The notes under the pieces: generated by a model
Database searches by the model: none
Seen by the model: only the letters and a program-made list of their open reading frames with translations
Told to the model about the DNA's origin: nothing
IMG/VR virus record: IMGVR_UViG_3300008262_000024
Location: 1 to 64,000 of that record
Length of the DNA stretch: 64,000 nucleotides
Source: a virus
Strand: one strand, 5' to 3'
Position numbers and translations under genes: made by a program
In this document: positions 1 to 64,000 of the stretch, piece after piece
How positions within the stretch are numbered: position 1 is the first letter of the stretch
Layout of the letters: each line of letters starts with the position of its first letter

Positions 1-279
1 CCAATCTTTAACCAAAGCAATCCTGCCGCTGGTGGGTGGTTCGCAGGTTCTATTGAAACCCGTGAAGTTGAGGGATATGATATTCCTACTGCTGATGGTG
101 GTGTAAGAACAGTAAACACCTATACTACTGTAGTATTTGGTGATACTGATTCACCTGCATTTGAAAGTGCTGTTAAAAGTGCTTTTAGTTCTAAAGGTCA
201 CAATGTTGTAGATGGTAATGTTTCTGAATCTTCAGTAGCAAGCCACCTTGCAGCATTGCAAGCACAAATTGCAGGATAA
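1..279 (+). CDS. 3' end of a gene truncated by the window edge; hypothetical phage protein (possibly ssDNA-binding)
   Basis: Frame 1 is open from base 1 (PIFNQSNPAAGGWFAGSIETREVEGYDIP...AQIAG) to TAA at 277-279 and is followed by a terminator-like hairpin. Confidence 0.7.
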   Translation, partial: PIFNQSNPAAGGWFAGSIETREVEGYDIPTADGGVRTVNTYTTVVFGDTDSPAFESAVKSAFSSKGHNVVDGNVSESSVASHLAALQAQIAG

Positions 280-303
280 TAATTAACAAAGTTGTTGTTT
301 TAT

Positions 304-337
304 AAAACTAGCCTCATTATTTTTGGGGCTAGTTTTT
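304..337 (+). terminator. Rho-independent terminator-like hairpin
   Basis: AAAACTAGCCTC...GGGGCTAGTTTTT inverted repeat with T-run after the ORF end. Confidence 0.7.
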
Positions 338-339
338 AT

Positions 340-441
340 AGTCAGGTGGCGGAATGGTAGACGCTAAAAATGTAAGGAGGGAAGACATATCAAAAATCCC
401 GAAAGAAGGACTCCATACAGGTTTAAATCCTGTCCTGACTA
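340..441 (+). ncRNA. tRNA-like element / pseudo-tRNA (Leu-type D arm, no canonical anticodon arm)
   Basis: Acceptor stem AGTCAGG/CCTGACT, D arm GGCGGAATGGTAGACGC, T arm ACAGG-TTTAAAT-CCTGT; the central ~52 nt do not form a 5-bp stem with 7-nt anticodon loop. Confidence 0.7.
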
Positions 442-445
442 TAAA

Positions 446-529
446 TGTGTTGTTCCCTTGAGAAAGGAATATTAGAAAGAACTGAGACTAAATGTTCGAG
501 TCTCACAACACAGAGGACTTCTCATCCTC
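446..529 (+). ncRNA. Putative structured RNA with kissing-loop pseudoknot
   Basis: Stems TGTGTTG/CAACACA, TTCC/GGAA, TGAGACT/AGTCTCA and GAGGA/TCCTC; loops TGAGAA (459-464) and TTCTCA (519-524) are complementary. Confidence 0.55.
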
Positions 530-535
530 AAAATT

Positions 536-609
536 GGTTCTGTAGCTCAGTTGGATAGAGCAACAGCCTTCTAAGCTGTGGGCCATAGGTTCGAATCCTA
601 TCAGAATCA
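536..609 (+). tRNA. tRNA-Arg(UCU)
   Basis: Cloverleaf: GGTTCTG/CAGAATC acceptor stem, TAGCTCAGTTGGATAGAGC D arm, ACAGC-CTTCTAA-GCTGT anticodon arm, ATAGG-TTCGAAT-CCTAT T arm; CCA not encoded. Confidence 0.95.
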
Positions 610-640
610 CAACTATAGGGGTATAGTTTGTGTGTTTGTG

Positions 641-673
641 ATAAGTGGTAGTGTAATGCTACCACTTATTTTT
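641..673 (+). terminator. Rho-independent terminator
   Basis: ATAAGTGGTAG/CTACCACTTAT stem followed by a T-run, closing the small-RNA cluster. Confidence 0.75.
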
Positions 674-696
674 AATAACAAGATTAAATTAACAAT

Positions 697-912
697 ATGA
701 CAGAAACAGCAGTACAATATTTAAAAAGAATGGTGTTCCCATATCTTACACATGAACAAAAACTACTAACAGGTCAGTTTTTTGTAGAATCTGAAAACAT
801 GGAAAAACAGCAAATAATGAAGGCTGTATATGATTCTATGGGTACTAATTTTGACCCTAATATGGGTAGAGCTGAACAATATTATAAAGATAAATATGAA
901 CGTAATACTTGA
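697..912 (+). CDS. Hypothetical phage protein
   Basis: 71-aa ORF with an A-rich upstream leader; overlaps the next gene. Confidence 0.7.
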   Translation: MTETAVQYLKRMVFPYLTHEQKLLTGQFFVESENMEKQQIMKAVYDSMGTNFDPNMGRAEQYYKDKYERNT

Positions 913-1138
913 ATTTGGAGATGATGAAACCAAAGAAGCTGAAACAGCATTAAATGGTTGGAAATGGAAACTAGCTATGTATGATTTAGACCAAATTTTA
1001 CGTAGCACAGTTAAACATAATGTTAGTATTCTTAATAACAATCAACAAGCTACTGATGCAGAAATAAATGTAGCTGATAAGATTAGAGAAGAACTTAGAG
1101 AAATACTTCAACAATATAATTTAAACTTAAATGATTGA
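896..1138 (+). CDS. Hypothetical phage protein (start re-called at ATG 896)
   Basis: In frame with ORF 830..1138; the MNVILEF start avoids a long overlap with the upstream gene. Confidence 0.7.
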   Translation: MNVILEFGDDETKEAETALNGWKWKLAMYDLDQILRSTVKHNVSILNNNQQATDAEINVADKIREELREILQQYNLNLND

Positions 1139-1556
1139 TTTAAAGAATGATATGAAGAATATCTATAATGATTGGTGTAAACTAAATATGAAAGATATAA
1201 ATGCAATGAGAGAAGAATTTGCAAATTCTAAATTTGTAAAAGATGATCAAGGTAAAGAGAAGTTTACTATGATTCCACAATTAGCAATTAAAGAAGTTGC
1301 TAAAGTATTTACACATGGTGCTGATAAGTATGGTAATTTTAATTATTCTAAACAAGGTGATGTATTAAGATATATAGATGCATTACATAGACATACTAAT
1401 CAGTATTTATCAGGTGAAGATATGGATGAATCTGGTGTACATCATTTAGCTTGTGTAGCAGCTAATGCATTAATGGCATTAGATGGTATATTAAACAAAA
1501 CAATTACTGATAATAGAAACAAGGCTTATGAAAGTACTTCAATTTATAGAAGGTAA
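1131..1556 (+). CDS. dATP/dGTP diphosphohydrolase domain protein (DUF5664-like)
   Basis: KDDQGK...VFTHGADKYG..NY...YIDALHRH...DESGVHHLACVAAN pattern typical of this phage family. Confidence 0.85.
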   Translation: MIDLKNDMKNIYNDWCKLNMKDINAMREEFANSKFVKDDQGKEKFTMIPQLAIKEVAKVFTHGADKYGNFNYSKQGDVLRYIDALHRHTNQYLSGEDMDESGVHHLACVAANALMALDGILNKTITDNRNKAYESTSIYRR

Positions 1557-1800
1557 TCTTAAAATGTTAGGTGATAAGTTAAATCTATTACCTATACATG
1601 AAAAAGAACAAGTATTATACAGATCTGAAATCTGTAAGAATGATTGTATGAAAAAAGGTAAATGTACATATTGTGGATGTTCTGTACCTGGTAAATTATA
1701 TGTTAAAAAATCATGTAATAAGGGTAAAAGATTTCCTGATATGATGAATGCTGAAGATTGGAATCAGTTTAAATCTGACAATAATATTACAATATCATGA
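1528..1800 (+). CDS. Small Cys-rich (putative Zn-binding) protein
   Basis: CKNDC...CTYCGC...C; ATGA overlap with the polymerase start. Confidence 0.7.
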   Translation: MKVLQFIEGNLKMLGDKLNLLPIHEKEQVLYRSEICKNDCMKKGKCTYCGCSVPGKLYVKKSCNKGKRFPDMMNAEDWNQFKSDNNITIS

Positions 1801-3680
1801 AAAGAGTATGGGTATTTGACCTAGAAACTCTTGATGTATTTACAGCAACTTATCTAGATAAAGATTCTGATGAAACCAGAGTATTTGTTATAGATAATGA
1901 GCTAGATGATAGAGAGTTAATGTTTGAATTTCTAGATAATGAAGTAGCAGGTCTTATAGGTTTTAACTCTATAAACTTTGATGCTCAGATTCTAGAATAT
2001 ATGTACAGGAATCCTGATTGTACACCTGGTGATATAAGGAGATATGCTCAAATTATAACATCAGATAATGATAGACAGTTAGATGTTCCTGAGTGGAGAT
2101 TAAGACATAAGCATTTAGATTTATACAGAATACACCATTTTGACAATAAGAATAAAAGAACAGGTCTTAAATGGTGTGAGTTTTCTATGGACTTAGAGAA
2201 TATAGAAGATATGCCATCTGATGGTGAAGGTGAGAATTGGTTACAAATGATTCTCAGTTATAATCTAAATGATGTTATTGCTACTAAAGAATTGTACAAG
2301 AGAACTATTGATATGATAGAACTTAGAAAGCAATTAACTAAAATGTATGGTATTAATCTAATTAATGCATCTGACAGTAAGATAGGTTCAGAACTTACTC
2401 TGAAGTTATATTGTCAGAAGACAGGTAAAAATATAAAAGATGTTAGGTCTATGAGAACTTATCGCAAATCTATCAAGATAGGTGATATTATATTCCCATA
2501 TATCAAGTTTAACTCTGATATATTTAACCTAGTACTTAATCATTTTAAGAATCTAGAAATAAAAGATACTAAATCAGGTTCTGAATTTAGTGTTAATTAT
2601 AAAGGTTTTCAATTTGATTATGGTAGTGGTGGTATTCATGGTAGTATATCTAATAGCATAGTAGAATCTAATTCAGAGTATGTTATTATAGATGCAGATG
2701 TTTCTAGTCTATATCCCAGTATTGCAATTGTCAATGGTTTATATCCAAGACATTTAGGAAGAGAGTTTGTTGATATATATAATCAAGAAATTGTTGTTCC
2801 AAGATTAGTTGCAAAGAAAGAAGGTAATAAGGTTCTTGCTGATGGATTTAAGTTAGCAGCTAATAGTGTATATGGTAAATCTAATGATGTGTATTCATGG
2901 TTATATGATCCACAATATACTATGGCAACAACTATTAATGGTCAGTTATTATTAACTATGTTAGCAGAGATGCTAATGAAGATTGATGATAGTAAGCTAA
3001 TTCAGATTAATACAGATGGTCTAACTATGAAGATTCATAGAGATAATATTAATCAGTATTATGAGATATGTAACAAATGGATGAAAATTACTAAACTAGA
3101 ACTAGAGTATGTAGAATATTCTAAGATGATTATATTTGACGTTAATAACTATTTAGCATTTTATACTAATGGAAAATACAAAGCAAAAGGTAGGTGTGAA
3201 TTTGAAAACATACCTTTGCACAAGAATAAATCTTTTGCCATTATACCTAGAGCGTTCTATGAATATCATAAGAATAATGTTGAACCTGTAGAATTTATTA
3301 CTAATCATGACAACATATATGATTTTTGTGCTGGTGTCAAATCTAAGAGATCTGATAAAAAAGGTGGTAATTGGTATCAGTTACATTGGGTAGAAGATGG
3401 TGATTATAAAACCAAGAAACTATCTAAAACTGTCAGATACTATGTGTCTAATAAGGGTGCTACATTGATGAAACATTCAGAAGATGGTAGTCAGTCACAT
3501 GTGGAAGCTCCTGTTAGAAAGGGTAATAGAATACTAAAAGATTGGAAAGTAACTTATTTTAATAAATCTGTTAAACATGATGATTTTAGCAAATATGATA
3601 TAGATTATAAATATTATATTTCTAAGGTAAATGAGTGGATTACAGACATAAAAGATAGAAAACAGCTTTCTTTATTTTAG
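1797..3680 (+). CDS. polB: Family B DNA polymerase with 3'-5' exonuclease domain
   Basis: Exo motifs FDLET, GFNSINFD, YNLND; Pol motifs DADVSSLYPS, KLAANSVYGK, QINTDG. Confidence 0.95.
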   Translation: MKRVWVFDLETLDVFTATYLDKDSDETRVFVIDNELDDRELMFEFLDNEVAGLIGFNSINFDAQILEYMYRNPDCTPGDIRRYAQIITSDNDRQLDVPEWRLRHKHLDLYRIHHFDNKNKRTGLKWCEFSMDLENIEDMPSDGEGENWLQMILSYNLNDVIATKELYKRTIDMIELRKQLTKMYGINLINASDSKIGSELTLKLYCQKTGKNIKDVRSMRTYRKSIKIGDIIFPYIKFNSDIFNLVLNHFKNLEIKDTKSGSEFSVNYKGFQFDYGSGGIHGSISNSIVESNSEYVIIDADVSSLYPSIAIVNGLYPRHLGREFVDIYNQEIVVPRLVAKKEGNKVLADGFKLAANSVYGKSNDVYSWLYDPQYTMATTINGQLLLTMLAEMLMKIDDSKLIQINTDGLTMKIHRDNINQYYEICNKWMKITKLELEYVEYSKMIIFDVNNYLAFYTNGKYKAKGRCEFENIPLHKNKSFAIIPRAFYEYHKNNVEPVEFITNHDNIYDFCAGVKSKRSDKKGGNWYQLHWVEDGDYKTKKLSKTVRYYVSNKGATLMKHSEDGSQSHVEAPVRKGNRILKDWKVTYFNKSVKHDDFSKYDIDYKYYISKVNEWITDIKDRKQLSLF

Positions 3681-3688
3681 TAATTTTG
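3681..3688 (+). promoter_or_regulatory. Bacteroidota primary-sigma -7 element (TAnnTTTG)
   Basis: TAATTTTG ending 5 nt before ATG 3693. Confidence 0.55.
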
Positions 3689-3692
3689 TTAC

Positions 3693-4583
3693 ATGAAATC
3701 TGTTACTATTATTCTAATGTTAATGTGCTCTGTGCTTAATGCACAAGAGTTTGTAAGAATAGAAGACAGTATTATTGTATATAACCTCAGATTAAGTTCT
3801 GCTTGTGACACATCTAATTTATCATTAAACAAAACCAATTTATTACCAAATTCTTATGATTACCTTGAAAACAATAACTTTTGTTATAGCATTTCTCCTC
3901 CTGCCAGTAATATTACCTATTCCTTTAGTTTTACTCCTAGTGTGTCTAGCACTTATATCATCAATGCTGGATATAGTATTTTATCTTGTGTTTCTACTGT
4001 GTTTAACAGTGTTTTACTTTACGACAATACTACCTGTCAGTTGGTTGGAGAAGGGTTTATCTTTTCTTTACAAGAAGGGCACACCTACACATGGACAATA
4101 GATGCAACTACATCAGGTCCATTCTGTCAAGGATTCTCAAGTATATGTCCATATTATTTAGATATAGGACCATTAGCTGTTGAACTTATTGAATTTGAAG
4201 GATTTTATTATAGTGGCTATATAGATTTAAAATGGACAACAGCATCTGAAAGTAATTCACATTATTTTACAATATATAGATCTGATAATTTTACAAATTT
4301 TAAACCTATTGGTAAGATAGATGCTGCTAGATATTCTAATAATCTAAAAGATTATTGTTTTAGAGATGATAAACCATTAGAAGGTGTATCATATTATAAA
4401 CTTGTAGAAACAGATTATAATGGTTATAGTACTGAATATAGTGTTATTAGTGTTTATAATCCTGATAAGTTAGAATATGAAGTTTATGATGAATTTGGTA
4501 GACCAACAAATCTAAATTCATCTGGTTTTAAAATAATAAAATATAAAAATGGTTCTATTAGTTATAGATATATAGTTCAATAA
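3693..4583 (+). CDS. Secreted host-like protein with Ig-like domain and probable short T9SS type-A-like C-terminal signal
   Basis: Signal peptide (MKSVTIILMLMCSVLNAQ); PLAVELIEF..LKWTTASESNSHYFTIYRS..SYYKLVETDYNG..YS domain typical of Bacteroidota T9SS cargo; ends VYDEFGR..GFKIIKYKNG..YRYIVQ. Confidence 0.8.
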   Translation: MKSVTIILMLMCSVLNAQEFVRIEDSIIVYNLRLSSACDTSNLSLNKTNLLPNSYDYLENNNFCYSISPPASNITYSFSFTPSVSSTYIINAGYSILSCVSTVFNSVLLYDNTTCQLVGEGFIFSLQEGHTYTWTIDATTSGPFCQGFSSICPYYLDIGPLAVELIEFEGFYYSGYIDLKWTTASESNSHYFTIYRSDNFTNFKPIGKIDAARYSNNLKDYCFRDDKPLEGVSYYKLVETDYNGYSTEYSVISVYNPDKLEYEVYDEFGRPTNLNSSGFKIIKYKNGSISYRYIVQ

Positions 4584-4601
4584 ACAACAACAATAAGAAA
4601 A

Positions 4602-4790
4602 ATGGAAACAATTTTAAAAATTATATGTAGTGTAATACTTTTATCAGATGGTAGTCAAAATATAAGTCACTACAAATTATATTATCAGCAAGGATATTTT
4701 TGTTCTGATGAGATAACAAGAGCCCAACAAGTTATTTTAACAGGAGTGGTGATGAAATCACATTTGAGAAAACAGAAGAAAACAAGGTAA
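4602..4790 (+). CDS. Hypothetical protein
   Basis: 62-aa ORF filling the gap, A-rich leader. Confidence 0.55.
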   Translation: METILKIICSVILLSDGSQNISHYKLYYQQGYFCSDEITRAQQVILTGVVMKSHLRKQKKTR

Positions 4791-4792
4791 TT

Positions 4793-5002
4793 ATGACAGG
4801 TTATGAACCAAATTACATGAGATTTGTAATGCATGGAGATTATAAAATGGTAGATCCAAGTGGTGGACCATATCTTCAAATAGGAACTAATCTAAAGTAT
4901 TATTTTGATGTAAATGAAGATATGATTATATCTGACATGATGTTTAACAAAGGTCACATTGTATTTATTTTAAAAGATGGAAACCAAAATTCTCAAAAAT
5001 GA
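4793..5002 (+). CDS. Hypothetical phage protein
   Basis: 69-aa ORF with VDPSGGPY motif, tightly packed. Confidence 0.65.
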   Translation: MTGYEPNYMRFVMHGDYKMVDPSGGPYLQIGTNLKYYFDVNEDMIISDMMFNKGHIVFILKDGNQNSQK

Positions 5003-5558
5003 AATTTGGAAAGATGTACCTTCTTTTATAGGAATATTACAAGTTTCTAATTTTGGTAGAATAAAACGTCTAGCTAAATATAGAAATACTAAGAGTAATG
5101 GTAAAGCTTATATGTTAGATAAGATATTAAAACAATCTATATCTACTTATGGTTACTATAAAATTTGTATATCTATTGATAATAATAGACATGATTTACT
5201 TGCTCATAGATTAATAGCTGAAGCTTTTGTTCCTAATCCTGATGTCAAACATCAGATAAACCACATCAATGGGATTAAGACAGATAACAGCATTGATAAT
5301 TTAGAATGGGTTAGTTGTAAAGAAAACATAAGACATGCTCATGCTGCTGGTTTATCAGCAATGCAACCTAGAGGTGCTGCAAATAAACTATCTGAAAAAT
5401 TATATCAATATGATTTAGAAGGTAATTTTATTAAAGAATGGACAGGTATTAGAGAAGCTTGTAATCAACTTAAAATTGACAGATCAAACATGAATCGCCA
5501 TCTTAATGGTAAAATTAAAATTTTAAAAAACAACAAATTTTCAAAAACAAGATTATGA
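4977..5558 (+). mobile_element. Free-standing NUMOD4-HNH-NUMOD1 homing endonuclease gene
   Basis: EIWKDV..QVSNFGRIK (NUMOD4); HRLIAEAF..INHINGIKTDNSIDNLEW..ENIRH (HNH); QYDLEGNFIKEW..IREA (NUMOD1/HTH). Confidence 0.92.
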
Positions 5559-6400
5559 AGATTATTAAACAAAAAACTAAGACACTCGTAACACGAGATA
5601 ATGGACGTAGCTCAGATGCTATTAGTCCTAATTTTGTGTACGGGTGTCTTTGACTTGGTGGTTGTATGAATTCCTACTGCTATGTAGGTAGACATAATGA
5701 TAGTAAAGTATTTGTCAATGAGAATGTTGATGCAATACTAATGTCTATTTATAATTGGTCTACATCTCAAAGATGGCCCAAAGTACCAAATCAAGTAGAT
5801 GAGAAATACTATGTTATTGATATAGGTTGTAGTACAGATGTATGTTTACATGGTAAGTATTATGATTGGCAAAAGGTTTTTGACTTTTTTAACAATCATC
5901 CATGTTTAAAATCTACATTTGCAACCAAATATCCATCCAGATTTAGAGACTATAATTTAGTTAAGGATAAGCACAGAATTAGAGTTAGTTTGATGCCACA
6001 AGTTTATTCAGATATTCTAGAACCTAATACAGATAGTATAGATACTAGAATTAGTATGATACCTAAACTTCAAGAGAAGATGGAGGTACATCTTAATTTT
6101 AGTCCTATCATATATCATGATAATTGGCTAGAACATTACAGAGAGTTATTTGAGAAACTAAAAGGTATAGATTTTAAGTCAGAATGTATATTCTTGACTT
6201 ATAATAATGTACAGTTTATCAAGAATGACAAACAAGTTAATGAACTATGTTGGAAACCTGAAATTCAGGAAAGAAAAGATTCACAGTATGCTGCTGATAA
6301 CATCAGATACAAATGGGATTTGAAAGCTCAGATGATTAAAGATTTCAAGGCTTTATACAGTGAATACTTTGACCTATCTACAATCAGGTACATATTTTAG
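5555..6400 (+). CDS. Spore photoproduct lyase-like radical SAM protein, interrupted by an in-frame TGA at 5651-5653
   Basis: ATG 5555 overlaps the HNH stop and reads MKIIKQ...SSDAISPNFVYGCL*LGGCMNSYCYV, in frame with ORF 5666..6400; downstream DIGCSTD, TFATKY, RIRVSLMP, EP.T..I..RI, VHLNFSPII and IRYIF resemble SPL-family proteins. Confidence 0.8.
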
Positions 6401-6408
6401 TATCTTTG
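6401..6408 (+). promoter_or_regulatory. Bacteroidota -7 promoter element
   Basis: TATCTTTG ending 5 nt before ATG 6413. Confidence 0.6.
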
Positions 6409-6412
6409 TAGT

Positions 6413-6655
6413 ATGAAACAACTGGTAATAATAGCATTGTTATTTGCTTCTTGCAGAACTAATTATATTATTACAGAACATATAGAAGTAACTATGAAAG
6501 ATAATAGTAGAGATACTGTTAAATTAGTTTATTTTGATGAAACTGTTATTGATAGTTATGTGCAAGAATGGTTGTTGAAAAATAATAATATTGATCCAAA
6601 ACAAGTATTATCAACAAAAACTATAAGAAAGGAAAGACGTAAAGCATTTAAATAA
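6413..6655 (+). CDS. Putative small lipoprotein
   Basis: MKQLVIIALLFASC lipobox-like signal. Confidence 0.7.
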   Translation: MKQLVIIALLFASCRTNYIITEHIEVTMKDNSRDTVKLVYFDETVIDSYVQEWLLKNNNIDPKQVLSTKTIRKERRKAFK

Positions 6656-6861
6656 TGAGAGCTATACTCTTATTACTGTGCTTGGTGTCTTGTACTCCTA
6701 GTTTTCATGACTCTCATTATAGGAAGAGGTATGTTCCTAATAAATGGGTTAGAAAACATGTACCAGTAATTAAAACTGGCACATATAGAAACCCTTTAAT
6801 TAAAAAAGAAATCAGGCAACAAATGCTTGTACCTAAAACAATAAATTTAGATAAATGGTAA
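6655..6861 (+). CDS. Putative small basic lipoprotein
   Basis: MRAILLLLCLVSC lipobox-like signal; coupled by TAATG overlap. Confidence 0.65.
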   Translation: MRAILLLLCLVSCTPSFHDSHYRKRYVPNKWVRKHVPVIKTGTYRNPLIKKEIRQQMLVPKTINLDKW

Positions 6862-6862
6862 T

Positions 6863-7105
6863 ATGACACATTTAAGAACAGCTGTAATTAAAAGATCAGA
6901 TTTCACACTTGAAGTATCAGGTTATTTTGAAGAAGGTGAAGCTCAAACATGGGATCATCCTGGTTCAGCAGATCAATTTGAGATTAATCATGTAGAATTA
7001 ACAAGTGGTACATTAACAGATTTACTATACTGGTTAGATGGTAAGAAGCATTGTATTGATGAAATAAGAGATTACTGTTTAGAATATTTTGATGAGTACG
7101 ACTAA
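6863..7105 (+). CDS. Hypothetical phage protein
   Basis: 80-aa acidic ORF, tightly packed. Confidence 0.7.
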   Translation: MTHLRTAVIKRSDFTLEVSGYFEEGEAQTWDHPGSADQFEINHVELTSGTLTDLLYWLDGKKHCIDEIRDYCLEYFDEYD

Positions 7106-8222
7106 GAAGAATGAAATTCAAAATGAAGCATTACAAACTTGGATAGATAATAATTGTAAAGGTTCATTGGCTATGGCTACAGGTTCTGGTAAATCCAGAT
7201 GTGCTCTGTTAGCTATTGAGTATTTGGTAAAGACATTAGGTATTAAAAAACCTAAGATTTTACTTGCTGTTCCCACAGAAAGTCTAAGAGATCAGAACTG
7301 GTTAGATGAATTTAAAAAGTGGAAGATGACAAAATACTACAAGTTTCTTGATAGGTATTGTTATGTTTCACTAAATAAGATTGAAAGTAATCATTATGAT
7401 CTCATTATATTAGATGAGCTTCAGAACATTACTGAAAATAATTCTAAATTCTTTACTCAGAATACTTCTGATAGAGTTCTTGGTCTATCTGCTACTCCAC
7501 CATCTGATGAAATTAAGAAGATGTTGGTTAAGTTACATTGTCCTGTAGTATATGAATATAAACTGGATGATGCTGTAGAAAATGGTGTTGTTGCTCCATA
7601 TAGAATCAATCTTGTACAAATACAGTTAGATAACACTAACAAGTATATACAAGCTGGTACTAAAGCAAAACCATTTTTGACTACAGAATATAATCACTAT
7701 CAATATTTATCTAAACAAATATTGCAGTTAAAGTATGCTGGTAAGCAAAAAGCTGCTATGTTTGCACAATTAAACAGGCAACGATTCTTAGGTAATCTTA
7801 AATCTAAAACAGATGTTGCTAAACTAATTAGAGATAAGTATATTACAAATGATAGGTCATTAATATTCTGTCATTCAATAGCTCAAGCTGAAGAGATGTG
7901 TTCAGATACCTTTCATTCTAAATCAAAAGGTAATAGTTTAGCTAGACTAAGGGCTAAAGAGATTGACAAACTTAGTTGTGTTAAAGCATTAAATGAGGGT
8001 GAGAACATACCAGATTTAGATTCTGCTATTATTATTCAAGTAAATAGTGTAGAAAGAAACATTATACAGCAAATGGGTAGAATTGTAAGATTTAGACCTA
8101 ATCATGAAGCTGTTATATGGATTTTAGTTACAATAGGTACACAAGATGAAGTATGGTGGGAAAAATGTTCAGAGAACTTAGATAAACAAAAAATAACATT
8201 CATTAATTCTAGAAATCTATGA
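7092..8222 (+). CDS. Superfamily 2 (DExH-like) helicase
   Basis: Walker A MATGSGKS, ILDELQ, GLSATP, LNEGENIP, QQMGRIVR. Confidence 0.92.
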   Translation: MSTTKKNEIQNEALQTWIDNNCKGSLAMATGSGKSRCALLAIEYLVKTLGIKKPKILLAVPTESLRDQNWLDEFKKWKMTKYYKFLDRYCYVSLNKIESNHYDLIILDELQNITENNSKFFTQNTSDRVLGLSATPPSDEIKKMLVKLHCPVVYEYKLDDAVENGVVAPYRINLVQIQLDNTNKYIQAGTKAKPFLTTEYNHYQYLSKQILQLKYAGKQKAAMFAQLNRQRFLGNLKSKTDVAKLIRDKYITNDRSLIFCHSIAQAEEMCSDTFHSKSKGNSLARLRAKEIDKLSCVKALNEGENIPDLDSAIIIQVNSVERNIIQQMGRIVRFRPNHEAVIWILVTIGTQDEVWWEKCSENLDKQKITFINSRNL

Positions 8223-8428
8223 CAAAAGATGAGTTAGTATTCTGCATTAACTGTATAAAATCAGTTTATCCAGGAATTTGGAGCAATACTCCAGAAAAAG
8301 TAAAACTATTGATAAACGATGTTTATGAAGTTGATGTGGAATTATCACAAGTTGAGGAACTATACAATGAAAGGATTATAGAGGAGGATGATTATGACTT
8401 AATGTTTAAAAATAATGGGTACTATTAA
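8219..8428 (+). CDS. Hypothetical protein
   Basis: ATGA-coupled 69-aa ORF. Confidence 0.65.
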   Translation: MTKDELVFCINCIKSVYPGIWSNTPEKVKLLINDVYEVDVELSQVEELYNERIIEEDDYDLMFKNNGYY

Positions 8429-8807
8429 AACAATTGTAGGATTAGATAATATTGTAGATTATTCAGAGAATTTTACAGAAGGTAAGAATTCATTTTATGA
8501 ATTACTATCTTATGTTAAAGAAGGAACTGATATAATGACAATATTTGATACTACAGATGAAAAAATTGCTTTCTTTACTTCAGGTAAAACTGAAGATGGA
8601 AGCAAAGAGTTTCTGCTATTTATTGGTGATACTGCAATAGATATTGTTAGATTCTTTGAAGGTAAGTATACACAACTATATTTAGATTCATCTTTATCTG
8701 ATGAGGATAGAGAGAAACAAGCTAAATCTATTATAGTTATGTCTACATCACTAGTTCAAATAGCAGGTTTAAAAGAGGAGGATTTAGAAGATGAAGATAG
8801 TAATTGA
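8415..8807 (+). CDS. Hypothetical acidic protein
   Basis: 130-aa ORF overlapping both neighbours. Confidence 0.7.
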   Translation: MGTIKTIVGLDNIVDYSENFTEGKNSFYELLSYVKEGTDIMTIFDTTDEKIAFFTSGKTEDGSKEFLLFIGDTAIDIVRFFEGKYTQLYLDSSLSDEDREKQAKSIIVMSTSLVQIAGLKEEDLEDEDSN

Positions 8808-9297
8808 CACAGAAGTAACTGATAATCTTGGACTCACAGTATTAGAATATGCATATTTACATGTATTAGCTAATGGGTTACCAACAGAACTTGATTTTTC
8901 TACTGTAATAGAATTAGGTTATATGAATCAAGATTTTGAGATAACTAATGAAGGTTTAGATGTAATAAGACCAAAAGTATCTGATGCAATGATGTTATTT
9001 GTTAAGACTTATGATACTTATCCTCACAAAGTTGGTACTAGGGTATTAAAAGCTAAAAGTATTGACTCTGCTGATGGTAAGCATTGTCTTAGTAAGTTCA
9101 ATCATTATTTGAGAAAAGATTCTAATGTTGCAGAGAGAATGTACAAAGGTTTAGTTGTAGAGATGAAACTTAGAAAGAAGGGTAATAGTGAAAACTTCTT
9201 TCAGGATATTAGAACATGGTTTAATCAAATGACATGGGATAAATATGCTGATTTAGATATTGAAATTAATACTGATGAAAGGGTTGAAAGGATATGA
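8791..9297 (+). CDS. Putative replication initiator / helicase loader-like protein
   Basis: Directly upstream of DnaB; YP.KVG...TWFNQ..W C-terminal pattern seen in phage replication proteins. Confidence 0.55.
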   Translation: MKIVIDTEVTDNLGLTVLEYAYLHVLANGLPTELDFSTVIELGYMNQDFEITNEGLDVIRPKVSDAMMLFVKTYDTYPHKVGTRVLKAKSIDSADGKHCLSKFNHYLRKDSNVAERMYKGLVVEMKLRKKGNSENFFQDIRTWFNQMTWDKYADLDIEINTDERVERI

Positions 9298-10337
9298 GTT
9301 TTCTAACTACAAGAATTGAACAAGGTCTAAGTGGTAAGTATCAGGGCTTATCAAATGGATTTGACACACTTAATAAATATGTATTTGGTATTCAAAGAGG
9401 CACTTATTATCTAATAGGTGGTAGTTCTGGTACTTATAAGACCACACTACTAGATTATATGATAAGAAATGCTATTAAAAATGCTCAAGACAATAATATT
9501 AAGTACAATGTTTTTTATTATTCTTTTGAGATAGATAAGATAACTAAGATGTGTAACTGGACATCTAGTATTATCTATCAGTTACATGGAATAGTAATTC
9601 CTCCTGAAAAAATTAAAGGTTTAGGTAATTTCAGATTAACAGATGAAGAGAAACAAATAGTTTTTAATGTCATACCTATTGTAGAACAAATGGCAGATAG
9701 TATAAACTTTAGATTTGATTCTATTAATCCAACAGGTATTTACAATGAGTTATTTAAGTTTGCAGTAGCTAATGGTGAAGTAATCTTTGAAGATTATACT
9801 GACACTGATGGTAGTGTAAAGAAAAGAATAGCTGGTTATAAACCAAATGATCCTAATAGCTACAACATTATAGCATTAGACCATTTGTATCTGTTGAAAA
9901 AAGAGAGAGGCTTTCAAACTAAGGAAGTTATGGATAAGATGAGTGAGTATTTTGTAATCTTGAGAAATCTCTTTGGTTTTACACCTATTGTCTTACAGCA
10001 GTTTAATCAAGGCTTAAGTTCTGTTGATAGACAAAAGTTTAAAGGTGTAGACTTATCTCCTTCTCAAGGTGACTTTAAAGACACTACTAATCCCTATCAA
10101 GATGCTGACGTAGTTCTAGGTCTAATGTGTCCATATAAACTAGATATGGATACTTCACTAGGCTATGATATTAGTAAACTAAAAGACAGAATGCTTATGT
10201 TGAAGATAATCAAGAACAGATTATCTAGAGATGGTATAGCAAAAGGTCTATATGTTAAACCTGAATCTGGTAAATTCTTTGAATTACCTGAACCTGACAG
10301 TTTAGAAATAAATAAATATTATAACAAACAAATCTAA
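9294..10337 (+). CDS. dnaB: DnaB-like replicative helicase
   Basis: GGSSGTYKTT Walker A, FYYSFE, IIALDH, LQQFNQ, QDADVV, IIKNR. Confidence 0.9.
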   Translation: MSFLTTRIEQGLSGKYQGLSNGFDTLNKYVFGIQRGTYYLIGGSSGTYKTTLLDYMIRNAIKNAQDNNIKYNVFYYSFEIDKITKMCNWTSSIIYQLHGIVIPPEKIKGLGNFRLTDEEKQIVFNVIPIVEQMADSINFRFDSINPTGIYNELFKFAVANGEVIFEDYTDTDGSVKKRIAGYKPNDPNSYNIIALDHLYLLKKERGFQTKEVMDKMSEYFVILRNLFGFTPIVLQQFNQGLSSVDRQKFKGVDLSPSQGDFKDTTNPYQDADVVLGLMCPYKLDMDTSLGYDISKLKDRMLMLKIIKNRLSRDGIAKGLYVKPESGKFFELPEPDSLEINKYYNKQI

Positions 10338-10348
10338 ATTTAATTAAA

Positions 10349-10828
10349 ATGGAAAGATCAATCTTTTTAGTAGATGACTTATCAATTGCAACTGCTTGTG
10401 TAGCATTTGCTGAACAACTTGGTTTAAATGTAGAACCAGAAATCTTGTTAAGATTAGAACAAGATCAGTATATTACTACTGGTAGTAAAAACTATGATGT
10501 AAATTTTATCAAGAATGAATCATTTGCTCAGAAAAAAGCATCTGAAGCTGATATTTTTATATCATTGATTAGTGAAGATTATATGGATTTCATTGAAAAC
10601 TGTATAAATGAACACAATTCAGTATCTGATGAAGATGATATTACATTGGAAGATGTAAGAAGACCAGATGATGAAACTGTAGCTGCATTATTTGCAAAAG
10701 TTAAAAACCAAAAGAAATCTCCAGCAAAATATTATGTTGTTGATAGAAATGGTTCTTGGGTAGCAAGTACAAGTGCTGATGGTGCTTATGGTAACTTAGC
10801 TACACTTTATGATTTTGTAGCAAACTAA
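10349..10828 (+). CDS. Hypothetical protein
   Basis: 159-aa ORF followed by a terminator. Confidence 0.75.
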   Translation: MERSIFLVDDLSIATACVAFAEQLGLNVEPEILLRLEQDQYITTGSKNYDVNFIKNESFAQKKASEADIFISLISEDYMDFIENCINEHNSVSDEDDITLEDVRRPDDETVAALFAKVKNQKKSPAKYYVVDRNGSWVASTSADGAYGNLATLYDFVAN

Positions 10829-10846
10829 CTGTAAATTATAAACAAT

Positions 10847-10881
10847 AGTACCCTATGCTTATAGTGTAGGGTACTTTTTTT
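10847..10881 (+). terminator. Rho-independent terminator
   Basis: AGTACCCTATGCT/AGTGTAGGGTACT stem plus T-run. Confidence 0.85.
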
Positions 10882-10891
10882 ATTATGTATT

Positions 10892-12478
10892 ATGAGTAAA
10901 ATAATAATTAGTCAAGTTTCAAGAAACACAATAAAATTAAAACTACCAGCAGAATTACAATACTATATTTCATTAAATAAATCTAGTAGGTTTATTTATA
11001 TAAACTTTGCACAAGATCCTGCTAATCCAAAAAACAAAATACTTATAATTAAAAATAGTTATTATTATAGTTATGATCGCAATTATTATGAGTATTTAAC
11101 TTATGTACAAAATAAGAGAAGAACTCAAATTTTGATAAATCCTACTATACAACTCAGAAGTAATAGAGCTGGCATATCATCATTATATACTCATAATAAC
11201 ATAGATGGTATTTGTGATGTATATAATCTTGATTACACTATATATGAGAAAGGATCAGAGTATTGTATTATAGCAAAGTTTAAAGTAGATAAGCATATTG
11301 ATATATGTGGTAATAACATGGGTGGATTTAGTAGAATATCTAATAATATTATTAATAAGTCATTTGATACATATTCAATTGATAATGCAAGTGCATTAGA
11401 TGAATTCTATCATTATGTGAAAGAAGAAAATAATACTATTACATATCTTACTAAAGCTAAATATCTACAAGCAGTTGTTAGTATGATTAAAGCAGGTTAT
11501 GATAATGAGTATGCTAATGATAATGTTAATCATTTTACTAATTACATGAGAACTGTATCATATAGTAAGTTTTTTATAAAATCATTTAAAGATTTTGATG
11601 AAAAGAAGATACAAGCATATTTAGAATATAATAAGATGCTAAATAGTTATGATCCTGAATTATTTGAAATTGTTAGTGGTGAGAAAATTGAATATTATTA
11701 TCACTACAATAATTATTTTAAAAATTCAGGTGAGTTAGGTAGTTCTTGTATGCGTAATGATGCTAATCAGAGTCAAATTAGATTCTATGCTTTAAATAAC
11801 AATGTTAGTTTAATTGTAATGAAACCAAAGGGTGTAAATTCTATTTTAGGTAGAGCATTATTGTGGACTACAACAGATGGTACTAAAGTTATGGATAGAA
11901 TTTATGTTTGTGATACAAAGCTTATATCATTGTTTCATAGATATGCTTCAGAAAATGGTTTTGTTAATATCTATAATCATAGAAAGTGGTGTAATGGTGG
12001 TAATAAAGATATTACAAAAATGTCTCCTGGTTATTGGGAAAATAAATATGATAAGAATTTTATTGTTGATTTGAATTATATTCCATCTAAAGTAACATCT
12101 GCATCATATAAATTACAGTATGATTTACATATTAGTAGACAAACTTCTATCAATAGTCCATATGGTTTACCATATCTAGACAATTTTAATTTACTTAATA
12201 GTGAAACTTCTCAGTTAAGTGTATCAACATTAAAAGATACATTTAAATGTTCATTAAGTGGTAAGTTTGTAAATCAAGATAATGTTTTATATTCATCAGA
12301 ACAAGTTTATGATATTAATTCTGTAAGAAATATTAATGGTTCTTATCAACTATTACCTGATATTGTATCATTAGATGATGATGATTTAGAAGAAGATGAA
12401 TGGTTAGAAGAATTAGATGAGACTGAAGAACAAGTTCCTGAAATAACAATGACAAATAATAATAACAATGACTTTTAA
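10892..12478 (+). CDS. Conserved phage protein of unknown function (SCMR/GRALLW/MDRIY family)
   Basis: GSSCMR, ILGRALLW, VMDRIY and PYLD motifs; acidic tail. Confidence 0.7.
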   Translation: MSKIIISQVSRNTIKLKLPAELQYYISLNKSSRFIYINFAQDPANPKNKILIIKNSYYYSYDRNYYEYLTYVQNKRRTQILINPTIQLRSNRAGISSLYTHNNIDGICDVYNLDYTIYEKGSEYCIIAKFKVDKHIDICGNNMGGFSRISNNIINKSFDTYSIDNASALDEFYHYVKEENNTITYLTKAKYLQAVVSMIKAGYDNEYANDNVNHFTNYMRTVSYSKFFIKSFKDFDEKKIQAYLEYNKMLNSYDPELFEIVSGEKIEYYYHYNNYFKNSGELGSSCMRNDANQSQIRFYALNNNVSLIVMKPKGVNSILGRALLWTTTDGTKVMDRIYVCDTKLISLFHRYASENGFVNIYNHRKWCNGGNKDITKMSPGYWENKYDKNFIVDLNYIPSKVTSASYKLQYDLHISRQTSINSPYGLPYLDNFNLLNSETSQLSVSTLKDTFKCSLSGKFVNQDNVLYSSEQVYDINSVRNINGSYQLLPDIVSLDDDDLEEDEWLEELDETEEQVPEITMTNNNNNDF

Positions 12479-13700
12479 TGAAGAATTATTAATTGAAGTT
12501 TTAGGCTGGCAGTCTGAATCTTCTAAAGAGAAAGAACAAATAATACCAACACTTAACAATTATCTTAAATTACTTAACAATAAATACTCTTTAGTTGTAG
12601 AAGAAGATGCACATGGTAATATATATGTTACTAAAGGTAAAGCAGATTTTTACCCTTGTGTAGTGTCACATTTAGATCAGGTTCATAGATTCTGTCCTAA
12701 TAAAACTATTGTTAGAAATGGTGATTACTTGTTAGCATTTGATGGTGCTAGACAAGTAGGTACTGGTGGTGATGATCTTGTAGGTGTATTTATGTGTCTA
12801 AATCTGTTAGATGCTGTAGATAATATCAAAGTTGCATTCTTCCTTCAAGAAGAAATTGGATGCATAGGTTCTAATTCCTGTGATTTAGATTTCTTCAAAG
12901 ATTGTAAGTTTATAGGTCAAGCAGATAGAAAAGGTGATGCAGATTTTATAAATTATTCTAATGGGGTTAAATTATTTGACCAAGAATTTAGTACATTTGT
13001 AGCACCAATCCTAGAAGGTTATAAGTATAAAGAGTGTACTGGCATTGCAACAGATGTTGGTGCACTATCTAAAAGAAATGTTGGTATTGCATGTTTCAAC
13101 ATATCTTGTGGTTATCATAATCCTCATACTTCAACAGAGTATGTAGTAATATCACAAGTTGAAAATTGTTACAATGTAATTCTTGACATTATTTCATCTG
13201 CTGATAAGCAGTATACTTATGTTAGACCTGCAGATAAACCTGTATATCATAAGGCTCAAGGTAAAAGTCCATTGTATGATAAATTATATGCATTATTTAA
13301 AAGTAGCCCAAAGTATATAAAATCTAATAAAATGTCTTATGCATATAGTATTGCATTTGATTTTTTCATTGACTTTATAGAAAATTATGATAGACTTGTT
13401 GATTCTGCACAACCTGATTATCCTTATTTGTCAGATATGATTGAAGAGTTTATTGATTATATGAATGAAGAAGAAGAACTTAAAAGACAAGATGATTTAG
13501 AAAATAAAACATTATCTAAACAGCTTGGATTATTTGATGAGAATTGTCAGCATAGAAATGTGAAATATGATAATACTATGTCACAGTATTATTGTATGGA
13601 TTGTTTTAACTATGTAGATGATAAGAGTACATTCTATGATCAGGAAACTTTAAATCCTAGATTAGGATATGGTTATTTAAATGAAAGAGGATATTATTAA
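12468..13700 (+). CDS. M20/M28-like zinc metallopeptidase
   Basis: SHLDQVH, GGDD, QEEIGCIGS, QADR and GYHNPHT ligand pattern; C-terminal Cys cluster. Confidence 0.85.
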   Translation: MTFNEELLIEVLGWQSESSKEKEQIIPTLNNYLKLLNNKYSLVVEEDAHGNIYVTKGKADFYPCVVSHLDQVHRFCPNKTIVRNGDYLLAFDGARQVGTGGDDLVGVFMCLNLLDAVDNIKVAFFLQEEIGCIGSNSCDLDFFKDCKFIGQADRKGDADFINYSNGVKLFDQEFSTFVAPILEGYKYKECTGIATDVGALSKRNVGIACFNISCGYHNPHTSTEYVVISQVENCYNVILDIISSADKQYTYVRPADKPVYHKAQGKSPLYDKLYALFKSSPKYIKSNKMSYAYSIAFDFFIDFIENYDRLVDSAQPDYPYLSDMIEEFIDYMNEEEELKRQDDLENKTLSKQLGLFDENCQHRNVKYDNTMSQYYCMDCFNYVDDKSTFYDQETLNPRLGYGYLNERGYY

Positions 13701-13725
13701 TAAACAAGTAAACAATTAAATTAAA

Positions 13726-14067
13726 ATGGAAATTGTACAAAACGAAGAAACCCCTGTGGTTGAGAATGTATCAGAAACAACTGATCCTAGTGAACAAATG
13801 AAAGCAGAATACATTGCTTATGTTAATGAGATTAAAACTCAACGCTATCCTTGTGATACAAGAGTTGAAGCTATTGATAGCATTAACACTCTATGTAAAG
13901 TGCTTGAATTAACAACTGTTGTTCCTAAGACAGAATTACAGAACAGAGATGGTCAGAGAACACCAATTATCATTGGTGGTACTCCTATTGACTTAGTTAA
14001 GAGTCAATATCCTGGTTTATATCCTGTATTAGTAGAACGCATTTTAGAATTAGCTGCTAAACTGTAA
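13726..14067 (+). CDS. Hypothetical protein
   Basis: 113-aa ORF with a strong A-rich leader. Confidence 0.75.
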   Translation: MEIVQNEETPVVENVSETTDPSEQMKAEYIAYVNEIKTQRYPCDTRVEAIDSINTLCKVLELTTVVPKTELQNRDGQRTPIIIGGTPIDLVKSQYPGLYPVLVERILELAAKL

Positions 14068-14068
14068 C

Positions 14069-14797
14069 ATGATTAATTTACCAACTCAAAAGGTAGCTGC
14101 TACAAGAGCTAACCCTAAGAGGATGGTTATCTATTCAAAGCCAAAGGCTGGTAAAACATCAGCCTTGGCTCTGTTAGATAATTGTCTAATTCTAGACTTC
14201 GAGAATGGCTCTGATTATGTTGAAGCTCTCAAACTTAAAATTGATAGTCTTGCAACATTGAAAGCTGTTGGTCAGGAAATTGTTAAAGCTAATAGACCTT
14301 ACAAGTACATTGCAGTAGACACTGTTACTGCATTGGAAGAAATGTGTTTGTCATATGCAAAGACACTCTATATGGAAACTCCTATGGGTAAGAACTTTGC
14401 AGGTGATAGTGTGTTGAAATTACCTAATGGTGCAGGTTATCTATATCTTAGAGAAGCTTTCTTTAAGATTCTAGATTACATTGAAACATTGGTACCAGAA
14501 GATGGTAGTATTATTCTACTAGGTCACTTAAAAGATAAAATGCTAGAAACTAATGGTAAAGAAGTATCAGCAGTAGACTTAGATTTATCAGGTAAGATTA
14601 AATCTATTGTATGTGCTAAAGCAGATGCTATTGGTTTATTGAGCAGAAAGTCTGATAAAGTGACTCTAAACTTTAAAACTTCAGAAGAAGTAACATGTGG
14701 TGCAAGACCTGACCACTTGAAAAATCAAGAAATTACATTAACTGAAATGGTTGATGGTAAACTAACAGGCAATTGGGATAAAGTATTCCTTAAATAA
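14069..14797 (+). CDS. AAA-family ATPase (AAA_24/Sak4-like recombination protein)
   Basis: YSKPKAGKT Walker A, ILDFENG, IAVDTVT, LLGH. Confidence 0.85.
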   Translation: MINLPTQKVAATRANPKRMVIYSKPKAGKTSALALLDNCLILDFENGSDYVEALKLKIDSLATLKAVGQEIVKANRPYKYIAVDTVTALEEMCLSYAKTLYMETPMGKNFAGDSVLKLPNGAGYLYLREAFFKILDYIETLVPEDGSIILLGHLKDKMLETNGKEVSAVDLDLSGKIKSIVCAKADAIGLLSRKSDKVTLNFKTSEEVTCGARPDHLKNQEITLTEMVDGKLTGNWDKVFLK

Positions 14798-14821
14798 TAA
14801 CAATAAATAAATTTTAAAATT

Positions 14822-15382
14822 ATGTTCGGTGGACAAGATGTTCAAGAAGTAAACAAGCCTAAGTATATTAGACCAGGCATTCATGAAGTAACAATTAAAT
14901 CTGTTAAAGGTGAAACTAATCAAAATGGTAATCCTGTAATTACATTCTCTCTTTATCTAAAAGATGGTGATGCAGAAGCAACTACTGATTTCCGTTTCTA
15001 TCTTTCAGAGAAAGCAGCACCTACATCTTACAAGAAAATTAGACACATCTTTACTAAAGTTGTAAAAGATGCTGACTATCTTTCTTCTAAAGCCAACACT
15101 ATCGAAGAACTTGGTGAAGTATACAACAATAAACTTGCTGGTAATTCATTGAGAATTAAATTCAATGGTGAAGGTTATCTTAAACAAGATGGTAATACTG
15201 GACTAAGAGCTTCTATTGGTCTTCCTGAATTTGCAGAAGCAATTCAAGATGGTGCTGAATATCCTGCAGTAGCTAGTACCAAATTGGTATTTAATGAAGA
15301 CAGAGATGTAAAGCCTGTTGCTAAAGTTCCAGATACTGATTCATTTGTAGCTCCAACAACAGCCAATGACTTACCATTCTAA
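14822..15382 (+). CDS. Putative ssDNA-binding protein
   Basis: Follows the Sak4-like ATPase; beta-rich PGIHEVTIK N-terminus; NDLPF C-terminal tip typical of SSBs. Confidence 0.7.
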   Translation: MFGGQDVQEVNKPKYIRPGIHEVTIKSVKGETNQNGNPVITFSLYLKDGDAEATTDFRFYLSEKAAPTSYKKIRHIFTKVVKDADYLSSKANTIEELGEVYNNKLAGNSLRIKFNGEGYLKQDGNTGLRASIGLPEFAEAIQDGAEYPAVASTKLVFNEDRDVKPVAKVPDTDSFVAPTTANDLPF

Positions 15383-16394
15383 TTTTGGTGGTGTTGATGT
15401 AAATCACTTTACTAAAGATATGGTGCTCAGAGAAGTTTCTGAGTACCAAATCTTTAAGTATTATTGTAAGAACTTTATTGATGTAAATAAATTATTTTGC
15501 TCAGATTTAAGATTTGATAAAACTCCATCATGTTCTATTAAAGCATTTCCTAAAGGATTGTATTATAAGGATTTTGGTACAGGAGAATATCATGATTGTT
15601 TTTCATATGTACAGAGGTACATGAAAGTCAAGTTTAATGAAGATTTAAATTTTCAAGAAACTCTTAGAATTATAGCTAATGATTTAGGTATCATTAAAAA
15701 GTTAGACAATAAAAAAATTATACCATCTCTGAATTATGTAGGCTTACCTGATAAGCTTGATAGGTATAGTACAGTTATAAAGATTAAAAAGAGAGATTGG
15801 AGAGGTAGTGATATCTATTGGGATAAATACTACCTCAACAGAGATATACTTAATTTTTATAATGTAGTTCCTATTACAGATTATTGGATAAGTGTAAATA
15901 ATGAAGAACTTGTAAATGTATATACAGAGTCTGTTGAAGATTATGCATATAGTTATGAGCATGGTAATGGTATGAGAAAAATTCTTAGACCAAATGCTGA
16001 GAAAAGTAAGAAATGGACTAGTAATATTCCAAGACACATATTTAGTGGTTGGAATCAATTAGAACAACATTCTGATAAACTAGTTATAACAAAAGGCTTA
16101 AAAGATTGCATGGTATTCAGATTGTTTGGTATAAATGCAATTAGTCCACAAAGTGAAATGATGTTTCTAAATGAAAATCAGTTTGAATTATTATCATTAA
16201 GATTTAAAGAGATAATAATTAACTATGACAATGATGAAACAGGTATTTCTAATATGAAGAAGTTTTCAGAGAAATTTGGAATAAGAAGTTTTCTCATACC
16301 TGATGGTATAAAAGATATTTCAGATTACATATCCATTAAGGGATATGATCTAACTAAACAATTAACAATAAATTTAAATGATTATTTATTATGA
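15366..16394 (+). CDS. dnaG: DNA primase (TOPRIM)
   Basis: N-terminal LRFDKTPSC..YKDFG..DCF domain; LVITKGLKD and NYDNDETG TOPRIM motifs; KDISDY. Confidence 0.88.
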   Translation: MTYHSNFGGVDVNHFTKDMVLREVSEYQIFKYYCKNFIDVNKLFCSDLRFDKTPSCSIKAFPKGLYYKDFGTGEYHDCFSYVQRYMKVKFNEDLNFQETLRIIANDLGIIKKLDNKKIIPSLNYVGLPDKLDRYSTVIKIKKRDWRGSDIYWDKYYLNRDILNFYNVVPITDYWISVNNEELVNVYTESVEDYAYSYEHGNGMRKILRPNAEKSKKWTSNIPRHIFSGWNQLEQHSDKLVITKGLKDCMVFRLFGINAISPQSEMMFLNENQFELLSLRFKEIIINYDNDETGISNMKKFSEKFGIRSFLIPDGIKDISDYISIKGYDLTKQLTINLNDYLL

Positions 16395-16687
16395 GAACTA
16401 TTAATATCTCACAAAGAGAAGTTGCTGCTTTTAAAGCATACAAGACAGACATTAAAACAATGGCAGACCATTTTGGTGTATCTATTAAAGATATGAGAAA
16501 TGTACTTGTTACATTTGGATTTGCTAAACCAACAGCTACAACAGTTGATTATGTAATTAATCCTGTATTTGACATGCCAGTTAAACCAACTACTGACATT
16601 CCAAATACTATTGTTTCAGAAGTTACATCTAACTATCCTGAAACTAACTATTCTGCAGAAGTAAATGCTTTTGTTACTGAAGGTTAA
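16391..16687 (+). CDS. Hypothetical protein (possible HTH)
   Basis: IKTMADHFGVSIKDMRNVL resembles a helix-turn-helix. Confidence 0.65.
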   Translation: MRTINISQREVAAFKAYKTDIKTMADHFGVSIKDMRNVLVTFGFAKPTATTVDYVINPVFDMPVKPTTDIPNTIVSEVTSNYPETNYSAEVNAFVTEG

Positions 16688-16703
16688 TTTCCATTAACAA
16701 CTT

Positions 16704-16731
16704 AAGTGGGGGATTTTATCTCCCACTTTTT
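16704..16731 (+). terminator. Rho-independent terminator
   Basis: AAGTGGGGGA/TCTCCCACTT stem plus T-run. Confidence 0.8.
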
Positions 16732-16732
16732 A

Positions 16733-16740
16733 TATATTTG
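16733..16740 (+). promoter_or_regulatory. Bacteroidota -7 promoter element
   Basis: TATATTTG immediately after the terminator, ending 4 nt before ATG 16744. Confidence 0.6.
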
Positions 16741-16743
16741 TGT

Positions 16744-16935
16744 ATGGATAAATTAATAGAATCTTTACTTCAAGTTCTTTATAAGAAAAGAGATGCTTGT
16801 GATAGAGTAGCAACTGAACTTGATACTATTACAGCTGATGATTTAACTATAAGGTTTTATGAAGGTAAAGTTGAAGCATATCAAGATGTGATTAATATGC
16901 TTACTAATAACAAAACTTATGAGGAAACCAGATAG
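16744..16935 (+). CDS. Hypothetical protein
   Basis: ORF 16738..16935; ATG start at 16744 (MDKLIE). Confidence 0.65.
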   Translation: MDKLIESLLQVLYKKRDACDRVATELDTITADDLTIRFYEGKVEAYQDVINMLTNNKTYEETR

Positions 16936-17359
16936 AAAGAAGATCAAGAATAAGAATGAACTACCTTCTGAAAAAATTAAGTCTAAACCTAATGTTAGAA
17001 GAATAGGACATAATTATGAAAGAAAGATAGTTAAAGAGCTAAAAGACCTAGGTTTTGATAGAGCTGCTACAACAAGAGCTACAAGTAGAATTATGGATGA
17101 TGCCAAAATAGATGTCAATGGTGTTACTTATAATATACAATGTAAAGCTGTTAAATCAGGTCTAAATGTTTTTCTTGTTCTTGAAGATATGGAAGAAAGT
17201 ATCCCCAAACTTGTACCAGAAAGGGAAGATTACGTTAACGTAGTATTTCACAAGAAAGAAAAGGATGAGGTTGTGGTATTAAGAAAAGAAGACTGGTATC
17301 TTATAATTAAAAAATTACTTCAACATGGAATTACAATCAGAAAGAGTAGCCGTAATTGA
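16919..17359 (+). CDS. Holliday junction resolvase-like PD-(D/E)XK nuclease
   Basis: G..YERKI..ELK.LGF ... ID ... IQCK motif. Confidence 0.8.
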   Translation: MRKPDRKKIKNKNELPSEKIKSKPNVRRIGHNYERKIVKELKDLGFDRAATTRATSRIMDDAKIDVNGVTYNIQCKAVKSGLNVFLVLEDMEESIPKLVPEREDYVNVVFHKKEKDEVVVLRKEDWYLIIKKLLQHGITIRKSSRN

Positions 17360-18071
17360 TGCTGATAGCATATGTTTTATAGCACATTGGGATTCTGATA
17401 ATAAAACTTTTGATAAATCTTTAGAAGACATTTTAAAATCTACTGATCAAATCATAAGCAATATACTAATAACTATTGGAGTCAGTAAATATATTGGCTT
17501 TGTAGGTTTTGGTAAATGTACTGAAAGAAATGCAGTATATCCTGAATATAAAGCTAATAGGAAGGATAGAGAACCACTTAAATATCTTAAAGATATTAAA
17601 AATCATATGATAGATAAGTGGAAGTTTATTGCATTACATGGTATTGAAGCTGATGATATGGTAAATAGTGTCAGAGTAAAGGTTGATGGTAGCATAATCT
17701 GTGCTATAGATAAAGACCTTCTTATGTTAGAAGGTACTCATTATAACTATAAAAAGAATGAATGGGTAACTGTAACTGAAGAAGAAGCTGATTTATATTT
17801 TTGGAAATCTATGATTATAGGTGACTCAGCAGATAATATTAAAGGTTTAGAAGGTAAAGGTAAATCCTTTGCTGATAAACTGTTATTAAATATAGATGAT
17901 GTTGAATCTATGAGAAATATTGTTTTTCAAGAATACATTAATCAGTATGGTGAATATCATGGAATATCAAAGTTTTATCAGAATTATGTATGTCTAAAAA
18001 TAAAAGATGATTTTCTAGCTACTGGGTTTTTGAATCCAATAAATGTTGATGTAGATAATCTTGTTATATGA
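17325..18071 (+). CDS. 5'-3' exonuclease (phage RNase H / T7 gp6-like)
   Basis: IDADS, YKANR, EADD, IDKDL, GDSADNIKGLEGKG. Confidence 0.92.
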   Translation: MELQSERVAVIDADSICFIAHWDSDNKTFDKSLEDILKSTDQIISNILITIGVSKYIGFVGFGKCTERNAVYPEYKANRKDREPLKYLKDIKNHMIDKWKFIALHGIEADDMVNSVRVKVDGSIICAIDKDLLMLEGTHYNYKKNEWVTVTEEEADLYFWKSMIIGDSADNIKGLEGKGKSFADKLLLNIDDVESMRNIVFQEYINQYGEYHGISKFYQNYVCLKIKDDFLATGFLNPINVDVDNLVI

Positions 18072-18658
18072 GTTTGGATGAAATAAAAAATATAAAAACA
18101 AAAACTGTTGCTTATTTGCTTCCATTAATTGCAAATAAGAATGGCAAACTTGCAGACTTTAAGGATAGTGAACACTTTCCTAAATGTAATTTTGTCAATG
18201 CATTCAGATACTGTGAAGAGTTTCCTGATTTGGATACTCACATTTTTGTAGTTTATAAGTTTAGTCCTCATCCACAATTTGAAGAATTATTGAATAAGTT
18301 TAAAAGATATTCATCTTTTCACTCAATAATTGATAATGATAAATTTAGTATAATAATAGTGTTTGAAATATCAAACTTATCTAAAAAATCATTAGAATTA
18401 TTTGACAAAGGTGCATATTCTAAATTTAGGGCTGAAGATAAAAAACAAATATTAGATTTTTACTCAGTTACATCATCAGATAAATTTGGTCCAGCAGGAG
18501 TTCTTTATAAAAAAGAGTGGAGAAGATTAGAAATAGAAAATAAGATAGACATGAAGCTTCCAGAAGATGCAGAACTATCTTCTATTCCTGATCTAGAACA
18601 GGAAACTTATTATCTCAAGTATAAGAATGCAGATGAACCTGAAGATATTATAAGTTAA
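18068..18658 (+). CDS. Hypothetical phage protein
   Basis: 196-aa ATGA-coupled ORF. Confidence 0.75.
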   Translation: MSLDEIKNIKTKTVAYLLPLIANKNGKLADFKDSEHFPKCNFVNAFRYCEEFPDLDTHIFVVYKFSPHPQFEELLNKFKRYSSFHSIIDNDKFSIIIVFEISNLSKKSLELFDKGAYSKFRAEDKKQILDFYSVTSSDKFGPAGVLYKKEWRRLEIENKIDMKLPEDAELSSIPDLEQETYYLKYKNADEPEDIIS

Positions 18659-18667
18659 TTATCTTCT

Positions 18668-18675
18668 TATATTTG
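18668..18675 (+). promoter_or_regulatory. Bacteroidota -7 promoter element
   Basis: Intergenic TATATTTG upstream of ATG 18690. Confidence 0.55.
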
Positions 18676-18689
18676 TAAAAAGAAACTAT

Positions 18690-19559
18690 ATGAGTAAATT
18701 AAGTTACAATGCAAGGATAAACCTTGTATACGAGTTTCTGAAATCAAAACCAGGTTATTATAAAAAGTCAGCTGATAAAATCAGTGAACTTACTGGTGAA
18801 AGTAATTCAGAGATAATTAGGTTAGCTAAAGAACTTTTCAGGAATGTAGAAAAGTATAGTGAGGGTTGGGTAGAACCATACTTAGATGGAGATCCAGATA
18901 ATGTATTGGTTATAGGTGACCCTCATGAACCTTTTACAAAGGAAGGTTATCTTGAATTCTGTAGAAAGATTCAACAAGAGTATGATTGTGGTACTGTAAT
19001 TCATATAGGTGATGCAGTTGATAATCATGCTATTAGCTATCATGAGAAAGACCCTGAAGGTATGTCTGCAGGTGATGAGTTTAACCTTGCATTAGAAAGA
19101 ATGAAAAGATGGTATTACACATTTCCCAATGTTAAAGTTTGTATTGGGAATCATGATGCATTACCATTTAGAAAAGCTTTCTCTGCAGGTTTACCTAAAA
19201 CTTGGTTAAAGACATATCAGGAATTATTACAAAGTCCTCCAACATGGGAATGGGATTTTGTACATCAAGTAAATGGTGTTATTTATCAACATGGTACTGG
19301 TATGTCTGGTGAAATGGCAGCTATTAATGCTGCTAGAGAAAACAGACAATCTACAGTAATAGGTCACCTACATACAGTTATGAATACTAGATTCTTGGCA
19401 AGTTACAAGGATTTAATATTTGGAGTAACTGTAGGTTGTGGTATAGACCATGAGAAATATGCTTTTGCATATGGTAAACAGAACACTAGAAAGCCAGTAG
19501 TGGCTTGTGCTGTAATATTGGATGGTAAACTTCCAATAAATATTCCTATGCCAATTTAA
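18690..19559 (+). CDS. Calcineurin-like metallophosphoesterase
   Basis: GDPH, GDAVD, GNHD, QHG, GHLH. Confidence 0.92.
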   Translation: MSKLSYNARINLVYEFLKSKPGYYKKSADKISELTGESNSEIIRLAKELFRNVEKYSEGWVEPYLDGDPDNVLVIGDPHEPFTKEGYLEFCRKIQQEYDCGTVIHIGDAVDNHAISYHEKDPEGMSAGDEFNLALERMKRWYYTFPNVKVCIGNHDALPFRKAFSAGLPKTWLKTYQELLQSPPTWEWDFVHQVNGVIYQHGTGMSGEMAAINAARENRQSTVIGHLHTVMNTRFLASYKDLIFGVTVGCGIDHEKYAFAYGKQNTRKPVVACAVILDGKLPINIPMPI

Positions 19560-19566
19560 ATAAAAT

Positions 19567-19595
19567 ACCCCTGTTGAAACATACAGGGGTTTTTT
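19567..19595 (+). terminator. Rho-independent terminator
   Basis: ACCCCTGT/ACAGGGGT stem plus T-run. Confidence 0.85.
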
Positions 19596-19596
19596 A

Positions 19597-19604
19597 TATC
19601 TTTG
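19597..19604 (+). promoter_or_regulatory. Bacteroidota -7 promoter element
   Basis: TATCTTTG right after the terminator, upstream of the reductase gene. Confidence 0.6.
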
Positions 19605-19626
19605 GCACCCCTAAAAAATAATTTAT

Positions 19627-21483
19627 ATGGATATTGGATTAGAAACCTTGTCACAAATTGTGACCTTTAATAAGTATGCAAAATACTTACCTCAACTAAA
19701 TAGAAGAGAAACTTATGATGAAATTGTAATGAGATATGTACAGATGATGGTAGACAAATACCCTCATATGGCAGACAAGATTGTTAATCAAGCTCAATAC
19801 ATATTTGATAAGAAAATCCTACCTTCTATGAGGGCAATGCAGTTTGCAGGTCCTGCTATTCAAAAGAATGAAGCAAGGATTTACAACTGTTGTTATTTAC
19901 CTATTGATGATTACAGAGCTTTTGGTGAAGTAATGTTTTTATTATTAGGTGGTACAGGTGTAGGATACTCTGTACAATTTAAACATATTGAGAAACTACC
20001 TGAGATTAGAAAGCCATCTAAAGAACAAAAGTTCTTAGTAGGTGATTCTATTGAAGGGTGGGCAGATGCAGTTAAGCATTTGATTGGAAGTTATTTAGGT
20101 TATAGAAATACTAAACCTAGATTTGATTTTAGTGATATTAGACAGAAGGGTACAAGGTTAATTACTGCAGGTGGTAAAGCACCTGGTCCTGATCCACTTA
20201 AAACTTGTCTATTTGAACTAGAGCAAATACTTGATAAAAAGTCTGATGGTGAAAAACTATCAACTATTGAAGTACATGATATAGTTTGTCATATTGCTGA
20301 TGCAGTTCTTGCAGGTGGTATCCGTAGAGCAGCTTTAATTAGCTTGTTCTCAGCAGATGATGAGTCAATGTTAACTTGTAAGTTTGGTAGTTGGTGGGAA
20401 TCTAACCCTCAACGTGGTAGAGCTAACAATTCTGCAGTATTAGTAAGACATAGAATTACTAAAGAATTCTTTTTAAATCTGTGGAAAAAGATTGAACTAT
20501 CAGGTAGTGGTGAACCAGGATTCTACTTTACTAATGATGCAGATTGGGGTACTAACCCATGCTGTGAGATTGCATTAAGACCATATCAGTTTTGTAACTT
20601 GTGTGAGGTTAATGTAAGTAATGTAGAGTCACAAAAAGACTTAAATGATAGAGTATCTGCTGCAGCATTCTTTGGAACTTTGCAAGCAGGATTTACTGAC
20701 TTTCATTATTTAAGACCTATTTGGAAGAAAACTACTGAAAAAGATGCTCTTATTGGTGTAGGTATGACAGGTATTGCTTCTATGGAAGTATTCAAGTATG
20801 ACCTAACAGAAGCTGCAGAAATAGTTAAACTTGTTAATATTGAGACTTCACAAAGTATTGGTATTAATGCAGCAGCTAGAACTACTTGTGTTAAACCATC
20901 AGGTACTACATCTTGTGTGTTAGGTACTGCAAGTGGTATTCATGCTTGGCATAATGACTTCTATATCAGAAGAATGCAGATGTCAAAATCAGAAGATCTT
21001 TATAAGTATCTAGCAGCTAACCATCCTAGTTTAGTTAAAGATCATTTGTTGATTCCTAATAGTGCAGTAGTAGAAATTCCTATTAAAGCACCTGAAGGTT
21101 CTGTATTAAGAACAGAGTCTGCATTAGATACATTAGCAAGAGTTAAAGATGTGTCCACCAAATGGATAAAACCTGGACATATCAGTGGAAACAATACACA
21201 TAATGTATCAGCTACTATCTCTATTAAAAATGATGAATGGGAAACTGTAGGTGAATGGATGTGGGATAATAAAGTTTATTACAATGGTTTATCAGTTCTA
21301 CCATTTGATGGTGGTACTTACAGTCAAGCTCCTTTTGAGGATATAACTGAGAATCAATATAATGAACTTGTTAAACAACTATCATCTATTGATTTAACTC
21401 AAGTTATGGAAGAAGATGATTCAACTTCTTTAATGGATCAAGCAGCCTGTGCAGGTGGAGCCTGTGAAGTAACAACTTTATAA
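19627..21483 (+). CDS. nrdJ: Class II (AdoCbl-dependent) ribonucleotide reductase
   Basis: YNCC, GTNPCCEI, QFCNLCE, VKPSGT, C-terminal CAGGAC; no small-subunit gene adjacent. Confidence 0.92.
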   Translation: MDIGLETLSQIVTFNKYAKYLPQLNRRETYDEIVMRYVQMMVDKYPHMADKIVNQAQYIFDKKILPSMRAMQFAGPAIQKNEARIYNCCYLPIDDYRAFGEVMFLLLGGTGVGYSVQFKHIEKLPEIRKPSKEQKFLVGDSIEGWADAVKHLIGSYLGYRNTKPRFDFSDIRQKGTRLITAGGKAPGPDPLKTCLFELEQILDKKSDGEKLSTIEVHDIVCHIADAVLAGGIRRAALISLFSADDESMLTCKFGSWWESNPQRGRANNSAVLVRHRITKEFFLNLWKKIELSGSGEPGFYFTNDADWGTNPCCEIALRPYQFCNLCEVNVSNVESQKDLNDRVSAAAFFGTLQAGFTDFHYLRPIWKKTTEKDALIGVGMTGIASMEVFKYDLTEAAEIVKLVNIETSQSIGINAAARTTCVKPSGTTSCVLGTASGIHAWHNDFYIRRMQMSKSEDLYKYLAANHPSLVKDHLLIPNSAVVEIPIKAPEGSVLRTESALDTLARVKDVSTKWIKPGHISGNNTHNVSATISIKNDEWETVGEWMWDNKVYYNGLSVLPFDGGTYSQAPFEDITENQYNELVKQLSSIDLTQVMEEDDSTSLMDQAACAGGACEVTTL

Positions 21484-21484
21484 T

Positions 21485-22192
21485 ATGAATAATACAGTAG
21501 AATTATTAGGATTCTATGGTTCTGATGAGGTAATAGCTTGTTCTGCATGGACAAGCACCTCTAGGGAACTATCAGAAGATAAGGTTAAGAGAATACCTGC
21601 TCTAATAGATATGTTGTGGAGCAATGGTCATGAAACACCATTTGAGAAGGCTACAGTGCACTTCTTGGTTAATTGTGATATTGCATCCCATATACATTTA
21701 TTAAAGCATAGGATGGCTTCTATTAATGCAGAATCAGCAAGGTATAAAGAGTTAAAAGAAGATAAGTTTTACTTACCTCAAGATTGGAATGGTATATTGT
21801 GTACTGAAAATGTTTATCCTGAAATATTACCTTATGGTGAAACTGAAGTACCTTTTGCTGAAAGAGGAGAATCTGAATGGTTGTCTGTTTTAAAAAACTA
21901 CACATATTTAGGTAATCAACTATATCATCAGTGTTTAGAAGATTTAACTCCTATTCTTGGTAGAAAAAGAGCTAAAGAGTCAGCAAGGTTTTTTAAAACT
22001 TATAACTCACAAATACAAGCTGATGTAATGTTTAACATGAGAAGTTTTGCTAACTTTCTAAAACTTAGAAATAGTGAACATGCTCAAGTTGAGATTAGAG
22101 AAATAGCACAAGAAATGTTATCTTTGGTACAAAATATTGAAGGTAATCCTTTTGAACAAACAATAAAATCAATAACTAAAAATGGAAGATAA
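21485..22192 (+). CDS. thyX: Flavin-dependent thymidylate synthase
   Basis: GHETPFE, LLKHR..SINAESARY, NMRSF.NFLKLR..HAQVEIR. Confidence 0.93.
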   Translation: MNNTVELLGFYGSDEVIACSAWTSTSRELSEDKVKRIPALIDMLWSNGHETPFEKATVHFLVNCDIASHIHLLKHRMASINAESARYKELKEDKFYLPQDWNGILCTENVYPEILPYGETEVPFAERGESEWLSVLKNYTYLGNQLYHQCLEDLTPILGRKRAKESARFFKTYNSQIQADVMFNMRSFANFLKLRNSEHAQVEIREIAQEMLSLVQNIEGNPFEQTIKSITKNGR

Positions 22193-22502
22193 GAAATCCA
22201 AACCACGTAAAAGAGTTGTAGCTAAAAGTGACTCTACAATTGTTGAAACAATATCAACAATTAGCTTTGAAGAACATCAATCTTTAATTGATCAAAAAAT
22301 CTCACAGATTATTTCATTAGAAAATGGTCTTAAAGCTTCAGAAACTATTATTAAAGATCTTAATCACAAGATTAATGACCTTAGATTTGAAGTTAGAGAT
22401 CTAAGATCTAAATTAGGTACTTCATCTATGAATAGTAGTATGTTAGAAAAAAAGTTAAACCTTATTCCTAATTGGGTTAAATATTTATTTGGTGTAAAAT
22501 GA
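22182..22502 (+). CDS. Hypothetical coiled-coil protein
   Basis: 106-aa ORF with heptad pattern, ending IPNWVKYLF. Confidence 0.7.
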   Translation: MEDKKSKPRKRVVAKSDSTIVETISTISFEEHQSLIDQKISQIISLENGLKASETIIKDLNHKINDLRFEVRDLRSKLGTSSMNSSMLEKKLNLIPNWVKYLFGVK

Positions 22503-22927
22503 TAGTTAAGTTTAAAAAACTTGATCCTAATGCAGTAACTCCAGCATATGCTAAAGCTGGGGATGCTGCTGTGGATTTAACAGCTACAACATTAGCTAAA
22601 GTTGATAGAGCAGAATATGGTTATATGGAGTATGGTACAGGATTATCTGTAGAAATTCCTGAAGGATATGTAGGTCTATTATTTCCTAGAAGCTCTATAA
22701 GTAACTCTGGATTAATTCTAACTAACTCTGTTGGTGTTATTGATTCAGGTTATAGAGGAGAGATTAAATTTAGATTTAAACATATTCCTGATACTTCATT
22801 CTATAAACCAGGAGATAGAGTAGGTCAGTTAATTATACTACCTTATCCACAGATTGACTTTCAAGAAGTTGAAGAATTATCTTCTACTGAAAGAGGTGAA
22901 GGTGGCTTTGGAAGTACAGGTAATTAA
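22499..22927 (+). CDS. dut: Trimeric dUTPase
   Basis: AAVDL, PRSS, GVIDSGYRGEI, RVGQ, RGEGGFGSTG. Confidence 0.96.
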   Translation: MIVKFKKLDPNAVTPAYAKAGDAAVDLTATTLAKVDRAEYGYMEYGTGLSVEIPEGYVGLLFPRSSISNSGLILTNSVGVIDSGYRGEIKFRFKHIPDTSFYKPGDRVGQLIILPYPQIDFQEVEELSSTERGEGGFGSTGN

Positions 22928-22930
22928 AAT

Positions 22931-22960
22931 AAGAGAGGGGCTACCGCCCCTCTTTTTTTT
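22931..22960. terminator. Terminator (probably bidirectional) at the convergence of the two transcription arms
   Basis: AGAGGGGC-TACC-GCCCCTCT stem with a T-run on + and an A-rich flank upstream. Confidence 0.85.
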
Positions 22961-22970
22961 AGACCTTCTA

Positions 22971-25900
22971 TTATTTATCTCTTTCAATGTCTATCATTTT
23001 CTTAGCAGAGTAGACAAATGGTATTTGTTTAGAAGTATAATAAAAATATCCAGTTTTGTCATAAGGATCTTTTTCACCACTAATATCATGATAAGCTTGA
23101 TCTACAAAGTTTTGTAATGCTTTTTTAGCATCTAGTGCTACTGATGTTACTGGCATAGATGTTTGAAATAATATATCAACACCTTCTGAACCATAGAAGA
23201 AACCAAGTTCTCGTTTAACTCTATTAATAGTTCTGTAAGTCCAATTTAATAACAAGTATTGTTTATAATCTTTTTTACCATCATCATCCCAATCTCCTCC
23301 AGCTAACATTCCTAAAGTAATTAATACTAATAAAACTTGTAATTCAGTTACCATAGATTTAATTTGACCATTATAATAATCTAAGAATTCTTCAAAAGTA
23401 TATTCTTGAATTCTTTTATCATACATATTATCAGATTTAAACTTTTCAAACAAAGCTCTTGCTCTAGATTCATTAGCTTTAAAAGTTCTAACTTTACCCA
23501 TTGTAAATAAACTTAATGGTACATCTAGTGCAAGTTTACCTAATCCAATCCAAGCTGATTTATTTAAAAGTAAAAACTTTTTAGATTCATCATCTTTTAA
23601 ACTATCATATACTGCATAAAATCTACCAACAGTTACAGCATTAGTATAGTTATTGTATCTAATACCATTAAAATGTTCTTTAAATAAATCAGGTAACCAG
23701 TTTTTGTAAGTCATTGATAACTTACCTAAAATTTGAAAATTAATAGCTCTTTGGTCTTGATCTGAAAGTTCACCTTTAATTGTTCTAGAAACACCTCTAA
23801 CTGAATTTGTTAATTCATTATAGATATCTAATGTCATACCTTCAATTTCAAGTTTACCATCTTTAATAGATGCTTTTTCAAATAATGATTTAGAACCTTC
23901 AGGTAATGTTGCTAATCTTCTCAACCTACCATTAGCATCAATACCATAGTTTTGCATCATAGATAAACCTAAACTATTATCAATCCATTCAGAACCCATT
24001 CTAAAACCAATGAATGGTAATCCCATATTAGCTAATTTAATTAGTCTATTATCAGGTAATTCATTTGCTTGTAAGCTTACATGCTTACCATCAAACTGAA
24101 AGTATTGAAGTATAGCAGTAACAAGTTTACCTTCACCTTCTTTATCAGTAAAAGTTTTAGTAAGAAGTTTTTCACTTCTTTTCATCTGTTTTACAGTATA
24201 ATAAAAACCTTTTTTACCTTCATAATAAGACATTATTTTAGAAGATAATGATGCTGCTCCTTGAGCAATAGGTTCAAGACCTAGTTTAGTTAATCTTTGG
24301 AAATTATTAAATTTATTTAACCTATTGGTCCAATCTTTACCAATATGCTCACCTTGTTCTTTAATACCATAAATATGGTATAAAACAGTTTTTCTAAACA
24401 ACTGAGCTTCATCTAATTGTTGACCTGTTACTTTAGTAAATAATTTAGCACCCTTTTGTTTACTCACACCAGATGTAGCAATCATATCACTTAACACTTC
24501 TATTTCAGCTTCTATCTGTTTATAACCTTCATAATTAAAAACTACATCAGCAAATGTTAAAAGTGTTCTTGAAAGGTCATATGATTTTAATGAATTGTCT
24601 ATAACACCTTCTTTAGAATATAAAGGATGTATACCAAAGATTGGTATATCATTTTCTATTTCTCCAGTTTCAACATTTTTTCTTCTAGCAAGTTCAGTAT
24701 AATATCCAAATTCATCTCTATCTGCCTGTCTTGTCCACATTGACAAAAGATTTTGCCATGCTGTTTTACCAGCAGTACCATTATAAATAGATTCTATTAG
24801 ACTAGCTCTAAAGTATGGAATAAAGTTATCAGGAACTACTGAGTAATCATTTTCCATACCTAAAGATTTTCTAAAACTTTTCATGGACTCTGTCCAAAAA
24901 TCATAATATTCTTTTAAAGCAGGTGTATTTTGTATTTCTAAATACTCTTTAGAATATATTTCTGATGATAATGAGTTTTTATATTCAGGTTTTAATTCAT
25001 AATACCAAGCATAATTTTTAGGATCAAACTTATATTTTTCTAAAGAATTATTATCTAAAAAGGTTTTTATTTTCTTTTCATCTTTTTCAACAGTCCAACC
25101 ATTATCACCAATTATTTTTAACAACCATTTATTATGTCTGTCCTCAGAGTCTTCCTTTAATCTAAAATATTTATCAAGAGTTTTAGCATCACCTTTCTCT
25201 CTAGCTTCTTTCATTCTAGCATTAAACTCAGGATTAAACTTTGCAAAAAGATTTCCTGTTTCTTTATTAATGATTTTATCATAAGCTCTTAATATACCTA
25301 CACCAGAGTTTTGAGCATGCTTTTCAAGTTTTACAGTAACCTCTTTAAGCTTTTCTTTAAAATTAAATAATTTTATTTTAGCTTCAGATTCTACTTTACT
25401 TTTCTTCTTAAATGCTTCTCTAAATATAGGATGTTGTATTTCACCAAATGTGTTAAATAGCTGACTTACACCATCAATACCTTTAGCATTTTGAATTTCT
25501 TCAATATTTGTAGAAGTTAAATCAAGTCTTTTAATTAATTCATTTTTTAATTGATCTGTAAGTATATCAATATTATTTTGAAGTCTTTCTATTTGATGTC
25601 TGTATTTAGCATAATCTGATTCTTCAATACCCATTCTATCATAGAATTCATATGAACCTGCAATGATAGAAGATATAATACTTAATTCTTTAATTAATTC
25701 CTGATGTTGTTTTAAATTAAGATAGTTTTCATTATTCTTATCTTTAATTTTTTCTTCAGTTATATTTACAAGTTGTGCATATCTCTTATTATCAAATGTA
25801 GAATACTTATTAATTACTTTAGTATAATCATCAACAAGAGTTTTGATATCTCTTTCTACAATAACAGCATTAATGGCTCTTGTAAGTTTATCAATTCTAG

Positions 25901-26948
25901 ATTTTAGATATTCTTTTCTTTCTCTAGATATTTTTTCACCAAGTTCTATTGTAGCATTGTTTTTAAGTATATAAAGTTTTTCTAATTTTTCATCTAATGA
26001 CTTTATACCAGTTTTTTCTTGAACAGGTATCTGAGTTAAATAATCTTTAGCTGAGGCAAAAGTTTCTATTTGTTTTACTTTACCATTAGTTTTACCATCT
26101 TTAATTTCAAGAACTAATTGAATAGGTACAATTCTAGATTTTTCAACTGCATTTATACCAATAACATTTAATAATGAAAATGTAGTTTTAGGTAATTGAG
26201 TATTCCAATCTTCATATTTATAAAATGGAATCCAGTTAGGATCTACAACATATTGTTTACCATCTTTATATTCAACACTAGAGTTTTTAGCTGTCATAGA
26301 TTTATAGTCATAATGATCTGCTGTAAGATCTGAATATAAAAATATTAAGTCAGCTGTACCTGCTAATTTACTAGATGCTAATAATCTTTGTTCAGGTGCA
26401 ATATATACTTTACCAGTAGGATCTTTTTTAGTTTGAACACTAATAGCATCATCTATTAATGCTTTAGCTGTTTTATATAATGTATTAAATATAGTTTCAT
26501 TTAACTGAGTTTCAGCTCTTAGCTCACTTACTGTTTTATAAGTACCCTGTTTAATTAAAACTTTATCTTTATATGTAGTGCTTGCAATTGCTTGGACTAA
26601 ACTCTCAAGAGTATTGTGTAAGTATGTACCAACTTCTCTTTGAGCAATAGACATTGGGTCTTTATTTATCTCCTCAGCTTTTAACTTACCTTTCTTTCTT
26701 TCAAATTTTTCTTTAGCTTCACTAGTAAAAGTTTCTGAAATAAAAAACTGTTCACTTGAAACACCTATAATACCATAACCTCTTTTACCCTTATATTCTC
26801 TAGATTCAAAAATTCTTTGTAATAGTTCAAGTCTATTAATAGCTTCTTGTTGAGTTTCAGCTTTACCTAAAAACAGATTAGCTATCATATTATTTCTTAT
26901 AGCATCACTTGCTTCAGAAAGTGATATATTTGTTTCACATTTTTTCAT
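22971..26948 (-). CDS. Large virion cargo/ejection protein with N-terminal PD-(D/E)XK nuclease-like domain
   Basis: 1325 aa; last of the giant-gene trio; GTYLH..E, EQRL, AGTADLI, DYKS, QL; hydrophobic helix near the C-terminus. Confidence 0.75.
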   Translation of the reverse strand: MKKCETNISLSEASDAIRNNMIANLFLGKAETQQEAINRLELLQRIFESREYKGKRGYGIIGVSSEQFFISETFTSEAKEKFERKKGKLKAEEINKDPMSIAQREVGTYLHNTLESLVQAIASTTYKDKVLIKQGTYKTVSELRAETQLNETIFNTLYKTAKALIDDAISVQTKKDPTGKVYIAPEQRLLASSKLAGTADLIFLYSDLTADHYDYKSMTAKNSSVEYKDGKQYVVDPNWIPFYKYEDWNTQLPKTTFSLLNVIGINAVEKSRIVPIQLVLEIKDGKTNGKVKQIETFASAKDYLTQIPVQEKTGIKSLDEKLEKLYILKNNATIELGEKISRERKEYLKSRIDKLTRAINAVIVERDIKTLVDDYTKVINKYSTFDNKRYAQLVNITEEKIKDKNNENYLNLKQHQELIKELSIISSIIAGSYEFYDRMGIEESDYAKYRHQIERLQNNIDILTDQLKNELIKRLDLTSTNIEEIQNAKGIDGVSQLFNTFGEIQHPIFREAFKKKSKVESEAKIKLFNFKEKLKEVTVKLEKHAQNSGVGILRAYDKIINKETGNLFAKFNPEFNARMKEAREKGDAKTLDKYFRLKEDSEDRHNKWLLKIIGDNGWTVEKDEKKIKTFLDNNSLEKYKFDPKNYAWYYELKPEYKNSLSSEIYSKEYLEIQNTPALKEYYDFWTESMKSFRKSLGMENDYSVVPDNFIPYFRASLIESIYNGTAGKTAWQNLLSMWTRQADRDEFGYYTELARRKNVETGEIENDIPIFGIHPLYSKEGVIDNSLKSYDLSRTLLTFADVVFNYEGYKQIEAEIEVLSDMIATSGVSKQKGAKLFTKVTGQQLDEAQLFRKTVLYHIYGIKEQGEHIGKDWTNRLNKFNNFQRLTKLGLEPIAQGAASLSSKIMSYYEGKKGFYYTVKQMKRSEKLLTKTFTDKEGEGKLVTAILQYFQFDGKHVSLQANELPDNRLIKLANMGLPFIGFRMGSEWIDNSLGLSMMQNYGIDANGRLRRLATLPEGSKSLFEKASIKDGKLEIEGMTLDIYNELTNSVRGVSRTIKGELSDQDQRAINFQILGKLSMTYKNWLPDLFKEHFNGIRYNNYTNAVTVGRFYAVYDSLKDDESKKFLLLNKSAWIGLGKLALDVPLSLFTMGKVRTFKANESRARALFEKFKSDNMYDKRIQEYTFEEFLDYYNGQIKSMVTELQVLLVLITLGMLAGGDWDDDGKKDYKQYLLLNWTYRTINRVKRELGFFYGSEGVDILFQTSMPVTSVALDAKKALQNFVDQAYHDISGEKDPYDKTGYFYYTSKQIPFVYSAKKMIDIERDK

Positions 26949-29900
26949 TATCCAATTTTACATATTTTATCAATTTCTTCTTGACTCATAGCTCTCAACA
27001 TTTGAATTTTTTCATCTATTGAAATGTCTGCAAATTGAGGAAAGAAGCTATCAAAGTTGTCAATGTTTATCTTATCAGTTCCATCTTGCACTTCAGGTTT
27101 TGCACCAGGTTTAGTTGCATATGGGTTTATTTTTTTTAGACCTTCTGTAGGTACAAAGATATCACTTTCTTCTTCAGTTTTAACTAATTGATTAGATAAA
27201 CCATCTATTAAAACATTTTTATATACTTCAAGTTGTTTTTCAGTAAGCTTACTTGCTCTATTACCTGCAACATTTAAAACTTTTATATTATTTTCAATTG
27301 TCCAATTTTTTAATTCAATAGCTGTAGGATTTACAATAAATGGTTTACCACTTTCAGATAATAATTTTAAAGTTAATTTACTACCTGTAGAAGTAATATC
27401 ACCAAATAAAACTGTACCATTTGAATTCTGAACATTTAATTTTGTTCTTACAGAATAATCAGAAGATATACTTTCTTCTAAACCATATTCTTCTTTTAAA
27501 GAAGGTTGAAGTCCTTTTTCAGTTTTATAACCTTTAGGAGCTATTCCACCTGTTTCTAACTTTAAAGCCTTACCTACCATAAGACCAAGTTGATCTATAC
27601 CTGTTTGTCCACCTGCTATTATTTTTTTAACTGGTGAAACTAATAATCCAGTATCTTCATTTACACTAGCTTTTTCAACATAGGCACTTGCAAGTTCAAC
27701 AAAATTATCTGTAATAGGAACTTGTTTTCTATAATCTACACCTTGATAATTACCTATTGGAGTAACTATTTGAGATGTTAGACTTCCATCAATTACTAAG
27801 TGTACTTTATTATTATTATCTATAGCATATGGAAAGAAGCTTGTTATATTAGAATAATTATATTTAGGATTAAACTTCCAATCTTCAGGTAGATATTCAG
27901 TATTAGCTAATAAAAACTTATGAGCAAACTCATTTATAATCTCAGATCTAAAGTCACTATCTGTTAATATAGCATCTATAACATCATTAATATCAGAAAC
28001 TATTTTACTTTGTGATGTGTAAGGTAAAAATTTATTTAATTGAAATACTGAATTATAAGTACCTGATTGGAATATATTTCCTATTTCTATTAAGTTTTGA
28101 ATTTCTAAAGGTAGTTCTTCAAAAGAATCAGCTTGTTCATTTATAAATGATGTAGTTCCTTTACCTTTAAAAGATCTAAAGTTATCTAATTTTGCAGAAC
28201 CATTTTCTAATAATACAAATATGTTTTGTAGAAACAAGTTGTCTTTAAACTTAGGATTATCTTTTAAATCAAATAAACCTTTAGCTAAAGAGTTTTTACC
28301 TTTCATTATTTCATCAAAACTATAGTTTTCAATTACTGAATAAAAGTTTTGAATAAAATATGTAATTAAGTGCTGATCTAACTTATTATAAAATTTTTCT
28401 TTATCTGTTGTTGTTAGATATAAAAGTTTAGGTAATGTAGTTTTAAATGCCTGATACACTTTTAGTTTATCTACAAAGTAAAATCTTTCATATAGATCAT
28501 TATATAACTCTCTTCCTTTAAAGAAAGGTTCTATAATTGAATCATTACTAATTAATTTTCTTTGTTCATCTAATGTTATAATTGGAAAAGGTACATCATT
28601 TATTTCTTGATATAAATCATTAAGTGCAATAACACCATTTCTATCTTTAAGATATTTAGTATCAGGTGAATAGTATCTTTTTACTTTATTAACTTCTTTA
28701 GCTTGTTCTCTTAAATTTAAGAACAATGCTAATACATCTTTTGATATAGATTTATCTTTAGACTTAATTTGATCTATTGTAATAATAGATGGTTCATAAT
28801 CTAAAACTCCAAATTGATTTTTTAAATCAGCATTACTTTTAACAAAACCTCCTTTTTTAAAGCTTCCAGTAGATTTAATAATCATAGATTGATTAATCCT
28901 TTCTTCTTTTAAGAATTCTGAAATATAAGGATGCTTCATAATATGAATAATATTCTCAATAGATATACCTCTTAATACCATGTAAGATATTGTATCAAGA
29001 GTTTGATTGACAATATTTAATATTTCAGCATAAGGATCTTTAACTAAGTCTACTTGTGATGTAAGTAGTGCAGATAGTACTATTGATACAGATTCACCTA
29101 CTTCATCAAGATTATTACCTAAATCTAAATTAGAAGTAAATCCTTCAATATTAATTTGAACTGCAGGATATTCAGGATTAAGTTTAACACCATATCTCTG
29201 AGCTAAGTCTGCAAGATTAATCCAAGTAGCTAATTGACCTACACCAGCTTTACCAGATACAAATCTAATAGATGCTTTAACATTAAATGCTTCAGTAAAC
29301 AATCTAGTCATTGGTATACCTTCTTTAGGTACATAGGTTGATTTACTTGATGCTAAAGGTGTATCTGCTACTGGTGAGTAAAGATTTTTAGCTTGAGAAG
29401 GATGTAATAACATTTGGATTTCAATATCCAAGAAATGATTTTCTAAAGCCTTTTGACTATTAATTTCTTCAACAGGTGTAGCTTCAAACTCTTCTCTAAA
29501 AGCTTCTTTAATGTTTTTCTTTCTAGTTCTAATTGCTTTAATTGCAGATTTTCTTTTAGCTTCTAGATCTTTTTCTTCTTGAGTAGGAGCATAAAAATCA
29601 TTTATTTGTCTTTGAATTAATTTATTTTGTCCTATTAAAGACTTTTGTTGTGCAACAAGATTATCAAAGTTTTCAAGAAATACTCCTTCTTCAACAGCTT
29701 GTTTTCTAGTTTTTCTACCAGATGCATCAAGTGTTTTTTGAATTTCATCAATTGTATTTTGATTATTTTGTTGCTGTTCTCTTAAATTAGATTTAGCTTC
29801 TTTAGATGTAGTAGCTTCTTTACCAGTAGTTTCATTGGCATATTTTATAAACTCATTAATAGCTTCTTGACCTAATGCATTTAATGCTGCTTCAAGATTA

Positions 29901-32900
29901 TCTAATCTAGATGCAAAACTTTTATAGTTAGGATCTGTCTTAATGTCACCTTGCTTTTTAAATACACCTTTGTCTTCAAGAAACTTATCAAACAATTCAT
30001 CAGTATGAGTTTCATAATATTTAATTCTATTACCATCTTTATCTAAATGATAATAGTATAATGATATTTTATCAATATCAAAGTCACCACCTGTCTTAGC
30101 TACAAGCTCTGATGGAACTACAGCCATACCTTGCATCATTGGTAACAAGAACTTTTTAATCTTAAATACATCATTAGATGAAAACTGTTGATTAGGAATA
30201 CGAAGACCTTTAGCTATAACCTCAAGGTCACCTTTAGCAATATCAGAATTTAACTTTTGTACAGCTTCAAGAATATTTCTAGTGTTGTATTTAGTAAATG
30301 CTGCTTTTAATATTTCTGGTGTTACAGGAATAATAATTTCAGCAGGTGATATACTACCATCTTTATTTATTTCATAAAACTTAAGAACATCTGAATCAGA
30401 TTTTAAAGTACCATCTTCATCATATTGTCTAGGTCCTGACTCAAACCCTGTAACAGCAGCTTGAGGAACCATGTCACCTAATCTCTTTTGAACAAGTACT
30501 CTATTAGTTACTAATGCATTAAGAATAGGTTCTATCTTATTACTATTAGGAATAAGCTCTACATATTTAACATCTTCTAAAAACTTTTCAGCAGCTTCAA
30601 TAACATTATCTGCAGAGTTTCTATCTTTAGCAGCTTCAACTAAAACATCTCTTAATTTTTTAACAGATATTTTAATTTCATCAGGATAAACTTGAGCATC
30701 AAGTTCTTCTAAAAGATTATCTATAGATCTATTAATAATTGTATTTTGAACTTTTTCATATTTTCTAACTAGTGAATATACAGGAGAAGCTGATTCTTTT
30801 TGTTCTTCACTTAAAGAATCCCATTCTTCTTTAGTACCTGGAAAATCTGAAGGAACACCTTTATCAAAAAATCCTTCAAGTATATTTTTTCTAGCCTGAG
30901 TAGAACTTGTAATTTTATTTTTAGGAATGTTATTAATCTTAACCTGATTCTTCATATACTTCCAAGGTAATCTACCAATTTGATCTTCTGTAATTTCTTG
31001 AAGATCCCAATTACCTTCTGTATATAATGGTCTCATTTGTTTAATACCAAACTTAGCAGCACCCTCCATATGTAATACATCAATAGAGTTAGCTATCATA
31101 AATTCATGTACTGCATTTAAAGCTACATCATATATAGCTGTAGGCATTAATGGAAGATAAGCTGTCTTTCTACCAGCTATAACATTTAAACCAACCTCAT
31201 CAGTTGTTGTAAAGTCATTAGGACCTACATACTGTGGTTTTTTAATAGTTAATGGTGCATAGGTTTTAAATAACCATTCACCAATATCTTTAACATCATC
31301 TGGAATATTTAAATCATCTTTAATAGAATCTAAATCATATCCACTGTTTATAAACTTAACTTGTAAATCAAAGTTTCTTTGTTTAGCATCATTCCACTCA
31401 TCAGTTCTAAGTTCAAACTCTCTAGCCATGAACATGTTAATATATGAGAAACCATCATTTTCTGTATATTCTTGATAAGCTTTAGCATATGATGTTGCAT
31501 ATTGTTCAGCTTTTTGTTCATCACCTTTAAAGTCTTTTAGAAGTTTATCTTTAATAGCTTGTTTAATATTATCATAGTAATATGATTTTACAGCTGGATC
31601 TGAAATAACTAACTCTCTTATAATGTTTACATCATAATCTTTTTTATAAGTATAAGTAGTATCTCCTATTTTAACTGGAGATTCAGAATTTAATTTTCTA
31701 ACTTGATAATCAATTTCCTTTCCTATAAGACTTAATTTACCAGTAGATGATTGTGTGTTCAATCTTTTAGGTAAATCTTTAGATTCTTTATAAGCTGTAA
31801 CATCACCTACAAATAATATAGATTGCTCATACTTCTGTAAGAAACTTTCTAATGCTGCATATGATACTGCTAATTCCCAATCATTATTAAACAAAGATTT
31901 AGATATTATTTCTTCAGATATACCAATAGCTGTTTGTTCATAAATTGTTTCAGCATACTCACCAAATCCTTCTACCTTTTTATAAGTTTTATTTAAACCA
32001 TACTCTTTAAACATTTTAATGTCTTCAGAGATTACACTTTGTTTTAAATAATTTGTTATTTTATCTGCAATATACTTGTCAGTAGGTTGAAGTGTTCCTT
32101 TAACTAGGTCTTTAAAATCATTGTAAGGAATAATTTCTGAAAAGAATGATTTTACTTTATAGGTTTTTTCATCCTTCAAAGTTCTATCCATATATGAATA
32201 GTCACCTTTTGGTTTATTTAATTCATCTATCAAATAACCTGTAATAACATCCTTAGCTTGACTTACAACATTGTTAATGTTAGTTTCTGGTGTTAATATA
32301 CTACTGTTTGTACCTATTTTATAAACAGGAAATAAACTTCTATCTGAATGTTTTTGAGATGGTGATAGACCACTTAATGTCATATTAAGATTTAAAGAAA
32401 ATAAGTCACCTTCTTTTAAATCTGAAACATGTGTTGCTTTATCTAAGGTAACATCTTTTAAACCTTCAACAATAGCATACTCTACTTTTTCACCATTATA
32501 AATTTTTTGTATCCATCTAGAATTTTCACTTTGATTATTTTTAAATATATGTGGAAGAGCTTCTTTTAAATATTCTATTCTATAATCTCTTTTTTCTATT
32601 GGATCAATAGAATCATCATTATTAACTAAATCTATATAATAGTTAATAGTATCAGCAATTATGGTTTGATAAGTATTAAGGTTAATAAGATATACTGGTT
32701 TACCATCAATGTTCATAAACTGAAGTTCAGTATTTTCAGATTTTGATTCAGCAATAACATTTATTATTTTATTTAGTCTTACTGAATATTCACCATCATA
32801 TATTTTAGAAACCTTATCTACTTTTACTAGATTTAAAATCTTACTAACTTCATCTTTAATAATATTTAAACCTTCTTCACTAACATCAGATAATGATCCA

Positions 32901-35722
32901 AGTCCTAAGACTTCAAACTTTTCTTCTAAACTTACATTAGGATCTTTTAACATTGCTAAAAAGTTAGCATCTTTATCACCTTTAAGTTTAAATCCTGTAA
33001 ACTCTGAATAGTTCTTTTTAAATTTAACTTTAGCTTCATTTAACAATGTGCTAATATAATTTTCTTTATTAGCAGGAATAAAAACCATGTTTCCATTCTT
33101 TAATAATCCTGTATAGAAATTATATTTAGTTAATGCAAACTCTGATACAAAAGATCTTCTTAAATCTAAGATTGTCTTTACATCATCAGTAATAGGTTGA
33201 TTGTTATCAATTATATCATCAACATTAATATCATTTAAATAATCTAATAAATCATTAAACTGAGGATATTTTTCAGATAACTCTTTAATCTTATCAATAA
33301 ATATATTAATATCTGCAGGTAATGTAGCTAATGAATTCTTAAGAATGTTAACATTATTGTTCCAACTACCTGCTTGAACAATGTTAAGTACATTTGATCT
33401 CTTTAGACTATAGTCTTTATTTCTATCAGGTAATGCACTAATTAAAAGCTTAATAGCTTTAGGCATGCTGTCTTTAGTATTAAACTCAATAGCTGGAATA
33501 ATATCAAGATTAGATCTACCTATCTTATCACCTTCTTCTTTTAAATCCTCTGCAGTTCTATCTTCAGTAAGATTATCAGTTTCAGTTGATAGTTTATCTG
33601 GTTTAGTAATAATGTCTGAAGTCTTTTCTTCTAAAGTTTTTATATTAAAAGAACTTAATCTACTTAAATGTTCTTTAATTAAACTAACAAATGCATTATC
33701 AGGATCTTCATTAAATGCTTCTAAAATTTCATTAGATTCAATTTTATTAGATATTTCAAGATCATCTAATACTTGATTAATTACAACATCATATACATTT
33801 TTAATTTGATCAGAAGTATAATTGCTTTCAGCAATATCAAATATTCCATTTACAAACTCTCCATTAAATTCTTTAGTAAAATTCTTTATAACACTTGGAG
33901 TAAATAATATTTTAGCAAAATAATAATCCATTGCAAATAACAACTCATGTTTTTCAGTAGCTGTTAATTCTCTACTGTTAATAGATATTGCTCTATTTTT
34001 TTCAACAGATGTATTCTCAACAAGCTTTTTAGCTTTAGAGTATCTACCCTCATCAATAAGTTTATAAAGTTCTTTAATGTCTTTAGGTGAAGCTTTTAAA
34101 AGTTTATCAAAGAAATTAATTATATCCTGATATATCTTTTCAAATATGTTAGATGGCTTAGGTTTAGCTAAATTGTAATCTCTAAAATCTTCTGCAAAGT
34201 ATTCTTCTATTAAATCATCTTCTGTAAGATCTGGATAACTCTTTGTAAGATATTGTATTTTAGATTTATAATCAGGATCTGATTTAAATTGATCTAACAA
34301 TCTAGATCTTTCTTCAGGAGTTAAATAAAAATTCCATACTCTATGAAATGCTTCATGATACTCAGTACCTTCTTCAAATGATTCTGACAAAAGTATTTTA
34401 CCATCTTTAAGTATTTTACCAAAAGCATTACCATCAACTAAACCTTGTACTCTAACAATTTCATTAGCTGACATACCAAGTTTTTCTCTTAAGTATTTTT
34501 CAGCTTTTGTAAAATCACCTTTTTTATATTCTAAAGGTTTTGATAATTTATTTTTTATATTTGTTTGAAGAGTTAATAATGCATTTTTCCAGTCATTATA
34601 TGTATTCATAGACTGAAAATTAATTTCTCTTTTATCTACAAAGTCTTTTACTTTTTCTTGAGCTGCTTTAGATATAAAAGGTTCATTTAATACTATAAAT
34701 CCTTCTAAATCTTCTCCTATAACTTTTTGTTCTTCTCCATACTTATTTATAAAATAAGATTCACCATCTTCTTTTTTATAATAATAATTTTCATCAGAAA
34801 TACCTTCTAATTTTAAATATGCTTTAAAAGCTTTATAATGATTTCTATGTTTATTATATAGTTGTTCAAAATTAGATGTATCTATATTTAAGTTTTTTGC
34901 AATTGCTATTAAAGCTAAAGAATTGTTTTTTAAATCATACCACTTTGGAATTGTATTTAAAAAAACTTCTTCATTATTTTTATAATGAACAACTTCATCA
35001 GGATAATTAACATTTAAACTTTCAAGAGATTTTGTAACATCTTTTCTATATTCTGGTTTACTTAAACTTGCTTTTCTAGATTTACCTTGTGCAAACTTCT
35101 TAAATCCTTCTATATCTTGTTTAGAACCTAATATGTGAATTTGTTTTTTAGATTTTACTACATATTCATCTCCACCTTGAGCAATAACTATTGCTGAATC
35201 ATTTGTTAAAAAAGTAGGATTAGCTTTATAAGCTAATTCTTTAGAATCAAAATCTGCTGAAAAATTTAAAATTACAGCATATTGTTGGTCACCATAATCT
35301 CTTGCTCTATCTCTATTTTTAAAAAAATAATTCCAAAGTCTAATGTTTACTTCATTGTCTCTACCTACTGATCCATCATCTTCACTATCTCTAAAAAAAT
35401 CATCCTTGTTTTCAATAAATGGAAGCCCGTGATAAAATATATCTTTTTCTTTACTATTAGGAAATATAGTGTCAAGATATTGAGAGTATAGTTCTAATGT
35501 ACCTATAGTAGCTAATTCAGGATTAGATTCAAATATTTCTGCCACTCCTAATTTAACAGATACTCTTTCTTCAACACCTAATTCTTTTAATGTAGGAAAT
35601 CTATCAGTATTATTTTGCTGTTGCCATAAAGCAATCTTTGCAGCAAGTACATCTGAATTTACAGTAGCTTTTGATTCTAAGTCTTTAAACTCTTTAGATG
35701 AAGTAACTATACAGTATGTCAT
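26948..35722 (-). CDS. Virion-packaged DNA-dependent RNA polymerase (crAss-like), multidomain
   Basis: 2924 aa; LRIPNQ and KTGGDFDIDK catalytic loop (about 30071-30085); KRL..QSS; accessory HEAFH zincin, ART-like and SLOG-like domains. Confidence 0.9.
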   Translation of the reverse strand: MTYCIVTSSKEFKDLESKATVNSDVLAAKIALWQQQNNTDRFPTLKELGVEERVSVKLGVAEIFESNPELATIGTLELYSQYLDTIFPNSKEKDIFYHGLPFIENKDDFFRDSEDDGSVGRDNEVNIRLWNYFFKNRDRARDYGDQQYAVILNFSADFDSKELAYKANPTFLTNDSAIVIAQGGDEYVVKSKKQIHILGSKQDIEGFKKFAQGKSRKASLSKPEYRKDVTKSLESLNVNYPDEVVHYKNNEEVFLNTIPKWYDLKNNSLALIAIAKNLNIDTSNFEQLYNKHRNHYKAFKAYLKLEGISDENYYYKKEDGESYFINKYGEEQKVIGEDLEGFIVLNEPFISKAAQEKVKDFVDKREINFQSMNTYNDWKNALLTLQTNIKNKLSKPLEYKKGDFTKAEKYLREKLGMSANEIVRVQGLVDGNAFGKILKDGKILLSESFEEGTEYHEAFHRVWNFYLTPEERSRLLDQFKSDPDYKSKIQYLTKSYPDLTEDDLIEEYFAEDFRDYNLAKPKPSNIFEKIYQDIINFFDKLLKASPKDIKELYKLIDEGRYSKAKKLVENTSVEKNRAISINSRELTATEKHELLFAMDYYFAKILFTPSVIKNFTKEFNGEFVNGIFDIAESNYTSDQIKNVYDVVINQVLDDLEISNKIESNEILEAFNEDPDNAFVSLIKEHLSRLSSFNIKTLEEKTSDIITKPDKLSTETDNLTEDRTAEDLKEEGDKIGRSNLDIIPAIEFNTKDSMPKAIKLLISALPDRNKDYSLKRSNVLNIVQAGSWNNNVNILKNSLATLPADINIFIDKIKELSEKYPQFNDLLDYLNDINVDDIIDNNQPITDDVKTILDLRRSFVSEFALTKYNFYTGLLKNGNMVFIPANKENYISTLLNEAKVKFKKNYSEFTGFKLKGDKDANFLAMLKDPNVSLEEKFEVLGLGSLSDVSEEGLNIIKDEVSKILNLVKVDKVSKIYDGEYSVRLNKIINVIAESKSENTELQFMNIDGKPVYLINLNTYQTIIADTINYYIDLVNNDDSIDPIEKRDYRIEYLKEALPHIFKNNQSENSRWIQKIYNGEKVEYAIVEGLKDVTLDKATHVSDLKEGDLFSLNLNMTLSGLSPSQKHSDRSLFPVYKIGTNSSILTPETNINNVVSQAKDVITGYLIDELNKPKGDYSYMDRTLKDEKTYKVKSFFSEIIPYNDFKDLVKGTLQPTDKYIADKITNYLKQSVISEDIKMFKEYGLNKTYKKVEGFGEYAETIYEQTAIGISEEIISKSLFNNDWELAVSYAALESFLQKYEQSILFVGDVTAYKESKDLPKRLNTQSSTGKLSLIGKEIDYQVRKLNSESPVKIGDTTYTYKKDYDVNIIRELVISDPAVKSYYYDNIKQAIKDKLLKDFKGDEQKAEQYATSYAKAYQEYTENDGFSYINMFMAREFELRTDEWNDAKQRNFDLQVKFINSGYDLDSIKDDLNIPDDVKDIGEWLFKTYAPLTIKKPQYVGPNDFTTTDEVGLNVIAGRKTAYLPLMPTAIYDVALNAVHEFMIANSIDVLHMEGAAKFGIKQMRPLYTEGNWDLQEITEDQIGRLPWKYMKNQVKINNIPKNKITSSTQARKNILEGFFDKGVPSDFPGTKEEWDSLSEEQKESASPVYSLVRKYEKVQNTIINRSIDNLLEELDAQVYPDEIKISVKKLRDVLVEAAKDRNSADNVIEAAEKFLEDVKYVELIPNSNKIEPILNALVTNRVLVQKRLGDMVPQAAVTGFESGPRQYDEDGTLKSDSDVLKFYEINKDGSISPAEIIIPVTPEILKAAFTKYNTRNILEAVQKLNSDIAKGDLEVIAKGLRIPNQQFSSNDVFKIKKFLLPMMQGMAVVPSELVAKTGGDFDIDKISLYYYHLDKDGNRIKYYETHTDELFDKFLEDKGVFKKQGDIKTDPNYKSFASRLDNLEAALNALGQEAINEFIKYANETTGKEATTSKEAKSNLREQQQNNQNTIDEIQKTLDASGRKTRKQAVEEGVFLENFDNLVAQQKSLIGQNKLIQRQINDFYAPTQEEKDLEAKRKSAIKAIRTRKKNIKEAFREEFEATPVEEINSQKALENHFLDIEIQMLLHPSQAKNLYSPVADTPLASSKSTYVPKEGIPMTRLFTEAFNVKASIRFVSGKAGVGQLATWINLADLAQRYGVKLNPEYPAVQINIEGFTSNLDLGNNLDEVGESVSIVLSALLTSQVDLVKDPYAEILNIVNQTLDTISYMVLRGISIENIIHIMKHPYISEFLKEERINQSMIIKSTGSFKKGGFVKSNADLKNQFGVLDYEPSIITIDQIKSKDKSISKDVLALFLNLREQAKEVNKVKRYYSPDTKYLKDRNGVIALNDLYQEINDVPFPIITLDEQRKLISNDSIIEPFFKGRELYNDLYERFYFVDKLKVYQAFKTTLPKLLYLTTTDKEKFYNKLDQHLITYFIQNFYSVIENYSFDEIMKGKNSLAKGLFDLKDNPKFKDNLFLQNIFVLLENGSAKLDNFRSFKGKGTTSFINEQADSFEELPLEIQNLIEIGNIFQSGTYNSVFQLNKFLPYTSQSKIVSDINDVIDAILTDSDFRSEIINEFAHKFLLANTEYLPEDWKFNPKYNYSNITSFFPYAIDNNNKVHLVIDGSLTSQIVTPIGNYQGVDYRKQVPITDNFVELASAYVEKASVNEDTGLLVSPVKKIIAGGQTGIDQLGLMVGKALKLETGGIAPKGYKTEKGLQPSLKEEYGLEESISSDYSVRTKLNVQNSNGTVLFGDITSTGSKLTLKLLSESGKPFIVNPTAIELKNWTIENNIKVLNVAGNRASKLTEKQLEVYKNVLIDGLSNQLVKTEEESDIFVPTEGLKKINPYATKPGAKPEVQDGTDKINIDNFDSFFPQFADISIDEKIQMLRAMSQEEIDKICKIG

Positions 35723-38700
35723 TTTGTTTTACAGTTTTTAGCTTGTTGTTGCATCATTGCTTTTTCTGCTTTTGTACTTGGAGCAGACAAACCACTAACA
35801 CCTCTTCTTCTAAACTTTTGTAACTTAGTTTCTCCTTCTTTAGTTTCAGTAGGTTTACCTTCTAAAGCAGCTAGTTCTGCGTTAATAAATTTAGAAAGAA
35901 GATATTTTGAAACAATATTAGCAACTTCTGTTTCAGACTTTGCTTTACTCAACTTGTCTTTTAAATCTTTCTCAAGTTCTGTTTGATTTAATGTATTTTG
36001 CCAAGATTCATATTTAGCTTCATCTAAAACATTGAATATATCATCCATTTTAGATGTCAGATCATCAGTGGATGCTACTAGGTTTTTAATTTCATTAAGC
36101 TGTTTTTTTCTATCAGAAACAGTAGCTGTAGAATCACTTTCTATTTCATCAGCTACTTCCTCTTCTTTAGAAACAGGAGTTTCTTCTGAAAGAGAAGCTT
36201 TAAGTTTAGCTTTAAGTTTTTCTTTTTGTGCTTTTAATTTAGCTTTAATTTTATCTTCATCAGATAAATTAAGTTCTGAGGTATCTGTTTCAGTTTTAGT
36301 TTCTTTCTTTTTAGAAACAACAACTTTCTTATTTTCAGGTTTATCTGAAGGCTTTGTAAAGTTTTCATTAAGTTGAACTTTAATAGTATTACCTTCTGAT
36401 ACTCTTTTAAACACAATCATCTTGTTTGCAAATTTAGGAAAATTATCTTTACTAGGTAATGATGTTCTTAATACACTATCAACTAAGAAACTTCTGTAAC
36501 TTGGATAAGATTTGTAACTCATTTCATATTTACCATCAGCAGTTCTTTTAACTTGAGGATGGAAATATAAGTTTGGAGTATTTTCACCTAACAACTGTTT
36601 ATTAACATTTAATCTTTTATCTGCAAGATAAGTTACTAAATCTCCAATTAAAGGATTTTGAAGTGGATCTGTTGAAGCAAGTGCTTTCTTTAGAGTTAAT
36701 ATATCCAAACTAGTTTGAATCCATTTACCATCTTCTAACTTCTTTTTAAAATGAATTTCACCATTATGATAAAATATTTCACTTACCTTATCAGATGCAA
36801 TAGGAATTTCTTTTCCTTGTTGATCAATATAATTTTTATCTAACTGTCTTCCCCAATACAATAAACTAGTAATAGCTGATACATTACTTTCACTATTAAA
36901 TGGTAACATTAAATAAGAACCTATAGCCTGCATTTCATCAGATGAACTAGACTTTTTAATTCTCATAAACTTCTTATCTCCAAAATCAGGTGCTTTAACA
37001 TTACCTTCATCTGCAGTAGACATTATATATAGTGCAGTTAATATTTCATCAGGAGTAAGAGTTCTTTGAGTTAATGGTACAACTTCATTAGTTTTATCCA
37101 TCTTTAAAATAACTTTACCAGGAGTATATGAAGTTTGTGTTGTATAATCTACAACTTCAATATCACCACCTTCTAATATACCTTTCTCAGTTACTTTAAC
37201 AGGTAATGCTTTAGTTATCTTACGTTGAACAGGTTTGTTAAACATTGGTTTACCATTTTCATCAGTTTCATATTGTATGATAGGAACACCACCTGTCACT
37301 AAAGAAATACCTGAATAAGCTTTCTTGTTTTCAGTTTCAACATGATTAACTATTGTATTGATAACTTGTTCTTGATATAAACCTTTATCACCAGCTATAA
37401 TTTCTTTAGCTTTAGCAATAAGTTCATCTATAGTTATTTCACCATATAATTCATATACACCACTGTTTTCAATATTATTAGTCTTTTCACTATTAAGAAC
37501 AATATTACTTTGATACTTTATTTTAGAGTTCATTAATAGACTTACTATTTTTTTACCAGCTTTAGACATAGCATAGTTACTACCATCTTTTAAATAGTCA
37601 GCAACAATCTCAGCATCACTTTCACTTATTTCTAATGCTGATGTTCCAGCTATAAATGCATCATATCTAGTTTCAATAATAGCTTTACCATCTTTAATTG
37701 TAACAGTAACATCTACATCTTTACCATAATTTTTAGCAGCAAATGTATAAACACCATCTTTCTCTTTAACTTCATAATTATTAATAAACTTAACATCTTT
37801 TCTAATATTAAATCCATTAGTAATTAAACTAACAGCTGCAGCATTATTAATTCTAAGAGCACCAGATTTACTTGTAATTGATTTAGGAATAAAACCTACA
37901 ACTAGTTTAGTTTGGTTAGCATATGTTTCAGTTGCAGGATTACCTTTTTCATCTTCTAAATAAAATCCTATTGACAAATCACCTGGTTTTCTACCTTCTT
38001 CACCTTCTGGTATTGCTTTATATAAGTTTAATAACTCTGAACTAGTTTGACCACCACCAAGAGACACAGTAACATTTCCATCTTGATCTGTTCTACCTAT
38101 AAAGAATCTAACATTATATTTCTTAGCTAAGTCAGGATTATTTTTTATAAATGTACTTAACCTTCTATAGTTTTCATCATTCTCATTTAGTTCAGGCAGA
38201 CCTTCATTATTATCAGGATATGATGTCTTTTTAGTTTTATCATCATATGCTAAATCTAATGCAATAGATCTAAATATATAATTTGATAGAAACCCACTAA
38301 AGTCAGGTTTACCTCCTACTTCTTCTTCTTCATAAACTGTTGGAGCTTGTCCAGTAGGTGCTTGATTATTATAGTTAATAGGTTGACCAGGAGTTCTATT
38401 TAATTTATTTTTATATTGAATGAATAAATCATTCATTAAAGTTTTTAAATCATTTTCTTTTTGAGTAATTTCTAGAAGTCTTATTTCTCTAGGACCCATC
38501 TGTGCTATTTGCTGTTCAGATAAATCAAAGTAATATTTAGTTGCAGATTCTAATAACCTTTGTCTATGACTAACAATTTTATCAATCATTCTATCTGGAT
38601 AGAAATAATGATTATCTACATAAAATTGTGTTTCAACACTTAAAGGTATTTGATTTGCGTTCTTAGCTGCAGATTTAATATCACTTGTTAATTGTGATAA

Positions 38701-41700
38701 ACCTTCAACACCAAATCCTAAATACTGATCTGTTAATAAGTTATTTGTTATTTGTATAATTTTAATATACTCTTCATCAGTAATAACATTATTTCTAAGT
38801 TTTTCAATAGAACTAAATATTAACTTAAGAGGTTTGTATCTAGCAGCTATTAATTTTAGTTTGTTAGGTGAACCATCTTTATTAGTATCAGATACAAAAT
38901 CTGCTGTTAATAATGCTTGAATAATTTCATTAATATCTTTAACTCTATTAAGGTCTTCAAGTATTATTTGAAGTTCTGTTCTTAGGTCAAGAGCATTATT
39001 TAATTCTTGTTCAGCTTTAGCTACAGCTTGTTCTGCTTTTTGAAGATTTTCATTTAACTGTCTTTCTTCTTCTATTAAAGATTCTAGCTCTTTATTTATT
39101 TCATTTAAAATTGATCTTGTAAATTCATCAAACAAAATGTTATCTTGTTCAGTTTTAAACTTACCATCTTGTTTATTAATTTCAAAATCTTCTTTTATTC
39201 TATATAATAAATCTAACTGTTGAGTTAAACTATCATATATACTATTTAAATCTGTTATTTGATTATCAATTTCTTCAAGTAATCCTTCTAATCTTTTAAT
39301 TTCAGCTTGAAGTTGCTTCTTTTCTTGTGCTTTACCATTATTAGCTCTACCAAATTCATTAGTGATTTCTTTAATCCAGTTTTGATAAATTTCTATTTCA
39401 TTTTTAATCTGAACTCTTTTATTTACAGCATCTTGTAGCATACCTTTATTTTCAGATAAACTTGTCCACAGTTTATCATATACTACTTCAAATGCTCTAA
39501 GCTTAGCAACTTTACTTCTTCTTATTCTTTCAAGTTTTCTTTTTAAAAAAGCTTCCTGCTTGTTTATAATTCTAACACCTTTATTCTTTTTTAAAAAGTC
39601 AATAGTAAATTCTCCTTTAACTTCTTTAGTGAAAGAATCTCTATATAATCTTTTTAATTTACCAGTTGTAACATCTCTTTCAGAATATGCTTCATACTCT
39701 TTACCATTAAGTTCAAAGTAAAAAAATCTATCATCACCTTTAAACTTTTGAAGTTCTTCAGGAGAAAGTTTAGCTTTAACTTCAGGATCTAGAGTATGTT
39801 CTATATCCATCTTATAACCAGCATCAGCTAAATCTTTAGCAAATTTATCTGTTACTTGTTTATCAGTAATTTCAGATTCTTGTTTTGAAATTTCTTTATT
39901 TGTTTTATCAGCTAAGTATTTATTATATTCTTCTTGAATAGCTTCTTTACTATATAAAGCTTTCTCATCTTCTAAAAGATCTTTAAGTTGTTCTTTATAT
40001 TGTTTTTCTTTACCATAAAGAAGTTCTAGTTCTTTTTTATCTGATTCAGATAATTCAACAGGAGTTGTAGGATCTTCTTTATCTACAAGATTTTTAGATA
40101 CAATATTAAATATTTGTTGATTTAAACTATTAGTAACTTTTTTAAGTTCTGAATTTAAAACTACTTTTTCTAACTTTTTATTTCTAATTAACTGACTAAA
40201 TGCAGCTCTATCACTTTTACTACCACCTTGTAAAGTTGGCATATCAAACTCATGTCTATTATCAACACTGTCATAAAGTTCATAATACTCATCAACTCTT
40301 TGTAATAAATTTGACATTCTTTGAGCTTGTGTTGTAGAACCTGTTAAACCAAGTAACTCTTCAACATCTTGTTTTTCTAATTCACTTTTAGAAAGCTCAC
40401 TTGTAATATGATTTTTTAAAATTTGAATACCTTCTTGACCTTGCTCAAAGAAAGGTTGAAAGTAATTGTAATCTAATATTGATTGAATTAAACTATAATC
40501 TTCTTTATCTCCTGATAATGCTGCTATATCAGCAAGCTTATTTAACATTATTTTATTTTCAGGTTGACTTAACAACTGCTGAAACTTTTCTTGATTTATT
40601 TTAGGAGTACCTTTTTCAATTATAATTTTACCATTATCATCTTTTTCAAATATATCAGCAACACCTTTCATTCTGTCAATTAAATTGTTTTTTAATTGAG
40701 CATGTAGTATACTGCCATATTTACTTTGATACCTATCATCTTTAATTTGACCTACTATTGACATACCTCCACCAAGAATACCACCTAATGCAATAGCTTT
40801 TCGCATATCAGTAGTACCTAAATTTTCAACATATGAGTCTATAAGCCCACCTAATTTTTGATAATAGGTTTTATCTTGTTCATCTTCAGATAACATTGCT
40901 TGATCTTTAAAATACTCAGCACCTGAAAATTGTAAACCTTCTTCAAAAAAACCTTCTTTACCTAAACCAACAGCAGCTTTACCTAAATAACCTAAATATT
41001 TTTGTTTTAATGTTTTAGCACTAAAGTCTTGAAGAACTCCTTGTTCATTAAACATTTTACTAAGTGCTGATTTTCTAGAACCAAATGCACCAAATAATGC
41101 TCTTTGGTCCATTAAGTTAGGAACAAGTAATATTGCCATATTGAATTTAAAGACATCAGCTGCTACTCCACCTGCTTGTTCTCTTAAACCCATCATAGTG
41201 TTTTCATCTATTTGAGAAGCATCTTCTATATTATTAGCTTCCATGTAATTAGAAACTACAGCATCTAAAGTATTATCAAAAGATTCTTTAGCTTCAGCAG
41301 AAGCTTCTAATGTAGCATTAACTGTAGCTGCTGTAAAATCATTAAAGTTTCTAGCAGCTCTCATTCCTAACTTTTCAGCTTGAGCTGCATATCTTAATGC
41401 TCCAGTTTTAGTAAGACCTTTAGATAAACCTTTAACTGTTCTTAAATAAGCATTACCTGCATTATAAAGATTAACACCTCTTTGTCCTAATTTTAAAAGT
41501 TTAAGTGCATTACCTGGTACTAACATTGATGCTAAAAATCCTATACCATCAGCACCTTCTGTAGCCCAAAATGAAGCTGAAAATAAGTTATCCAATAAAC
41601 CACCTTTTTTAACTGATTCAGGAATATATACTTTTAATAATTCTTCATTAGCATAATCTTCCCATTCTTGTACACTATTAACCCAAACATTATCTAATGA

Positions 41701-42075
41701 CTCTCCTAATGATTCATTAGTAAATGCAGCCATAGTTAGACCACCAACATATCCTGGCATTTTTGCAATCTCACTTACAAATTTATTTACAGTTCTTAAA
41801 GCACCTGCTCCAAGTTTTTCAGGAACACTTTGAAAATATTCTTGTTCAAATTCAACTTGTTCAGGTGTTCTAAAAAATACAGCTTCTTTATTATCAATAT
41901 CAAAAGTAAAATCTTCTGAAAACCAAGATTTACCTGAATCAACTATGTTTTGATAATCTTCAATAGAAACACCAGGAGCATTTCTTATTGGAATATAATT
42001 TTGTTGTTGTTCTTCTAAAACTGGTGCTTTAGGTGTATAAGATTGTATTAACGACTTTATATCTTCTGTTGGCAT
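35719..42075 (-). CDS. Large virion cargo/ejection protein
   Basis: 2118 aa; Gly/Ala-rich hydrophobic helices in the N-terminal third, EE..Q motif, long coiled coils; first of the giant-gene trio. Confidence 0.75.
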   Translation of the reverse strand: MPTEDIKSLIQSYTPKAPVLEEQQQNYIPIRNAPGVSIEDYQNIVDSGKSWFSEDFTFDIDNKEAVFFRTPEQVEFEQEYFQSVPEKLGAGALRTVNKFVSEIAKMPGYVGGLTMAAFTNESLGESLDNVWVNSVQEWEDYANEELLKVYIPESVKKGGLLDNLFSASFWATEGADGIGFLASMLVPGNALKLLKLGQRGVNLYNAGNAYLRTVKGLSKGLTKTGALRYAAQAEKLGMRAARNFNDFTAATVNATLEASAEAKESFDNTLDAVVSNYMEANNIEDASQIDENTMMGLREQAGGVAADVFKFNMAILLVPNLMDQRALFGAFGSRKSALSKMFNEQGVLQDFSAKTLKQKYLGYLGKAAVGLGKEGFFEEGLQFSGAEYFKDQAMLSEDEQDKTYYQKLGGLIDSYVENLGTTDMRKAIALGGILGGGMSIVGQIKDDRYQSKYGSILHAQLKNNLIDRMKGVADIFEKDDNGKIIIEKGTPKINQEKFQQLLSQPENKIMLNKLADIAALSGDKEDYSLIQSILDYNYFQPFFEQGQEGIQILKNHITSELSKSELEKQDVEELLGLTGSTTQAQRMSNLLQRVDEYYELYDSVDNRHEFDMPTLQGGSKSDRAAFSQLIRNKKLEKVVLNSELKKVTNSLNQQIFNIVSKNLVDKEDPTTPVELSESDKKELELLYGKEKQYKEQLKDLLEDEKALYSKEAIQEEYNKYLADKTNKEISKQESEITDKQVTDKFAKDLADAGYKMDIEHTLDPEVKAKLSPEELQKFKGDDRFFYFELNGKEYEAYSERDVTTGKLKRLYRDSFTKEVKGEFTIDFLKKNKGVRIINKQEAFLKRKLERIRRSKVAKLRAFEVVYDKLWTSLSENKGMLQDAVNKRVQIKNEIEIYQNWIKEITNEFGRANNGKAQEKKQLQAEIKRLEGLLEEIDNQITDLNSIYDSLTQQLDLLYRIKEDFEINKQDGKFKTEQDNILFDEFTRSILNEINKELESLIEEERQLNENLQKAEQAVAKAEQELNNALDLRTELQIILEDLNRVKDINEIIQALLTADFVSDTNKDGSPNKLKLIAARYKPLKLIFSSIEKLRNNVITDEEYIKIIQITNNLLTDQYLGFGVEGLSQLTSDIKSAAKNANQIPLSVETQFYVDNHYFYPDRMIDKIVSHRQRLLESATKYYFDLSEQQIAQMGPREIRLLEITQKENDLKTLMNDLFIQYKNKLNRTPGQPINYNNQAPTGQAPTVYEEEEVGGKPDFSGFLSNYIFRSIALDLAYDDKTKKTSYPDNNEGLPELNENDENYRRLSTFIKNNPDLAKKYNVRFFIGRTDQDGNVTVSLGGGQTSSELLNLYKAIPEGEEGRKPGDLSIGFYLEDEKGNPATETYANQTKLVVGFIPKSITSKSGALRINNAAAVSLITNGFNIRKDVKFINNYEVKEKDGVYTFAAKNYGKDVDVTVTIKDGKAIIETRYDAFIAGTSALEISESDAEIVADYLKDGSNYAMSKAGKKIVSLLMNSKIKYQSNIVLNSEKTNNIENSGVYELYGEITIDELIAKAKEIIAGDKGLYQEQVINTIVNHVETENKKAYSGISLVTGGVPIIQYETDENGKPMFNKPVQRKITKALPVKVTEKGILEGGDIEVVDYTTQTSYTPGKVILKMDKTNEVVPLTQRTLTPDEILTALYIMSTADEGNVKAPDFGDKKFMRIKKSSSSDEMQAIGSYLMLPFNSESNVSAITSLLYWGRQLDKNYIDQQGKEIPIASDKVSEIFYHNGEIHFKKKLEDGKWIQTSLDILTLKKALASTDPLQNPLIGDLVTYLADKRLNVNKQLLGENTPNLYFHPQVKRTADGKYEMSYKSYPSYRSFLVDSVLRTSLPSKDNFPKFANKMIVFKRVSEGNTIKVQLNENFTKPSDKPENKKVVVSKKKETKTETDTSELNLSDEDKIKAKLKAQKEKLKAKLKASLSEETPVSKEEEVADEIESDSTATVSDRKKQLNEIKNLVASTDDLTSKMDDIFNVLDEAKYESWQNTLNQTELEKDLKDKLSKAKSETEVANIVSKYLLSKFINAELAALEGKPTETKEGETKLQKFRRRGVSGLSAPSTKAEKAMMQQQAKNCKTK

Positions 42076-42089
42076 TTTAATTAAATTTA

Positions 42090-44174
42090 TTATCTTGAAT
42101 ATAATCCTATACCTAATATATTTTCTACATCTCCATATGATAATATATAAGTGCTTTTATCATTAGGATTAGGTTCAAATTTATCTGCTATAAATCCTAT
42201 TTTACCATCGTCACCTGCATAACCTTGACCCATTACAAACAAATCAGGTATTGGTTTACCTGTATTGTCTACTGCATTAGCAATATAATGATAACCTATC
42301 TTTATAGGTGTAGTTATAGCTTTACCTTCATTTGCAAAACCTCTAAGTCTTGTTAATCCTTCAGAGTATTCAATATTAGCAAGCATACTTGATTCATTTA
42401 AAAACTCTTCTGTATTTCCTTTATTAGCAGATTTTGTCATGTCATCTTTAATACTAGTTTTAGTCATTGTTTTTATTTCTCTACTAGTAGCATCATTAAT
42501 ATTAACTATATGAGTACTAATCTCTTTTCCTTTATCATCTTTTAATATAATTTGATAAGACATTTGATCAGTAATTGGATTTTTAACTAAAGTTATTGAA
42601 GATTGTTCTTTATTAGCTTCTGGATTATCTTTTAATATTTGATCAAAACCAATATTATTACTTGTACGAGCATTTAATGTTCTATTAAATAATCCTTCTT
42701 TAACTGCTTTAGATGTTTGATTTAAATTTGATCCTGGATTAATATCAACTATAGTTTGCATTTCTTGAGTAATTGTACCAGATTGTGCAAGTTCTCTTGC
42801 TTTAGGTTCATAATAACTATATTTTATTTTACCTAAAGAATGCATTTGAATGTTATTAACCATTTGTTTAGGATCTGTAGGTGAAATTACAGTTTTACCC
42901 CAAGGTGTATATCCTGTAATTTTCTTTTCATCTTTCATATATTTAACAAATTCTGATTTAGATAATGGTTTTAAACCATTTTTACCAACAGCTTGTTGCA
43001 TTTTAGGTAAATATAATGCATTGTTTGCAAGCATAGTGTTAAATTCTTTTATATATTCTTGATAATATTTATCAATATATTCAGGCTTGTTTACTGCAGA
43101 ATGAATTAAATCTATATTTGTTTGTAATGAATTTAAATTATTTCTTAATTGATCTATTTCTTGTTGTTTCTTTTGTATTTGATAACTATTAAGTTTACCT
43201 CTTGTTTCAGGATTTTCAAGTTCTTTTTGTAAAGCAGCTATTTGATTTTTTGTATTAATTATACTTTGTTTAGCAGAATCATAGTTAATATTAACAGGAG
43301 TAGTTTGACCAGTAAATGTTAACAATTGTGATTGTTCTTTTAACCTTTGTTCTTGCTCTCTACCCCATTGTGGATTTTCTCTTAATGACTTTGAAGTTTG
43401 TGTAAATATTCTTTCATTAATAACTGATTCAACTAAATTATCAAATGTTGAATTTCTTTTATATCCCATTTTTTCATCCCAATCACCTAAATCATTTAAA
43501 TAACCTGAATAACTAGAATAAATTGTTGGTAAAACTCTTCTAATTAAAGGTTCTAGTTTTTCTCTTGTAATATATCTACCTTCACTATCTACATAAAACT
43601 GACCAGTTATACTAGTACTACCATGTGCATCTGCAACAACATTATCAACAGCATTTTCAAAATCTGTTCTCATTTTTGTAGAAATTTCTCTAGCATCATA
43701 TCCTGCACGTTGATTATATGGTCTAAGTGCTCCTGTAGTTGGATCATATGTAGAATACATAGGATCTGCTTTTAAACCTAATTCAGGTGCTCCTTTTTCC
43801 ATTAAAGATGTTAAACTTTTCATAACTTCTTTATGAGGTTCAACAGCTGCTGTCATAGTTTGTATTCTTTTATCTTGAGCAATATTTCTAAGTACTTTAG
43901 AAAATTCTCTAGATGCAGTATTGAAGTCACCTGTTTGTCTTATATAATCTGTAATTTGATATAATTGATCATTATATTCATTTTGAACATGTTTCTTACC
44001 TGGCATATCACCAGGATTAACTTCAAAGTTTAAAAGTTTATTAGCAGCATCACCTTGTGCTAAAGCTGCATCATAACCTTTTTGTTTTTGTTCAGCAACT
44101 CCTTGTAAGAATTCCCAAGGCATATCTACTTGAGTAGATACATATTCTCTTAATCTAGGTTTATAAAATCTCAT
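42090..44174 (-). CDS. Putative virion cargo protein
   Basis: 694 aa; helical, YVSTQVDMPWE N-terminus, no Cys seen, lies in the cargo block. Confidence 0.7.
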   Translation of the reverse strand: MRFYKPRLREYVSTQVDMPWEFLQGVAEQKQKGYDAALAQGDAANKLLNFEVNPGDMPGKKHVQNEYNDQLYQITDYIRQTGDFNTASREFSKVLRNIAQDKRIQTMTAAVEPHKEVMKSLTSLMEKGAPELGLKADPMYSTYDPTTGALRPYNQRAGYDAREISTKMRTDFENAVDNVVADAHGSTSITGQFYVDSEGRYITREKLEPLIRRVLPTIYSSYSGYLNDLGDWDEKMGYKRNSTFDNLVESVINERIFTQTSKSLRENPQWGREQEQRLKEQSQLLTFTGQTTPVNINYDSAKQSIINTKNQIAALQKELENPETRGKLNSYQIQKKQQEIDQLRNNLNSLQTNIDLIHSAVNKPEYIDKYYQEYIKEFNTMLANNALYLPKMQQAVGKNGLKPLSKSEFVKYMKDEKKITGYTPWGKTVISPTDPKQMVNNIQMHSLGKIKYSYYEPKARELAQSGTITQEMQTIVDINPGSNLNQTSKAVKEGLFNRTLNARTSNNIGFDQILKDNPEANKEQSSITLVKNPITDQMSYQIILKDDKGKEISTHIVNINDATSREIKTMTKTSIKDDMTKSANKGNTEEFLNESSMLANIEYSEGLTRLRGFANEGKAITTPIKIGYHYIANAVDNTGKPIPDLFVMGQGYAGDDGKIGFIADKFEPNPNDKSTYILSYGDVENILGIGLYSR

Positions 44175-44191
44175 ATCTTATTTTTATTTAA

Positions 44192-47100
44192 CTATTTATT
44201 CCACATATTTATTCTACCTTCTGAAGTATTTTTATAAACATCAGGAGTTCCTTTTCTTTTCCAATAATCAGAAAGTATATCTTGTTTAGCTTTATCTATT
44301 TTTTGTACAAAAGCAGGATCATTCATTAATGCTTTTATTTCAGCTTCTTTCTCTTTAAATAATTTTTCATCTGTTGCTTTAGTTTGTACATCATTTAAAG
44401 TAGTAAATCCTGCAGCTAAAAGTAAAACATCTTCTATGTTTCTTCCAGTATTATATTTATAATCAACTAATCTTTTTTGAACATCAACAGGATAATCTTT
44501 TACTTGTGGTAAATATTCTTTAGTTATAAATTCAGTAGCTTCATCTTTATCAATTTTATTATCTTTCCACATTTCAGGATATTTCTTAGACCATTTTTCT
44601 TTTTTTATACCATAATTTTCAAGACCTGTACCACCTGCTGATCCTTTAGTAGATTCATAATCTAAAATTTGATTTATCCATTCATTATTATTTACTTTAT
44701 CAGCAGGAGTAACATTAGCAGATGGTACATTAGCATTAGCAGCTGGTGTATTAGCACCTGTATTTGCTGCAGGTGCATTTTGTTTATAAGGATCATTGTA
44801 AGGTGTTGGTGTAAAAGTACCTCCTTCAGTATTTGGTACAAATTTAAAACCTCCTTGTCCATCTGGAACTAATTTAAAATTACCAGTACCAATATTATTA
44901 GCAATAGTTTTATTTACTTGATTAATTCTATAATCTCTAATCATATTAGCAGTAGAAGAACCTACACCACTAAGACCTTCTGTTACATTAGTTCTAGCAG
45001 CATCTTTTTCTTGCTGTCTATCAATTTGCTCTTGCATTGCTATTTGAGCATTTTGTGCATTAACTTGATTTTGCATTTGAGTATTAGCTACATCAGCTTC
45101 ATACTGTATACCTGCAGTTTGAGCACCTCTTTGATTAGCTGCTTGTAATCCTAATCCTCTCATATTAGACATATAACTTCCTGATGTAGGAGCACTTTGT
45201 CTTAAATTATAACCAGCTAAATCTTGAGCTTGTCTAGATTGTTTATTAGCTAATATTATTGCTCTATAAGGATCTATTTTATCAGCTTTAATTCTTTCAT
45301 AATTAACATCATCAGGTCCTTTTAATCCATAGTATAATTGACTTAATGGACCTGCAGCTTGTGCTGCCATTGATGCATAATCTAATCCTGTAAGACCTTG
45401 ATTAGGTTGATTAGGTTGATTAACTTTAGGAATAGATGCTCCTTCAGGTCTCCAACCTTCTTCATATTGACTAATCATATTTGGATTAATACTTACAGGA
45501 TCACCATCTAAATTAACACCTTCATATCCCCAATCTAGCATAGAAGTTGAACCTGTTAAAGGTTGTCCAAGTTCTGAAGGTATATTTTTATTAACAGGTG
45601 CATCAATGTTTTCAGTAATAGGTTCTGCAGATGAATTATTTATAATATTACCGCTTTTATCAAATTCAAAAGTTTCTAAATCTATAGATTCAGGACCTGC
45701 TTTTTTATTTGCACTTACCATAGGTGGTATAAATCCTGAAGTATTAGAAGTATTAGAAGTATTAGATACACGTGATGGTGAATATGGTCCAGGTATTTGT
45801 TCTACTGGTCTTAAATGTTCTGGTAAAAATGGACTAGGTTGATTAATAGGATTTATATTAGGCTGTTGGTTGTTAGTTGTACTTCTATTACCAATTCTAA
45901 ATCCTCTTTGTTTTAAATAATCTCTAGCACTTAAATAACTTCTAATTGTATTTAAAAAATTATTCATTGGATTAGGATTTGTATTTTTTTGTCTATCTAA
46001 AATACTAGTTGCATTACCTTGAGCATCTATTACATTAGGTGTATCCAAATTAGTTAAATAATTATTTATATTATTATATTCTGAAGCATCCATATCTGCC
46101 ATTCCTGGTAAATCATATGGAGGTCCACCATTAGAATACATATTACCACCTTGTGCCATCATCATTCCACCTCTGTTTTGTGCAGCTACTTGAAATGGTT
46201 GTGCAACATTAGATACCATTGGACCACCATGTGCATGTTTCCAACTAGCAGCATTTCTAGCAAAGTTAGCTTTCTTAACCATTGCTGAAGAATAATTTTC
46301 TTTATTAGCTAATACTTGTCTTGCAAACTCTTGTACAGATTTACCATGTTTAGTGGCTGCTGCAGTAAATGTACCTCTTTTAGATTCTTTAATATGTATA
46401 CCACCGCCTTCACCATATTGATTAACATAAGCATCAGCTTCTTGTGGTGACATGTGAGATTCAACTCTTGCTCTTAAAATTTCTTTAGGTAGTTTACCAC
46501 CTTTGGAATATCCTGGCATATTAAGTCCTTTATATTTTTTAGGATTAATATATCCACCATAAGCGGCAGCATATTCTTCCTCAACTATTTTTGTAATATC
46601 TTTATTTAGTTTACCACCTGCAGCTGCATATTGTAAAGCACCATTAACCATAGCTTGTCTTTGTTCTTCTTTAGCCTTAGCTTCAGCTCTAGCAAGTTCT
46701 GTTTCTTTAATAGCTCTCTGCTTAATTTGCTCAATAGTTTCTTCAACTAAAGGATCCATTGGTCTTCTAAGGTTATCTTTATATTTAGATAAATCTCTTA
46801 ATGTATATTTATCTAATCTTTTTTTAAGATTTTCAGCCATAGTTCTACCAAACTCATCTGTTTGAGTATTTTGACCATTTACTTCATCTGAAACTACATA
46901 ACTATCATCAAGAACATATTCTCCACCTTCTGCCATAGCATTAGGTCCAATAGGTACTCCACCATATGCATTTTCATGATGTAATCCTGATGATTTAGGA
47001 ATAAGGTTTATTCCATATTTTTCTAAAGTAGTTCCACCTTTAGAATATCTTGTTCTGTAGTTTTTGTATTTATCTCTCATAGAGTTTTGCAAATTTAATG

Positions 47101-50100
47101 AATTATTATTTATATTACCACCAGTAGCTGCAAATGATAATCCTTGATTTAACATTTGATCAGGATACATTGCAGGATTTTGAAAATTATTTATACTTGA
47201 ATCTACTGATGGTGTTGTACTTGGCATACCTTGTGAAGGATTTACAAATCTAGAACCTATTCCTACTAATTGTCCAGCAGCATTTAATTCTTTAGAACCA
47301 AATTCAGAACCTAAAGTTCCTAACACTTGACCTGCACCACTAACAATTTGTTGAGGATTACCACTTATTATACCAGAAGTTAAATTACCTGCACTAGATG
47401 CTATTTGACCTGTTTTATTTGCCCACTTATCAGCACCTCTTTGATATTCTTGACTATGTCCTAAATTTTTAGTAACTCCTTGTATAGCACCTTTACCCAT
47501 TCCATATGCAGGACCTAAAAATATTGAACCTGCAACATCAGTTCCTAAACCTGCAACTCCTTCCATTACAGCAGCTGCATTTGCAAATCCTTTATTATTA
47601 TAATTAAAATTAACAAAGTTATTACCACTTATTTGTTCAAATGGACTAGCTATAAAGTTTAACCCTAATTTACCAATATCTTCTAATACACCACCTCTCT
47701 TATATTGCATTGGTACACCTGCATAGTACATATATGGATTCATATAACCTCCTTGTGATTGTTGTTCAGGTTGAAGGTTTTGTTTCATTGTTGTTCCTAT
47801 TACAACACCTGTTGTTCCTGCAAATCCTATTTTATTTAATGATTTTCTTATTTTAGATATATCAAAATCATTTACACTTTGAACATATGGATGTTTTTGA
47901 TTTATTAAATATTGTAATGCATTTTTAATATCTTCATCATCTTTTGGATAATATACTCTACTACCATCTTTATCATTAAGTATCATTCTTAATTCATTTT
48001 GAACAGCTTCAGCTTCATAATGAGCTGCATCATGATTTTTATAAACATATGTACCATCTTGGTTTTTTAAACCTTTAGACCAAGCATCATCAAGTATTTT
48101 TCTTTCATGAACTGTAGGTAAAGTAGATAGATCTCTTAGAGTTCTACTATGAGCTGTTTCATGTATTCCAGTAAGATAAGTATCTTCAGGACTTAAATGT
48201 GGATCAATTACTATAATATCATCCTTATCCCCAATGTCTCTAATACCATATTTACCTTGTGATATATTTCCAGATTTATCTTCTAAATAAAGTCTAGGAT
48301 TATCTGCAACTTGTTTAAATGGATCTGGTTCTTTTGCATTTTCAAAATCTCTAAATCTATTAAACGGTTCAACAAGTTCAGGATCATTTGCAAATCTTGC
48401 TTTTTGATTACTTAAATTAAATTCATTATTAGTTCTAAATAATGAAAGTTTTTTTCTATTATATGGGGATTGTGAAAATGTAGCAGCGTCTTCATTAGCT
48501 TGCCATAAAGCAAAATTTCTTTTATCTGCTAATGAAGGTTTTTGTAATGGATTAATAGGAATATTTGGATTTACTGAAAAATTATTTTTAAAATAGTTTC
48601 TATATCCTGTTTTAGCAGTATTTAATCCCATACCTAAACCACCAATTACTCCTGGTGATCCTGATAAAAATAAACCTGTTTCTAAACCTCTAGCAAGTTT
48701 TTCATCCCAAGGTGCATTAGAACTATAATATCCACTATTTATATCTGATCCTAACATATTTGCACCAGAAATTCCTCCTGTTAATCCTAATATATTATTT
48801 CCAGTTAACCACGGTATAGTTCTTCCACCTACTACTGCAGGTAGTTGTAATGTTGAAGCTACTGCAGGAACAGTTTTAGATGCTATAGCTCCAGCAACTG
48901 GTGCAAATAATGCAGCTTCAATTGGACCCATTGTAGGTTCTGCTCTACCTGATGCTGGTGGTTGATAATTAGGATTTTGTATCCAACCAGTTTCTGAAGG
49001 AATAAATCTTGGTGCAGTTGGACCAACAATATCTGGATTATATAAACCAGTATCTTCAATATATTCAAGTTCAGGAAGTGTTCTTTGTAACATTTCATCA
49101 CCTGGCATCATGTAGTATTCATTATTTTCACTACCTACATAATTTATCATTTTATTTTGTTTAGGATCCCAAAATTTTTTACGATATAATGTTACAGAAT
49201 TATTTTTATTACCATCTTTATTATTACCACCTGTTGGTCCACCACCATCATACATATATCCACCTGTAGCTTTTTGATTATTTTTAATCCAACCTTTTTC
49301 AGTATCTGCACCAGGATACATATCTTTATACATATTATATTGATTCCAATCAATTGCTCTCCAACCTTGACCATCATCCATGTATAATTCAGGTGTTCCT
49401 CTATCTACACCATCTATAGTACCTTTCTTTAAACTTGGAGACATTTCTCTAAGTAATACTTTAGATGGAAATTTAAGTTGAATAGGACTTAATTTTAAAG
49501 GTTCTTCTTTAGATTCAAATCCTTTAAATGGTATAGATTGTAAGTTTGGTATTTCATCTAAAGTTGCTAATTTAATAGCAGGTTCATCCCAATAAGGAAT
49601 AGGATATGTATATTGATCTGGATCATTTACAATTGATTCTGGATAATATTCACCTCTTTTAAGATGCCAGTTTATATCATGTTCTTTATCAATACCATAT
49701 GTTTCTACATCAGTAATTTGTTCTATCCAATGATTAGTTTCATCTTTTCTATTTGTTATATATGTAGGATGATTTCTTCTATGAGTAACCATATCTAACA
49801 ATTCTTCTTTTGTTAAATTTGGATAATATTTTTGTAATTCTATAAGATTAGTATCATCTTCTATTTCTTTTGTAAAATTTTTTTTCCAAGGAGCTTTAGG
49901 TAAATATGTAGTAGCATATGCATTATCTAAAGGTTCAGCTTCCCAAGAAGTTTGATTATGATATTTTGAAGGTTTATATTTTTTAAATAAATTATTATAA
50001 TTCCATGGATTATCTAAATCATCATAACGATACTGTGACCAATTACTTGTTTCTCCATAATGATGTTCTGGTATTTCTGTAGTATAACTATAAGTTACTG

Positions 50101-53100
50101 GTGATCCATATGCACCTGTTATTGGATCTTCTGTTAAATTTGGATAACTACCATCATCTAAAGGTGATGCATAATAATTAGGAACTTTAACATTGATTGA
50201 ATTATTCCATTCATCATCTGATATAGTACCTAATTTATCTACATTTGAAAAAATATTGTAAAAATTTTCATCTGAATTTAATAAATATTCTTTTTGATAA
50301 TATGGTAATTTACTAAATTGATTCAATCTTAATCTTACTAAATAATCTTTATATTCAGGACTATCACGTTTATAGTATCTTTTAGGTGGATCATCATCAC
50401 CACCAAGTAATCCACCATTAGCTGCATATAACATATCTTGAGATTTTGTTTGATTACTTACAAAACTATCATTTAGAAATTTTAATTTTTCAGCATCACC
50501 TTTTATAAGTTCATATATATCTTTAATGTTAGAATCCAAATTTTCATCATCAAGATTTTTATTAATTATACTTCTTAATTCTTTAGGACTATAATCTTTA
50601 GTAGGATCAATATTATTTAATTGTCTCCATACACTTAATCTAGCCCTGATTTCTTCATCTTGAGTTAAAGCATCTTTACCACTTAACCATTTTTTATTAT
50701 TTTTAAATTCTTCAGGAAAACCACTGCTTATATTTAAAAATTCTTGAGGTGCTTTATTACTTAACCAATGATCATTTTCATGTGTTATTAAAGTATTTAT
50801 ATCTCCATAATATCTATTGTTAAGATCAGTGTCACTATAATCAATAGTATTTTTAGAAGGAGTATATAATCCTTCAGTTGTCATTTGATTAGAAGGTAAT
50901 ATATTTACTTTAGGATATTGATTTGGAGAGTTTAATAAATTTAATCTACTATTAGCAACATCTGTAAACTTAGGATTTTTTGCTCTACCTTCATACCACT
51001 TTTTAAAATAATCATATGTAGTTTTAGACGATTTATCTTTATCTCCACCATCTGAATAAATATAACCACCTGTAGCCTTTGGTTTATCATACAAGTTTCC
51101 TCCTGGATCTGGAGCTTCTAAATCTTTAAGAAGATATTGATCACTTAATTTTTTAAATTCTAATTCAGGTACTATTTGCTGTTCTTGACCAGAAATCCAT
51201 ACTCTATACATAGGATCTTCATAAGGAGATCTTCTGTATTTCTCATATGTACCTTCAAAAAAGTTATCTAAATTTGGTTTTCCAAAATCAACATTAGGAG
51301 GAGTTGCAATAATACCTGGTCCAACTTCTTCACCTTTATAAGGTTTTGAAGGTAATAATTCTATTTCTGGTTTTCCTAATATTGGTTTAATTTCTGGTTT
51401 TTTAAATATAGGCATTACAGCAGCTCCTTTTACTTTACTAAAATGATTACTATCATAAGCAATTTGAAAAGGTTTAATACCATTCTTACCATGCCAATAC
51501 TCCATTAATGGATCATCTCCTCTAATCATTTCGGGAGCACCTTCATATTTTTCAAACTCAAACTCTTCTCCAAAATCTTTATATTCTTTTAATTTATTAT
51601 TTGATACATTATATAAACTTAAACTATCATTATAAGCTCTTTCAGCTTTTTTAAATTCTGAAGGATTAGTGTATACTCTAGTTTTATTTTTATTTTTTTT
51701 ATTTTTATCTTTATCACCATCTACATAACCACCTTGAGCAGCATATTGCATAGGTGTTTGTGTTTGATTACTAGCAAGTGTATTTAAGTATTTAGATATT
51801 TCATCATCAGTATAATATTTAAATAAATGATTTTTATATCCTGATTCTTTAATTTGTTTTAATCTTTCTGGAGTAATTATTTCACCTGGTTGAAAATTAT
51901 TATCAAATCTCATTTGCATTAAGAAAGGATACATTTCACCTCTATTAAAATCTTTATCTAATCTATCTTGAGAAGGTGTTAAAAATTTACCTTTAAATGT
52001 TCTATCAAAAGTTTCATTATCATATAAACCTGTTTTATGCATTAACTCATGAACAGATACTGATTCTGGACCATATTGATCATTAGCTGCATTTGTAATT
52101 ACAATTCTACCTTGTTCATCAGTAAATCCTTGAGGATTTTTACTCATGGTTTTTTTAAAAAATTTATCATACTCAGGATCATTATAACTAGCTCTATATA
52201 AATCAAGTAATTGTGAATTATTTTCTGGATTTGTATTATATAAAAATTTAGTATCGTAGATATCACTTATAACACCAGGTATTGCTTTATTTATACTTTT
52301 TAAATTAGACTCAGCTGCTCTTTGTTTAGCTTCTTTATTTCCATAAATTTTTTTACTTAATTTTGAAGCATGGTCTGGAAAATTTTTATTTAATCTATTA
52401 GCAAATTCAGGATCTTGAACCCAAGAACTTACCCAATCTTGAGCAGGTTTAGCAACAGTAACTCCTTGATTTAAAGTAGATTTAAAAGGATCATCTTTAC
52501 CATCTGTTGGTCCACCTTGAGCTAATGAAACACCTTTATAAAAATTTGCAAGATCAAAATTTTGTCTATCATATTCTTGTCTACTAGGATAAGTTTGATA
52601 ATATTCTTCAGGAGTCATTCCTTGATTATTTATAAAACCTTCTCTCCATCTCATGTAACTATCGTACTCAGAATCTAAAATATCTTTATTTACTCCTGGC
52701 ATATAAGGATTATCAGTAGGATAAATAATATTATCATCTAATAATACTGGAGGTTGTACTAATGATTTGGTAGGTCCACCATGAGCATAAGGAATTCCTG
52801 TAGCTTTTTTATATCCTATTGATGATATATAATCAGCATATTGATTAGGTACTTTTATTGCTTCATTACCAGGATTCATTATAGTAGGATACATATAAGC
52901 TTGTCCTGTTTCATCTTCTCCCCATGCCATTAAATGAGAATTTTTTTGTCCAAATTCATTAACATCTGGTTGTACAAACATATTTGATTCTGGATATTCA
53001 CCAACAGCATAAGCTCTTTGCACAAAATCTTTATCTCTGTTTCTGTTCATAATAATTTTAGAAATTAAATCTCCTTCTAAAGTATTAACAGGTCCACCAT

Positions 53101-53236
53101 CAGAATATTGCTTAGCTTTAATTTTCCTTTCTTGCCTAAGCATTTCAGCAGTAGGCTTTTTAGGTTTAGCACCTGTCCTTCTGTTTTGTTCAGCTTTTTT
53201 CCTAATGTTTTTCCAGAGTGAGTTTTTTTCTGCCAT
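44192..53236 (-). CDS. Giant modular virion cargo protein (xxxGG-punctuated; three zincin modules; C-terminal lysozyme-like domain)
   Basis: 3014 aa; HELMH, HENDH, HETAH; about 20 xxxGG motifs; Gly-rich TM-like segments; C-terminal ILDYE..GG...YGI...D..YNTG. Confidence 0.75.
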   Translation of the reverse strand: MAEKNSLWKNIRKKAEQNRRTGAKPKKPTAEMLRQERKIKAKQYSDGGPVNTLEGDLISKIIMNRNRDKDFVQRAYAVGEYPESNMFVQPDVNEFGQKNSHLMAWGEDETGQAYMYPTIMNPGNEAIKVPNQYADYISSIGYKKATGIPYAHGGPTKSLVQPPVLLDDNIIYPTDNPYMPGVNKDILDSEYDSYMRWREGFINNQGMTPEEYYQTYPSRQEYDRQNFDLANFYKGVSLAQGGPTDGKDDPFKSTLNQGVTVAKPAQDWVSSWVQDPEFANRLNKNFPDHASKLSKKIYGNKEAKQRAAESNLKSINKAIPGVISDIYDTKFLYNTNPENNSQLLDLYRASYNDPEYDKFFKKTMSKNPQGFTDEQGRIVITNAANDQYGPESVSVHELMHKTGLYDNETFDRTFKGKFLTPSQDRLDKDFNRGEMYPFLMQMRFDNNFQPGEIITPERLKQIKESGYKNHLFKYYTDDEISKYLNTLASNQTQTPMQYAAQGGYVDGDKDKNKKNKNKTRVYTNPSEFKKAERAYNDSLSLYNVSNNKLKEYKDFGEEFEFEKYEGAPEMIRGDDPLMEYWHGKNGIKPFQIAYDSNHFSKVKGAAVMPIFKKPEIKPILGKPEIELLPSKPYKGEEVGPGIIATPPNVDFGKPNLDNFFEGTYEKYRRSPYEDPMYRVWISGQEQQIVPELEFKKLSDQYLLKDLEAPDPGGNLYDKPKATGGYIYSDGGDKDKSSKTTYDYFKKWYEGRAKNPKFTDVANSRLNLLNSPNQYPKVNILPSNQMTTEGLYTPSKNTIDYSDTDLNNRYYGDINTLITHENDHWLSNKAPQEFLNISSGFPEEFKNNKKWLSGKDALTQDEEIRARLSVWRQLNNIDPTKDYSPKELRSIINKNLDDENLDSNIKDIYELIKGDAEKLKFLNDSFVSNQTKSQDMLYAANGGLLGGDDDPPKRYYKRDSPEYKDYLVRLRLNQFSKLPYYQKEYLLNSDENFYNIFSNVDKLGTISDDEWNNSINVKVPNYYASPLDDGSYPNLTEDPITGAYGSPVTYSYTTEIPEHHYGETSNWSQYRYDDLDNPWNYNNLFKKYKPSKYHNQTSWEAEPLDNAYATTYLPKAPWKKNFTKEIEDDTNLIELQKYYPNLTKEELLDMVTHRRNHPTYITNRKDETNHWIEQITDVETYGIDKEHDINWHLKRGEYYPESIVNDPDQYTYPIPYWDEPAIKLATLDEIPNLQSIPFKGFESKEEPLKLSPIQLKFPSKVLLREMSPSLKKGTIDGVDRGTPELYMDDGQGWRAIDWNQYNMYKDMYPGADTEKGWIKNNQKATGGYMYDGGGPTGGNNKDGNKNNSVTLYRKKFWDPKQNKMINYVGSENNEYYMMPGDEMLQRTLPELEYIEDTGLYNPDIVGPTAPRFIPSETGWIQNPNYQPPASGRAEPTMGPIEAALFAPVAGAIASKTVPAVASTLQLPAVVGGRTIPWLTGNNILGLTGGISGANMLGSDINSGYYSSNAPWDEKLARGLETGLFLSGSPGVIGGLGMGLNTAKTGYRNYFKNNFSVNPNIPINPLQKPSLADKRNFALWQANEDAATFSQSPYNRKKLSLFRTNNEFNLSNQKARFANDPELVEPFNRFRDFENAKEPDPFKQVADNPRLYLEDKSGNISQGKYGIRDIGDKDDIIVIDPHLSPEDTYLTGIHETAHSRTLRDLSTLPTVHERKILDDAWSKGLKNQDGTYVYKNHDAAHYEAEAVQNELRMILNDKDGSRVYYPKDDEDIKNALQYLINQKHPYVQSVNDFDISKIRKSLNKIGFAGTTGVVIGTTMKQNLQPEQQSQGGYMNPYMYYAGVPMQYKRGGVLEDIGKLGLNFIASPFEQISGNNFVNFNYNNKGFANAAAVMEGVAGLGTDVAGSIFLGPAYGMGKGAIQGVTKNLGHSQEYQRGADKWANKTGQIASSAGNLTSGIISGNPQQIVSGAGQVLGTLGSEFGSKELNAAGQLVGIGSRFVNPSQGMPSTTPSVDSSINNFQNPAMYPDQMLNQGLSFAATGGNINNNSLNLQNSMRDKYKNYRTRYSKGGTTLEKYGINLIPKSSGLHHENAYGGVPIGPNAMAEGGEYVLDDSYVVSDEVNGQNTQTDEFGRTMAENLKKRLDKYTLRDLSKYKDNLRRPMDPLVEETIEQIKQRAIKETELARAEAKAKEEQRQAMVNGALQYAAAGGKLNKDITKIVEEEYAAAYGGYINPKKYKGLNMPGYSKGGKLPKEILRARVESHMSPQEADAYVNQYGEGGGIHIKESKRGTFTAAATKHGKSVQEFARQVLANKENYSSAMVKKANFARNAASWKHAHGGPMVSNVAQPFQVAAQNRGGMMMAQGGNMYSNGGPPYDLPGMADMDASEYNNINNYLTNLDTPNVIDAQGNATSILDRQKNTNPNPMNNFLNTIRSYLSARDYLKQRGFRIGNRSTTNNQQPNINPINQPSPFLPEHLRPVEQIPGPYSPSRVSNTSNTSNTSGFIPPMVSANKKAGPESIDLETFEFDKSGNIINNSSAEPITENIDAPVNKNIPSELGQPLTGSTSMLDWGYEGVNLDGDPVSINPNMISQYEEGWRPEGASIPKVNQPNQPNQGLTGLDYASMAAQAAGPLSQLYYGLKGPDDVNYERIKADKIDPYRAIILANKQSRQAQDLAGYNLRQSAPTSGSYMSNMRGLGLQAANQRGAQTAGIQYEADVANTQMQNQVNAQNAQIAMQEQIDRQQEKDAARTNVTEGLSGVGSSTANMIRDYRINQVNKTIANNIGTGNFKLVPDGQGGFKFVPNTEGGTFTPTPYNDPYKQNAPAANTGANTPAANANVPSANVTPADKVNNNEWINQILDYESTKGSAGGTGLENYGIKKEKWSKKYPEMWKDNKIDKDEATEFITKEYLPQVKDYPVDVQKRLVDYKYNTGRNIEDVLLLAAGFTTLNDVQTKATDEKLFKEKEAEIKALMNDPAFVQKIDKAKQDILSDYWKRKGTPDVYKNTSEGRINMWNK
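45398..45422. repeat. In-frame 9-bp tandem microrepeat (NQP repeats)
   Basis: TTGATTAGG x2 plus a partial copy, in a low-complexity linker. Confidence 0.6.
45738..45766. repeat. In-frame 9-bp tandem microrepeat (SNT repeats)
   Basis: GAAGTATTA x3. Confidence 0.7.
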
Positions 53237-53238
53237 AA

Positions 53239-56200
53239 TTATCTAGGTAGTATTTTACTTCTTAATGAGTATTCAGTCATTACATCATGTAGTCTGAATA
53301 TTTTATCTCCACCATTAATAGTATGTTTAAATAGTACATCAATATATTTATCAGACATTCTTGGTTTTATAGTTAAGTTAGGATTAGTTTCATCTCTTGG
53401 GATTTGTAATCTCCAAGATCTAATCTTCTCAGTAAAGTTAGCAATTCTTTCATTAACTATTTGATAGTCATTAGATATACCATAACTAGTAATAGTTTCA
53501 TTTAATTGTTGATCTGTTGCTACATCAATAACTTCAGTATTAATAATAAAGTTATCAAATGTCTTTACAAAGTCTGAGTTTTCATTAACTCTAAATTTAA
53601 TATATGATGGGAATGTAGTTTCATAAAAAGTATTTCTTAATCCTAGATTATGTGTATATACTTCAGATGTTTGTGAAGGATTAATTGACAAAAATCTTTT
53701 TCTCATATTAAGATATAATGATGGATAAAAGTCACAGAAAGATTCAAAAGAATCTAATAGTTCATTATATGCAATAGTATAAGAAGTTTCAAATGGTCCA
53801 TCTGGAACAAAGAATGTAAAATAAACTGTATTGTATTCTGAGTTGTATCCTGATACAATACCACATCTTTGTGGTGTACCTTGCTTAGTAGGTGGTAATA
53901 GAATTTTATCTTTAGTTTTTAATTCAGTATTAACAAATGCAGTTCTAAAGAATCCACTTAAACCATTAACATCAGTAAGTGGTGATACACCTGCACCATC
54001 TTTAGACATTGAATATTTAAACAACTTATTAATAAAAGCATCATAGTGATATATAGCAGAACCTGTAGCTTTTACAGCAAATGAATGTTTAGCTCCTGTT
54101 TCAGTAGATATATAGTCAAATCTTTGAAGTAAAGTACCTGTACCTAATTGAGTTTGTGTAGCATCACCTTCATTAGCAAGTACTCTCTCATTAACAGATG
54201 CAACACCAAATCCATCATTTTGATAATAGTATAGTTTATCTTTAAATTGAACTAGTCTATTGATCTCACCATAGTTACCATTAACAGTAAGTGCATTGTT
54301 AATTAAGAATGATCTCCAACTATCTATTCTTTCATTATCTAACTTAGGTTCTGTACCATATATAGTATGTGGTTCACGAACTACATTAGTTTGATTTAAG
54401 CCTTTAGATATAAATAGGTTAGTTGTATTTTGTTGAGATAGTGCATCATTATAAACATAATAACTTGGAGTTATTGTATAACTACCTTCAACAGTATCTA
54501 ATCTATTAGATGCATGTTGATTACTTATATTTAATTCTGTATTAAATGATGATTCACAAGGAAAAAATAAACCTAATCCAAATGGAGGATTACTTCCTGG
54601 ATTTGGACTTATATCCCATCCACTACCTTCTTTATAATTTATATTACTTCTTTGCCAATCAAAATAATTAACATAAGTATCTCCACCAAATACACCATTA
54701 GTTACTAATCCACTAGGATAATTATCTTCTGATGTATTTTTATCCCAAGGTTGAAAGTGATTAGTAAGTATATAATCATTACCATATCTATCAGATCTTA
54801 ACCATCCACCATATTGACTTGTTAAATATCTTTCATATGAAGTTAAATATAATGGTAATTTTAAAGTATTACTATTATATGCTCTAGAAGTATCAGGTCC
54901 AGGTTGAATAAATGTCATTAATTCACAAGCATTACCCCATTCCATATATTCATTATTTTCAGCTTCATTCATGTTAGAAGAAGCCATATTTATAAATGGA
55001 AAATCTAAACCTGTAATACTATTAACAGGTAAAGAGCCTCCACCTGTTGGATAATTAACATATGTTCTACCTGCTATTTCAAATTTATTTTTAGATGTAG
55101 CTGTATAATCTGAAGTTGTACCTGTACTATCTGGTACTAAAGGATTAGTTGTTTCAAGTCCATAAGTATAATTAAAATCAGCAGATGCTATATAATATAA
55201 TACTGTATTTGAAGGCCATGTTGCAGAATTAAATATTTTTTGAGAATAATATGATAATTGACTAAAATCATTAGTCCTACCTATCATTCTCATATAATCA
55301 TTTGATATAAAAAAACCTGATTTTCTATTTAAAAAATTAGGTGAATAAAAAGTTTGTATTCTAGCTCTTGTTCTCCAATTAGGATTACCTTGTATTGTTG
55401 AATCAAATAACCATCTATCATTTGTAGGAAGTATATCACCACTTCTTTCATAAGGTACTATATTATATTTACCTACTGAATCTGGAGCAAATTCTACATA
55501 TACAGTTGGTAATAAAACACCTGTACCTAATCTAGTACTATTATTAATATCTCTTCTAACTCTTACATAAGACCATCCAGATATTTGATCTTTAATAGCT
55601 TGAAACTGTGGTTTACTAATGTCTAATGTAAATTTAATACCTATTTGTTTTGTATATAAGTCACCACTTACTTGAGAATAACCTGCAGGAAAAACTATTG
55701 CTGAAGTACTGTTTACAGTAGAACCACCAGGAAGAGCTTCAATTATTAAACCAACAGCACCTAAACCTGCAGGAAATGAAAAATAAACTTGAGTTGAATT
55801 ATAAACTGATGCAGTTATATCTAAAGCATTAGGTAAAAATGAAGTATTAAATGTATCAACATAATCTGTTATATCAGACACGCTACCACTAAATAATAAA
55901 GTATTATTAAATATAGTTTGACTAAGTGAATCAGAGTAATATGAAGGGTCTATTGTTAGAATTGCAAAATCTCTATTACCTGCATTATTATCAGTTAAAC
56001 CAAAATCTCCATTACTGTCATATGCAAATGGAAACTTAATATCACCTATCCAATTAACATAAGATGGATAACCATATATATCATAGAATACAATACCAAA
56101 TCTATACACTTCACCTCTAGAATATCCTGTAAATAAAGATTCTACATAAGGATTTTTCATAGAATCTAATGATGTATTGTTAGATAAATAATAAGTATAT

Positions 56201-58014
56201 GTATCTGTGAATGGTTGTGTAAAATCATTAACACCATCCATAGCAGGTCTTATATAAGGTGTTGTATTTGGTAAACCTGCAAGTTTAGCTAATTTAGTAT
56301 CAACAATAAATTCATAACTTATATTTAAACCTTCACCACCTAATGTTATACCATCAGATTTATATTTGTATTGAGAATTAGCTCCCCAGTTACCAGCAGA
56401 TAATGGATTTACAGATATATCAGGATTCTCATCATTAAATGGATTTATAACATCAAAATTATCAGGTATTAATGAATAGTCAATAGGACCTGATATATTA
56501 CCTTCAATAGATATTGTATTACTATTAGCATTTATTAAAACTGATGGAGTTGATATAGTATCACTTGCATTATATAGTTTAGATATTCTTGAAGAATTAA
56601 ATCTATAAGCTCTTGCATCAAATGCAGGATCAAAGTATTTAGTAATTGCATTAGCTGCAAACAATCTATTTCTTACAACATCAAGAGTTTTAAATATTTC
56701 TGGTGGTCTATTAAGATTAGCAATCTCTGTAGAATCTACAGGAATGTCATTCTCATTACCATTGTGAACTATACTTATAAATCCATCATCAGGAATAAAT
56801 CTTTCATCAAAAAAGAATGCTTCTGGAAAATCTGCAATCTGATATACTATATAACCTATTCTAATAATATCATAGTTAGTATCTAAATTAGTTAATTGAA
56901 TCTTAACTGACTTTTGTGAATTAACTCCTGGTTTACTACCTGTAACTACATATTTAGAAATATCACCTGAAAATAATGATATTAAACTACTTACAGGTGA
57001 GTATGTAGATTTGGCACCTTGATTAGAATATAGTTGATAGAAGTATTGATATTTACCTGCAGGTAATGTACCACCATCTATTATTTGTTCAATAATAGGT
57101 TTTTGTGGTAAGTGTAATGGTATATAAGAAAATAATTCTTCAGGTGTTGCCCATATTTGAGGGTCTTGTATATTACAAGTTCTTAAGTTATTATACCAAT
57201 CTGTCCATACTACTCTTGTAATTTCAGTACTTTCAAATCTACATTTTAAATGTTCACTAATAGTATAGTTTCTAGATAGATTTAATCTACCTGCATATTT
57301 TAATGTGGTTAATGGTTTTAAAAACAAACCATCTAGTTGTGAAGTAATTATATTACCAGTAGCATTATTATAAGTTACATCCCATAAAAACCCTTCAGTA
57401 TCTAAAGGATCTACTGAAGATTCTCCTCCACTACAACTTATAAGTACTACATTATCATTATATACACCCCATCCTAATATAGTATGGCCAGTAATTTTAT
57501 CTGTTCTTTGTATATATTCTATATTACTTGTAGTAACAGTTATACTAGAATTAATAATATCTGATTGTGGTTTAAAATCATATAGTACTACATTATTAGA
57601 ATTAAAATAAAACTTTAAATTTTCTTTACCAGAAAATATAAATGTAGGATCTGCAAGTATATTATTTAATTCAATACTTATAAACTCATATGATTTATCT
57701 TGTATGTTATTTATAGTAAAGAAATTTTGTTCAACATAAGAAAAACCTGTTGAAGGATCAAACACTGTTCTTTGTATAAATATAAATGCTGTACCTGAGT
57801 AATTATTAATCTTGGTAAATGAATGTGTAGCTTCAATTGGAGGTAACTTAAAGTCAAACTTATTACCTCTAATGTTTTCTATAGCAAATGTTGATGAACC
57901 CTCATCAGTAATTACCCTGATGTTTTTAGCATCAAGGTAACTATCTGGTTGAGTTTTAAGTTTTGAAAAGTCTGAATTTAATCCTTTAATCCAAGTGTTC
58001 TTACTTACTGGCAT
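53239..58014 (-). CDS. Tail stabilisation / muzzle protein (crAss-like)
   Basis: 1591 aa, beta-rich; KGLNSD..YLDAKNIR N-terminus, WTDWYN, GEVYRFGIVFYD, FGGDTY, YGEINRL. Confidence 0.8.
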   Translation of the reverse strand: MPVSKNTWIKGLNSDFSKLKTQPDSYLDAKNIRVITDEGSSTFAIENIRGNKFDFKLPPIEATHSFTKINNYSGTAFIFIQRTVFDPSTGFSYVEQNFFTINNIQDKSYEFISIELNNILADPTFIFSGKENLKFYFNSNNVVLYDFKPQSDIINSSITVTTSNIEYIQRTDKITGHTILGWGVYNDNVVLISCSGGESSVDPLDTEGFLWDVTYNNATGNIITSQLDGLFLKPLTTLKYAGRLNLSRNYTISEHLKCRFESTEITRVVWTDWYNNLRTCNIQDPQIWATPEELFSYIPLHLPQKPIIEQIIDGGTLPAGKYQYFYQLYSNQGAKSTYSPVSSLISLFSGDISKYVVTGSKPGVNSQKSVKIQLTNLDTNYDIIRIGYIVYQIADFPEAFFFDERFIPDDGFISIVHNGNENDIPVDSTEIANLNRPPEIFKTLDVVRNRLFAANAITKYFDPAFDARAYRFNSSRISKLYNASDTISTPSVLINANSNTISIEGNISGPIDYSLIPDNFDVINPFNDENPDISVNPLSAGNWGANSQYKYKSDGITLGGEGLNISYEFIVDTKLAKLAGLPNTTPYIRPAMDGVNDFTQPFTDTYTYYLSNNTSLDSMKNPYVESLFTGYSRGEVYRFGIVFYDIYGYPSYVNWIGDIKFPFAYDSNGDFGLTDNNAGNRDFAILTIDPSYYSDSLSQTIFNNTLLFSGSVSDITDYVDTFNTSFLPNALDITASVYNSTQVYFSFPAGLGAVGLIIEALPGGSTVNSTSAIVFPAGYSQVSGDLYTKQIGIKFTLDISKPQFQAIKDQISGWSYVRVRRDINNSTRLGTGVLLPTVYVEFAPDSVGKYNIVPYERSGDILPTNDRWLFDSTIQGNPNWRTRARIQTFYSPNFLNRKSGFFISNDYMRMIGRTNDFSQLSYYSQKIFNSATWPSNTVLYYIASADFNYTYGLETTNPLVPDSTGTTSDYTATSKNKFEIAGRTYVNYPTGGGSLPVNSITGLDFPFINMASSNMNEAENNEYMEWGNACELMTFIQPGPDTSRAYNSNTLKLPLYLTSYERYLTSQYGGWLRSDRYGNDYILTNHFQPWDKNTSEDNYPSGLVTNGVFGGDTYVNYFDWQRSNINYKEGSGWDISPNPGSNPPFGLGLFFPCESSFNTELNISNQHASNRLDTVEGSYTITPSYYVYNDALSQQNTTNLFISKGLNQTNVVREPHTIYGTEPKLDNERIDSWRSFLINNALTVNGNYGEINRLVQFKDKLYYYQNDGFGVASVNERVLANEGDATQTQLGTGTLLQRFDYISTETGAKHSFAVKATGSAIYHYDAFINKLFKYSMSKDGAGVSPLTDVNGLSGFFRTAFVNTELKTKDKILLPPTKQGTPQRCGIVSGYNSEYNTVYFTFFVPDGPFETSYTIAYNELLDSFESFCDFYPSLYLNMRKRFLSINPSQTSEVYTHNLGLRNTFYETTFPSYIKFRVNENSDFVKTFDNFIINTEVIDVATDQQLNETITSYGISNDYQIVNERIANFTEKIRSWRLQIPRDETNPNLTIKPRMSDKYIDVLFKHTINGGDKIFRLHDVMTEYSLRSKILPR

Positions 58015-58025
58015 ATGTCTTCAAA

Positions 58026-58964
58026 TTAAAAATATCTATATGGGTGATTAAACATTTTTTCAGGTAACTGCATGTTTCTAAACATGTTGTTATGATTGTT
58101 ATATTGAGGAATAAGTTTAAGCCACTGATTCTTGAATGATTCCATTTCATCAATAGAAGGTGTCTTAGTTTTATTAACTGCTTGAGCAACTTTCCAATCT
58201 CTTTCTCTCTCAATCATTTGGAATACTTTATCAGTAATATTACCTTGTATAAATTGTTTAAATGCAATCTTGTAAGCAATCTCATATTGTACAGCTTGTC
58301 TCCACCACTCATCAGCAGGTATCATAGGAAATCCTTCTTCATCAGTAGGAATTGCCAAGTATGACATTAACACTCTACCATTAGTAAAATTGGTAAATAT
58401 ATGATTACCACTTACTGTATAAGTATGATTAGACTTACAATAAAAGTCATAATCTGAACAATGTTGTTTAGTATGAAAAGTATCAGTAGCCCATCTCATA
58501 GGCTCTAATCTGTAATTAGGTTTAGCTAAAGAACCACCTGCAGATCTAATAATAGGTTTACCTGGATCACATCCTTCTGGTGTACACTCATCACAAGTAG
58601 TAAATGAATTACATCCACATAGTTTAAACTTTCTGTTAACTATATCAATAGCAGATACTTCAACATATTCTGTACCTCTATCTAATGTAGATATTACCAT
58701 TGATGTACAACCATCATTACCTGCCTCTACCATTCTAGCAGTTTGTACAATAGATTCTAAATCACAAGGCAATACACCTCTGGATTCTTCAATAGTTATT
58801 TCCTCAACCTTGTTTTGAAGACTAAGAGGAACTTTTAATAAAGCTAAAATACTACCTGCCCATTCAGCTGCTTCAGTAAATGATAGGCTGTAATTAAAGC
58901 CAAAATCCATGTAGACTCTTTCTACTATGGTTTTAAGACTAACATGTTTTCCAGAGATTGCCAT
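58026..58964 (-). CDS. Tail tubular / ring protein
   Basis: Upstream of the stabilisation protein; IFTNFTNGRVLMSY.AIPTDEEGFPMIP pattern. Confidence 0.7.
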   Translation of the reverse strand: MAISGKHVSLKTIVERVYMDFGFNYSLSFTEAAEWAGSILALLKVPLSLQNKVEEITIEESRGVLPCDLESIVQTARMVEAGNDGCTSMVISTLDRGTEYVEVSAIDIVNRKFKLCGCNSFTTCDECTPEGCDPGKPIIRSAGGSLAKPNYRLEPMRWATDTFHTKQHCSDYDFYCKSNHTYTVSGNHIFTNFTNGRVLMSYLAIPTDEEGFPMIPADEWWRQAVQYEIAYKIAFKQFIQGNITDKVFQMIERERDWKVAQAVNKTKTPSIDEMESFKNQWLKLIPQYNNHNNMFRNMQLPEKMFNHPYRYF

Positions 58965-58972
58965 AATTTATA

Positions 58973-59230
58973 TTAGAATGAAAGATTTTCTAAACCATCA
59001 AGAATCTTATCTTCATAAGACTCCTCTTCAGTTTTAGGTTGTTGACCTTCTAATGGATTTTTCTTAGAGATGTATTTCTTACATTCACTAACATATTTTT
59101 CATCTTCACCAGATGAACCATATTTTTCCATTGTAATTACAAAACCATTTTCTACTTGTTCAACACAAACTCTTTTTGTAATACCATTAGAAGTTTCAGA
59201 TTTCTCCCAACGATTATGTTTTTTATCCAT
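58973..59230 (-). CDS. Hypothetical protein
   Basis: ORF 58973..59251; probable start MDKKH; VEQVENGFVI motif. Confidence 0.6.
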   Translation of the reverse strand: MDKKHNRWEKSETSNGITKRVCVEQVENGFVITMEKYGSSGEDEKYVSECKKYISKKNPLEGQQPKTEEESYEDKILDGLENLSF

Positions 59231-59253
59231 TGTTGTAGCTATTAAATGCATTG

Positions 59254-59778
59254 TTAATATTCTTTATAATCTGTTTTATAAGGATCACTCTTTAAATGAT
59301 TAGCAAGTTCTCTGCACCATTTTCTTGTAGGTATAAACATTACTAATGATTTACCTTTATATTGTGCATCATTCTTGATATATTTAAATTTCATCCTGTA
59401 TTTGTTTTTACAATATATTTTAGGTTTGTTAGTTATAGTCTTTAATTCTTCAGCAGATATATCACCATATACTTTCTTCCAGTATTCTTTAGTTGCCTTC
59501 CAATCTACCTTATAACAGATTCTGTTTACAGTACCATCTTTACTGTAAACAATTTTCTGTTTTTTCTTCTGTATTTCTAATGTTCCAAACTTATGTGGAA
59601 ACTTAAGACTATATCCATTCTTAATAACCATATCCATTAGTTCATCAAAAACCTGAGTGAATACAGTATTATATTTTTCTTTGCTAATATTAGATGATGT
59701 AGAATTCTTATAATGGTTATATATATCATCATAACCAATATTTATATCAAACTTATTTTTAGAATCTTTTCTTGTCAT
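59254..59778 (-). CDS. IHF/HU-like DNA-binding protein (crAss-like)
   Basis: Basic; ..MVIKNGYSLKFPHKFGTLEIQKK..VDWKAT..FIPTR; position among the tail genes. Confidence 0.7.
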   Translation of the reverse strand: MTRKDSKNKFDINIGYDDIYNHYKNSTSSNISKEKYNTVFTQVFDELMDMVIKNGYSLKFPHKFGTLEIQKKKQKIVYSKDGTVNRICYKVDWKATKEYWKKVYGDISAEELKTITNKPKIYCKNKYRMKFKYIKNDAQYKGKSLVMFIPTRKWCRELANHLKSDPYKTDYKEY

Positions 59779-60527
59779 TCTTGTTGTCTATTGCTACCAG
59801 GATCAGTACCAGCTTGTGTAAAATTAGCTGCTACTGTTGGTATAGCATCATCTTTAGCATTGTTATTTTCATCTCTATAAAGAGTTCTCTTAGTTCTCAA
59901 TTCATTAAGAACAGCAGGTTTAACAAGTGTTTGCCACATCCATGCATTAATAGGATAACGAGAATCCCAAGTAAAACATGGTTTACCATCACAAGTTTGA
60001 TAAGTACCTGCTTCTGTAGGGTCTTCAAATACTCCTTGAATATTTAAAGTTTCAATAAGTTTGTTGTGATTACCTTTATTATAAACAATATATAGATAAT
60101 TATTTTTAATAAATGCACCTAATGATTTGGTATTATACCTACCATTGCCATAATAAATAGCATGATCATAATCCATAAAATAAATAGGGATAGACATGAA
60201 ATCGACAGGAGCAATTCTTGTAATAATTTTTTCATGGTTTAATTCTATTGCATTAGGTATTTTAGTTGATGATCTAAGTATTTTACAATCTATAAATACA
60301 TCACAACAGTTATCAGATTGTCTATTAACTAATGACATAGGTACACAACCTAAATCTTGTATAATATTATCATCAATACTTCTGTTCTTATTATGTTCTT
60401 TTCTTATCCAATTAGCTCTCTCTTGATTAATTAAATCTTTAATTAAACGTTTATCTAATGAAGTATCATCAGATGAAATCTGAAGGTCTTCATATATCTG
60501 ATAAATCATTTGGTTTAGAGTTATCAT
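59775..60527 (-). CDS. Putative tail ring / adaptor structural protein
   Basis: MITLNQMIY..IQDLGCV..YLYI..IQGVFEDP..YPI; synteny with crAss-like tail genes. Confidence 0.65.
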   Translation of the reverse strand: MITLNQMIYQIYEDLQISSDDTSLDKRLIKDLINQERANWIRKEHNKNRSIDDNIIQDLGCVPMSLVNRQSDNCCDVFIDCKILRSSTKIPNAIELNHEKIITRIAPVDFMSIPIYFMDYDHAIYYGNGRYNTKSLGAFIKNNYLYIVYNKGNHNKLIETLNIQGVFEDPTEAGTYQTCDGKPCFTWDSRYPINAWMWQTLVKPAVLNELRTKRTLYRDENNNAKDDAIPTVAANFTQAGTDPGSNRQQE

Positions 60528-60529
60528 AA

Positions 60530-61117
60530 TTATCTATTTAATTGGTATGAAAAACCTACTACTACTGTCCTAGATAGTGGTAGATAGTTCAGCTGGTAAA
60601 GATAACCTTTTTTGTGATAAAAAGATATACCCATACCTGCATCAAAACCATATGCTGTTGGACTAGCTAATATTAAACCACCCATTGCTAATACATTCTT
60701 ATTAACCTTAACTATATTAGTTACAGTATTAGTTATTGTATCTACTTGAGTAATGGTTCTATATATTTCTTTAGGTACCTTAAGTTTGTATTTAAAATCA
60801 GAGCTTACTAATACACCATCTACTTTACTAATAAATATAGCATCTAAACTACTGTCACTATGCTCTTGAGTATATACACTTAATACAGTATCTTGAGGAT
60901 CAGGAGTTGGTTTAGGTACTTTTAAAGTAACATACTTTGTAATAGTATCCACTTTAACCTTAGTAATAGTATCTCTGTGAGTTTTAATAACTGTTTTAGT
61001 TACTTCCCAAGGTTCTTTAGGACATGCATTGTGACATTGTTGTAATAAGAATAACATAACTAATAATACAATTATTGTTATTCTTTCAATAGTAAACCAA
61101 GATTTATTTTTACTCAT
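60530..61117 (-). CDS. Membrane-anchored lysis-cassette protein (spanin-like candidate)
   Basis: N-terminal TM helix ending LLQQC, DTI repeats, C-terminal amphipathic beta strands ending GFSYQLNR; ATGA-coupled to the endolysin. Confidence 0.55.
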   Translation of the reverse strand: MSKNKSWFTIERITIIVLLVMLFLLQQCHNACPKEPWEVTKTVIKTHRDTITKVKVDTITKYVTLKVPKPTPDPQDTVLSVYTQEHSDSSLDAIFISKVDGVLVSSDFKYKLKVPKEIYRTITQVDTITNTVTNIVKVNKNVLAMGGLILASPTAYGFDAGMGISFYHKKGYLYQLNYLPLSRTVVVGFSYQLNR

Positions 61118-61626
61118 AGTTTCCAGGGTTTGTATAAAGTTTTTTTACCAGATTTATATGCTCTTAATACTTGCATTCTATTGTTATCATTAGAATATGA
61201 TATGTGAATCCATGAAGGATTCTCATCAGAACCAAATTCTAATATACATTGATCAAATTTAAAATCAGGATCTGCACATAAATCTTTTATTACAGATACT
61301 AAAGAACCATTAAATTCTTTACCATCTTTAATAAAGTTAATATCTGCTGCCTGACCATAACAGTGCTGTGAAGTTTGTACAGGTTTACCATTAATAATAG
61401 TATATGCACCACCTATTTTAGCATTAAGTCTAGGACATCTATAACCTGAAGTTACAGTAATACTAGCTTTTAATGCATCTCTAATAGGTTGTAGTACTTT
61501 TGTACACAACAAAGTTAAATTGTTTATTACCTCATCAGGAGGATTGAATTGCTCATCAAATCCCCATCTACTTGCTGTCTGAGATTTTAACATCTCATCT
61601 AAGCTAAAGTTTCTACTAAGTTTCAT
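61114..61626 (-). CDS. Peptidase M15A endolysin
   Basis: LSRNFSLDE, SGYRC, SQH..GQAAD, WIHIS. Confidence 0.92.
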   Translation of the reverse strand: MKLSRNFSLDEMLKSQTASRWGFDEQFNPPDEVINNLTLLCTKVLQPIRDALKASITVTSGYRCPRLNAKIGGAYTIINGKPVQTSQHCYGQAADINFIKDGKEFNGSLVSVIKDLCADPDFKFDQCILEFGSDENPSWIHISYSNDNNRMQVLRAYKSGKKTLYKPWKL

Positions 61627-61912
61627 TTTCTGTCTGTTTTTCTATTTTTGTTTTTATTTTAGTCAAACCCATCCCTCCTAGTATAACAGATGTCATTGTT
61701 ATTAATACTATTTCTACTAATTCTGAATTAGGTATTTGATTTTTTTTATAAAGTATAATTCCTGTTGTAATAAAGAATCCTATTACAAATGCAAATACAG
61801 TTAATCTTTTATGATCTATCTTACCATTGTTTCCTTTAAAAGATTCAATGAAAGAGTTCTTAACTATTTTTGACATATTTCTCAAGTTCTGCTTTAAGTT
61901 GTTGAATTTCAT
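61616..61912 (-). CDS. Holin-like membrane protein
   Basis: Two TM helices with a KR before TM1; adjacent to the endolysin. Confidence 0.6.
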   Translation of the reverse strand: MKFNNLKQNLRNMSKIVKNSFIESFKGNNGKIDHKRLTVFAFVIGFFITTGIILYKKNQIPNSELVEIVLITMTSVILGGMGLTKIKTKIEKQTENET

Positions 61913-62168
61913 TTGCTTGTCTTATATTTTCTTGTTCTAATTCTGCTATTCTTTTAACTAATTTTTCTTCTAATAGATATGCTTCATGTTCTCTTTGTTC
62001 AAGAATAGTAATCTTTTTTTCAAGTCTATCTATTTCACTATATAGTTTATCTTGAATTTCAGCAAGCATATCTACTGTATCTTTCTTTTTACTAAATAAT
62101 CTAGGTACAATTGTAGTTACTACAGCTGAACCTAGTGCAATTAAAGCTAAAAGAATTGGTTGATTCAT
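61860..62168 (-). CDS. Membrane-anchored coiled-coil protein (holin-like / lysis accessory)
   Basis: N-terminal TM helix followed by coiled coil. Confidence 0.55.
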   Translation of the reverse strand: MNQPILLALIALGSAVVTTIVPRLFSKKKDTVDMLAEIQDKLYSEIDRLEKKITILEQREHEAYLLEEKLVKRIAELEQENIRQANEIQQLKAELEKYVKNS

Positions 62169-62176
62169 AAGTTAGG

Positions 62177-62728
62177 TTATTTAAAAAGTGTTACTCTACC
62201 AAATTTGGTGTATTGTTTATTGTTTACATCTTTATAACTAAGTTTATAGGTATAGACATCATCTTGGCAAATTTCACCTTTGTATGTACCATCCCATCTA
62301 TTGTTTAAATCATTACTTACAAAAAGTAATTCTCCCCATCTATTCCAGATAGTAAGTTTAAAATCTTTAATGTTAATTCCATAAGCACCAAATGTATCAT
62401 TAACTCTATCATCATTAGGTGTAAATGAATTAGGTATCCATAAAAAACTTTCCTTACATTCAATGATTTGTAATACTAATAAGTCTTTAGTATAACAATA
62501 ACCATTGCTAAAAGTAGCAGTAATTACATATGTACCCAAGTCACTGATAGTTATTGTCATAACATCATCATTAACTTGGTAAGGTATTAAAGGGGAAACA
62601 CTCCAGTTTATAGATTGTGCTGAAGTGTTTGCTCTTATTTCCTTCTGAATATATGAATCACATAATTCATATGTTGTTTGTGCCATGAGATTCATACTTA
62701 TCAATAATGTAAGTAGTGTATATTTCAT
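62177..62728 (-). CDS. Secreted protein with gliding-motility-associated (T9SS type B) C-terminal domain
   Basis: Signal peptide; IPNSFTPNDDRVNDTF..LTIWNRWGELLF..WDGTYKG..DVYTY..GRVTLFK. Confidence 0.92.
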   Translation of the reverse strand: MKYTLLTLLISMNLMAQTTYELCDSYIQKEIRANTSAQSINWSVSPLIPYQVNDDVMTITISDLGTYVITATFSNGYCYTKDLLVLQIIECKESFLWIPNSFTPNDDRVNDTFGAYGINIKDFKLTIWNRWGELLFVSNDLNNRWDGTYKGEICQDDVYTYKLSYKDVNNKQYTKFGRVTLFK

Positions 62729-63288
62729 TAGTCAGTATATATTATTCCAGTAGGTAAAGGTTCTACAGTTGCAGTACCTGCTCCAGTAATAGAACAGCCA
62801 TTTGCAGTCTGAGAAACAACAGTTATATTATAAGTTCCAGGTGCTAATCCTGCAGGATTAAAAGTATTTCCTGATACTCCAGGTCCATTAAATATAGGAT
62901 TAGTACCAAGATTTTGTCCTGTAATAGTTACATTACCACCATCTTGACATAATACTATAGGGTCTATTGTAGCAATAACATTAGGTTGTACAGTTATATT
63001 AGCTACTGTTGTAAATTGACAACCTGCTGCATTAGTTTCTGTCATAGTCATAGTGTATACTCCAGGTGTTAACCAAGTAACTTGTATTTGTTGTCCAACA
63101 ACAGTAAATGCTTGTGGAGGTAAAATGTTAAATGTATATGTTGAAGTAGGGTTAACTACTTGATCTCCATAGAAATGTACTGCATTAGGACATACTACTT
63201 GTCCATCAGCAATATTAGGTGTTGGTACCTGTCCAAATATTGTTATAGTTAACAATATAAAAAATAATGACAAAAACAAATTTTTCAT
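62728..63288 (-). CDS. Secreted tandem Ig-like/PKD-like protein (start re-called at 63288)
   Basis: MKNLFLSLFFILLTITIFGQ signal peptide; PGVYT..TNAAGC and PGTYNI..ANGC repeats. Confidence 0.8.
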   Translation of the reverse strand: MKNLFLSLFFILLTITIFGQVPTPNIADGQVVCPNAVHFYGDQVVNPTSTYTFNILPPQAFTVVGQQIQVTWLTPGVYTMTMTETNAAGCQFTTVANITVQPNVIATIDPIVLCQDGGNVTITGQNLGTNPIFNGPGVSGNTFNPAGLAPGTYNITVVSQTANGCSITGAGTATVEPLPTGIIYTD

Positions 63289-63302
63289 AACAAATCTTTT
63301 AA

Positions 63303-63310
63303 CAAATATA
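63303..63310 (-). promoter_or_regulatory. Bacteroidota -7 promoter element
   Basis: TATATTTG on the - strand upstream of ATG 63288. Confidence 0.5.
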
Positions 63311-63336
63311 CTTAATATACAGATTACCATTTATAC

Positions 63337-63804
63337 CTAATAGTTTACATTATATTTGTTAAATAAATCCTTAAAATAAGATACATTATCTACATAGATA
63401 TAATACTTATTTTCAGTAACTATATTGTATATTTTTAATCTATATACTAAGTGAGATTTTAACCAATCAGACTCTTTTTCTGACAGGTTATACATTGCTA
63501 ATATTTCACAAGAAAGTCTACTATAACTCTTGATAGTTAATGAATCAGAGTTAGAGTAAAATGTTAAATCAGTCTCATCAGAACAATAAGAATCTAAAGG
63601 AGGACCTTTTCTAAGTTCTATTCCATGAGGTAATTTATCTTTATAATACAGTTTAATAGTCCTTATATACCAATACTTAGGACCTAGATCTTCATTCTCA
63701 ATAATAGGTACAATTCTTACATCACCTTTTGTAAAAGGTTCTGGAGAACTTCCTACTGAAAACAGTAATATTGCAAAAAATGATATTAAAAATTTGTATT
63801 TCAT
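63337..63804 (-). CDS. Hypothetical exported protein
   Basis: 155 aa with N-terminal signal peptide. Confidence 0.7.
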   Translation of the reverse strand: MKYKFLISFFAILLFSVGSSPEPFTKGDVRIVPIIENEDLGPKYWYIRTIKLYYKDKLPHGIELRKGPPLDSYCSDETDLTFYSNSDSLTIKSYSRLSCEILAMYNLSEKESDWLKSHLVYRLKIYNIVTENKYYIYVDNVSYFKDLFNKYNVNY

Positions 63805-63851
63805 AAGATAAATATTACATCGTATATCTTATGAAACACCTTATTTCACTG

Positions 63852-63859
63852 CAAATATA
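63852..63859 (-). promoter_or_regulatory. Bacteroidota -7 promoter element
   Basis: Intergenic TATATTTGCA on the - strand upstream of 63804. Confidence 0.55.
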
Positions 63860-63885
63860 AGCAAAAATTATACTACTTATTCTAC

Positions 63886-63999
63886 CTAATTTGTGTATAT
63901 AGCAGCAGTAGGATCTGGTACAACTACAATGGGTAACTGAACTGTTCTAACACATCCATTAAATGATACTAAATTTAACTGATAATTTGTACTTACAGA
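63886..63999 (-). CDS. 3' end of an Ig-like protein truncated by the window edge
   Basis: Reads SVSTNYQLNLVSFNGCVRTVQLPIVVVPDPTAAIYTN*, similar to the C-terminus of 62728..63288. Confidence 0.65.
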   Translation of the reverse strand, partial: SVSTNYQLNLVSFNGCVRTVQLPIVVVPDPTAAIYTN

Positions 64000-64000
64000 T

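Follow-up and report, generated by a model that had tools for sequence, protein, structure and literature searches.

Very few natural genes are known to use translational bypassing: the examples are gene 60 of phage T4 and its relatives and the byps of yeast mitochondria, to which a Streptomyces phage adds a candidate. In T4, gene 60 carries a 50-nt insert which protects against self-nicking, and MobA together with the bypass cassette provides the precedent for endonuclease-linked bypass (bioRxiv 10.1101/2022.08.31.505936). Short skipped inserts are found in the mitochondrial byps of Magnusiomyces capitatus and in a proposed 10-nt UUA bypass of Streptomyces phage Hau3 (PMC5009743, PMC10732093), and bypassing at slow-to-decode codons is described as low-level (PMC10732093). 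Synthetic in-frame stop-hops were obtained in E. coli by Weiss, Dunn, Atkins and Gesteland in 1987, according to the outline given in a 2016 recoding review, which states that the demonstration of stop-hops was limited to synthetic constructs and that none were known to occur naturally (PMC5009743).

A freshwater phage carries a stop codon in the iron-sulfur motif of a radical-SAM gene adjoining a homing-endonuclease gene, and its sequence suggests that ribosomes hop over a six-base patch. Such a hop would be the first "stop-hop" found in nature and would resemble the T4 gene 60 bypass in miniature. The window, i.e. the whole stretch of 64,000 nt that was analysed, comprises positions 1–64,000 of IMG/VR record IMGVR_UViG_3300008262_000024, with the region in focus at 4,793–6,400. 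As in T4 MobA/gene 60, an HNH gene lies within a phage gene, in a conserved region critical to function, a short insert lies near the endonuclease and sometimes remains after its loss, and take-off and landing codons are matched, with a stop beside the take-off site. Unlike in gene 60, the gap is 6 nt instead of 50 nt, the target is an SPL-like radical-SAM gene instead of a topoisomerase, duplication of a 5′ segment rebuilds the gene, which is not split into two tailed ORFs, and neither a stem-loop nor an SD-like element nor a special nascent peptide can be detected. A sequence relationship to the gene 60 cassette is not apparent; a gap of 6 nt leaves no room for homology with a 50-nt element, and the HNH enzyme matches I-HmuI. 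Protection and bypass, compared with those of T4, are candidate functions here. The M. capitatus byps and the Hau3 element resemble the proposed system in that translation skips a short coding insert and makes the disruption harmless, but they span 27–55 nt or 10 nt, are often frame-shifting, have their own structures and lack a link to a homing endonuclease, whereas the present gap is in-frame, minimal and endonuclease-linked. The E. coli stop-hops were engineered and of low efficiency, in contrast to the natural allele series here, which is conserved in evolution. With the I-HmuI family and free-standing or ORF-inserting homing endonuclease genes (e.g. MobE in nrdA) the locus shares domain architecture and a PDB match, as well as presence/absence polymorphism between near-identical genomes and short co-converted flanks; unlike in these systems, there is no intron or intein, and the gene would be restored by a 5′ duplication and a skipped stop.

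The SPL-family gene of the window (5555–6400) reads TGT CTT TGA CTT GGT GGT TGT at the motif (Table 1) and has exactly two codons more than its homologues, which read YGC--LGGCMxSYCY. The preliminary description had reported an in-frame TGA between identical CTT codons with both sides intact and an SPL start overlapping the HNH stop; both are confirmed, as the frame is open on either side of the TGA and the overlap is ATGA (5555–5558). The six nucleotides, for which it had wanted independent data, are present in Logan contigs from three other studies. These, which are contigs and not raw reads, are gapless over 5651–5653 with no 6-nt deletion listed, and the insert is thus not an assembly artefact. 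RNA runs X15–X20 contain only small shares of the window.

Table 1. Features of the locus, contigs crossing the stop, and direct repeats of two further cassettes.
Feature	Position	Strand	Remarks
Small conserved upstream gene, 69 aa, left flank of cassette	4793..5002	+	Homologues upstream in L170, L167 and L168
HNH homing endonuclease, I-HmuI-like, NUMOD4 + HNH_3 + NUMOD1, 193 aa	4977..5558	+	Pfam, PHROG, PDB
SPL start codon ATG	5555-5557		
Copy B, cassette-borne SPL codons 1-32	5555..5650	+	Start overlaps HNH stop (ATGA)
TGT	5645-5647		
Proposed take-off codon CTT (Leu32)	5648..5650	+	CTT in 6/6 DNA-level insert alleles
TGA stop in Cys motif	5651..5653	+	With one flanking Leu codon, the 6-nt insert
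Proposed landing codon CTT	5654..5656	+	CTT, CTA or CTC in 6/6 alleles
SPL body (recipient backbone), LGGCMNSYCY to stop 6398-6400	5654..6400	+	Pfam SPL, PDB 4FHC
GGT GGT TGT	5657-5665		
ATG	5666-5668		
Logan contig crossing stop, X6 record 20	4859-6710		
Logan contig crossing stop, X4 record 11	5000-5686		
Logan contig crossing stop, X8 record 26	4954-5686		
Direct repeat, L012	2354-2435 and 3001-3082		
Direct repeat, L167	690-738 and 1292-1340		

The reading C-LGG-C is found in about 220 of about 230 homologues checked, and the two-codon insert L-stop-L is confined to alleles of one mobile cassette. An unbiased pattern scan, in which any codon was permitted between two YTN (Leu) codons, returned five further insert alleles (one from IMG/VR and four from JGI metagenomes), all of which are SPL genes with a stop, while matches L081–L085 were rejected as non-coding or unrelated chance matches. 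The six insert alleles share ancestry. The codon 3′ of the proposed take-off codon is a stop in all six DNA-level alleles, TGA in the window, L167 and L170 and TAG in L012, L168 and L169. The leucine at the proposed take-off position is encoded in 61 insert-less alleles by TTA (31), CTT (11), CTA (8), TTG (4), CTG (2) and CTC (1). The landing codon is never TTR in insert alleles, despite the YTN search pattern; the window has the pair CTT...CTT, and the other insert alleles have CTT followed by CTA or CTC.

An assembly or sequencing error, a reassigned code or a suppressor tRNA, suggested by the in-frame stop itself and nothing further, has a negligible probability, as the insert occurs in contigs of three studies, the stop stands at the same place in five other alleles using both TGA and TAG, the HNH gene itself ends in TGA, and Arg(tct) is the sole tRNA of the genome. 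No sign of a suppressor tRNA or altered genetic code was seen in the genome, whose long ORFs stay open when read with table 11. Selenocysteine and pyrrolysine were rejected because the site uses both TGA and TAG. The window shares with prfB the CUU-UGA-C heptanucleotide and a GGG three nucleotides upstream, the latter invariant among alleles and perhaps inherited. However, a prfB-type +1 frameshift was rejected, as the +1 frame stops after five codons in the window and after one codon in the TAG alleles; given these early stops and the existence of TAG alleles, the site is not a prfB-like sensor of RF2. The earlier suggestion that output of the repair enzyme is tied to RF2 does not hold in general, since half of the DNA-level alleles carry TAG, which is read by RF1.

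A mobile homing cassette has here invaded a phage SPL-family radical-SAM gene at its 5′ end. The cassette consists of an I-HmuI-like HNH gene, a second copy of SPL codons 1–32 and a stop codon, which stands between two Leu codons in the C-LGG-C iron-sulfur motif. The HNH gene scores above the Pfam cut-offs for HNH_3 (46.6 bits), NUMOD4 (41.1 bits) and NUMOD1 (27.7 bits), and its protein matches PHROG HNH families and PDB 1U3E (I-HmuI; E=1.3e-11). Its relatives comprise about 27 cluster representatives at 62% identity or more. Scanning IMG/VR with the single HNH protein gave only distant HNH genes in unrelated contexts, and scanning with the HNH alignment gave the L012 contig only, relative to which the pN/pS of the HNH gene is 0.36. 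In other cassettes the recipient's own SPL 5′ end (copy A) is fused to the HNH gene, and many HNH proteins start with SPL residues 1–28, 1–16, 1–11 or 1–9. Copy A and the cassette-borne copy B form a direct repeat flanking the HNH gene, and in L167 copy A is identical to the N-terminus of P0162, an insert-less allele, whereas copy B is of the cassette type. Copy B rebuilds the SPL gene downstream of the endonuclease. The 69-aa gene on the left flank, which has no match in Pfam or PHROG, abuts the SPL gene directly in L168, with no HNH gene in between; it was rejected as a general left-flank marker, being syntenic in 2 of 80 distant SPL loci.

Insert and endonuclease were expected from the preliminary description to co-occur, with CLGGC in homologues lacking the HNH gene. 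Both expectations held, the first being borne out by five of the six insert alleles (window, L012, L167, L169 and L170) and by none of 79 insert-less IMG/VR loci having the HNH gene, the exception being L168, in which the insert is present without it and invariant residues are changed (e.g. R46 to I). Among 80 IMG/VR SPL loci, both the HNH gene and the insert occur in L012 only. At the protein level, HNH P0133 pairs with the truncated SPL P0009 and HNH P0134 with SPL P0157, the members of each pair sharing their contig size (2254 nt and 3160 nt, respectively). Each of two SPL body haplotypes occurs both in a 279-aa insert-less form and in a 244-aa interrupted form, the bodies being identical, and sample X8 holds an insert-less allele alongside the insert allele; such near-identical bodies with and without the interruption indicate that homing was recent. 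Between the window and L012, pS rises from 0.33 in copy B through 0.64 in the HNH gene to 0.94 in the SPL body. The change is located at the stop (Fisher P=0.001), where the tract common to the cassettes ends, which supports the proposed protection of the target only indirectly. Copy B also differs in composition from the remaining genome, containing four CpG in 99 nt, compared with 159 in the whole genome (P=3e-5). The data show that the cassette moves between SPL backbones and is linked to the insert.

The read-through protein matches Pfam SPL (PF20903) with 42.2 bits (cut-off 27) and aligns to PDB 4FHC (E=1.4e-8). The motif of the phage family is CX3CX4C (C-LGG-C-MxSY-C; X represents any amino acid) and not the canonical CX3CX2C, the second Cys spacing being two residues longer than in Geobacillus SPL; the family match therefore does not establish SPL activity, and spore photoproduct lyase is an unproven candidate activity for the phage family. 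The CX3C spacing of the earlier account, which the proposed hop would restore, stands. The SPL protein has no match in GenBank phages (tblastn), no family in PHROGs and no relative found among GTDB genomes. The host is probably a Bacteroidota bacterium rather than E. coli.

Copy B is under purifying selection, its pN/pS being 0.13–0.23 with mostly synonymous changes (P about 0.002). Downstream of the stop pN/pS is 0.1–0.3, the codons for L-G-G-C that separate the stop from ATG 5666 show only synonymous variation among alleles, and L012 keeps 88 of 88 family-invariant residues; together these data argue that the SPL gene is still decoded across the stop. They bear on the view that the cassette is purely selfish, with an SPL gene that died upon invasion, no full-length protein and a stop that merely rides with the endonuclease. 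Such a course would agree with the spread of a homing endonuclease gene regardless of the SPL gene, with the altered invariant residues of L168, and with interrupted and uninterrupted alleles having identical bodies, since these place the invasion so recently that intact bodies would be explicable by recency. Copy B, however, evolves with the cassette and yet keeps its start codon, frame and amino acids, a constraint left unexplained if this N-terminus were never joined to a body, and neither the synonymous-only change of the post-stop codons nor the intact invariants of L012, a deep cassette lineage, fits a dead gene, which is accordingly judged quite improbable.

Termination with a restart of translation at ATG 5666, or an enzyme split so as to give a 244-aa protein with or without a 32-aa peptide, is very improbable. 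The ATG is located 12 nt 3′ of the stop and gene callers give 244-aa products, but these are without two of the three cluster cysteines, in agreement with the loss first noted for a start at 5666, and Cys37, encoded between stop and ATG, would be absent from both pieces. Met38 is conserved in insert-less homologues as well and is thus not a dedicated start, and the codons from the stop to the ATG are under coding constraint.

The reading put forward here is given an even chance: the insert would shield the rebuilt target from the HNH enzyme, and translation would skip it by a +6 Leu-tRNA hop. In alleles that have no insert the endonuclease would cut at the Cys-motif sequence or close to it, and the added 6 nt would spoil the cut site in the rebuilt gene, conferring self-immunity resembling that of the 50-nt gap against MobA in T4 gene 60. 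The ribosome would pause with the stop in the A site, and peptidyl-tRNA-Leu would leave CUU and re-pair with CUN 6 nt downstream, so that nine nucleotides would encode one leucine and give the native motif. Skipping the insert restores the family CX3C exactly, and a stop kept through TGA/TAG switching, with CTT at take-off and CTN at landing, fits the hop. Synthetic stop-hops in E. coli reportedly ran at about 1%.

The same cassette and immunity role might also be combined with low-level near-cognate readthrough of the stop, inserting Trp at UGA or Gln, Tyr or Lys at UAG, so that an enzyme with two extra residues and CX5C spacing works; this is considered unlikely, if worth keeping in mind. 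The nucleotide directly 3′ of the stop is C in every insert allele, and in E. coli termination is weak at UGA-C. Longer first Cys spacings are tolerated in other radical-SAM families, such as QueE. At the protein level, P0080 and P0169 read CLQLGGC (a Gln codon, hence CX5C) on two different SPL bodies, with the family invariants intact in P0080; given these sense derivatives, readthrough retains some probability, and the two-residue insert may be tolerated or SPL function dispensable. A sense codon with CX5C spacing, named in the preliminary description as evidence against the hop, is thus found in these two alleles, while elsewhere the stop dominates. If the product with two extra residues were functional, a stop-to-sense mutation would multiply its yield and should sweep, yet stops outnumber sense derivatives by at least 10 alleles to 2, which favours the hop over readthrough. 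Moreover, the site has remained a stop across HNH lineages diverged by a pS of 0.64, switching between TGA and TAG. Readthrough would also have no need for the flanking Leu codons to remain CTT and CTN, and it is at odds with the strict CX3C spacing in about 220 of about 230 homologues.

A more far-reaching reading, rated slightly short of an even chance, makes the locus the first in-frame stop-hop that evolution has maintained in nature: a 6-nt "immunity patch" (a Leu codon and a stop) would break the HNH target, and a +6 hop of peptidyl-tRNA-Leu would erase the patch at translation. If true, the cassette would have evolved independently as a second, minimal counterpart to T4 MobA/gene 60, extending the idea that an insert ignored by the ribosome guards an endonuclease target to the smallest possible size, and some reported "readthrough" sites or "pseudogenes" near homing endonucleases would be hops. 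For annotators, a lone in-frame stop beside a homing endonuclease need not denote a pseudogene. The allele series is a directly testable natural stop-hop candidate with built-in controls, comprising insert-less alleles, TGA and TAG alleles, CTT, CTA and CTC landings, and Gln-codon derivatives.

No stimulatory RNA structure was detected, the fold being no stabler than those of shuffled sequences (z = +1.33), with a covariation term of +0.56 kcal/mol for the consensus fold and a compensatory change in 1 of 31 predicted pairs; a hairpin at 5585–5597 was rejected, as it is absent from L169 and L168. The match between the Leu codons could go back to a 6-nt tandem duplication (TGTCTT/TGACTT) and owe nothing to selection. 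In the 92.8-kb genome, a second matched-codon stop, CCA TAG CCA at genome position 83,696, is spurious, being antisense to an 845-aa gene, and the sole coding-strand stop between matched codons with long open stretches is the one in the SPL-family gene.

The SPL gene of the window opens at an ATG overlapping the stop codon of the HNH open reading frame and reads TGT CTT TGA CTT GGT GGT TGT ATG in a single frame from that start, while the frame 3' of the TGA, when read through, scores 42.2 bits against Pfam SPL (cut-off 27). When the family profile is aligned to the spore photoproduct lyase structure 4FHC, the phage GC-LGG-C-xxSY-C-Y lies on GC-MGH-C-H-Y-C-Y, which sets the family spacing as CX3CX4C; the CX3C spacing that skipping two extra codons was expected to restore would indeed be given back, as part of this longer motif. 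The SPL-like family, with its CX3CX4C motif, comprises more than 1300 clusters, all metagenomic, and has no PHROG, no GenBank phage match and no relative in GTDB genomes.

At contig level, the six nucleotides are real rather than an assembly error, as Logan contigs of three other studies cross the TGA without a gap and no 6-nt deletion is listed among them; this evidence consists of contigs, not raw reads. Further contigs of one of these samples (X8) represent an insert-less allele, running ...TACGGGTGTTTA straight into GGTGG at 5657.

Among the more than 1300 SPL relatives in the protein database, the N-terminus is readable in roughly 230, of which 221 carry C-L-GG-C, while in a few the L is replaced by A, M or N. 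The preliminary description's prediction that insert-less homologues read CLGGC holds for these 221. Two relatives, P0080 and P0169, read C-LQL-GG-C on two different bodies. Seven relatives are 244-246-aa gene calls starting at the Met just 3' of the second Cys, the gene-caller output expected with an in-frame stop upstream. In IMG/VR, 79 of the 80 SPL loci are insert-less, the exception being L012 (protein 68% identical). A pattern scan fixing Y-G-C-(YTN)-(NNN)-(YTN)-G-G-C alone, with neither the stop nor CTN imposed, recovered L012 as the sole true SPL in IMG/VR and four loci in JGI metagenomes (L167 to L170), all four with a stop. The census covers IMG/VR, this one JGI scan and protein-level inferences. 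GGG TGT CTT T-R-R CT is invariant in all six DNA-level insert alleles, which share common ancestry and are not to be counted as independent events. The Leu codon of 61 distinct insert-less alleles is TTA (31), CTT (11), CTA (8), TTG (4), CTG (2) or CTC (1), and all four Gly codons are used.

Coordinates of features at the interrupted SPL genes and of contigs crossing the stop
Feature	Sequence	Position	Remark
HNH open reading frame	window	4977-5558	NUMOD4, HNH_3, NUMOD1
Cys motif with stop	window	5645-5668	
ATGA overlap	window	5555-5558	
ATGA overlap	L012	2995-2998	
ATGA overlap	L167	1292	
ATGA overlap	L170		
Copy B	window	5555-5650	
Copy B	L012	3001-3096	
Direct repeat around HNH	L012	2354-2435 and 3001-3082	72% identical
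Direct repeat around HNH	L167	690-738 and 1292-1340	
Cys motif with stop	L012		TGT CTT TAG CTC GGA GGC TGC
JGI pattern match	L167		CTT TGA CTA
JGI pattern match	L168	1-1219 (locus)	CTT TAG CTA
JGI pattern match	L169		CTT TAG CTA
JGI pattern match	L170		CTT TGA CTT
Additional 88-aa ORF	L169 (reverse strand)	565-828 (oriented)	between HNH gene and SPL start
tRNA Arg-tct	window	536-610	reads AGA
Logan contig across TGA	X6 record 20	window 4859-6710	1852 nt
Logan contig across TGA	X4 record 11	window 5000-5686	
Logan contig across TGA	X8 record 26	window 4954-5686	

A tblastn search with the window HNH protein against the 80 IMG/VR SPL loci found L012 only (64% identity), directly upstream of SPL, and a profile scan found no member of the HNH family elsewhere in IMG/VR. 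The HNH gene lies upstream in three of the four metagenome insert alleles (L170, 95%; L167, 81%; L169, 80%). At protein level, HNH P0133 and the truncated SPL P0009 each trace to a contig of 2254 nt, and HNH P0134 and P0157 to one of 3160 nt. The proposed co-occurrence of insert and HNH gene therefore stands for the window, L012, L167, L169 and L170 and fails for L168, where a small upstream gene adjoins SPL. The additional ORF of L169 matched no known family. The ATGA overlap recurs in four loci and suggests that the rebuilt SPL gene is translationally coupled to the endonuclease.

Many of about 23 aligned HNH relatives open with N-terminal SPL residues joined in frame to the start of NUMOD4, the fused piece (copy A) comprising residues 1-28 in about a dozen relatives and 1-16, 1-11 or 1-9 in others, and being essentially lost in the window HNH. 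By lineage, copy A has 28, 16, 11, 9 or about 0 codons in P0125-P0141 (alignment A2); a shorter direct repeat would guard the HNH gene from recombinational loss. In L167, the N-terminal residues encoded by copy A are those of the insert-less allele P0162, which the L167 body also matches, while the downstream copy (copy B) shows V12, V28 and then L-stop, the cassette-type residues shared by all insert alleles; copy A is hence the recipient's own 5' end, and copy B, which travels with the endonuclease, restores the gene. The mobile element is the HNH gene plus SPL codons 1-32 plus the stop. One 90%-identity SPL cluster holds two body haplotypes, each with identical bodies in a 279-aa insert-less and a 244-aa interrupted form. 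Comparison of the window with L012 gives a synonymous divergence of 0.33 for copy B, 0.64 for HNH and 0.94 for the SPL body. The switch lies at the stop: on its 5' side 7 of 21 synonymous sites differ, whereas the 22 codons on its 3' side are saturated (Fisher P = 0.001). Copy B (pS 0.33) is better kept at synonymous sites than its companion HNH gene (pS 0.64), and the 24 nt 5' of the stop (CCT AAT TTY GTG TAY GGG TGT CTT) hardly vary among six alleles, which could reflect a nucleotide-level signal for hopping or endonuclease immunity, or short-tract chance.

As the invasions are recent, conservation of the SPL body is by itself uninformative on decoding. Copy B, by contrast, changes together with the cassette and has retained its start codon, frame and protein sequence: the window differs from L012 by 7 synonymous and 3 non-synonymous changes, and from L169 by about 10 and 7, respectively (under neutrality, P about 0.002). 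The L-G-G-C codons between the stop and Met38 differ among alleles only synonymously, and L012 keeps 88 of 88 family-invariant residues. A non-functional SPL gene is thus improbable. The constraint on copy B and the L-G-G-C codons also argues against re-initiation at ATG 5666, a start that, as already pointed out in the preliminary description, costs two of the three cysteines.

The 92.8-kb genome encodes Arg-tct as its only tRNA and no suppressor tRNA; code reassignment, selenocysteine and pyrrolysine are excluded, as a suppressor is lacking, the HNH gene itself ends in TGA, and TGA and TAG both occur among the alleles. A +6 hop of the Leu-tRNA over the insert has, from the sequences, about an even chance of being the decoding route. 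It is favoured by retention of a stop of changing identity across deep cassette lineages; if instead the stop were read through and both extra residues retained, a sense mutation would greatly raise the yield and, provided the protein so made were functional, would be expected to sweep, making readthrough unlikely. The hop is further favoured by a take-off codon that is always CTT and a landing codon that is always CTN, even though the Leu codon used most often here is TTA and a synonymous transition would turn CTA into TTA (chance of all-CTN landing from background codons falling from 0.06 with 3 independent lineages to 0.009 with 5), and by recreation of the motif kept by about 220 of some 230 relatives. 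Against it stand the Gln-codon alleles on two different bodies, the absence of any detectable RNA stimulator around the site, the possible origin of the matched codons from a TGTCTT duplication, and the low efficiency of synthetic hops, around 1%. Sensing of RF2 is not sustained as a general feature, as three of the six alleles have TAG.

By rebuilding SPL, copy B would recreate the full native target beside the endonuclease unless interrupted. The 6-nt insert lies exactly where this target would arise, and the co-converted tract ends there. By analogy, the insert may protect the rebuilt gene from its own endonuclease: in the closest known system, the MobA/gene 60 element, the 50-nt gap was shown experimentally to protect, whereas polymorphisms alone did not (bioRxiv 10.1101/2022.08.31.505936). 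Some phages of that system retained the bypass after losing the endonuclease (bioRxiv 10.1101/2022.08.31.505936), as L168 has the insert without HNH. L168 also lacks copy A, and its substitutions G45A, R46I and E56T alter SPL positions that are otherwise invariant; the locus resembles either what is left of a cassette, its SPL gene in decay, or the outcome of repair from copy B. The SPL cassette differs from MobA/gene 60 in its gap (6 versus 50 nt), the lack of detectable stimulators, its target gene, its I-HmuI-like enzyme and the rebuilding of the gene by a duplicated 5' end, gene 60 being a split gene with added tails. A 2016 recoding review describes stop-hops as demonstrated in synthetic constructs, with natural occurrences not known (PMC5009743), and no later natural case was found in literature from 2012 onward. 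The natural allele series makes the stop-hop claim directly testable and hence of high interest.

Copy B is compositionally foreign to the genome, having 4 CpG in 99 nt versus 159 in the 92.8-kb genome (P = 3e-5) and none in the 747-nt SPL body. The genome itself (92,842 nt, 29.7% GC), with none in the upstream gene, is depleted in CpG roughly ten-fold below expectation, which suggests that a restriction or modification target containing CG is strongly avoided.

Follow-up and report, generated by a model that had tools for sequence, protein, structure and literature searches.

In the human gut, crassviruses are the most abundant phages, and how they deliver megadaltons of protein cargo, and in what order that cargo exits, is an open question (PMC10172136). 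The cargo, which includes the RNA polymerase (RNAP) that starts the infection, must pass through a tail that is narrower than the folded proteins (PMC10172136). In a 64,000-nt viral sequence (positions 1 to 64,000 of IMG/VR record IMGVR_UViG_3300008262_000024; here called the window), adjoining genes for giant cargo proteins encode cysteines only at termini that face each other. This raises the question of whether the proteins are joined at these ends.

Cargo module of the window

The module comprises proteins A, B, and C, and two other giant proteins are encoded upstream of it. The relevant features are listed below.

44192..53236, minus strand: 3,014-aa protein; zero cysteines; presumed cargo
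42090..44174, minus strand: 694-aa protein; zero cysteines; upstream of the proposed chain; gp46-like by position
35719..42075, minus strand: protein A (2,118 aa), the predicted first link; sole cysteine at residue 2115, none at the N terminus
35731..35733, minus strand: Cys2115 codon of A (TGT), at the C terminus, fourth residue from the end
35719..35722, minus strand: ATGA overlap at the A/B junction (A stop and B start)
26948..35722, minus strand: protein B (2,924 aa), a two-barrel, gp50-like virion RNAP; cysteines only at residues 4 and 2921
35711..35713, minus strand: Cys4 codon of B (TGT); split homologs keep a cysteine at position 3 to 5
34343..34357, minus strand: HEAFH zincin motif in the N-terminal zincin region of B (residues 456 to 460)
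30071..30085, minus strand: DFDID catalytic RNAP motif of B (residues 1880 to 1884), in invariant alignment columns
27239..27622, minus strand: cpYpsA SLOG domain, C-terminal in B (residues 2701 to 2828; PF12694; E, 9e-25)
26960..26962, minus strand: Cys2921 codon of B (TGT), at the C terminus, fourth residue from the end
22971..26948, minus strand: protein C (1,325 aa), gp49-like, the predicted last link; sole cysteine at residue 4, none at the C terminus
26937..26939, minus strand: Cys4 codon of C (TGT)

The module is of the Crassvirales virion RNAP cargo type, having a DFDxD RNAP, a zincin domain homologous to that of gp47, and a gp49-like protein. Protein A is the counterpart of the N-terminal part of phiCrAss001 gp47, protein B matches crAss-like RNAP subunits (tblastn), and protein C matches phiCrAss001 gp49 (BLASTP; E, 1e-11). 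The zincin-like HExxH domain of gp47 (residues 2098 to 2293) aligned with residues 403 to 564 of B (hhalign; probability, 98.5%; E, 2e-15). A PHROGs search with A, B, and C and a megablast comparison with a phage collection gave no match, and a family search with the 3,014-aa protein gave no informative match. Cargo proteins were found by mass spectrometry in the virions of phiCrAss001 and phi14:2 (PMC10172136; 10.1101/2020.03.07.982082), and because of their homology to the proteins of these phages, A, B, and C of the window are most likely packed in the virion and injected.

The five cysteine-poor giants (10,075 aa) contain four cysteines, while approximately 153 would be expected from the mean cysteine content (1.52%) of the 27 remaining window ORFs that are 150 aa or longer (Poisson P, ~6e-60). 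The resulting frequency (0.04% versus 1.52% elsewhere in the window) is of the kind that marks cysteine-suppressed ejection proteins of the Schitoviridae type. TGY occurs four times in frame in the genes of the giants, whereas the two alternative frames contain 110 and 538 copies; since TGY is scarce in frame alone, the depletion acts at the protein level. All four cysteines are either at position 4 or fourth from the end, and they lie at two facing junctions. The residue positions, codons, and coordinates that the initial annotation gave for them were all correct by computed count. Its further statements, namely, that the 694-aa and 3,014-aa proteins have no cysteine (zero were counted in each) and that about 10,000 residues hold only four (internal cysteines being absent), were likewise borne out. 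The annotated start of each chain gene is the first start codon after the upstream stop, and the conserved M-x-(x)-C start of the homologs backs these assignments. The 694-aa protein, which has no terminal cysteine, is not a chain link; equivalent cysteine-free ORFs also lie upstream of the chain in related loci.

Facing cysteines across related phages

We surveyed 169 nonredundant junctions between cysteine-poor ORFs in 80 related IMG/VR viral loci, which were retrieved by an alignment-based scan (a single-protein pattern scan gave no matches). The N-terminal cysteines of the surveyed junctions are at positions 2 to 6, and the C-terminal cysteines are at positions -1 to -8. Both cysteines were present at 85 junctions, neither was present at 80, and only four junctions were one-sided. 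In two of these four, the upstream cysteine is farther in (at -18 or -30). A Fisher test on this co-occurrence ignores shared ancestry. The outer ends of the chain (i.e., the first N terminus and the last C terminus) were always free of cysteine.

The homologs of the individual proteins follow the same rule. Among 69 RNAP homologs (22 to 100% identity), nearly all have a cysteine within the last six residues and almost none elsewhere, and those of 2,100 to 3,100 aa have an added cysteine at position 3 to 5 that is absent from the forms of 4,000 to 5,100 aa. In gp49-like proteins that are 17 to 36% identical, Cys4 is among seven invariant columns. The 171 chain proteins (435,121 aa) hold 190 terminal and 70 internal cysteines, the latter corresponding to 0.016%, versus 1.6% in neighboring genes. 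In phiCrAss001, gp47 (plus strand) has its sole cysteine at -3, gp50 (minus strand) has cysteines at 5 and -9 and one more internally, and gp49 has its sole cysteine at 5; the rule is thus kept despite the location of gp47 and gp50 on opposite strands. The junction cysteines of phi14:2 are at -1 and 3 and then at -2 and 3, while p-crAssphage, in which B and C are fused, has the A/B pair only. Phages with recoded stops (TAG as Gln or TGA as Trp) also follow the terminal-cysteine rule.

This pattern is neither chance nor a DNA-level junction effect. It is scarcely credible that TGT is part of a translational-coupling or other DNA/RNA signal, that the pairs arose by chance, or that starts were miscalled, even though the window junctions overlap (ATGA and TAATG) and TGTAAAA lies upstream of the start codon at both. 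The spacers between paired genes range from -10 to +892 nt, sometimes with whole genes in between; the junction codons are TGT in 147 cases and TGC in 23 (i.e., 23/170); the position of the cysteine varies; and the GenBank-annotated starts of four reference phages give the same terminal pattern. Together with the opposite strands of the partner genes in phiCrAss001, the spacers, codon use, and reference-phage starts refute a DNA-level signal and miscalled starts. The probability, calculated post hoc, that the four cysteines of the window proteins would occupy the four facing ends (4 residues each), one per end, is ~4e-12.

The exceptions bear on a different reading, in which the terminal cysteines bind a third component (e.g., the portal, the capsid interior, a DNA end, or a membrane lipid) or mediate homodimerization. 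Two loci (L003 and L009) are one-sided, the latter having a 393-aa ORF with an unpartnered C-terminal cysteine, and p-crAssphage gp47 has a cysteine at -2 whose partner is missing from gp46. Such unpartnered cysteines fit this reading, as do T7 gp14 and gp6.7, each of which has a lone cysteine at position 2. However, the reading explains neither the invariably cysteine-free outer ends nor the co-occurrence of upstream and downstream cysteines (85/89) and their joint loss on fusion, and we regard it as quite improbable. Several internal cysteines are tolerated in some lineages (seven in p-crAssphage gp44; also L039), so mispairing is not absolutely excluded.

Gene fusions, splits, and additional links

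The module is encoded as one to five polypeptides; wherever it is broken a cysteine pair is present, and where it is fused the pair is missing. The pair is absent from the fused joint in AB, BC, and ABC fusions; one RNAP homolog (P0012) is an A+B fusion without the pair, and one locus (L004) encodes a 5,002-aa A+B+C fusion that has no terminal cysteine. The breaks are at nonhomologous positions. The zincin domain is in A in phiCrAss001 (at the C-terminal end of gp47) and in B in the window. Relative to the DFDID motif, the A/B breaks are located at approximately -1270 to -1590, -1877, and -2100 to -2480 residues, and extra chain breaks are at -3575 and +713 to +1990 residues. The fusion and split architectures are dispersed across the RNAP tree, which was built from a fast alignment with FastTree and whose branch supports are local SH-like values only. 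Small links of 190 to 230 aa have exactly two cysteines, one at residue 3 and the other at -1 or -2. Inserted nonchain genes (i.e., those for a GIY-YIG endonuclease, a DUF5856 protein, and a ferritin-like protein) break the pattern, and the pairing skips them.

A probable head-to-tail chain

Since the rule holds order-wide and vanishes on gene fusion, A, B, and C are probably tied end to end into one thread, with a disulfide as the most likely link. The initial annotation had inferred that the facing cysteines are partners joining the three proteins, and this inference is backed by the co-occurrence counts (85/80/4), the loss of the pair on fusion, and the free outer ends; it is also matched by an analogous pair in cyanophage A4, which is a disulfide in cryo-EM. 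Conservation of the terminal cysteines across Crassvirales, which the annotation had put forward as a check, is found in the 80 loci, the 69 RNAP homologs, and the reference phages. The fusions and splits behaved as it had predicted, with every split paired and the fused joints unpaired. Its further proposals, namely, threading of the chain through the tail, a fixed stoichiometry, and release by reduction, are predictions for crAss-like phages.

We consider it likely, on balance, that A, B, and C constitute a cargo module with two partner cysteine pairs, most likely disulfides, that tie the proteins head to tail. As in the ejected proteins of other podophages, cysteine has been almost eliminated from A, B, and C, and the cysteines that remain would make up two partner pairs, with Cys2115 of A joined to Cys4 of B and Cys2921 of B joined to Cys4 of C. 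An intermolecular disulfide would form within each pair after the particle exits the reducing cytoplasm, and the result would be a nearly linear chain of ~6,400 residues whose side stubs are no longer than ~5 residues. A cysteine pair would, in evolutionary terms, substitute for a peptide bond. The chain would be expected to exit the capsid as a single thread that follows the gene order from N to C terminus, and reduction by the host would part the proteins in the cytoplasm.

A less probable alternative, although one that deserves consideration, is that the facing cysteines are true partners whose contact is not a disulfide but a shared metal ion, other thiol chemistry, or a noncovalent docking interface. 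The comparative data show pairing and are silent on its chemistry. Phages are assembled in the reducing cytoplasm, and many of the hosts are gut anaerobes in a gut that is itself reducing, which counts against a disulfide. Neither a thioredoxin nor a glutaredoxin was found in this record, which also counts against it, and a search of the record for an Erv-type oxidase gave no match, with the Erv control likewise matching no genome. A metal site, however, would receive only two ligands from one cysteine per side, and conserved His or Cys residues are absent nearby. The position of the cysteine drifts by several residues, so a flexible covalent tether fits better than a fixed metal site. Moreover, the sole solved analogue is a disulfide, and crassvirus virions do carry disulfides; those of phiCrAss001 have them in the tail and at the portal vertex, while the cargo is not resolved in the maps (PMC10172136). 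By analogy with cyanophage A4 and the phiCrAss001 tail disulfides, the link in crAss-like phages is most likely a disulfide.

The link could instead serve assembly, with one packaging signal bringing the three proteins 1:1:1 into the procapsid and the order of ejection being set otherwise. Encapsidation of the N4 virion RNAP requires its C-terminal domain, and fused polyproteins would gain an equal benefit. Disulfide formation in the cytoplasm during assembly is unlikely, however, and such short stubs (~5 residues or fewer) seem adapted for threading through a narrow channel; we find an assembly role in place of an ejection role very improbable. An assembly role is compatible with the head-to-tail chain and not exclusive of it.

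Other candidates were rejected. Lipobox or CaaX-type lipidation does not fit, as a signal peptide is absent and the C-terminal sequences are not uniform, ranging from C at -1 to CNKKGK. Split inteins or trans-splicing were dismissed: no Pfam (Hint) domain is present at the facing ends, and a cysteine 1 to 8 residues from the terminus is too close to it for half an intein to fit. Intramolecular N-to-C cyclization of the middle protein was also rejected, since it accounts neither for the single cysteines of the first and last proteins nor for the loss of exactly the facing pair on fusion.

Implications

If true, a covalent head-to-tail tether would be a simple physical answer to the questions of order, stoichiometry, and co-delivery, and it would account for the free fusion and splitting of the module in evolution. 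More tentatively, and with somewhat more doubt than confidence, we suggest a redox-reversible "polyprotein by disulfide," i.e., a thread of ~0.7 MDa that exits in gene order and is separated by reduction, with A4 sharing the same design. Cytoplasmic reduction might then also activate the polymerase and its partners, and the A4 design would reflect either an independent origin or very ancient sharing. Were this to hold, including for A4, it would represent a general means of ejecting proteins in a set order. Terminal cysteine pairs are also an aid to annotation, flagging the ORFs of an ejected chain (including small links of unassigned function) and confirming start codons.

Cysteine suppression in ejected phage proteins and one terminal link seen by cryo-EM (A4) are already published. 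In the literature that we searched, there was no report of an order-wide, multilink, fusion-equivalent cysteine pattern in Crassvirales.

Comparison with known ejection systems

The modules of phiCrAss001 (gp47/gp50/gp49; Nature 2023, PMC10172136) and phi14:2 (gp65-67, i.e., GenBank gp078-076; bioRxiv 10.1101/2020.03.07.982082) are homologous to that of the window and have the same terminal cysteine pattern. Their descriptions do not mention cysteine in the cargo proteins (PMC10172136; 10.1101/2020.03.07.982082). In the window, the A/B break precedes the zincin domain by ~400 residues, whereas in phiCrAss001 it falls just after this domain, and B of the window carries a SLOG domain, unlike the phiCrAss001 and phi14:2 modules.

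In the Schitoviridae, cysteine suppression was published for the ejection operon (N4 gp50-52 and DEV gp71-73; Nat Commun 2024, PMC11445570), together with a citation of an earlier suggestion that it reflects passage through the oxidizing periplasm (PMC11445570). As in the window, giant ejected proteins, including the virion RNAP, are nearly free of cysteine. The lack of internal cysteines is thus shared by ejected podophage proteins and is not special to a linked-chain design. By our own count, which confirms the suppression for N4 and extends it to T7, N4 gp50-52 and T7 gp15/gp16 have zero cysteines and hence no facing terminal pairs; the crAss and A4 design retains exactly the cysteines that a link needs.

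The closest structural parallel is the pre-ejectosome of cyanopodophage A4 (Anabaena phage A-4L), in which a disulfide between gp27 Cys1715 and gp26 Cys5 was seen in virion cryo-EM (PNAS 2025, PMC12002296). In the A-4L genome, these are the only cysteines of gp27 and gp26, at -3 and 5. Thus, like the window, A4 has large consecutive ejection proteins with sole cysteines at facing ends. The A4 bond was observed in the particle, whereas the window link is predicted from the genes, and A4 has a single link that does not involve an RNA polymerase. Its authors regarded the bond as a local stabilizer of a pentameric ring and did not present it as a chain, a conserved rule, or an equivalent of gene fusion (PMC12002296). 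BLASTP of the window proteins against A4 gp27 and gp26 detected no homology (E, 0.07 or worse), and a PDB search with a gp49-like profile retrieved no A4 chain and no solved relative.

Fused polyprotein forms of the cargo were noted for some phages (PMC10172136; 10.1101/2020.03.07.982082). In viral polyproteins and natural gene fusions of the RNAP module of crAss-like phages, the backbone joins the same domains into one covalent unit, whereas in the window the continuity would come after translation, through side-chain links that reduction could reverse.

Cysteine content of the cargo module

Five very large proteins are encoded in a minus-strand block of the window (22971-53236). They are listed here in gene order, with a domain of the RNA polymerase (RNAP) and with the Cys residues counted by script:

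44192-53236 (-): 3014-aa protein; no Cys
42090-44174 (-): 694-aa protein; no Cys
35719-42075 (-): 2118-aa protein (protein A); one Cys, residue 2115
26948-35722 (-): 2924-aa RNAP (protein B); two Cys, residues 4 and 2921
27239-27622 (-): cpYpsA SLOG domain (PF12694; E = 9e-25), C-terminal in protein B
22971-26948 (-): 1325-aa protein (protein C); one Cys, residue 4

The counts reproduce exactly the Cys positions and the two Cys-free proteins reported in the initial annotation. Four Cys were observed in the 10,075 residues of the five proteins, while about 153 were expected from the 1.52% mean of the 27 other window ORFs of at least 150 aa. Since TGY triplets are scarce only in frame (4, versus 110 and 538 in the two other frames of these genes), the depletion is at the protein level and does not reflect base composition. 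Both junctions among proteins A, B, and C are overlaps (i.e., ATGA and TAATG).

Protein B resembles the virion RNAP subunits of crAss-like phages (about 23% identity) and carries the DFDID catalytic motif and a HEAFH zincin region whose homolog in phiCrAss001 is the C-terminal domain of gp47; protein C is homologous to phiCrAss001 gp49. On the basis of these features and the SLOG domain, the block is the Crassvirales cargo module, whose proteins were found by mass spectrometry in phiCrAss001 and phi14:2 virions. Neither the phage collection nor a single-protein scan of IMG/VR yielded a close relative of the 92.8-kb record. The 3014-aa protein is far larger than phiCrAss001 gp45, at the equivalent position, and gave no informative family match (just a 43-residue PHROG match).

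Other modules (i.e., YbiA/DUF1768, PF08719; ParB-like, PF02195) replace SLOG in homologs of protein B, and in some homologs such modules are encoded apart, as separate two-Cys members ("links") of the putative chain of Cys-poor cargo proteins. These C-terminal modules look like swappable injected effector domains. In gp49-like proteins, D200 and D214 are invariant and K216 is nearly so (consensus IYDxKT; protein C residues about 186 to 216), and their profile weakly matched a PD-(D/E)XK endonuclease-like structure (9iab; E = 0.5). Protein C, the last chain member, may contain a nuclease-like domain.

Conservation of facing terminal cysteines

A search of 5.8 billion proteins recovered 69 homologs of protein B (22 to 100% identity), nearly all with a Cys in the last six residues and almost none elsewhere. 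Homologs of 2,100 to 3,100 aa have an additional Cys at position 3 to 5, while those of 4,000 to 5,100 aa do not; one long form (P0012) was demonstrated to be protein A fused to protein B. An alignment-based scan of IMG/VR provided 80 diverse loci with 169 non-redundant junctions of consecutive Cys-poor ORFs. Both facing Cys were present at 85 junctions, neither at 80, and one at 4, in two of which the upstream Cys lies at -18 or -30 (minus numbers count from the C terminus). The co-occurrence gave a Fisher P of 2e-43, a value that ignores shared ancestry and is descriptive only. After removal of redundancy, the chain proteins number 171 (435,121 aa) and contain 190 terminal and 70 internal Cys, an internal frequency of 0.016% versus 1.6% in neighboring genes. 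Among ordinary proteins, about 15% carry a Cys in the eight residues at either end. The alignment of gp49-like proteins (17 to 36% identical) has seven invariant columns, Cys4 among them, and phi14:2 fits completely (Cys -1 facing 3; -2 facing 3). Conservation across Crassvirales, proposed as a check in the initial annotation, is therefore order-wide in homologs, loci, and reference phages; the Cys observation is confirmed and generalized to the order.

The pattern persists in phages that translate TAG as Gln or TGA as Trp. The cargo genes of two contigs (L073 and L074) are open only with TAG as sense (15 to 65 in-frame TAG per gene) and those of a third (L039) only with TGA as sense (5 to 17 per gene); in these crAss-like phages, the late genes are stop-codon recoded.

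Exceptional junctions are few (L003, p-crAssphage gp47, and L009), and internal Cys are tolerated in some lineages. The only Cys of p-crAssphage gp47 (L086, 1588-4161; 857 aa) lies at -2 and is unpartnered because the next protein, gp46, is Cys-free; this phage also encodes thioredoxin gp39 and a truncated thioredoxin, gp37. An internal Cys recurs about 950 to 1180 residues before the RNAP C terminus in many lineages (e.g., L026, L030, L038, and L050). It lies at -1079 in phiCrAss001 gp50 (L081, 17485-24723), is missing from the window RNAP, and may be a functional polymerase residue.

Fusion and splitting of the chain

Relative to DFDID, the break between proteins A and B lies at about -1270 to -1590 residues in phiCrAss001, phi14:2, p-crAssphage, and others, at -1877 in the window, and at -2100 to -2480 in further lineages; additional chain breaks lie at -3575 and at +713 to +1990. 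The zincin domain is at the end of protein A in phiCrAss001 and inside protein B in the window, and neither of these two proteins has a Cys at the site homologous to the other's break. Judged from these positions, the chain is cut at nonhomologous places. In p-crAssphage, protein B is fused to protein C without the corresponding pair, and the A-B pair is kept. In L004, one 5002-aa ORF (6281-21289, +) comprises the A, B, and gp49-like parts, with no terminal Cys and two internal ones (2130 and 2533); as an extreme case, the module is here completely fused. Architectures are interspersed in an RNAP core tree (FastTree): split L029 falls within a fused clade, fused L008 within a split clade, and L019 (421 and 1739 aa) is sister to L040 (2150 aa). 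Taken together, fused joints without a pair (p-crAssphage and L004) and splits with one, a check raised in the initial annotation, show that a Cys pair marks every interruption of the backbone and no other site, with the outer chain ends always free.

A GIY-YIG/NUMOD3 homing endonuclease gene (18313-18993, +) separates the two halves of the gp49-like gene in L019, which is undivided in L040. Identity between the two contigs is only 51% in the N-terminal half and 91% in the remainder, suggestive of co-conversion or recombination at the insertion site.

A DNA-level junction artifact was refuted by codon use (TGC accounts for 23 of the 170 codons for terminal Cys), drift of the Cys position (2 to 6 at the N terminus; -1 to -8 at the C terminus), spacers (-10 to +892 nt between chain genes), and opposite-strand genes. 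In phiCrAss001, the pattern is kept with gp47 on the plus strand and both gp50 and gp49 on the minus strand (Cys at -3 in gp47; 5 and -9 plus one internal in gp50; 5 in gp49). Long spacers contain whole genes (homing endonuclease [GIY-YIG/NUMOD3], DUF5856, and ferritin-like) with ordinary internal Cys, which the pattern skips, while three "spacer" ORFs (190 to 230 aa) are links with exactly two Cys (position 3 and -1 or -2). In the window's nearest clade, chain genes are repeatedly separated by small DUF5856 or ferritin-like genes, whose products contain internal Cys and do not count as links. Their positions are as follows:

L002: 18117-18467
L005: 18136-18576
L010: 16219-16632
L003: 20096-20596

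Proposed linkage and comparison with known systems

The order-wide pairing and the fusion/split behavior support the head-to-tail paired linkage at the core of the initial annotation. The best-supported reading is that A Cys2115 and B Cys4, and B Cys2921 and C Cys4, are intermolecular partners, the rival being that the terminal Cys bind a third partner. The partner pairs would most likely be disulfides formed in the particle, although the facing Cys might instead make a non-disulfide contact. Disulfides would join proteins A, B, and C into one nearly linear chain with junction stubs short enough for a narrow channel, and the loss of other Cys would guard against mispaired cross-links. The chain could be ejected as a single thread in gene order and its proteins then freed by cytoplasmic reduction; alternatively, the link might serve packaging only. 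No phage-encoded redox enzyme was found in the record, so under the disulfide reading the bonds would form spontaneously once the particle is released, and the host would have to reduce them.

Cys suppression in ejected proteins has been published for Schitoviridae (PMC11445570, where transit through the oxidizing periplasm is cited as an explanation suggested earlier), and N4 gp50, gp51, and gp52 and T7 gp15 and gp16 contain zero Cys. The Cys-free interior of the crAss cargo is therefore an instance of a known principle. Two other ejected T7 proteins, gp6.7 and gp14 (L084, 865-1131 and 9729-10319), have one Cys each, at position 2. The phiCrAss001 atlas places disulfides in the tail and at the portal vertex, is silent on cargo Cys, and does not settle the order of ejection; the phi14:2 paper, which records fused polyproteins, does not mention cysteine. 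No description of the crAss terminal-Cys pattern was found in the literature searched. Ejection proteins joined head to tail by a disulfide are known from one case, gp27 Cys1715-gp26 Cys5 in the pre-ejectosome of cyanophage A4 (PMC12002296); in the A-4L genome, gp27 (1717 aa) has its sole Cys at -3 and gp26 (1114 aa) at 5. The A4 proteins have no detectable similarity to those of the window and share with them facing terminal Cys in otherwise Cys-free consecutive proteins. The crAss pattern thus joins known Cys suppression to a new and far wider version of a link known from a single, unrelated podophage.

Follow-up and report, generated by a model that had tools for sequence, protein, structure and literature searches.

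A recurrent [AS]xGG peptide at the module seams of a giant crassvirus cargo protein

Introduction

The most abundant phages in the human gut are crassviruses; how proteins amounting to megadaltons are loaded into their particles and ejected again is an open question (PMC10172136). In the stretch of DNA analysed here (the window; 64,000 nucleotides, positions 1 to 64,000 of the IMG/VR record IMGVR_UViG_3300008262_000024, which is linear, 92,842 bp long and has a CheckV completeness of 55%), according to the ORF listing and translation, positions 44192..53236 of the minus strand encode a single 3014-aa protein, which is punctuated by short peptides ending in Gly-Gly. A preliminary description of the sequence took these peptides for the borders of modules in a candidate processed effector polyprotein, with a capsid-loading tag as an alternative reading. 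What protein is this, do the peptides indeed mark its modules, and are they cut?

A giant cargo protein 1

The 3014-aa ORF is a giant version of the crassvirus cargo protein 1 (C1, of the crAss001 gp45 type). This identity follows from a match to PF25725, the crAss_CARG1 portal-binding domain, at aa 2075-2194 (28.6 bits, above the Pfam gathering score of 27; several homologues match it as well), from the Foldseek search with the AF2 model of aa 2030-2380, in which 7qog_M was the top match (probability 1.00, TM(target) 0.64, 29% identity over 127 columns; next match at E ~3), from BLASTP matches between the C1 core and crAss001 gp45 (E 1e-6 and 3e-5), and from the position of the gene, which directly follows the muzzle gene and precedes the RNAP cargo block (DFDID RNAP protein at 26948-35722), an order that is the same in crAss001. 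Most likely, a crAss-like gut phage packs and injects this predicted cargo protein.

The features of the locus are collected in Table 1. The coverage by homologues falls immediately past the YSDGG that ends the basic leader; in one homologous locus (L006), a peptide related to this leader is present as an internal module. The conserved core is made up of a Gly-rich hydrophobic stretch and the portal-binding domain, together with small helical modules and a C1 domain at the C-terminal end. One of the small modules, phrog_20603, is 60-88% identical in many crAss-like phages and is modelled by AF2 with a pLDDT of ~96. The C-terminal module is a GH108-like candidate, which we treat as a lead only: 18 of the 30 ESM Atlas matches belong to Glyco_hydro_108 clusters. 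It is rare among the homologues and is joined via a Pro/Ala/Asn-rich linker instead of the motif.

Table 1. Features of the C1 locus and its surroundings (window positions; aa numbering of the 3014-aa protein unless noted)
Feature	Position	Strand	Evidence
Span of the 20 initially listed motifs (aa 44-2371)	46124..53107	-	motif positions, enrichment, family logo
N-terminal basic leader (aa 1-48), YSDGG at its end	53093..53236	-	51-53 HSPs from 62 homologues
Variable passenger region (aa 49-1825), between leader and C1 core	47762..53092	-	low stepwise homologue coverage, steps at motifs
Two-module cassette (aa 151-505)	51722..52786	-	98% identical to P0007, unrelated sequence on either side
Zincin-like metallopeptidase module M3, predicted (aa 243-503)	51728..52510	-	HELMH + downstream Glu
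Module M5, candidate second zincin-like module, HENDH (aa 732-946)	50399..51043	-	HExxH in 6/6 homologues
Orphan HETAH module (aa ~1560-1830)	47747..48559	-	motif in translation
Conserved C1 core (aa 1826-2800)	44837..47761	-	HSP coverage ~20-59
Portal-binding domain (aa 2069-2208), between YSKGG and YAAAGG	46613..47032	-	PF25725, Foldseek
Small helical module phrog_20603 (aa 2279-2338), between YGEGGG and HAHGG	46223..46402	-	PHROG match
GH108-like (lysozyme-type) C-terminal module, candidate (aa 2840-3014)	44195..44719	-	ESM Atlas feature search 0.92
HExxH zincin-like segment, EGTEYHEAFH at aa 456 of the 2924-aa RNAP fusion protein	34016..34552	-	BLASTP
Muzzle protein gene (context)	53239..58014	-	PF25731 E 2.8e-146 + PF25729

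The junction peptide

All 20 motifs listed initially are found in the ORF, from YSDGG (aa 44-48, nt ~53098) to YSNGG (aa 2367-2371, nt ~46129), as are the followers GGPTDGKDDP, GGDKDK and GGDDDPPK. The pattern [AS]xGG occurs 20 times in the protein, as compared to 2.4 expected and a maximum of 10 in 1000 shuffles of the same protein; all but one of these instances (19/20) lie within the span of aa 44-2371, the remaining one being at aa 2866-2869. For Y[AS]x(1-2)GG, the respective numbers are 9 observed, 0.26 expected and a maximum of 3 in 1000 shuffles. No such enrichment is seen in five neighbouring large ORFs (1325, 2924, 2118, 694 and 1591 aa), and all remaining ORFs of the 92,842-bp genome contain 14 instances of [AS]xGG in total. 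Judging from the shuffle tests and the genome-wide counts, the motif is thus a genuine signal that is specific to the cargo protein.

The same peptide is found across the C1 family, with the consensus [MQ]-Y-A-x-G-G-[PYM]-[IMVL] or, in a broader form, [MQ]-[YF]-[AS]-x-G-G-[PYM] and then a hydrophobic residue. Of the 62 giant homologues, 59 carry 10-26 [AS]xGG each (~2 expected); most of the ~80 shorter C1-region ORFs from IMG/VR have ~5-12 motifs per 1000 aa, and the motif is present in crAss001 gp45 and in phi14:2 g070/g069. It caps the N-terminal leader, lies 1-13 residues upstream of many C-termini, is retained in C1 genes that bear no signs of recent shuffling, and is conserved about as well as catalytic residues. 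The doubling of the motif noticed earlier is borne out by a 2.2-2.5 fold enrichment of GG at -7 and +7/+8 from a GG; tandem motifs lie 7 residues apart, and some inter-motif units are just 19-31 residues long. The supposed P/D/K-rich starts hold in part: proline follows GG in 14% of cases, a 2.4-fold enrichment, but tyrosine does so equally often (14%), no other residue being as common at this position, and the next residue is hydrophobic. Proline stands directly after GG at 6 of the 20 sites of the 3014-aa protein, in 23% of the 610 strict motifs of the giant homologues and in 11% of those of the short C1 proteins. We found no published description of this junction pattern, and the crAss001 virion paper (PMC10172136) does not describe the motif.

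Seams between modules

The suggestion that the motifs fall at domain borders, and that relatives would differ by indels and cassette swaps bounded by them, agrees with the homology data. Each of the 13 heavily used homology breakpoints has a GG no more than 7 residues away, and 42% of 374 HSP ends are found within 5 residues of an [AS]xGG, as compared to 7% of positions. One relative (P0003) is devoid of aa 732-1825 and two others (P0004 and P0006) of aa 155-499; the cassette common to P0007 has its breakpoints exactly at ..GG|PTKS and QYAAQGGY|. The protein is, indeed, a modular cargo protein.

Structurally, the motifs fall in linkers that adjoin folded modules; these linkers are not resolved either in the AlphaFold models or in the crAss001 cryo-EM data. 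In the AF2 model of aa 2030-2380, helices stop at Y-A-x, with the GG in the breaks. Similarly, the cryo-EM-ordered pieces 214-245 and 425-552 of crAss001 gp45 (PMC10172136) are flanked by FSAYGG, FAEGG, NAFGG and FAYGG.

Zincin-like modules

Among the passengers are a zincin-like metallopeptidase with good support and two weaker candidates. In M3, the residues H, E, H and E are invariant across 22 homologues; the AF2 model has a pLDDT of 84.6 and its whole-domain structural matches are gluzincins only (Z 5.3-5.9). Both junctions of M3 have a pLDDT <50, and despite this G10, G11, A268, G271 and G272 are invariant, the C-terminal tail Q-x3-Q-Y-A-A-x-G-G-Y being conserved equally with the active site. 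Some full-length proteins that align with M3 match DUF6782 or Peptidase_M91, at the level of the whole protein. The C-terminal half and tail of M5 are similar to M3 (E 5e-4). For the HETAH module the zincin assignment is weak; this module shows no similarity to M3 and has no homologue within the set of sequences compared. A further, possible virion-borne protease may be encoded in the RNAP block, where a zincin domain has been noted before (10.1101/2020.03.07.982082): the HExxH segment there matches crAss001 gp47 aa 2090-2298, which has the same motif (BLASTP E 3e-9).

Hinge, docking site or cleavage site?

The reading we favour, with a probability of roughly 0.45, is that the motif stays uncut, as a hinge or docking junction, and doubles as an evolutionary seam, the modules sitting on disordered linkers in an extended C1. 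The passengers, ~1,780 residues, are inserted between the basic leader and the usual C1 core, and the candidate GH108-like module is added C-terminally; disordered linkers, each with the conserved short linear motif, string the modules together. The junctions would remain mostly intact in the virion, where they would end helices, act as flexible hinges and, possibly, offer repeated docking handles to a conserved virion partner, with the chain being packed and later extruded module by module through the portal and the tail. Recombinants fused at the seams would stay functional, which could account for the mosaic family. Counting against the uncut hinge are the conservation of the pentapeptide beyond the needs of a plain hinge and the occurrence of zincin-like domains both in the 3014-aa protein and in the RNAP block. 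The published mass spectrometry of crAss001 consists of tryptic peptides from a gel band, with neo-termini outside its scope.

The main rival, unlikely but to be taken seriously, is the processed polyprotein: a zincin-like peptidase, which could be a C1-borne module or else the conserved zincin-like domain in the RNAP block, would cleave the chain at the motif or beside it, either while the particle is assembled or once the protein has been ejected, and free passengers and small peptides; a cut N-terminal to the aromatic residue is one possibility and would suit a gluzincin. The intact, invariant HExxH...E of the confidently folded M3, flanked by disordered motifs, and the equally conserved tail of this module point in this direction. 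Autoproteolytic release of domains by zincins has been predicted for polyvalent proteins (PMC5512222), fused RNAP-block proteins have been deemed likely to be cleaved (10.1101/2020.03.07.982082), with a homologous HExxH segment present here, and in three loci (L065, L074, L081) the natural N-terminus of C1 is the residue following the GG of the IHIKPSK module. There is also an argument from volume: the tail cargo zone of crAss001 was measured at ~0.4 MDa (PMC10172136), whereas the 2,074 residues that precede the portal-binding domain amount, in 12 copies and by our own arithmetic, to ~2.7 MDa, too much for that zone, and therefore the topology proposed for gp45 is not simply scalable without cutting or rearrangement. 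However, proline at P1' in 23% of the sites would prevent cuts directly after GG, the RNAP-block proteins are nearly motif-free, an M3-type zincin is undetected in most motif-bearing C1 proteins and absent from short C1 loci, heptapeptide and 19-31-residue products seem pointless, and no cleavage has been reported in the literature. Moreover, the gel bands of ~150, 270 and >300 kDa listed in Shkoporov 2018 would, as we read them, match the sizes of intact gp49, gp47 and gp50, so that a virion zincin would not dice those proteins. As for other proteases, a Pfam search that covered most ORFs of at least 90 aa in the 92.8-kb record, leaving aside several small ORFs and the 3' end and apt to be escaped by divergent proteases, yielded no family of cysteine GG-proteases, C39 peptidases or prohead proteases.

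In its broadest form, which we consider rather doubtful, cleavage would be a maturation step common to the Crassvirales, in which a virion-borne zincin dices C1 at the motif into pieces with separate locations: helices of the tail barrel, domains bound to the portal, free enzymes and small peptides. Such dicing would explain how one crAss001 gene product comes to be in both tail and capsid, and the giant C1 proteins would then be true polyproteins delivering a changeable set of effectors.

It is improbable, in our view, that the motif is only a passive seam, that is, a strong helix stop with a flexible break (a Schellman-type C-cap) that has no reader protein, its peptide being conserved because it insulates the folding of neighbouring modules and the shuffling pattern arising because selection opposes breakpoints within domains. 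The AF2 helices that stop at Y-A-x and are broken by GG speak for this, the hydrophobic residues at -3 and +2/+3 would fit a C-cap pattern, and the GH108-like module makes do with a different linker. But ordinary linkers do not retain one pentapeptide across such distant families as those of crAss001, phi14:2 and the present phage, the prediction for several junction tails is disorder and not helix, and the motif also caps the leader and precedes many C-termini. Finally, the proposal that cassette exchange is driven by the motif-coding DNA acting as a recombination signal, with the peptide as a by-product, can be given very little credence: breakpoints do fall exactly on GG codons and GGTGG[AT] encodes the GG pairs of 19 of the 20 motifs, but 73% of the other GG pairs in the genome are GGT-first already, which leaves little evidence for a DNA signal beyond short microhomology, the Ala/Ser and x codons vary, so that no more than 5-8 bases are fixed, the amino-acid pattern reaches positions that are degenerate in DNA, and the motif persists in C1 genes without recent shuffling.

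Whichever way the junctions work, a peptide found in each C1-type cargo protein that was examined, from crAss001 to the marine phi14:2, offers a concrete handle on the loading and ejection of cargo: it suggests where neo-termini may be sought, which residues could be mutated and which peptides could be docked to the proteins of portal, ring and muzzle. The seams also show the C1 scaffold to be a plug-in carrier of passenger enzymes: predicted zincins, a candidate GH108-like module and, in a single relative, an ADP-ribosyltransferase. This bears on host takeover, on the rapid diversification of phages and, possibly, on the engineering of phage-delivered proteins.

Comparison with known systems

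Processing of polyproteins at Gly-Gly-X is known from African swine fever virus (ASFV), where pS273R acts on pp220 and pp62, and from the adenovirus protease; in both systems a clan CE cysteine protease cuts after GG. The resemblance is that there, too, xxGG sites recur along a large precursor of virion proteins and separate its parts. Here, in contrast, the Pfam search of most ORFs of at least 90 aa yielded no such protease family, and the frequent proline after GG is not compatible with that cut.

A comparison of crassviruses with the ejection proteins of podoviruses (T7 gp14/15/16, P22 gp7/16/20) has been drawn in PMC10172136. Like these, the present protein would be stored in the capsid, exit before the DNA and cross the cell envelope. 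T7 gp16 carries a lytic transglycosylase, a cell-wall hydrolase attached in a way reminiscent of the candidate GH108-like module. To our knowledge, the podovirus proteins have neither a junction motif nor cassette shuffling.

With the polyvalent proteins (Iyer, Burroughs, Anand, de Souza, Aravind 2017, PMC5512222) the present protein shares its nature of a giant multi-domain phage protein predicted to accompany DNA, recurrent zincin-like metallopeptidase modules and a mosaic, fast-shuffling architecture. Its domain content (a zincin-like module, the GH108-like lead, homologues with matches to ADP-ribosyltransferase, DUF6782 and M91) is of the polyvalent multi-domain type. It differs in that most of its modules belong to no recognisable enzymatic family and its scaffold is a virion ejection protein; the text of PMC5512222 mentions neither crAss-like phages nor glycine.

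The closest counterpart is crAss001 gp45 (Bayfield et al. 2023, PMC10172136; PF25725; PDB 7QOG chain M). Gp45 has 842 aa as compared to 3014 aa here; only the present protein has the ~1,780 aa of passengers, including the zincin-like ones, and the C-terminal GH108-like module; and the small phrog_20603 module, which precedes the portal-binding domain in crAss001 and in typical C1 proteins, follows it here. What the two proteins share is the post-muzzle gene position, the portal-binding domain, the small IHIKxSKxGxFT helical module, the Gly-rich hydrophobic stretch, the C-terminal domain and the aromatic-A-x-GG peptides, which in gp45 flank the parts ordered in cryo-EM.

A giant homologue of cargo protein 1

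The window is part of a crAss-like phage. The ORF that encodes P0001, the protein under study, is adjoined upstream by the genes for two ring proteins and the muzzle protein (see the table), and the genes for the major capsid protein and ring 3/4 are found further along; in crAss001, the muzzle protein (gp44) is followed by gp45, cargo protein 1, or C1 (PMC10172136). The PF25725 profile (crAss_CARG1) matches aa 2075-2194 of P0001, and the AlphaFold model of aa 2030-2380 has as its top PDB match chain M of 7QOG (probability 1.00, 29% identity; runner-up E about 3), the portal-bound domain of gp45 (PMC10172136). BLASTP of the P0001 core against gp45 recovered the portal-binding domain (E 1e-6) and a small helical module (E 3e-5), the latter being located in gp45 on the opposite side of the portal-binding domain as compared to P0001. 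A phmmer search of PDB sequences with aa 2030-2380 did not retrieve gp45. Thus, the position next to the muzzle gene, together with the profile, structural and BLASTP matches, identifies P0001 as a C1 homologue of 3.6 times the usual length; by analogy with crAss001, it would be located in the virion. The downstream 694-aa ORF is a candidate C2 by gene position only, and BLASTP found no similarity between it and crAss001 gp46. P0001 and its homologues share a conserved architecture, in which a leader is followed by passenger modules and these by the C1 core; P0001 adds a rare C-terminal module.

The full record is linear (92,842 bp), with a CheckV completeness of 55%, an estimate that may be off for this clade; homologous C1 genes are found on contigs of 92-97 kb. 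Its replication module includes an ORF of the HNH_3/NUMOD homing-endonuclease type, a B12-dependent ribonucleotide reductase, Thy1, a dUTPase, a dATP/dGTP diphosphohydrolase and a match to spore-photoproduct-lyase-like radical SAM proteins.

Coordinates of the features discussed (L-numbers, IMG/VR loci; other positions, the window)
Feature	Location	Strand	Remarks
Replication module	1-22927	+	
410-aa ORF, partial Peptidase_M42-like	12468-13700	+	profile positions 129-290 of 292
Three-part fusion protein, 2924 aa	26948-35722	-	
P0001, 3014-codon ORF	44192-53236	-	
Ring protein 2, ring protein 1, muzzle protein	adjoining upstream ORFs		PF25702, PF24228, PF25731 (E 2.8e-146)
~19-residue unit	46501-46557	-	aa 2229-2247 (paired by position)
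~19-residue unit	47695-47751	-	aa 1831-1849 (paired by position)
Small proteins, CHU_C type IX secretion sorting domain and PKD/Ig-like matches	62177-63330	-	M15 peptidase adjoins
phi14:2 g070, g069	L085:8509-11667		
KKGG-[MVI]-LLYKK-GG unit	L059:4956-5405; L054 upstream ORF 8131-8895		

A motif shared by C1 proteins

All 20 of the GG motifs listed in the preliminary description are present in P0001 where it placed them, as are the following residues that it quoted. Counted as [AS]xGG, the motif occurs 20 times, against 2.4 expected and a maximum of 10 in 1000 shuffles of the same protein; for Y[AS]x(1-2)GG, 9 occurrences compare with 0.26 expected (1000 shuffles). None of five neighbouring large ORFs is enriched in the motif, and the remaining ORFs of the genome contain 14 [AS]xGG in total. 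Hence, the signal is real and specific to P0001.

Among 62 giant homologues (1,664-3,014 aa) collected by database search, each contains 10-26 copies of [AS]xGG against ~2 expected, the exceptions being the three weakest. In 80 IMG/VR loci, the ORFs that surround the small helical module are for the most part C1 genes of ordinary size (600-1,000 aa); these C1 genes have ~5-12 motifs per 1000 residues. In crAss001, gp45 carries FSAYGG, FAEGG, KAFGG, NAFGG and FAYGG. The logo of 1,719 GG sites reads [MQ]-Y-A-x-G-G-[PYM]-[IMVL]; a further GG is frequent at a distance of 7 residues. The basic N-terminal leader also ends in the motif, and in many C1 proteins the motif lies 1-13 residues ahead of the basic C-terminus. 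Literature searches found no description of it.

Both g070 and g069 of Cellulophaga phage phi14:2 carry the motif, and the pair resembles a C1 divided over two proteins and equipped with two HExxH modules. Both proteins have been detected in the virion; g070 comprises a segment of the portal-binding type and both HExxH modules, with GG-x-V-D-P-P ahead of each, and g069 comprises the Gly-rich and C-terminal C1 parts. Three IMG/VR loci (L012, L051, L071) also have C1 seemingly split over two ORFs, the upstream one ending 6-15 residues past a GG motif and the downstream one starting ~30 residues ahead of the YxxGG that precedes an IHIKxSK module.

Module borders and cassette exchange

When P0001 is aligned with its homologues, coverage shifts stepwise, and each of the 13 breakpoints used by at least 8 HSP ends is at most 7 residues away from a GG; 42% of HSP ends fall within 5 residues of [AS]xGG, compared to 7% of positions. 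The proposal that the motifs mark borders between modules is thereby borne out, and the indels predicted to be bounded by them are found in homologues, as is a cassette swap. P0003 corresponds to P0001 without aa 732-1825, the gap spanning YSDGG to QSQGG; P0004 and P0006 lack aa 155-499, from YAHGG to YAAQGG; in P0007, 98% identity extends from GG|PTKS (aa 153) as far as QYAAQGGY| (aa 504), and both flanks are unrelated. These recombination junctions, that of P0007 included, are read at the protein level. A scan of IMG/VR with the cassette shared with P0007 yielded one distant locus, and a metagenome scan yielded zero matches.

The exchanged passengers include M3 (aa 243-503), a zincin-like module whose position varies between homologues from 40 to 1,258. 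In 22 homologues, the H-E-x-x-H of M3 and a downstream Glu (38 residues away) are invariant. Foldseek found no significant PDB match for the M3 model; in the wide VIA search alone, whole-domain matches were exclusively to gluzincins (PepO, Zmp1, neprilysin, ECE-1 and anthrax lethal factor; Z 5.3-5.9), which is consistent but modest. Some full-length M3-aligned proteins match DUF6782 or Peptidase_M91 at the level of the whole protein. Free-standing M3-type zincins are nearly absent, with only 3 shorter proteins, two of them on short contigs. M5 (aa 732-946) keeps HExxH in 6 of 6 homologues and has a tail in common with M3. The third module with an HExxH motif, an orphan, showed no similarity to M3 and had zero homologues in the set, so that three paralogous zincins are not established. 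One homologue contains an ADP-ribosyltransferase domain. For the last 175 residues of P0001, language-model features (ESM Atlas) offer a lead to a GH108-lysozyme-like domain; for aa 947-1322, ESM Atlas returned nothing.

The motif as a proposed junction peptide

The AF2 model of aa 232-512 (pLDDT 84.6, pTM 0.81) is confident for aa 243-491, and pLDDT falls below 50 across both junction peptides; despite this, the junction residues G, G, A, G and G flanking M3 never vary among 22 homologues. The aa 2030-2380 model shows that helices end at Y-A-x and GG falls in breaks or low-confidence stretches. By cryo-EM, only residues 214-245 and 425-552 of crAss001 gp45 are ordered (PMC10172136); the former begin 4 residues past FSAYGG and the latter at the AFGG of NAFGG, and the two pieces end 13 and 7 residues short of the next motifs. 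Conservation of a peptide within a linker predicted to be disordered is the hallmark of short linear motifs. The NINNNSLNLQNS stretch was considered as read-through intergenic DNA and rejected, being conserved in homologues and helical in the model.

Since P0001 contains two ~19-residue units, GG-Y-[IM]-N-P-x-x-Y-x-G-x-x-M-x-x-Y-[SK]-[KR]-GG, both conserved in homologues, the motif may be a piece of a longer repeated peptide. Another junction unit, KKGG-[MVI]-LLYKK-GG, in which lysines flank a hydrophobic core, occurs in tandem and C-terminally in some IMG/VR phages.

In our interpretation, the motif provides C1 cargo proteins with a conserved junction peptide, a helix-ending hinge and, possibly, a repeated docking handle. 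Such a peptide would keep the modules independent through packing and extrusion and would tolerate cassette exchange.

The main alternative is proteolytic processing at or beside the motif, which we consider less likely. In its favour, P0001 itself harbors zincin-like modules, and zincins of this kind have been predicted to process polyvalent proteins (PMC5512222). According to 10.1101/2020.03.07.982082, fused proteins of the RNAP block in crAss-like phages probably undergo cleavage, and the virion contains a zincin; the corresponding HExxH segment, a homologue of the C-terminal region of gp47 from crAss001, is found in the 2924-aa RNAP fusion of the window. Furthermore, the C1 N-terminus of some phages lies exactly at a post-GG module start, and, by our calculation, the tail cargo zone of crAss001 (zone from PMC10172136) could not hold a stretch of 2,074 residues in twelve copies. 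However, Pro follows GG at 6 of the 20 sites in P0001 and in 23% of the strict motifs of the giants, so that cutting directly after GG is incompatible with ordinary endopeptidases. The tandem sites and the 19-31-residue units would give rise to very small products, and the motif occurs in short C1 loci that lack an M3-type zincin. Protease families of clan CE, of C39 or of the prohead type were not found among the ORFs scanned, in a record that may be incomplete. Gels of the crAss001 virion show bands at about 150, 270 and more than 300 kDa (Shkoporov 2018), which we assign, from their fit to the predicted intact sizes, to gp49, gp47 and gp50 (sizes from PMC10172136); if this assignment is correct, these large cargo proteins escape dicing by the virion zincin. 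The supplements of that study do not tell which of the bands is gp45, and none of the papers searched reports cleavage or the motif. Two candidate enzymes were rejected: the HHEN..GG..EGGE segment, considered as a GG-specific protease, is the portal-binding domain, and the weakly Peptidase_M42-like ORF (19.4 bits alone, 24.5 with neighbouring in-frame matches) matches a family of aminopeptidases and lies in the replication module. The cultured phage phi14:2 would be a good system for cleavage tests.

The suggestion that the motif DNA serves as a recombination joint fares worse: the GG codons read GGTGG[AT] in 19 of the 20 motifs, but GGT already comes first in 73% of GG pairs elsewhere in the genome and the remaining motif codons vary. 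A few bases of microhomology may aid illegitimate recombination; the pattern is better explained by selection at the peptide level. Chance or composition as the cause of the motif is ruled out by the shuffle test.

Relation to known systems

The 2924-aa fusion protein of the window joins the gp47-like, zincin-like HExxH segment (aa 456), a DFDID RNA polymerase core (aa 1880) and, at the C-terminus, a circularly permuted YpsA SLOG domain (aa 2701-2828; PF12694, E 9e-25), whereas in crAss001 the zincin-like, RNAP and SLOG parts reside on separate proteins. P0001, for its part, combines a motif for which we found no description with kinds of protein that are already known, being both a C1 cargo protein and a polyvalent protein.
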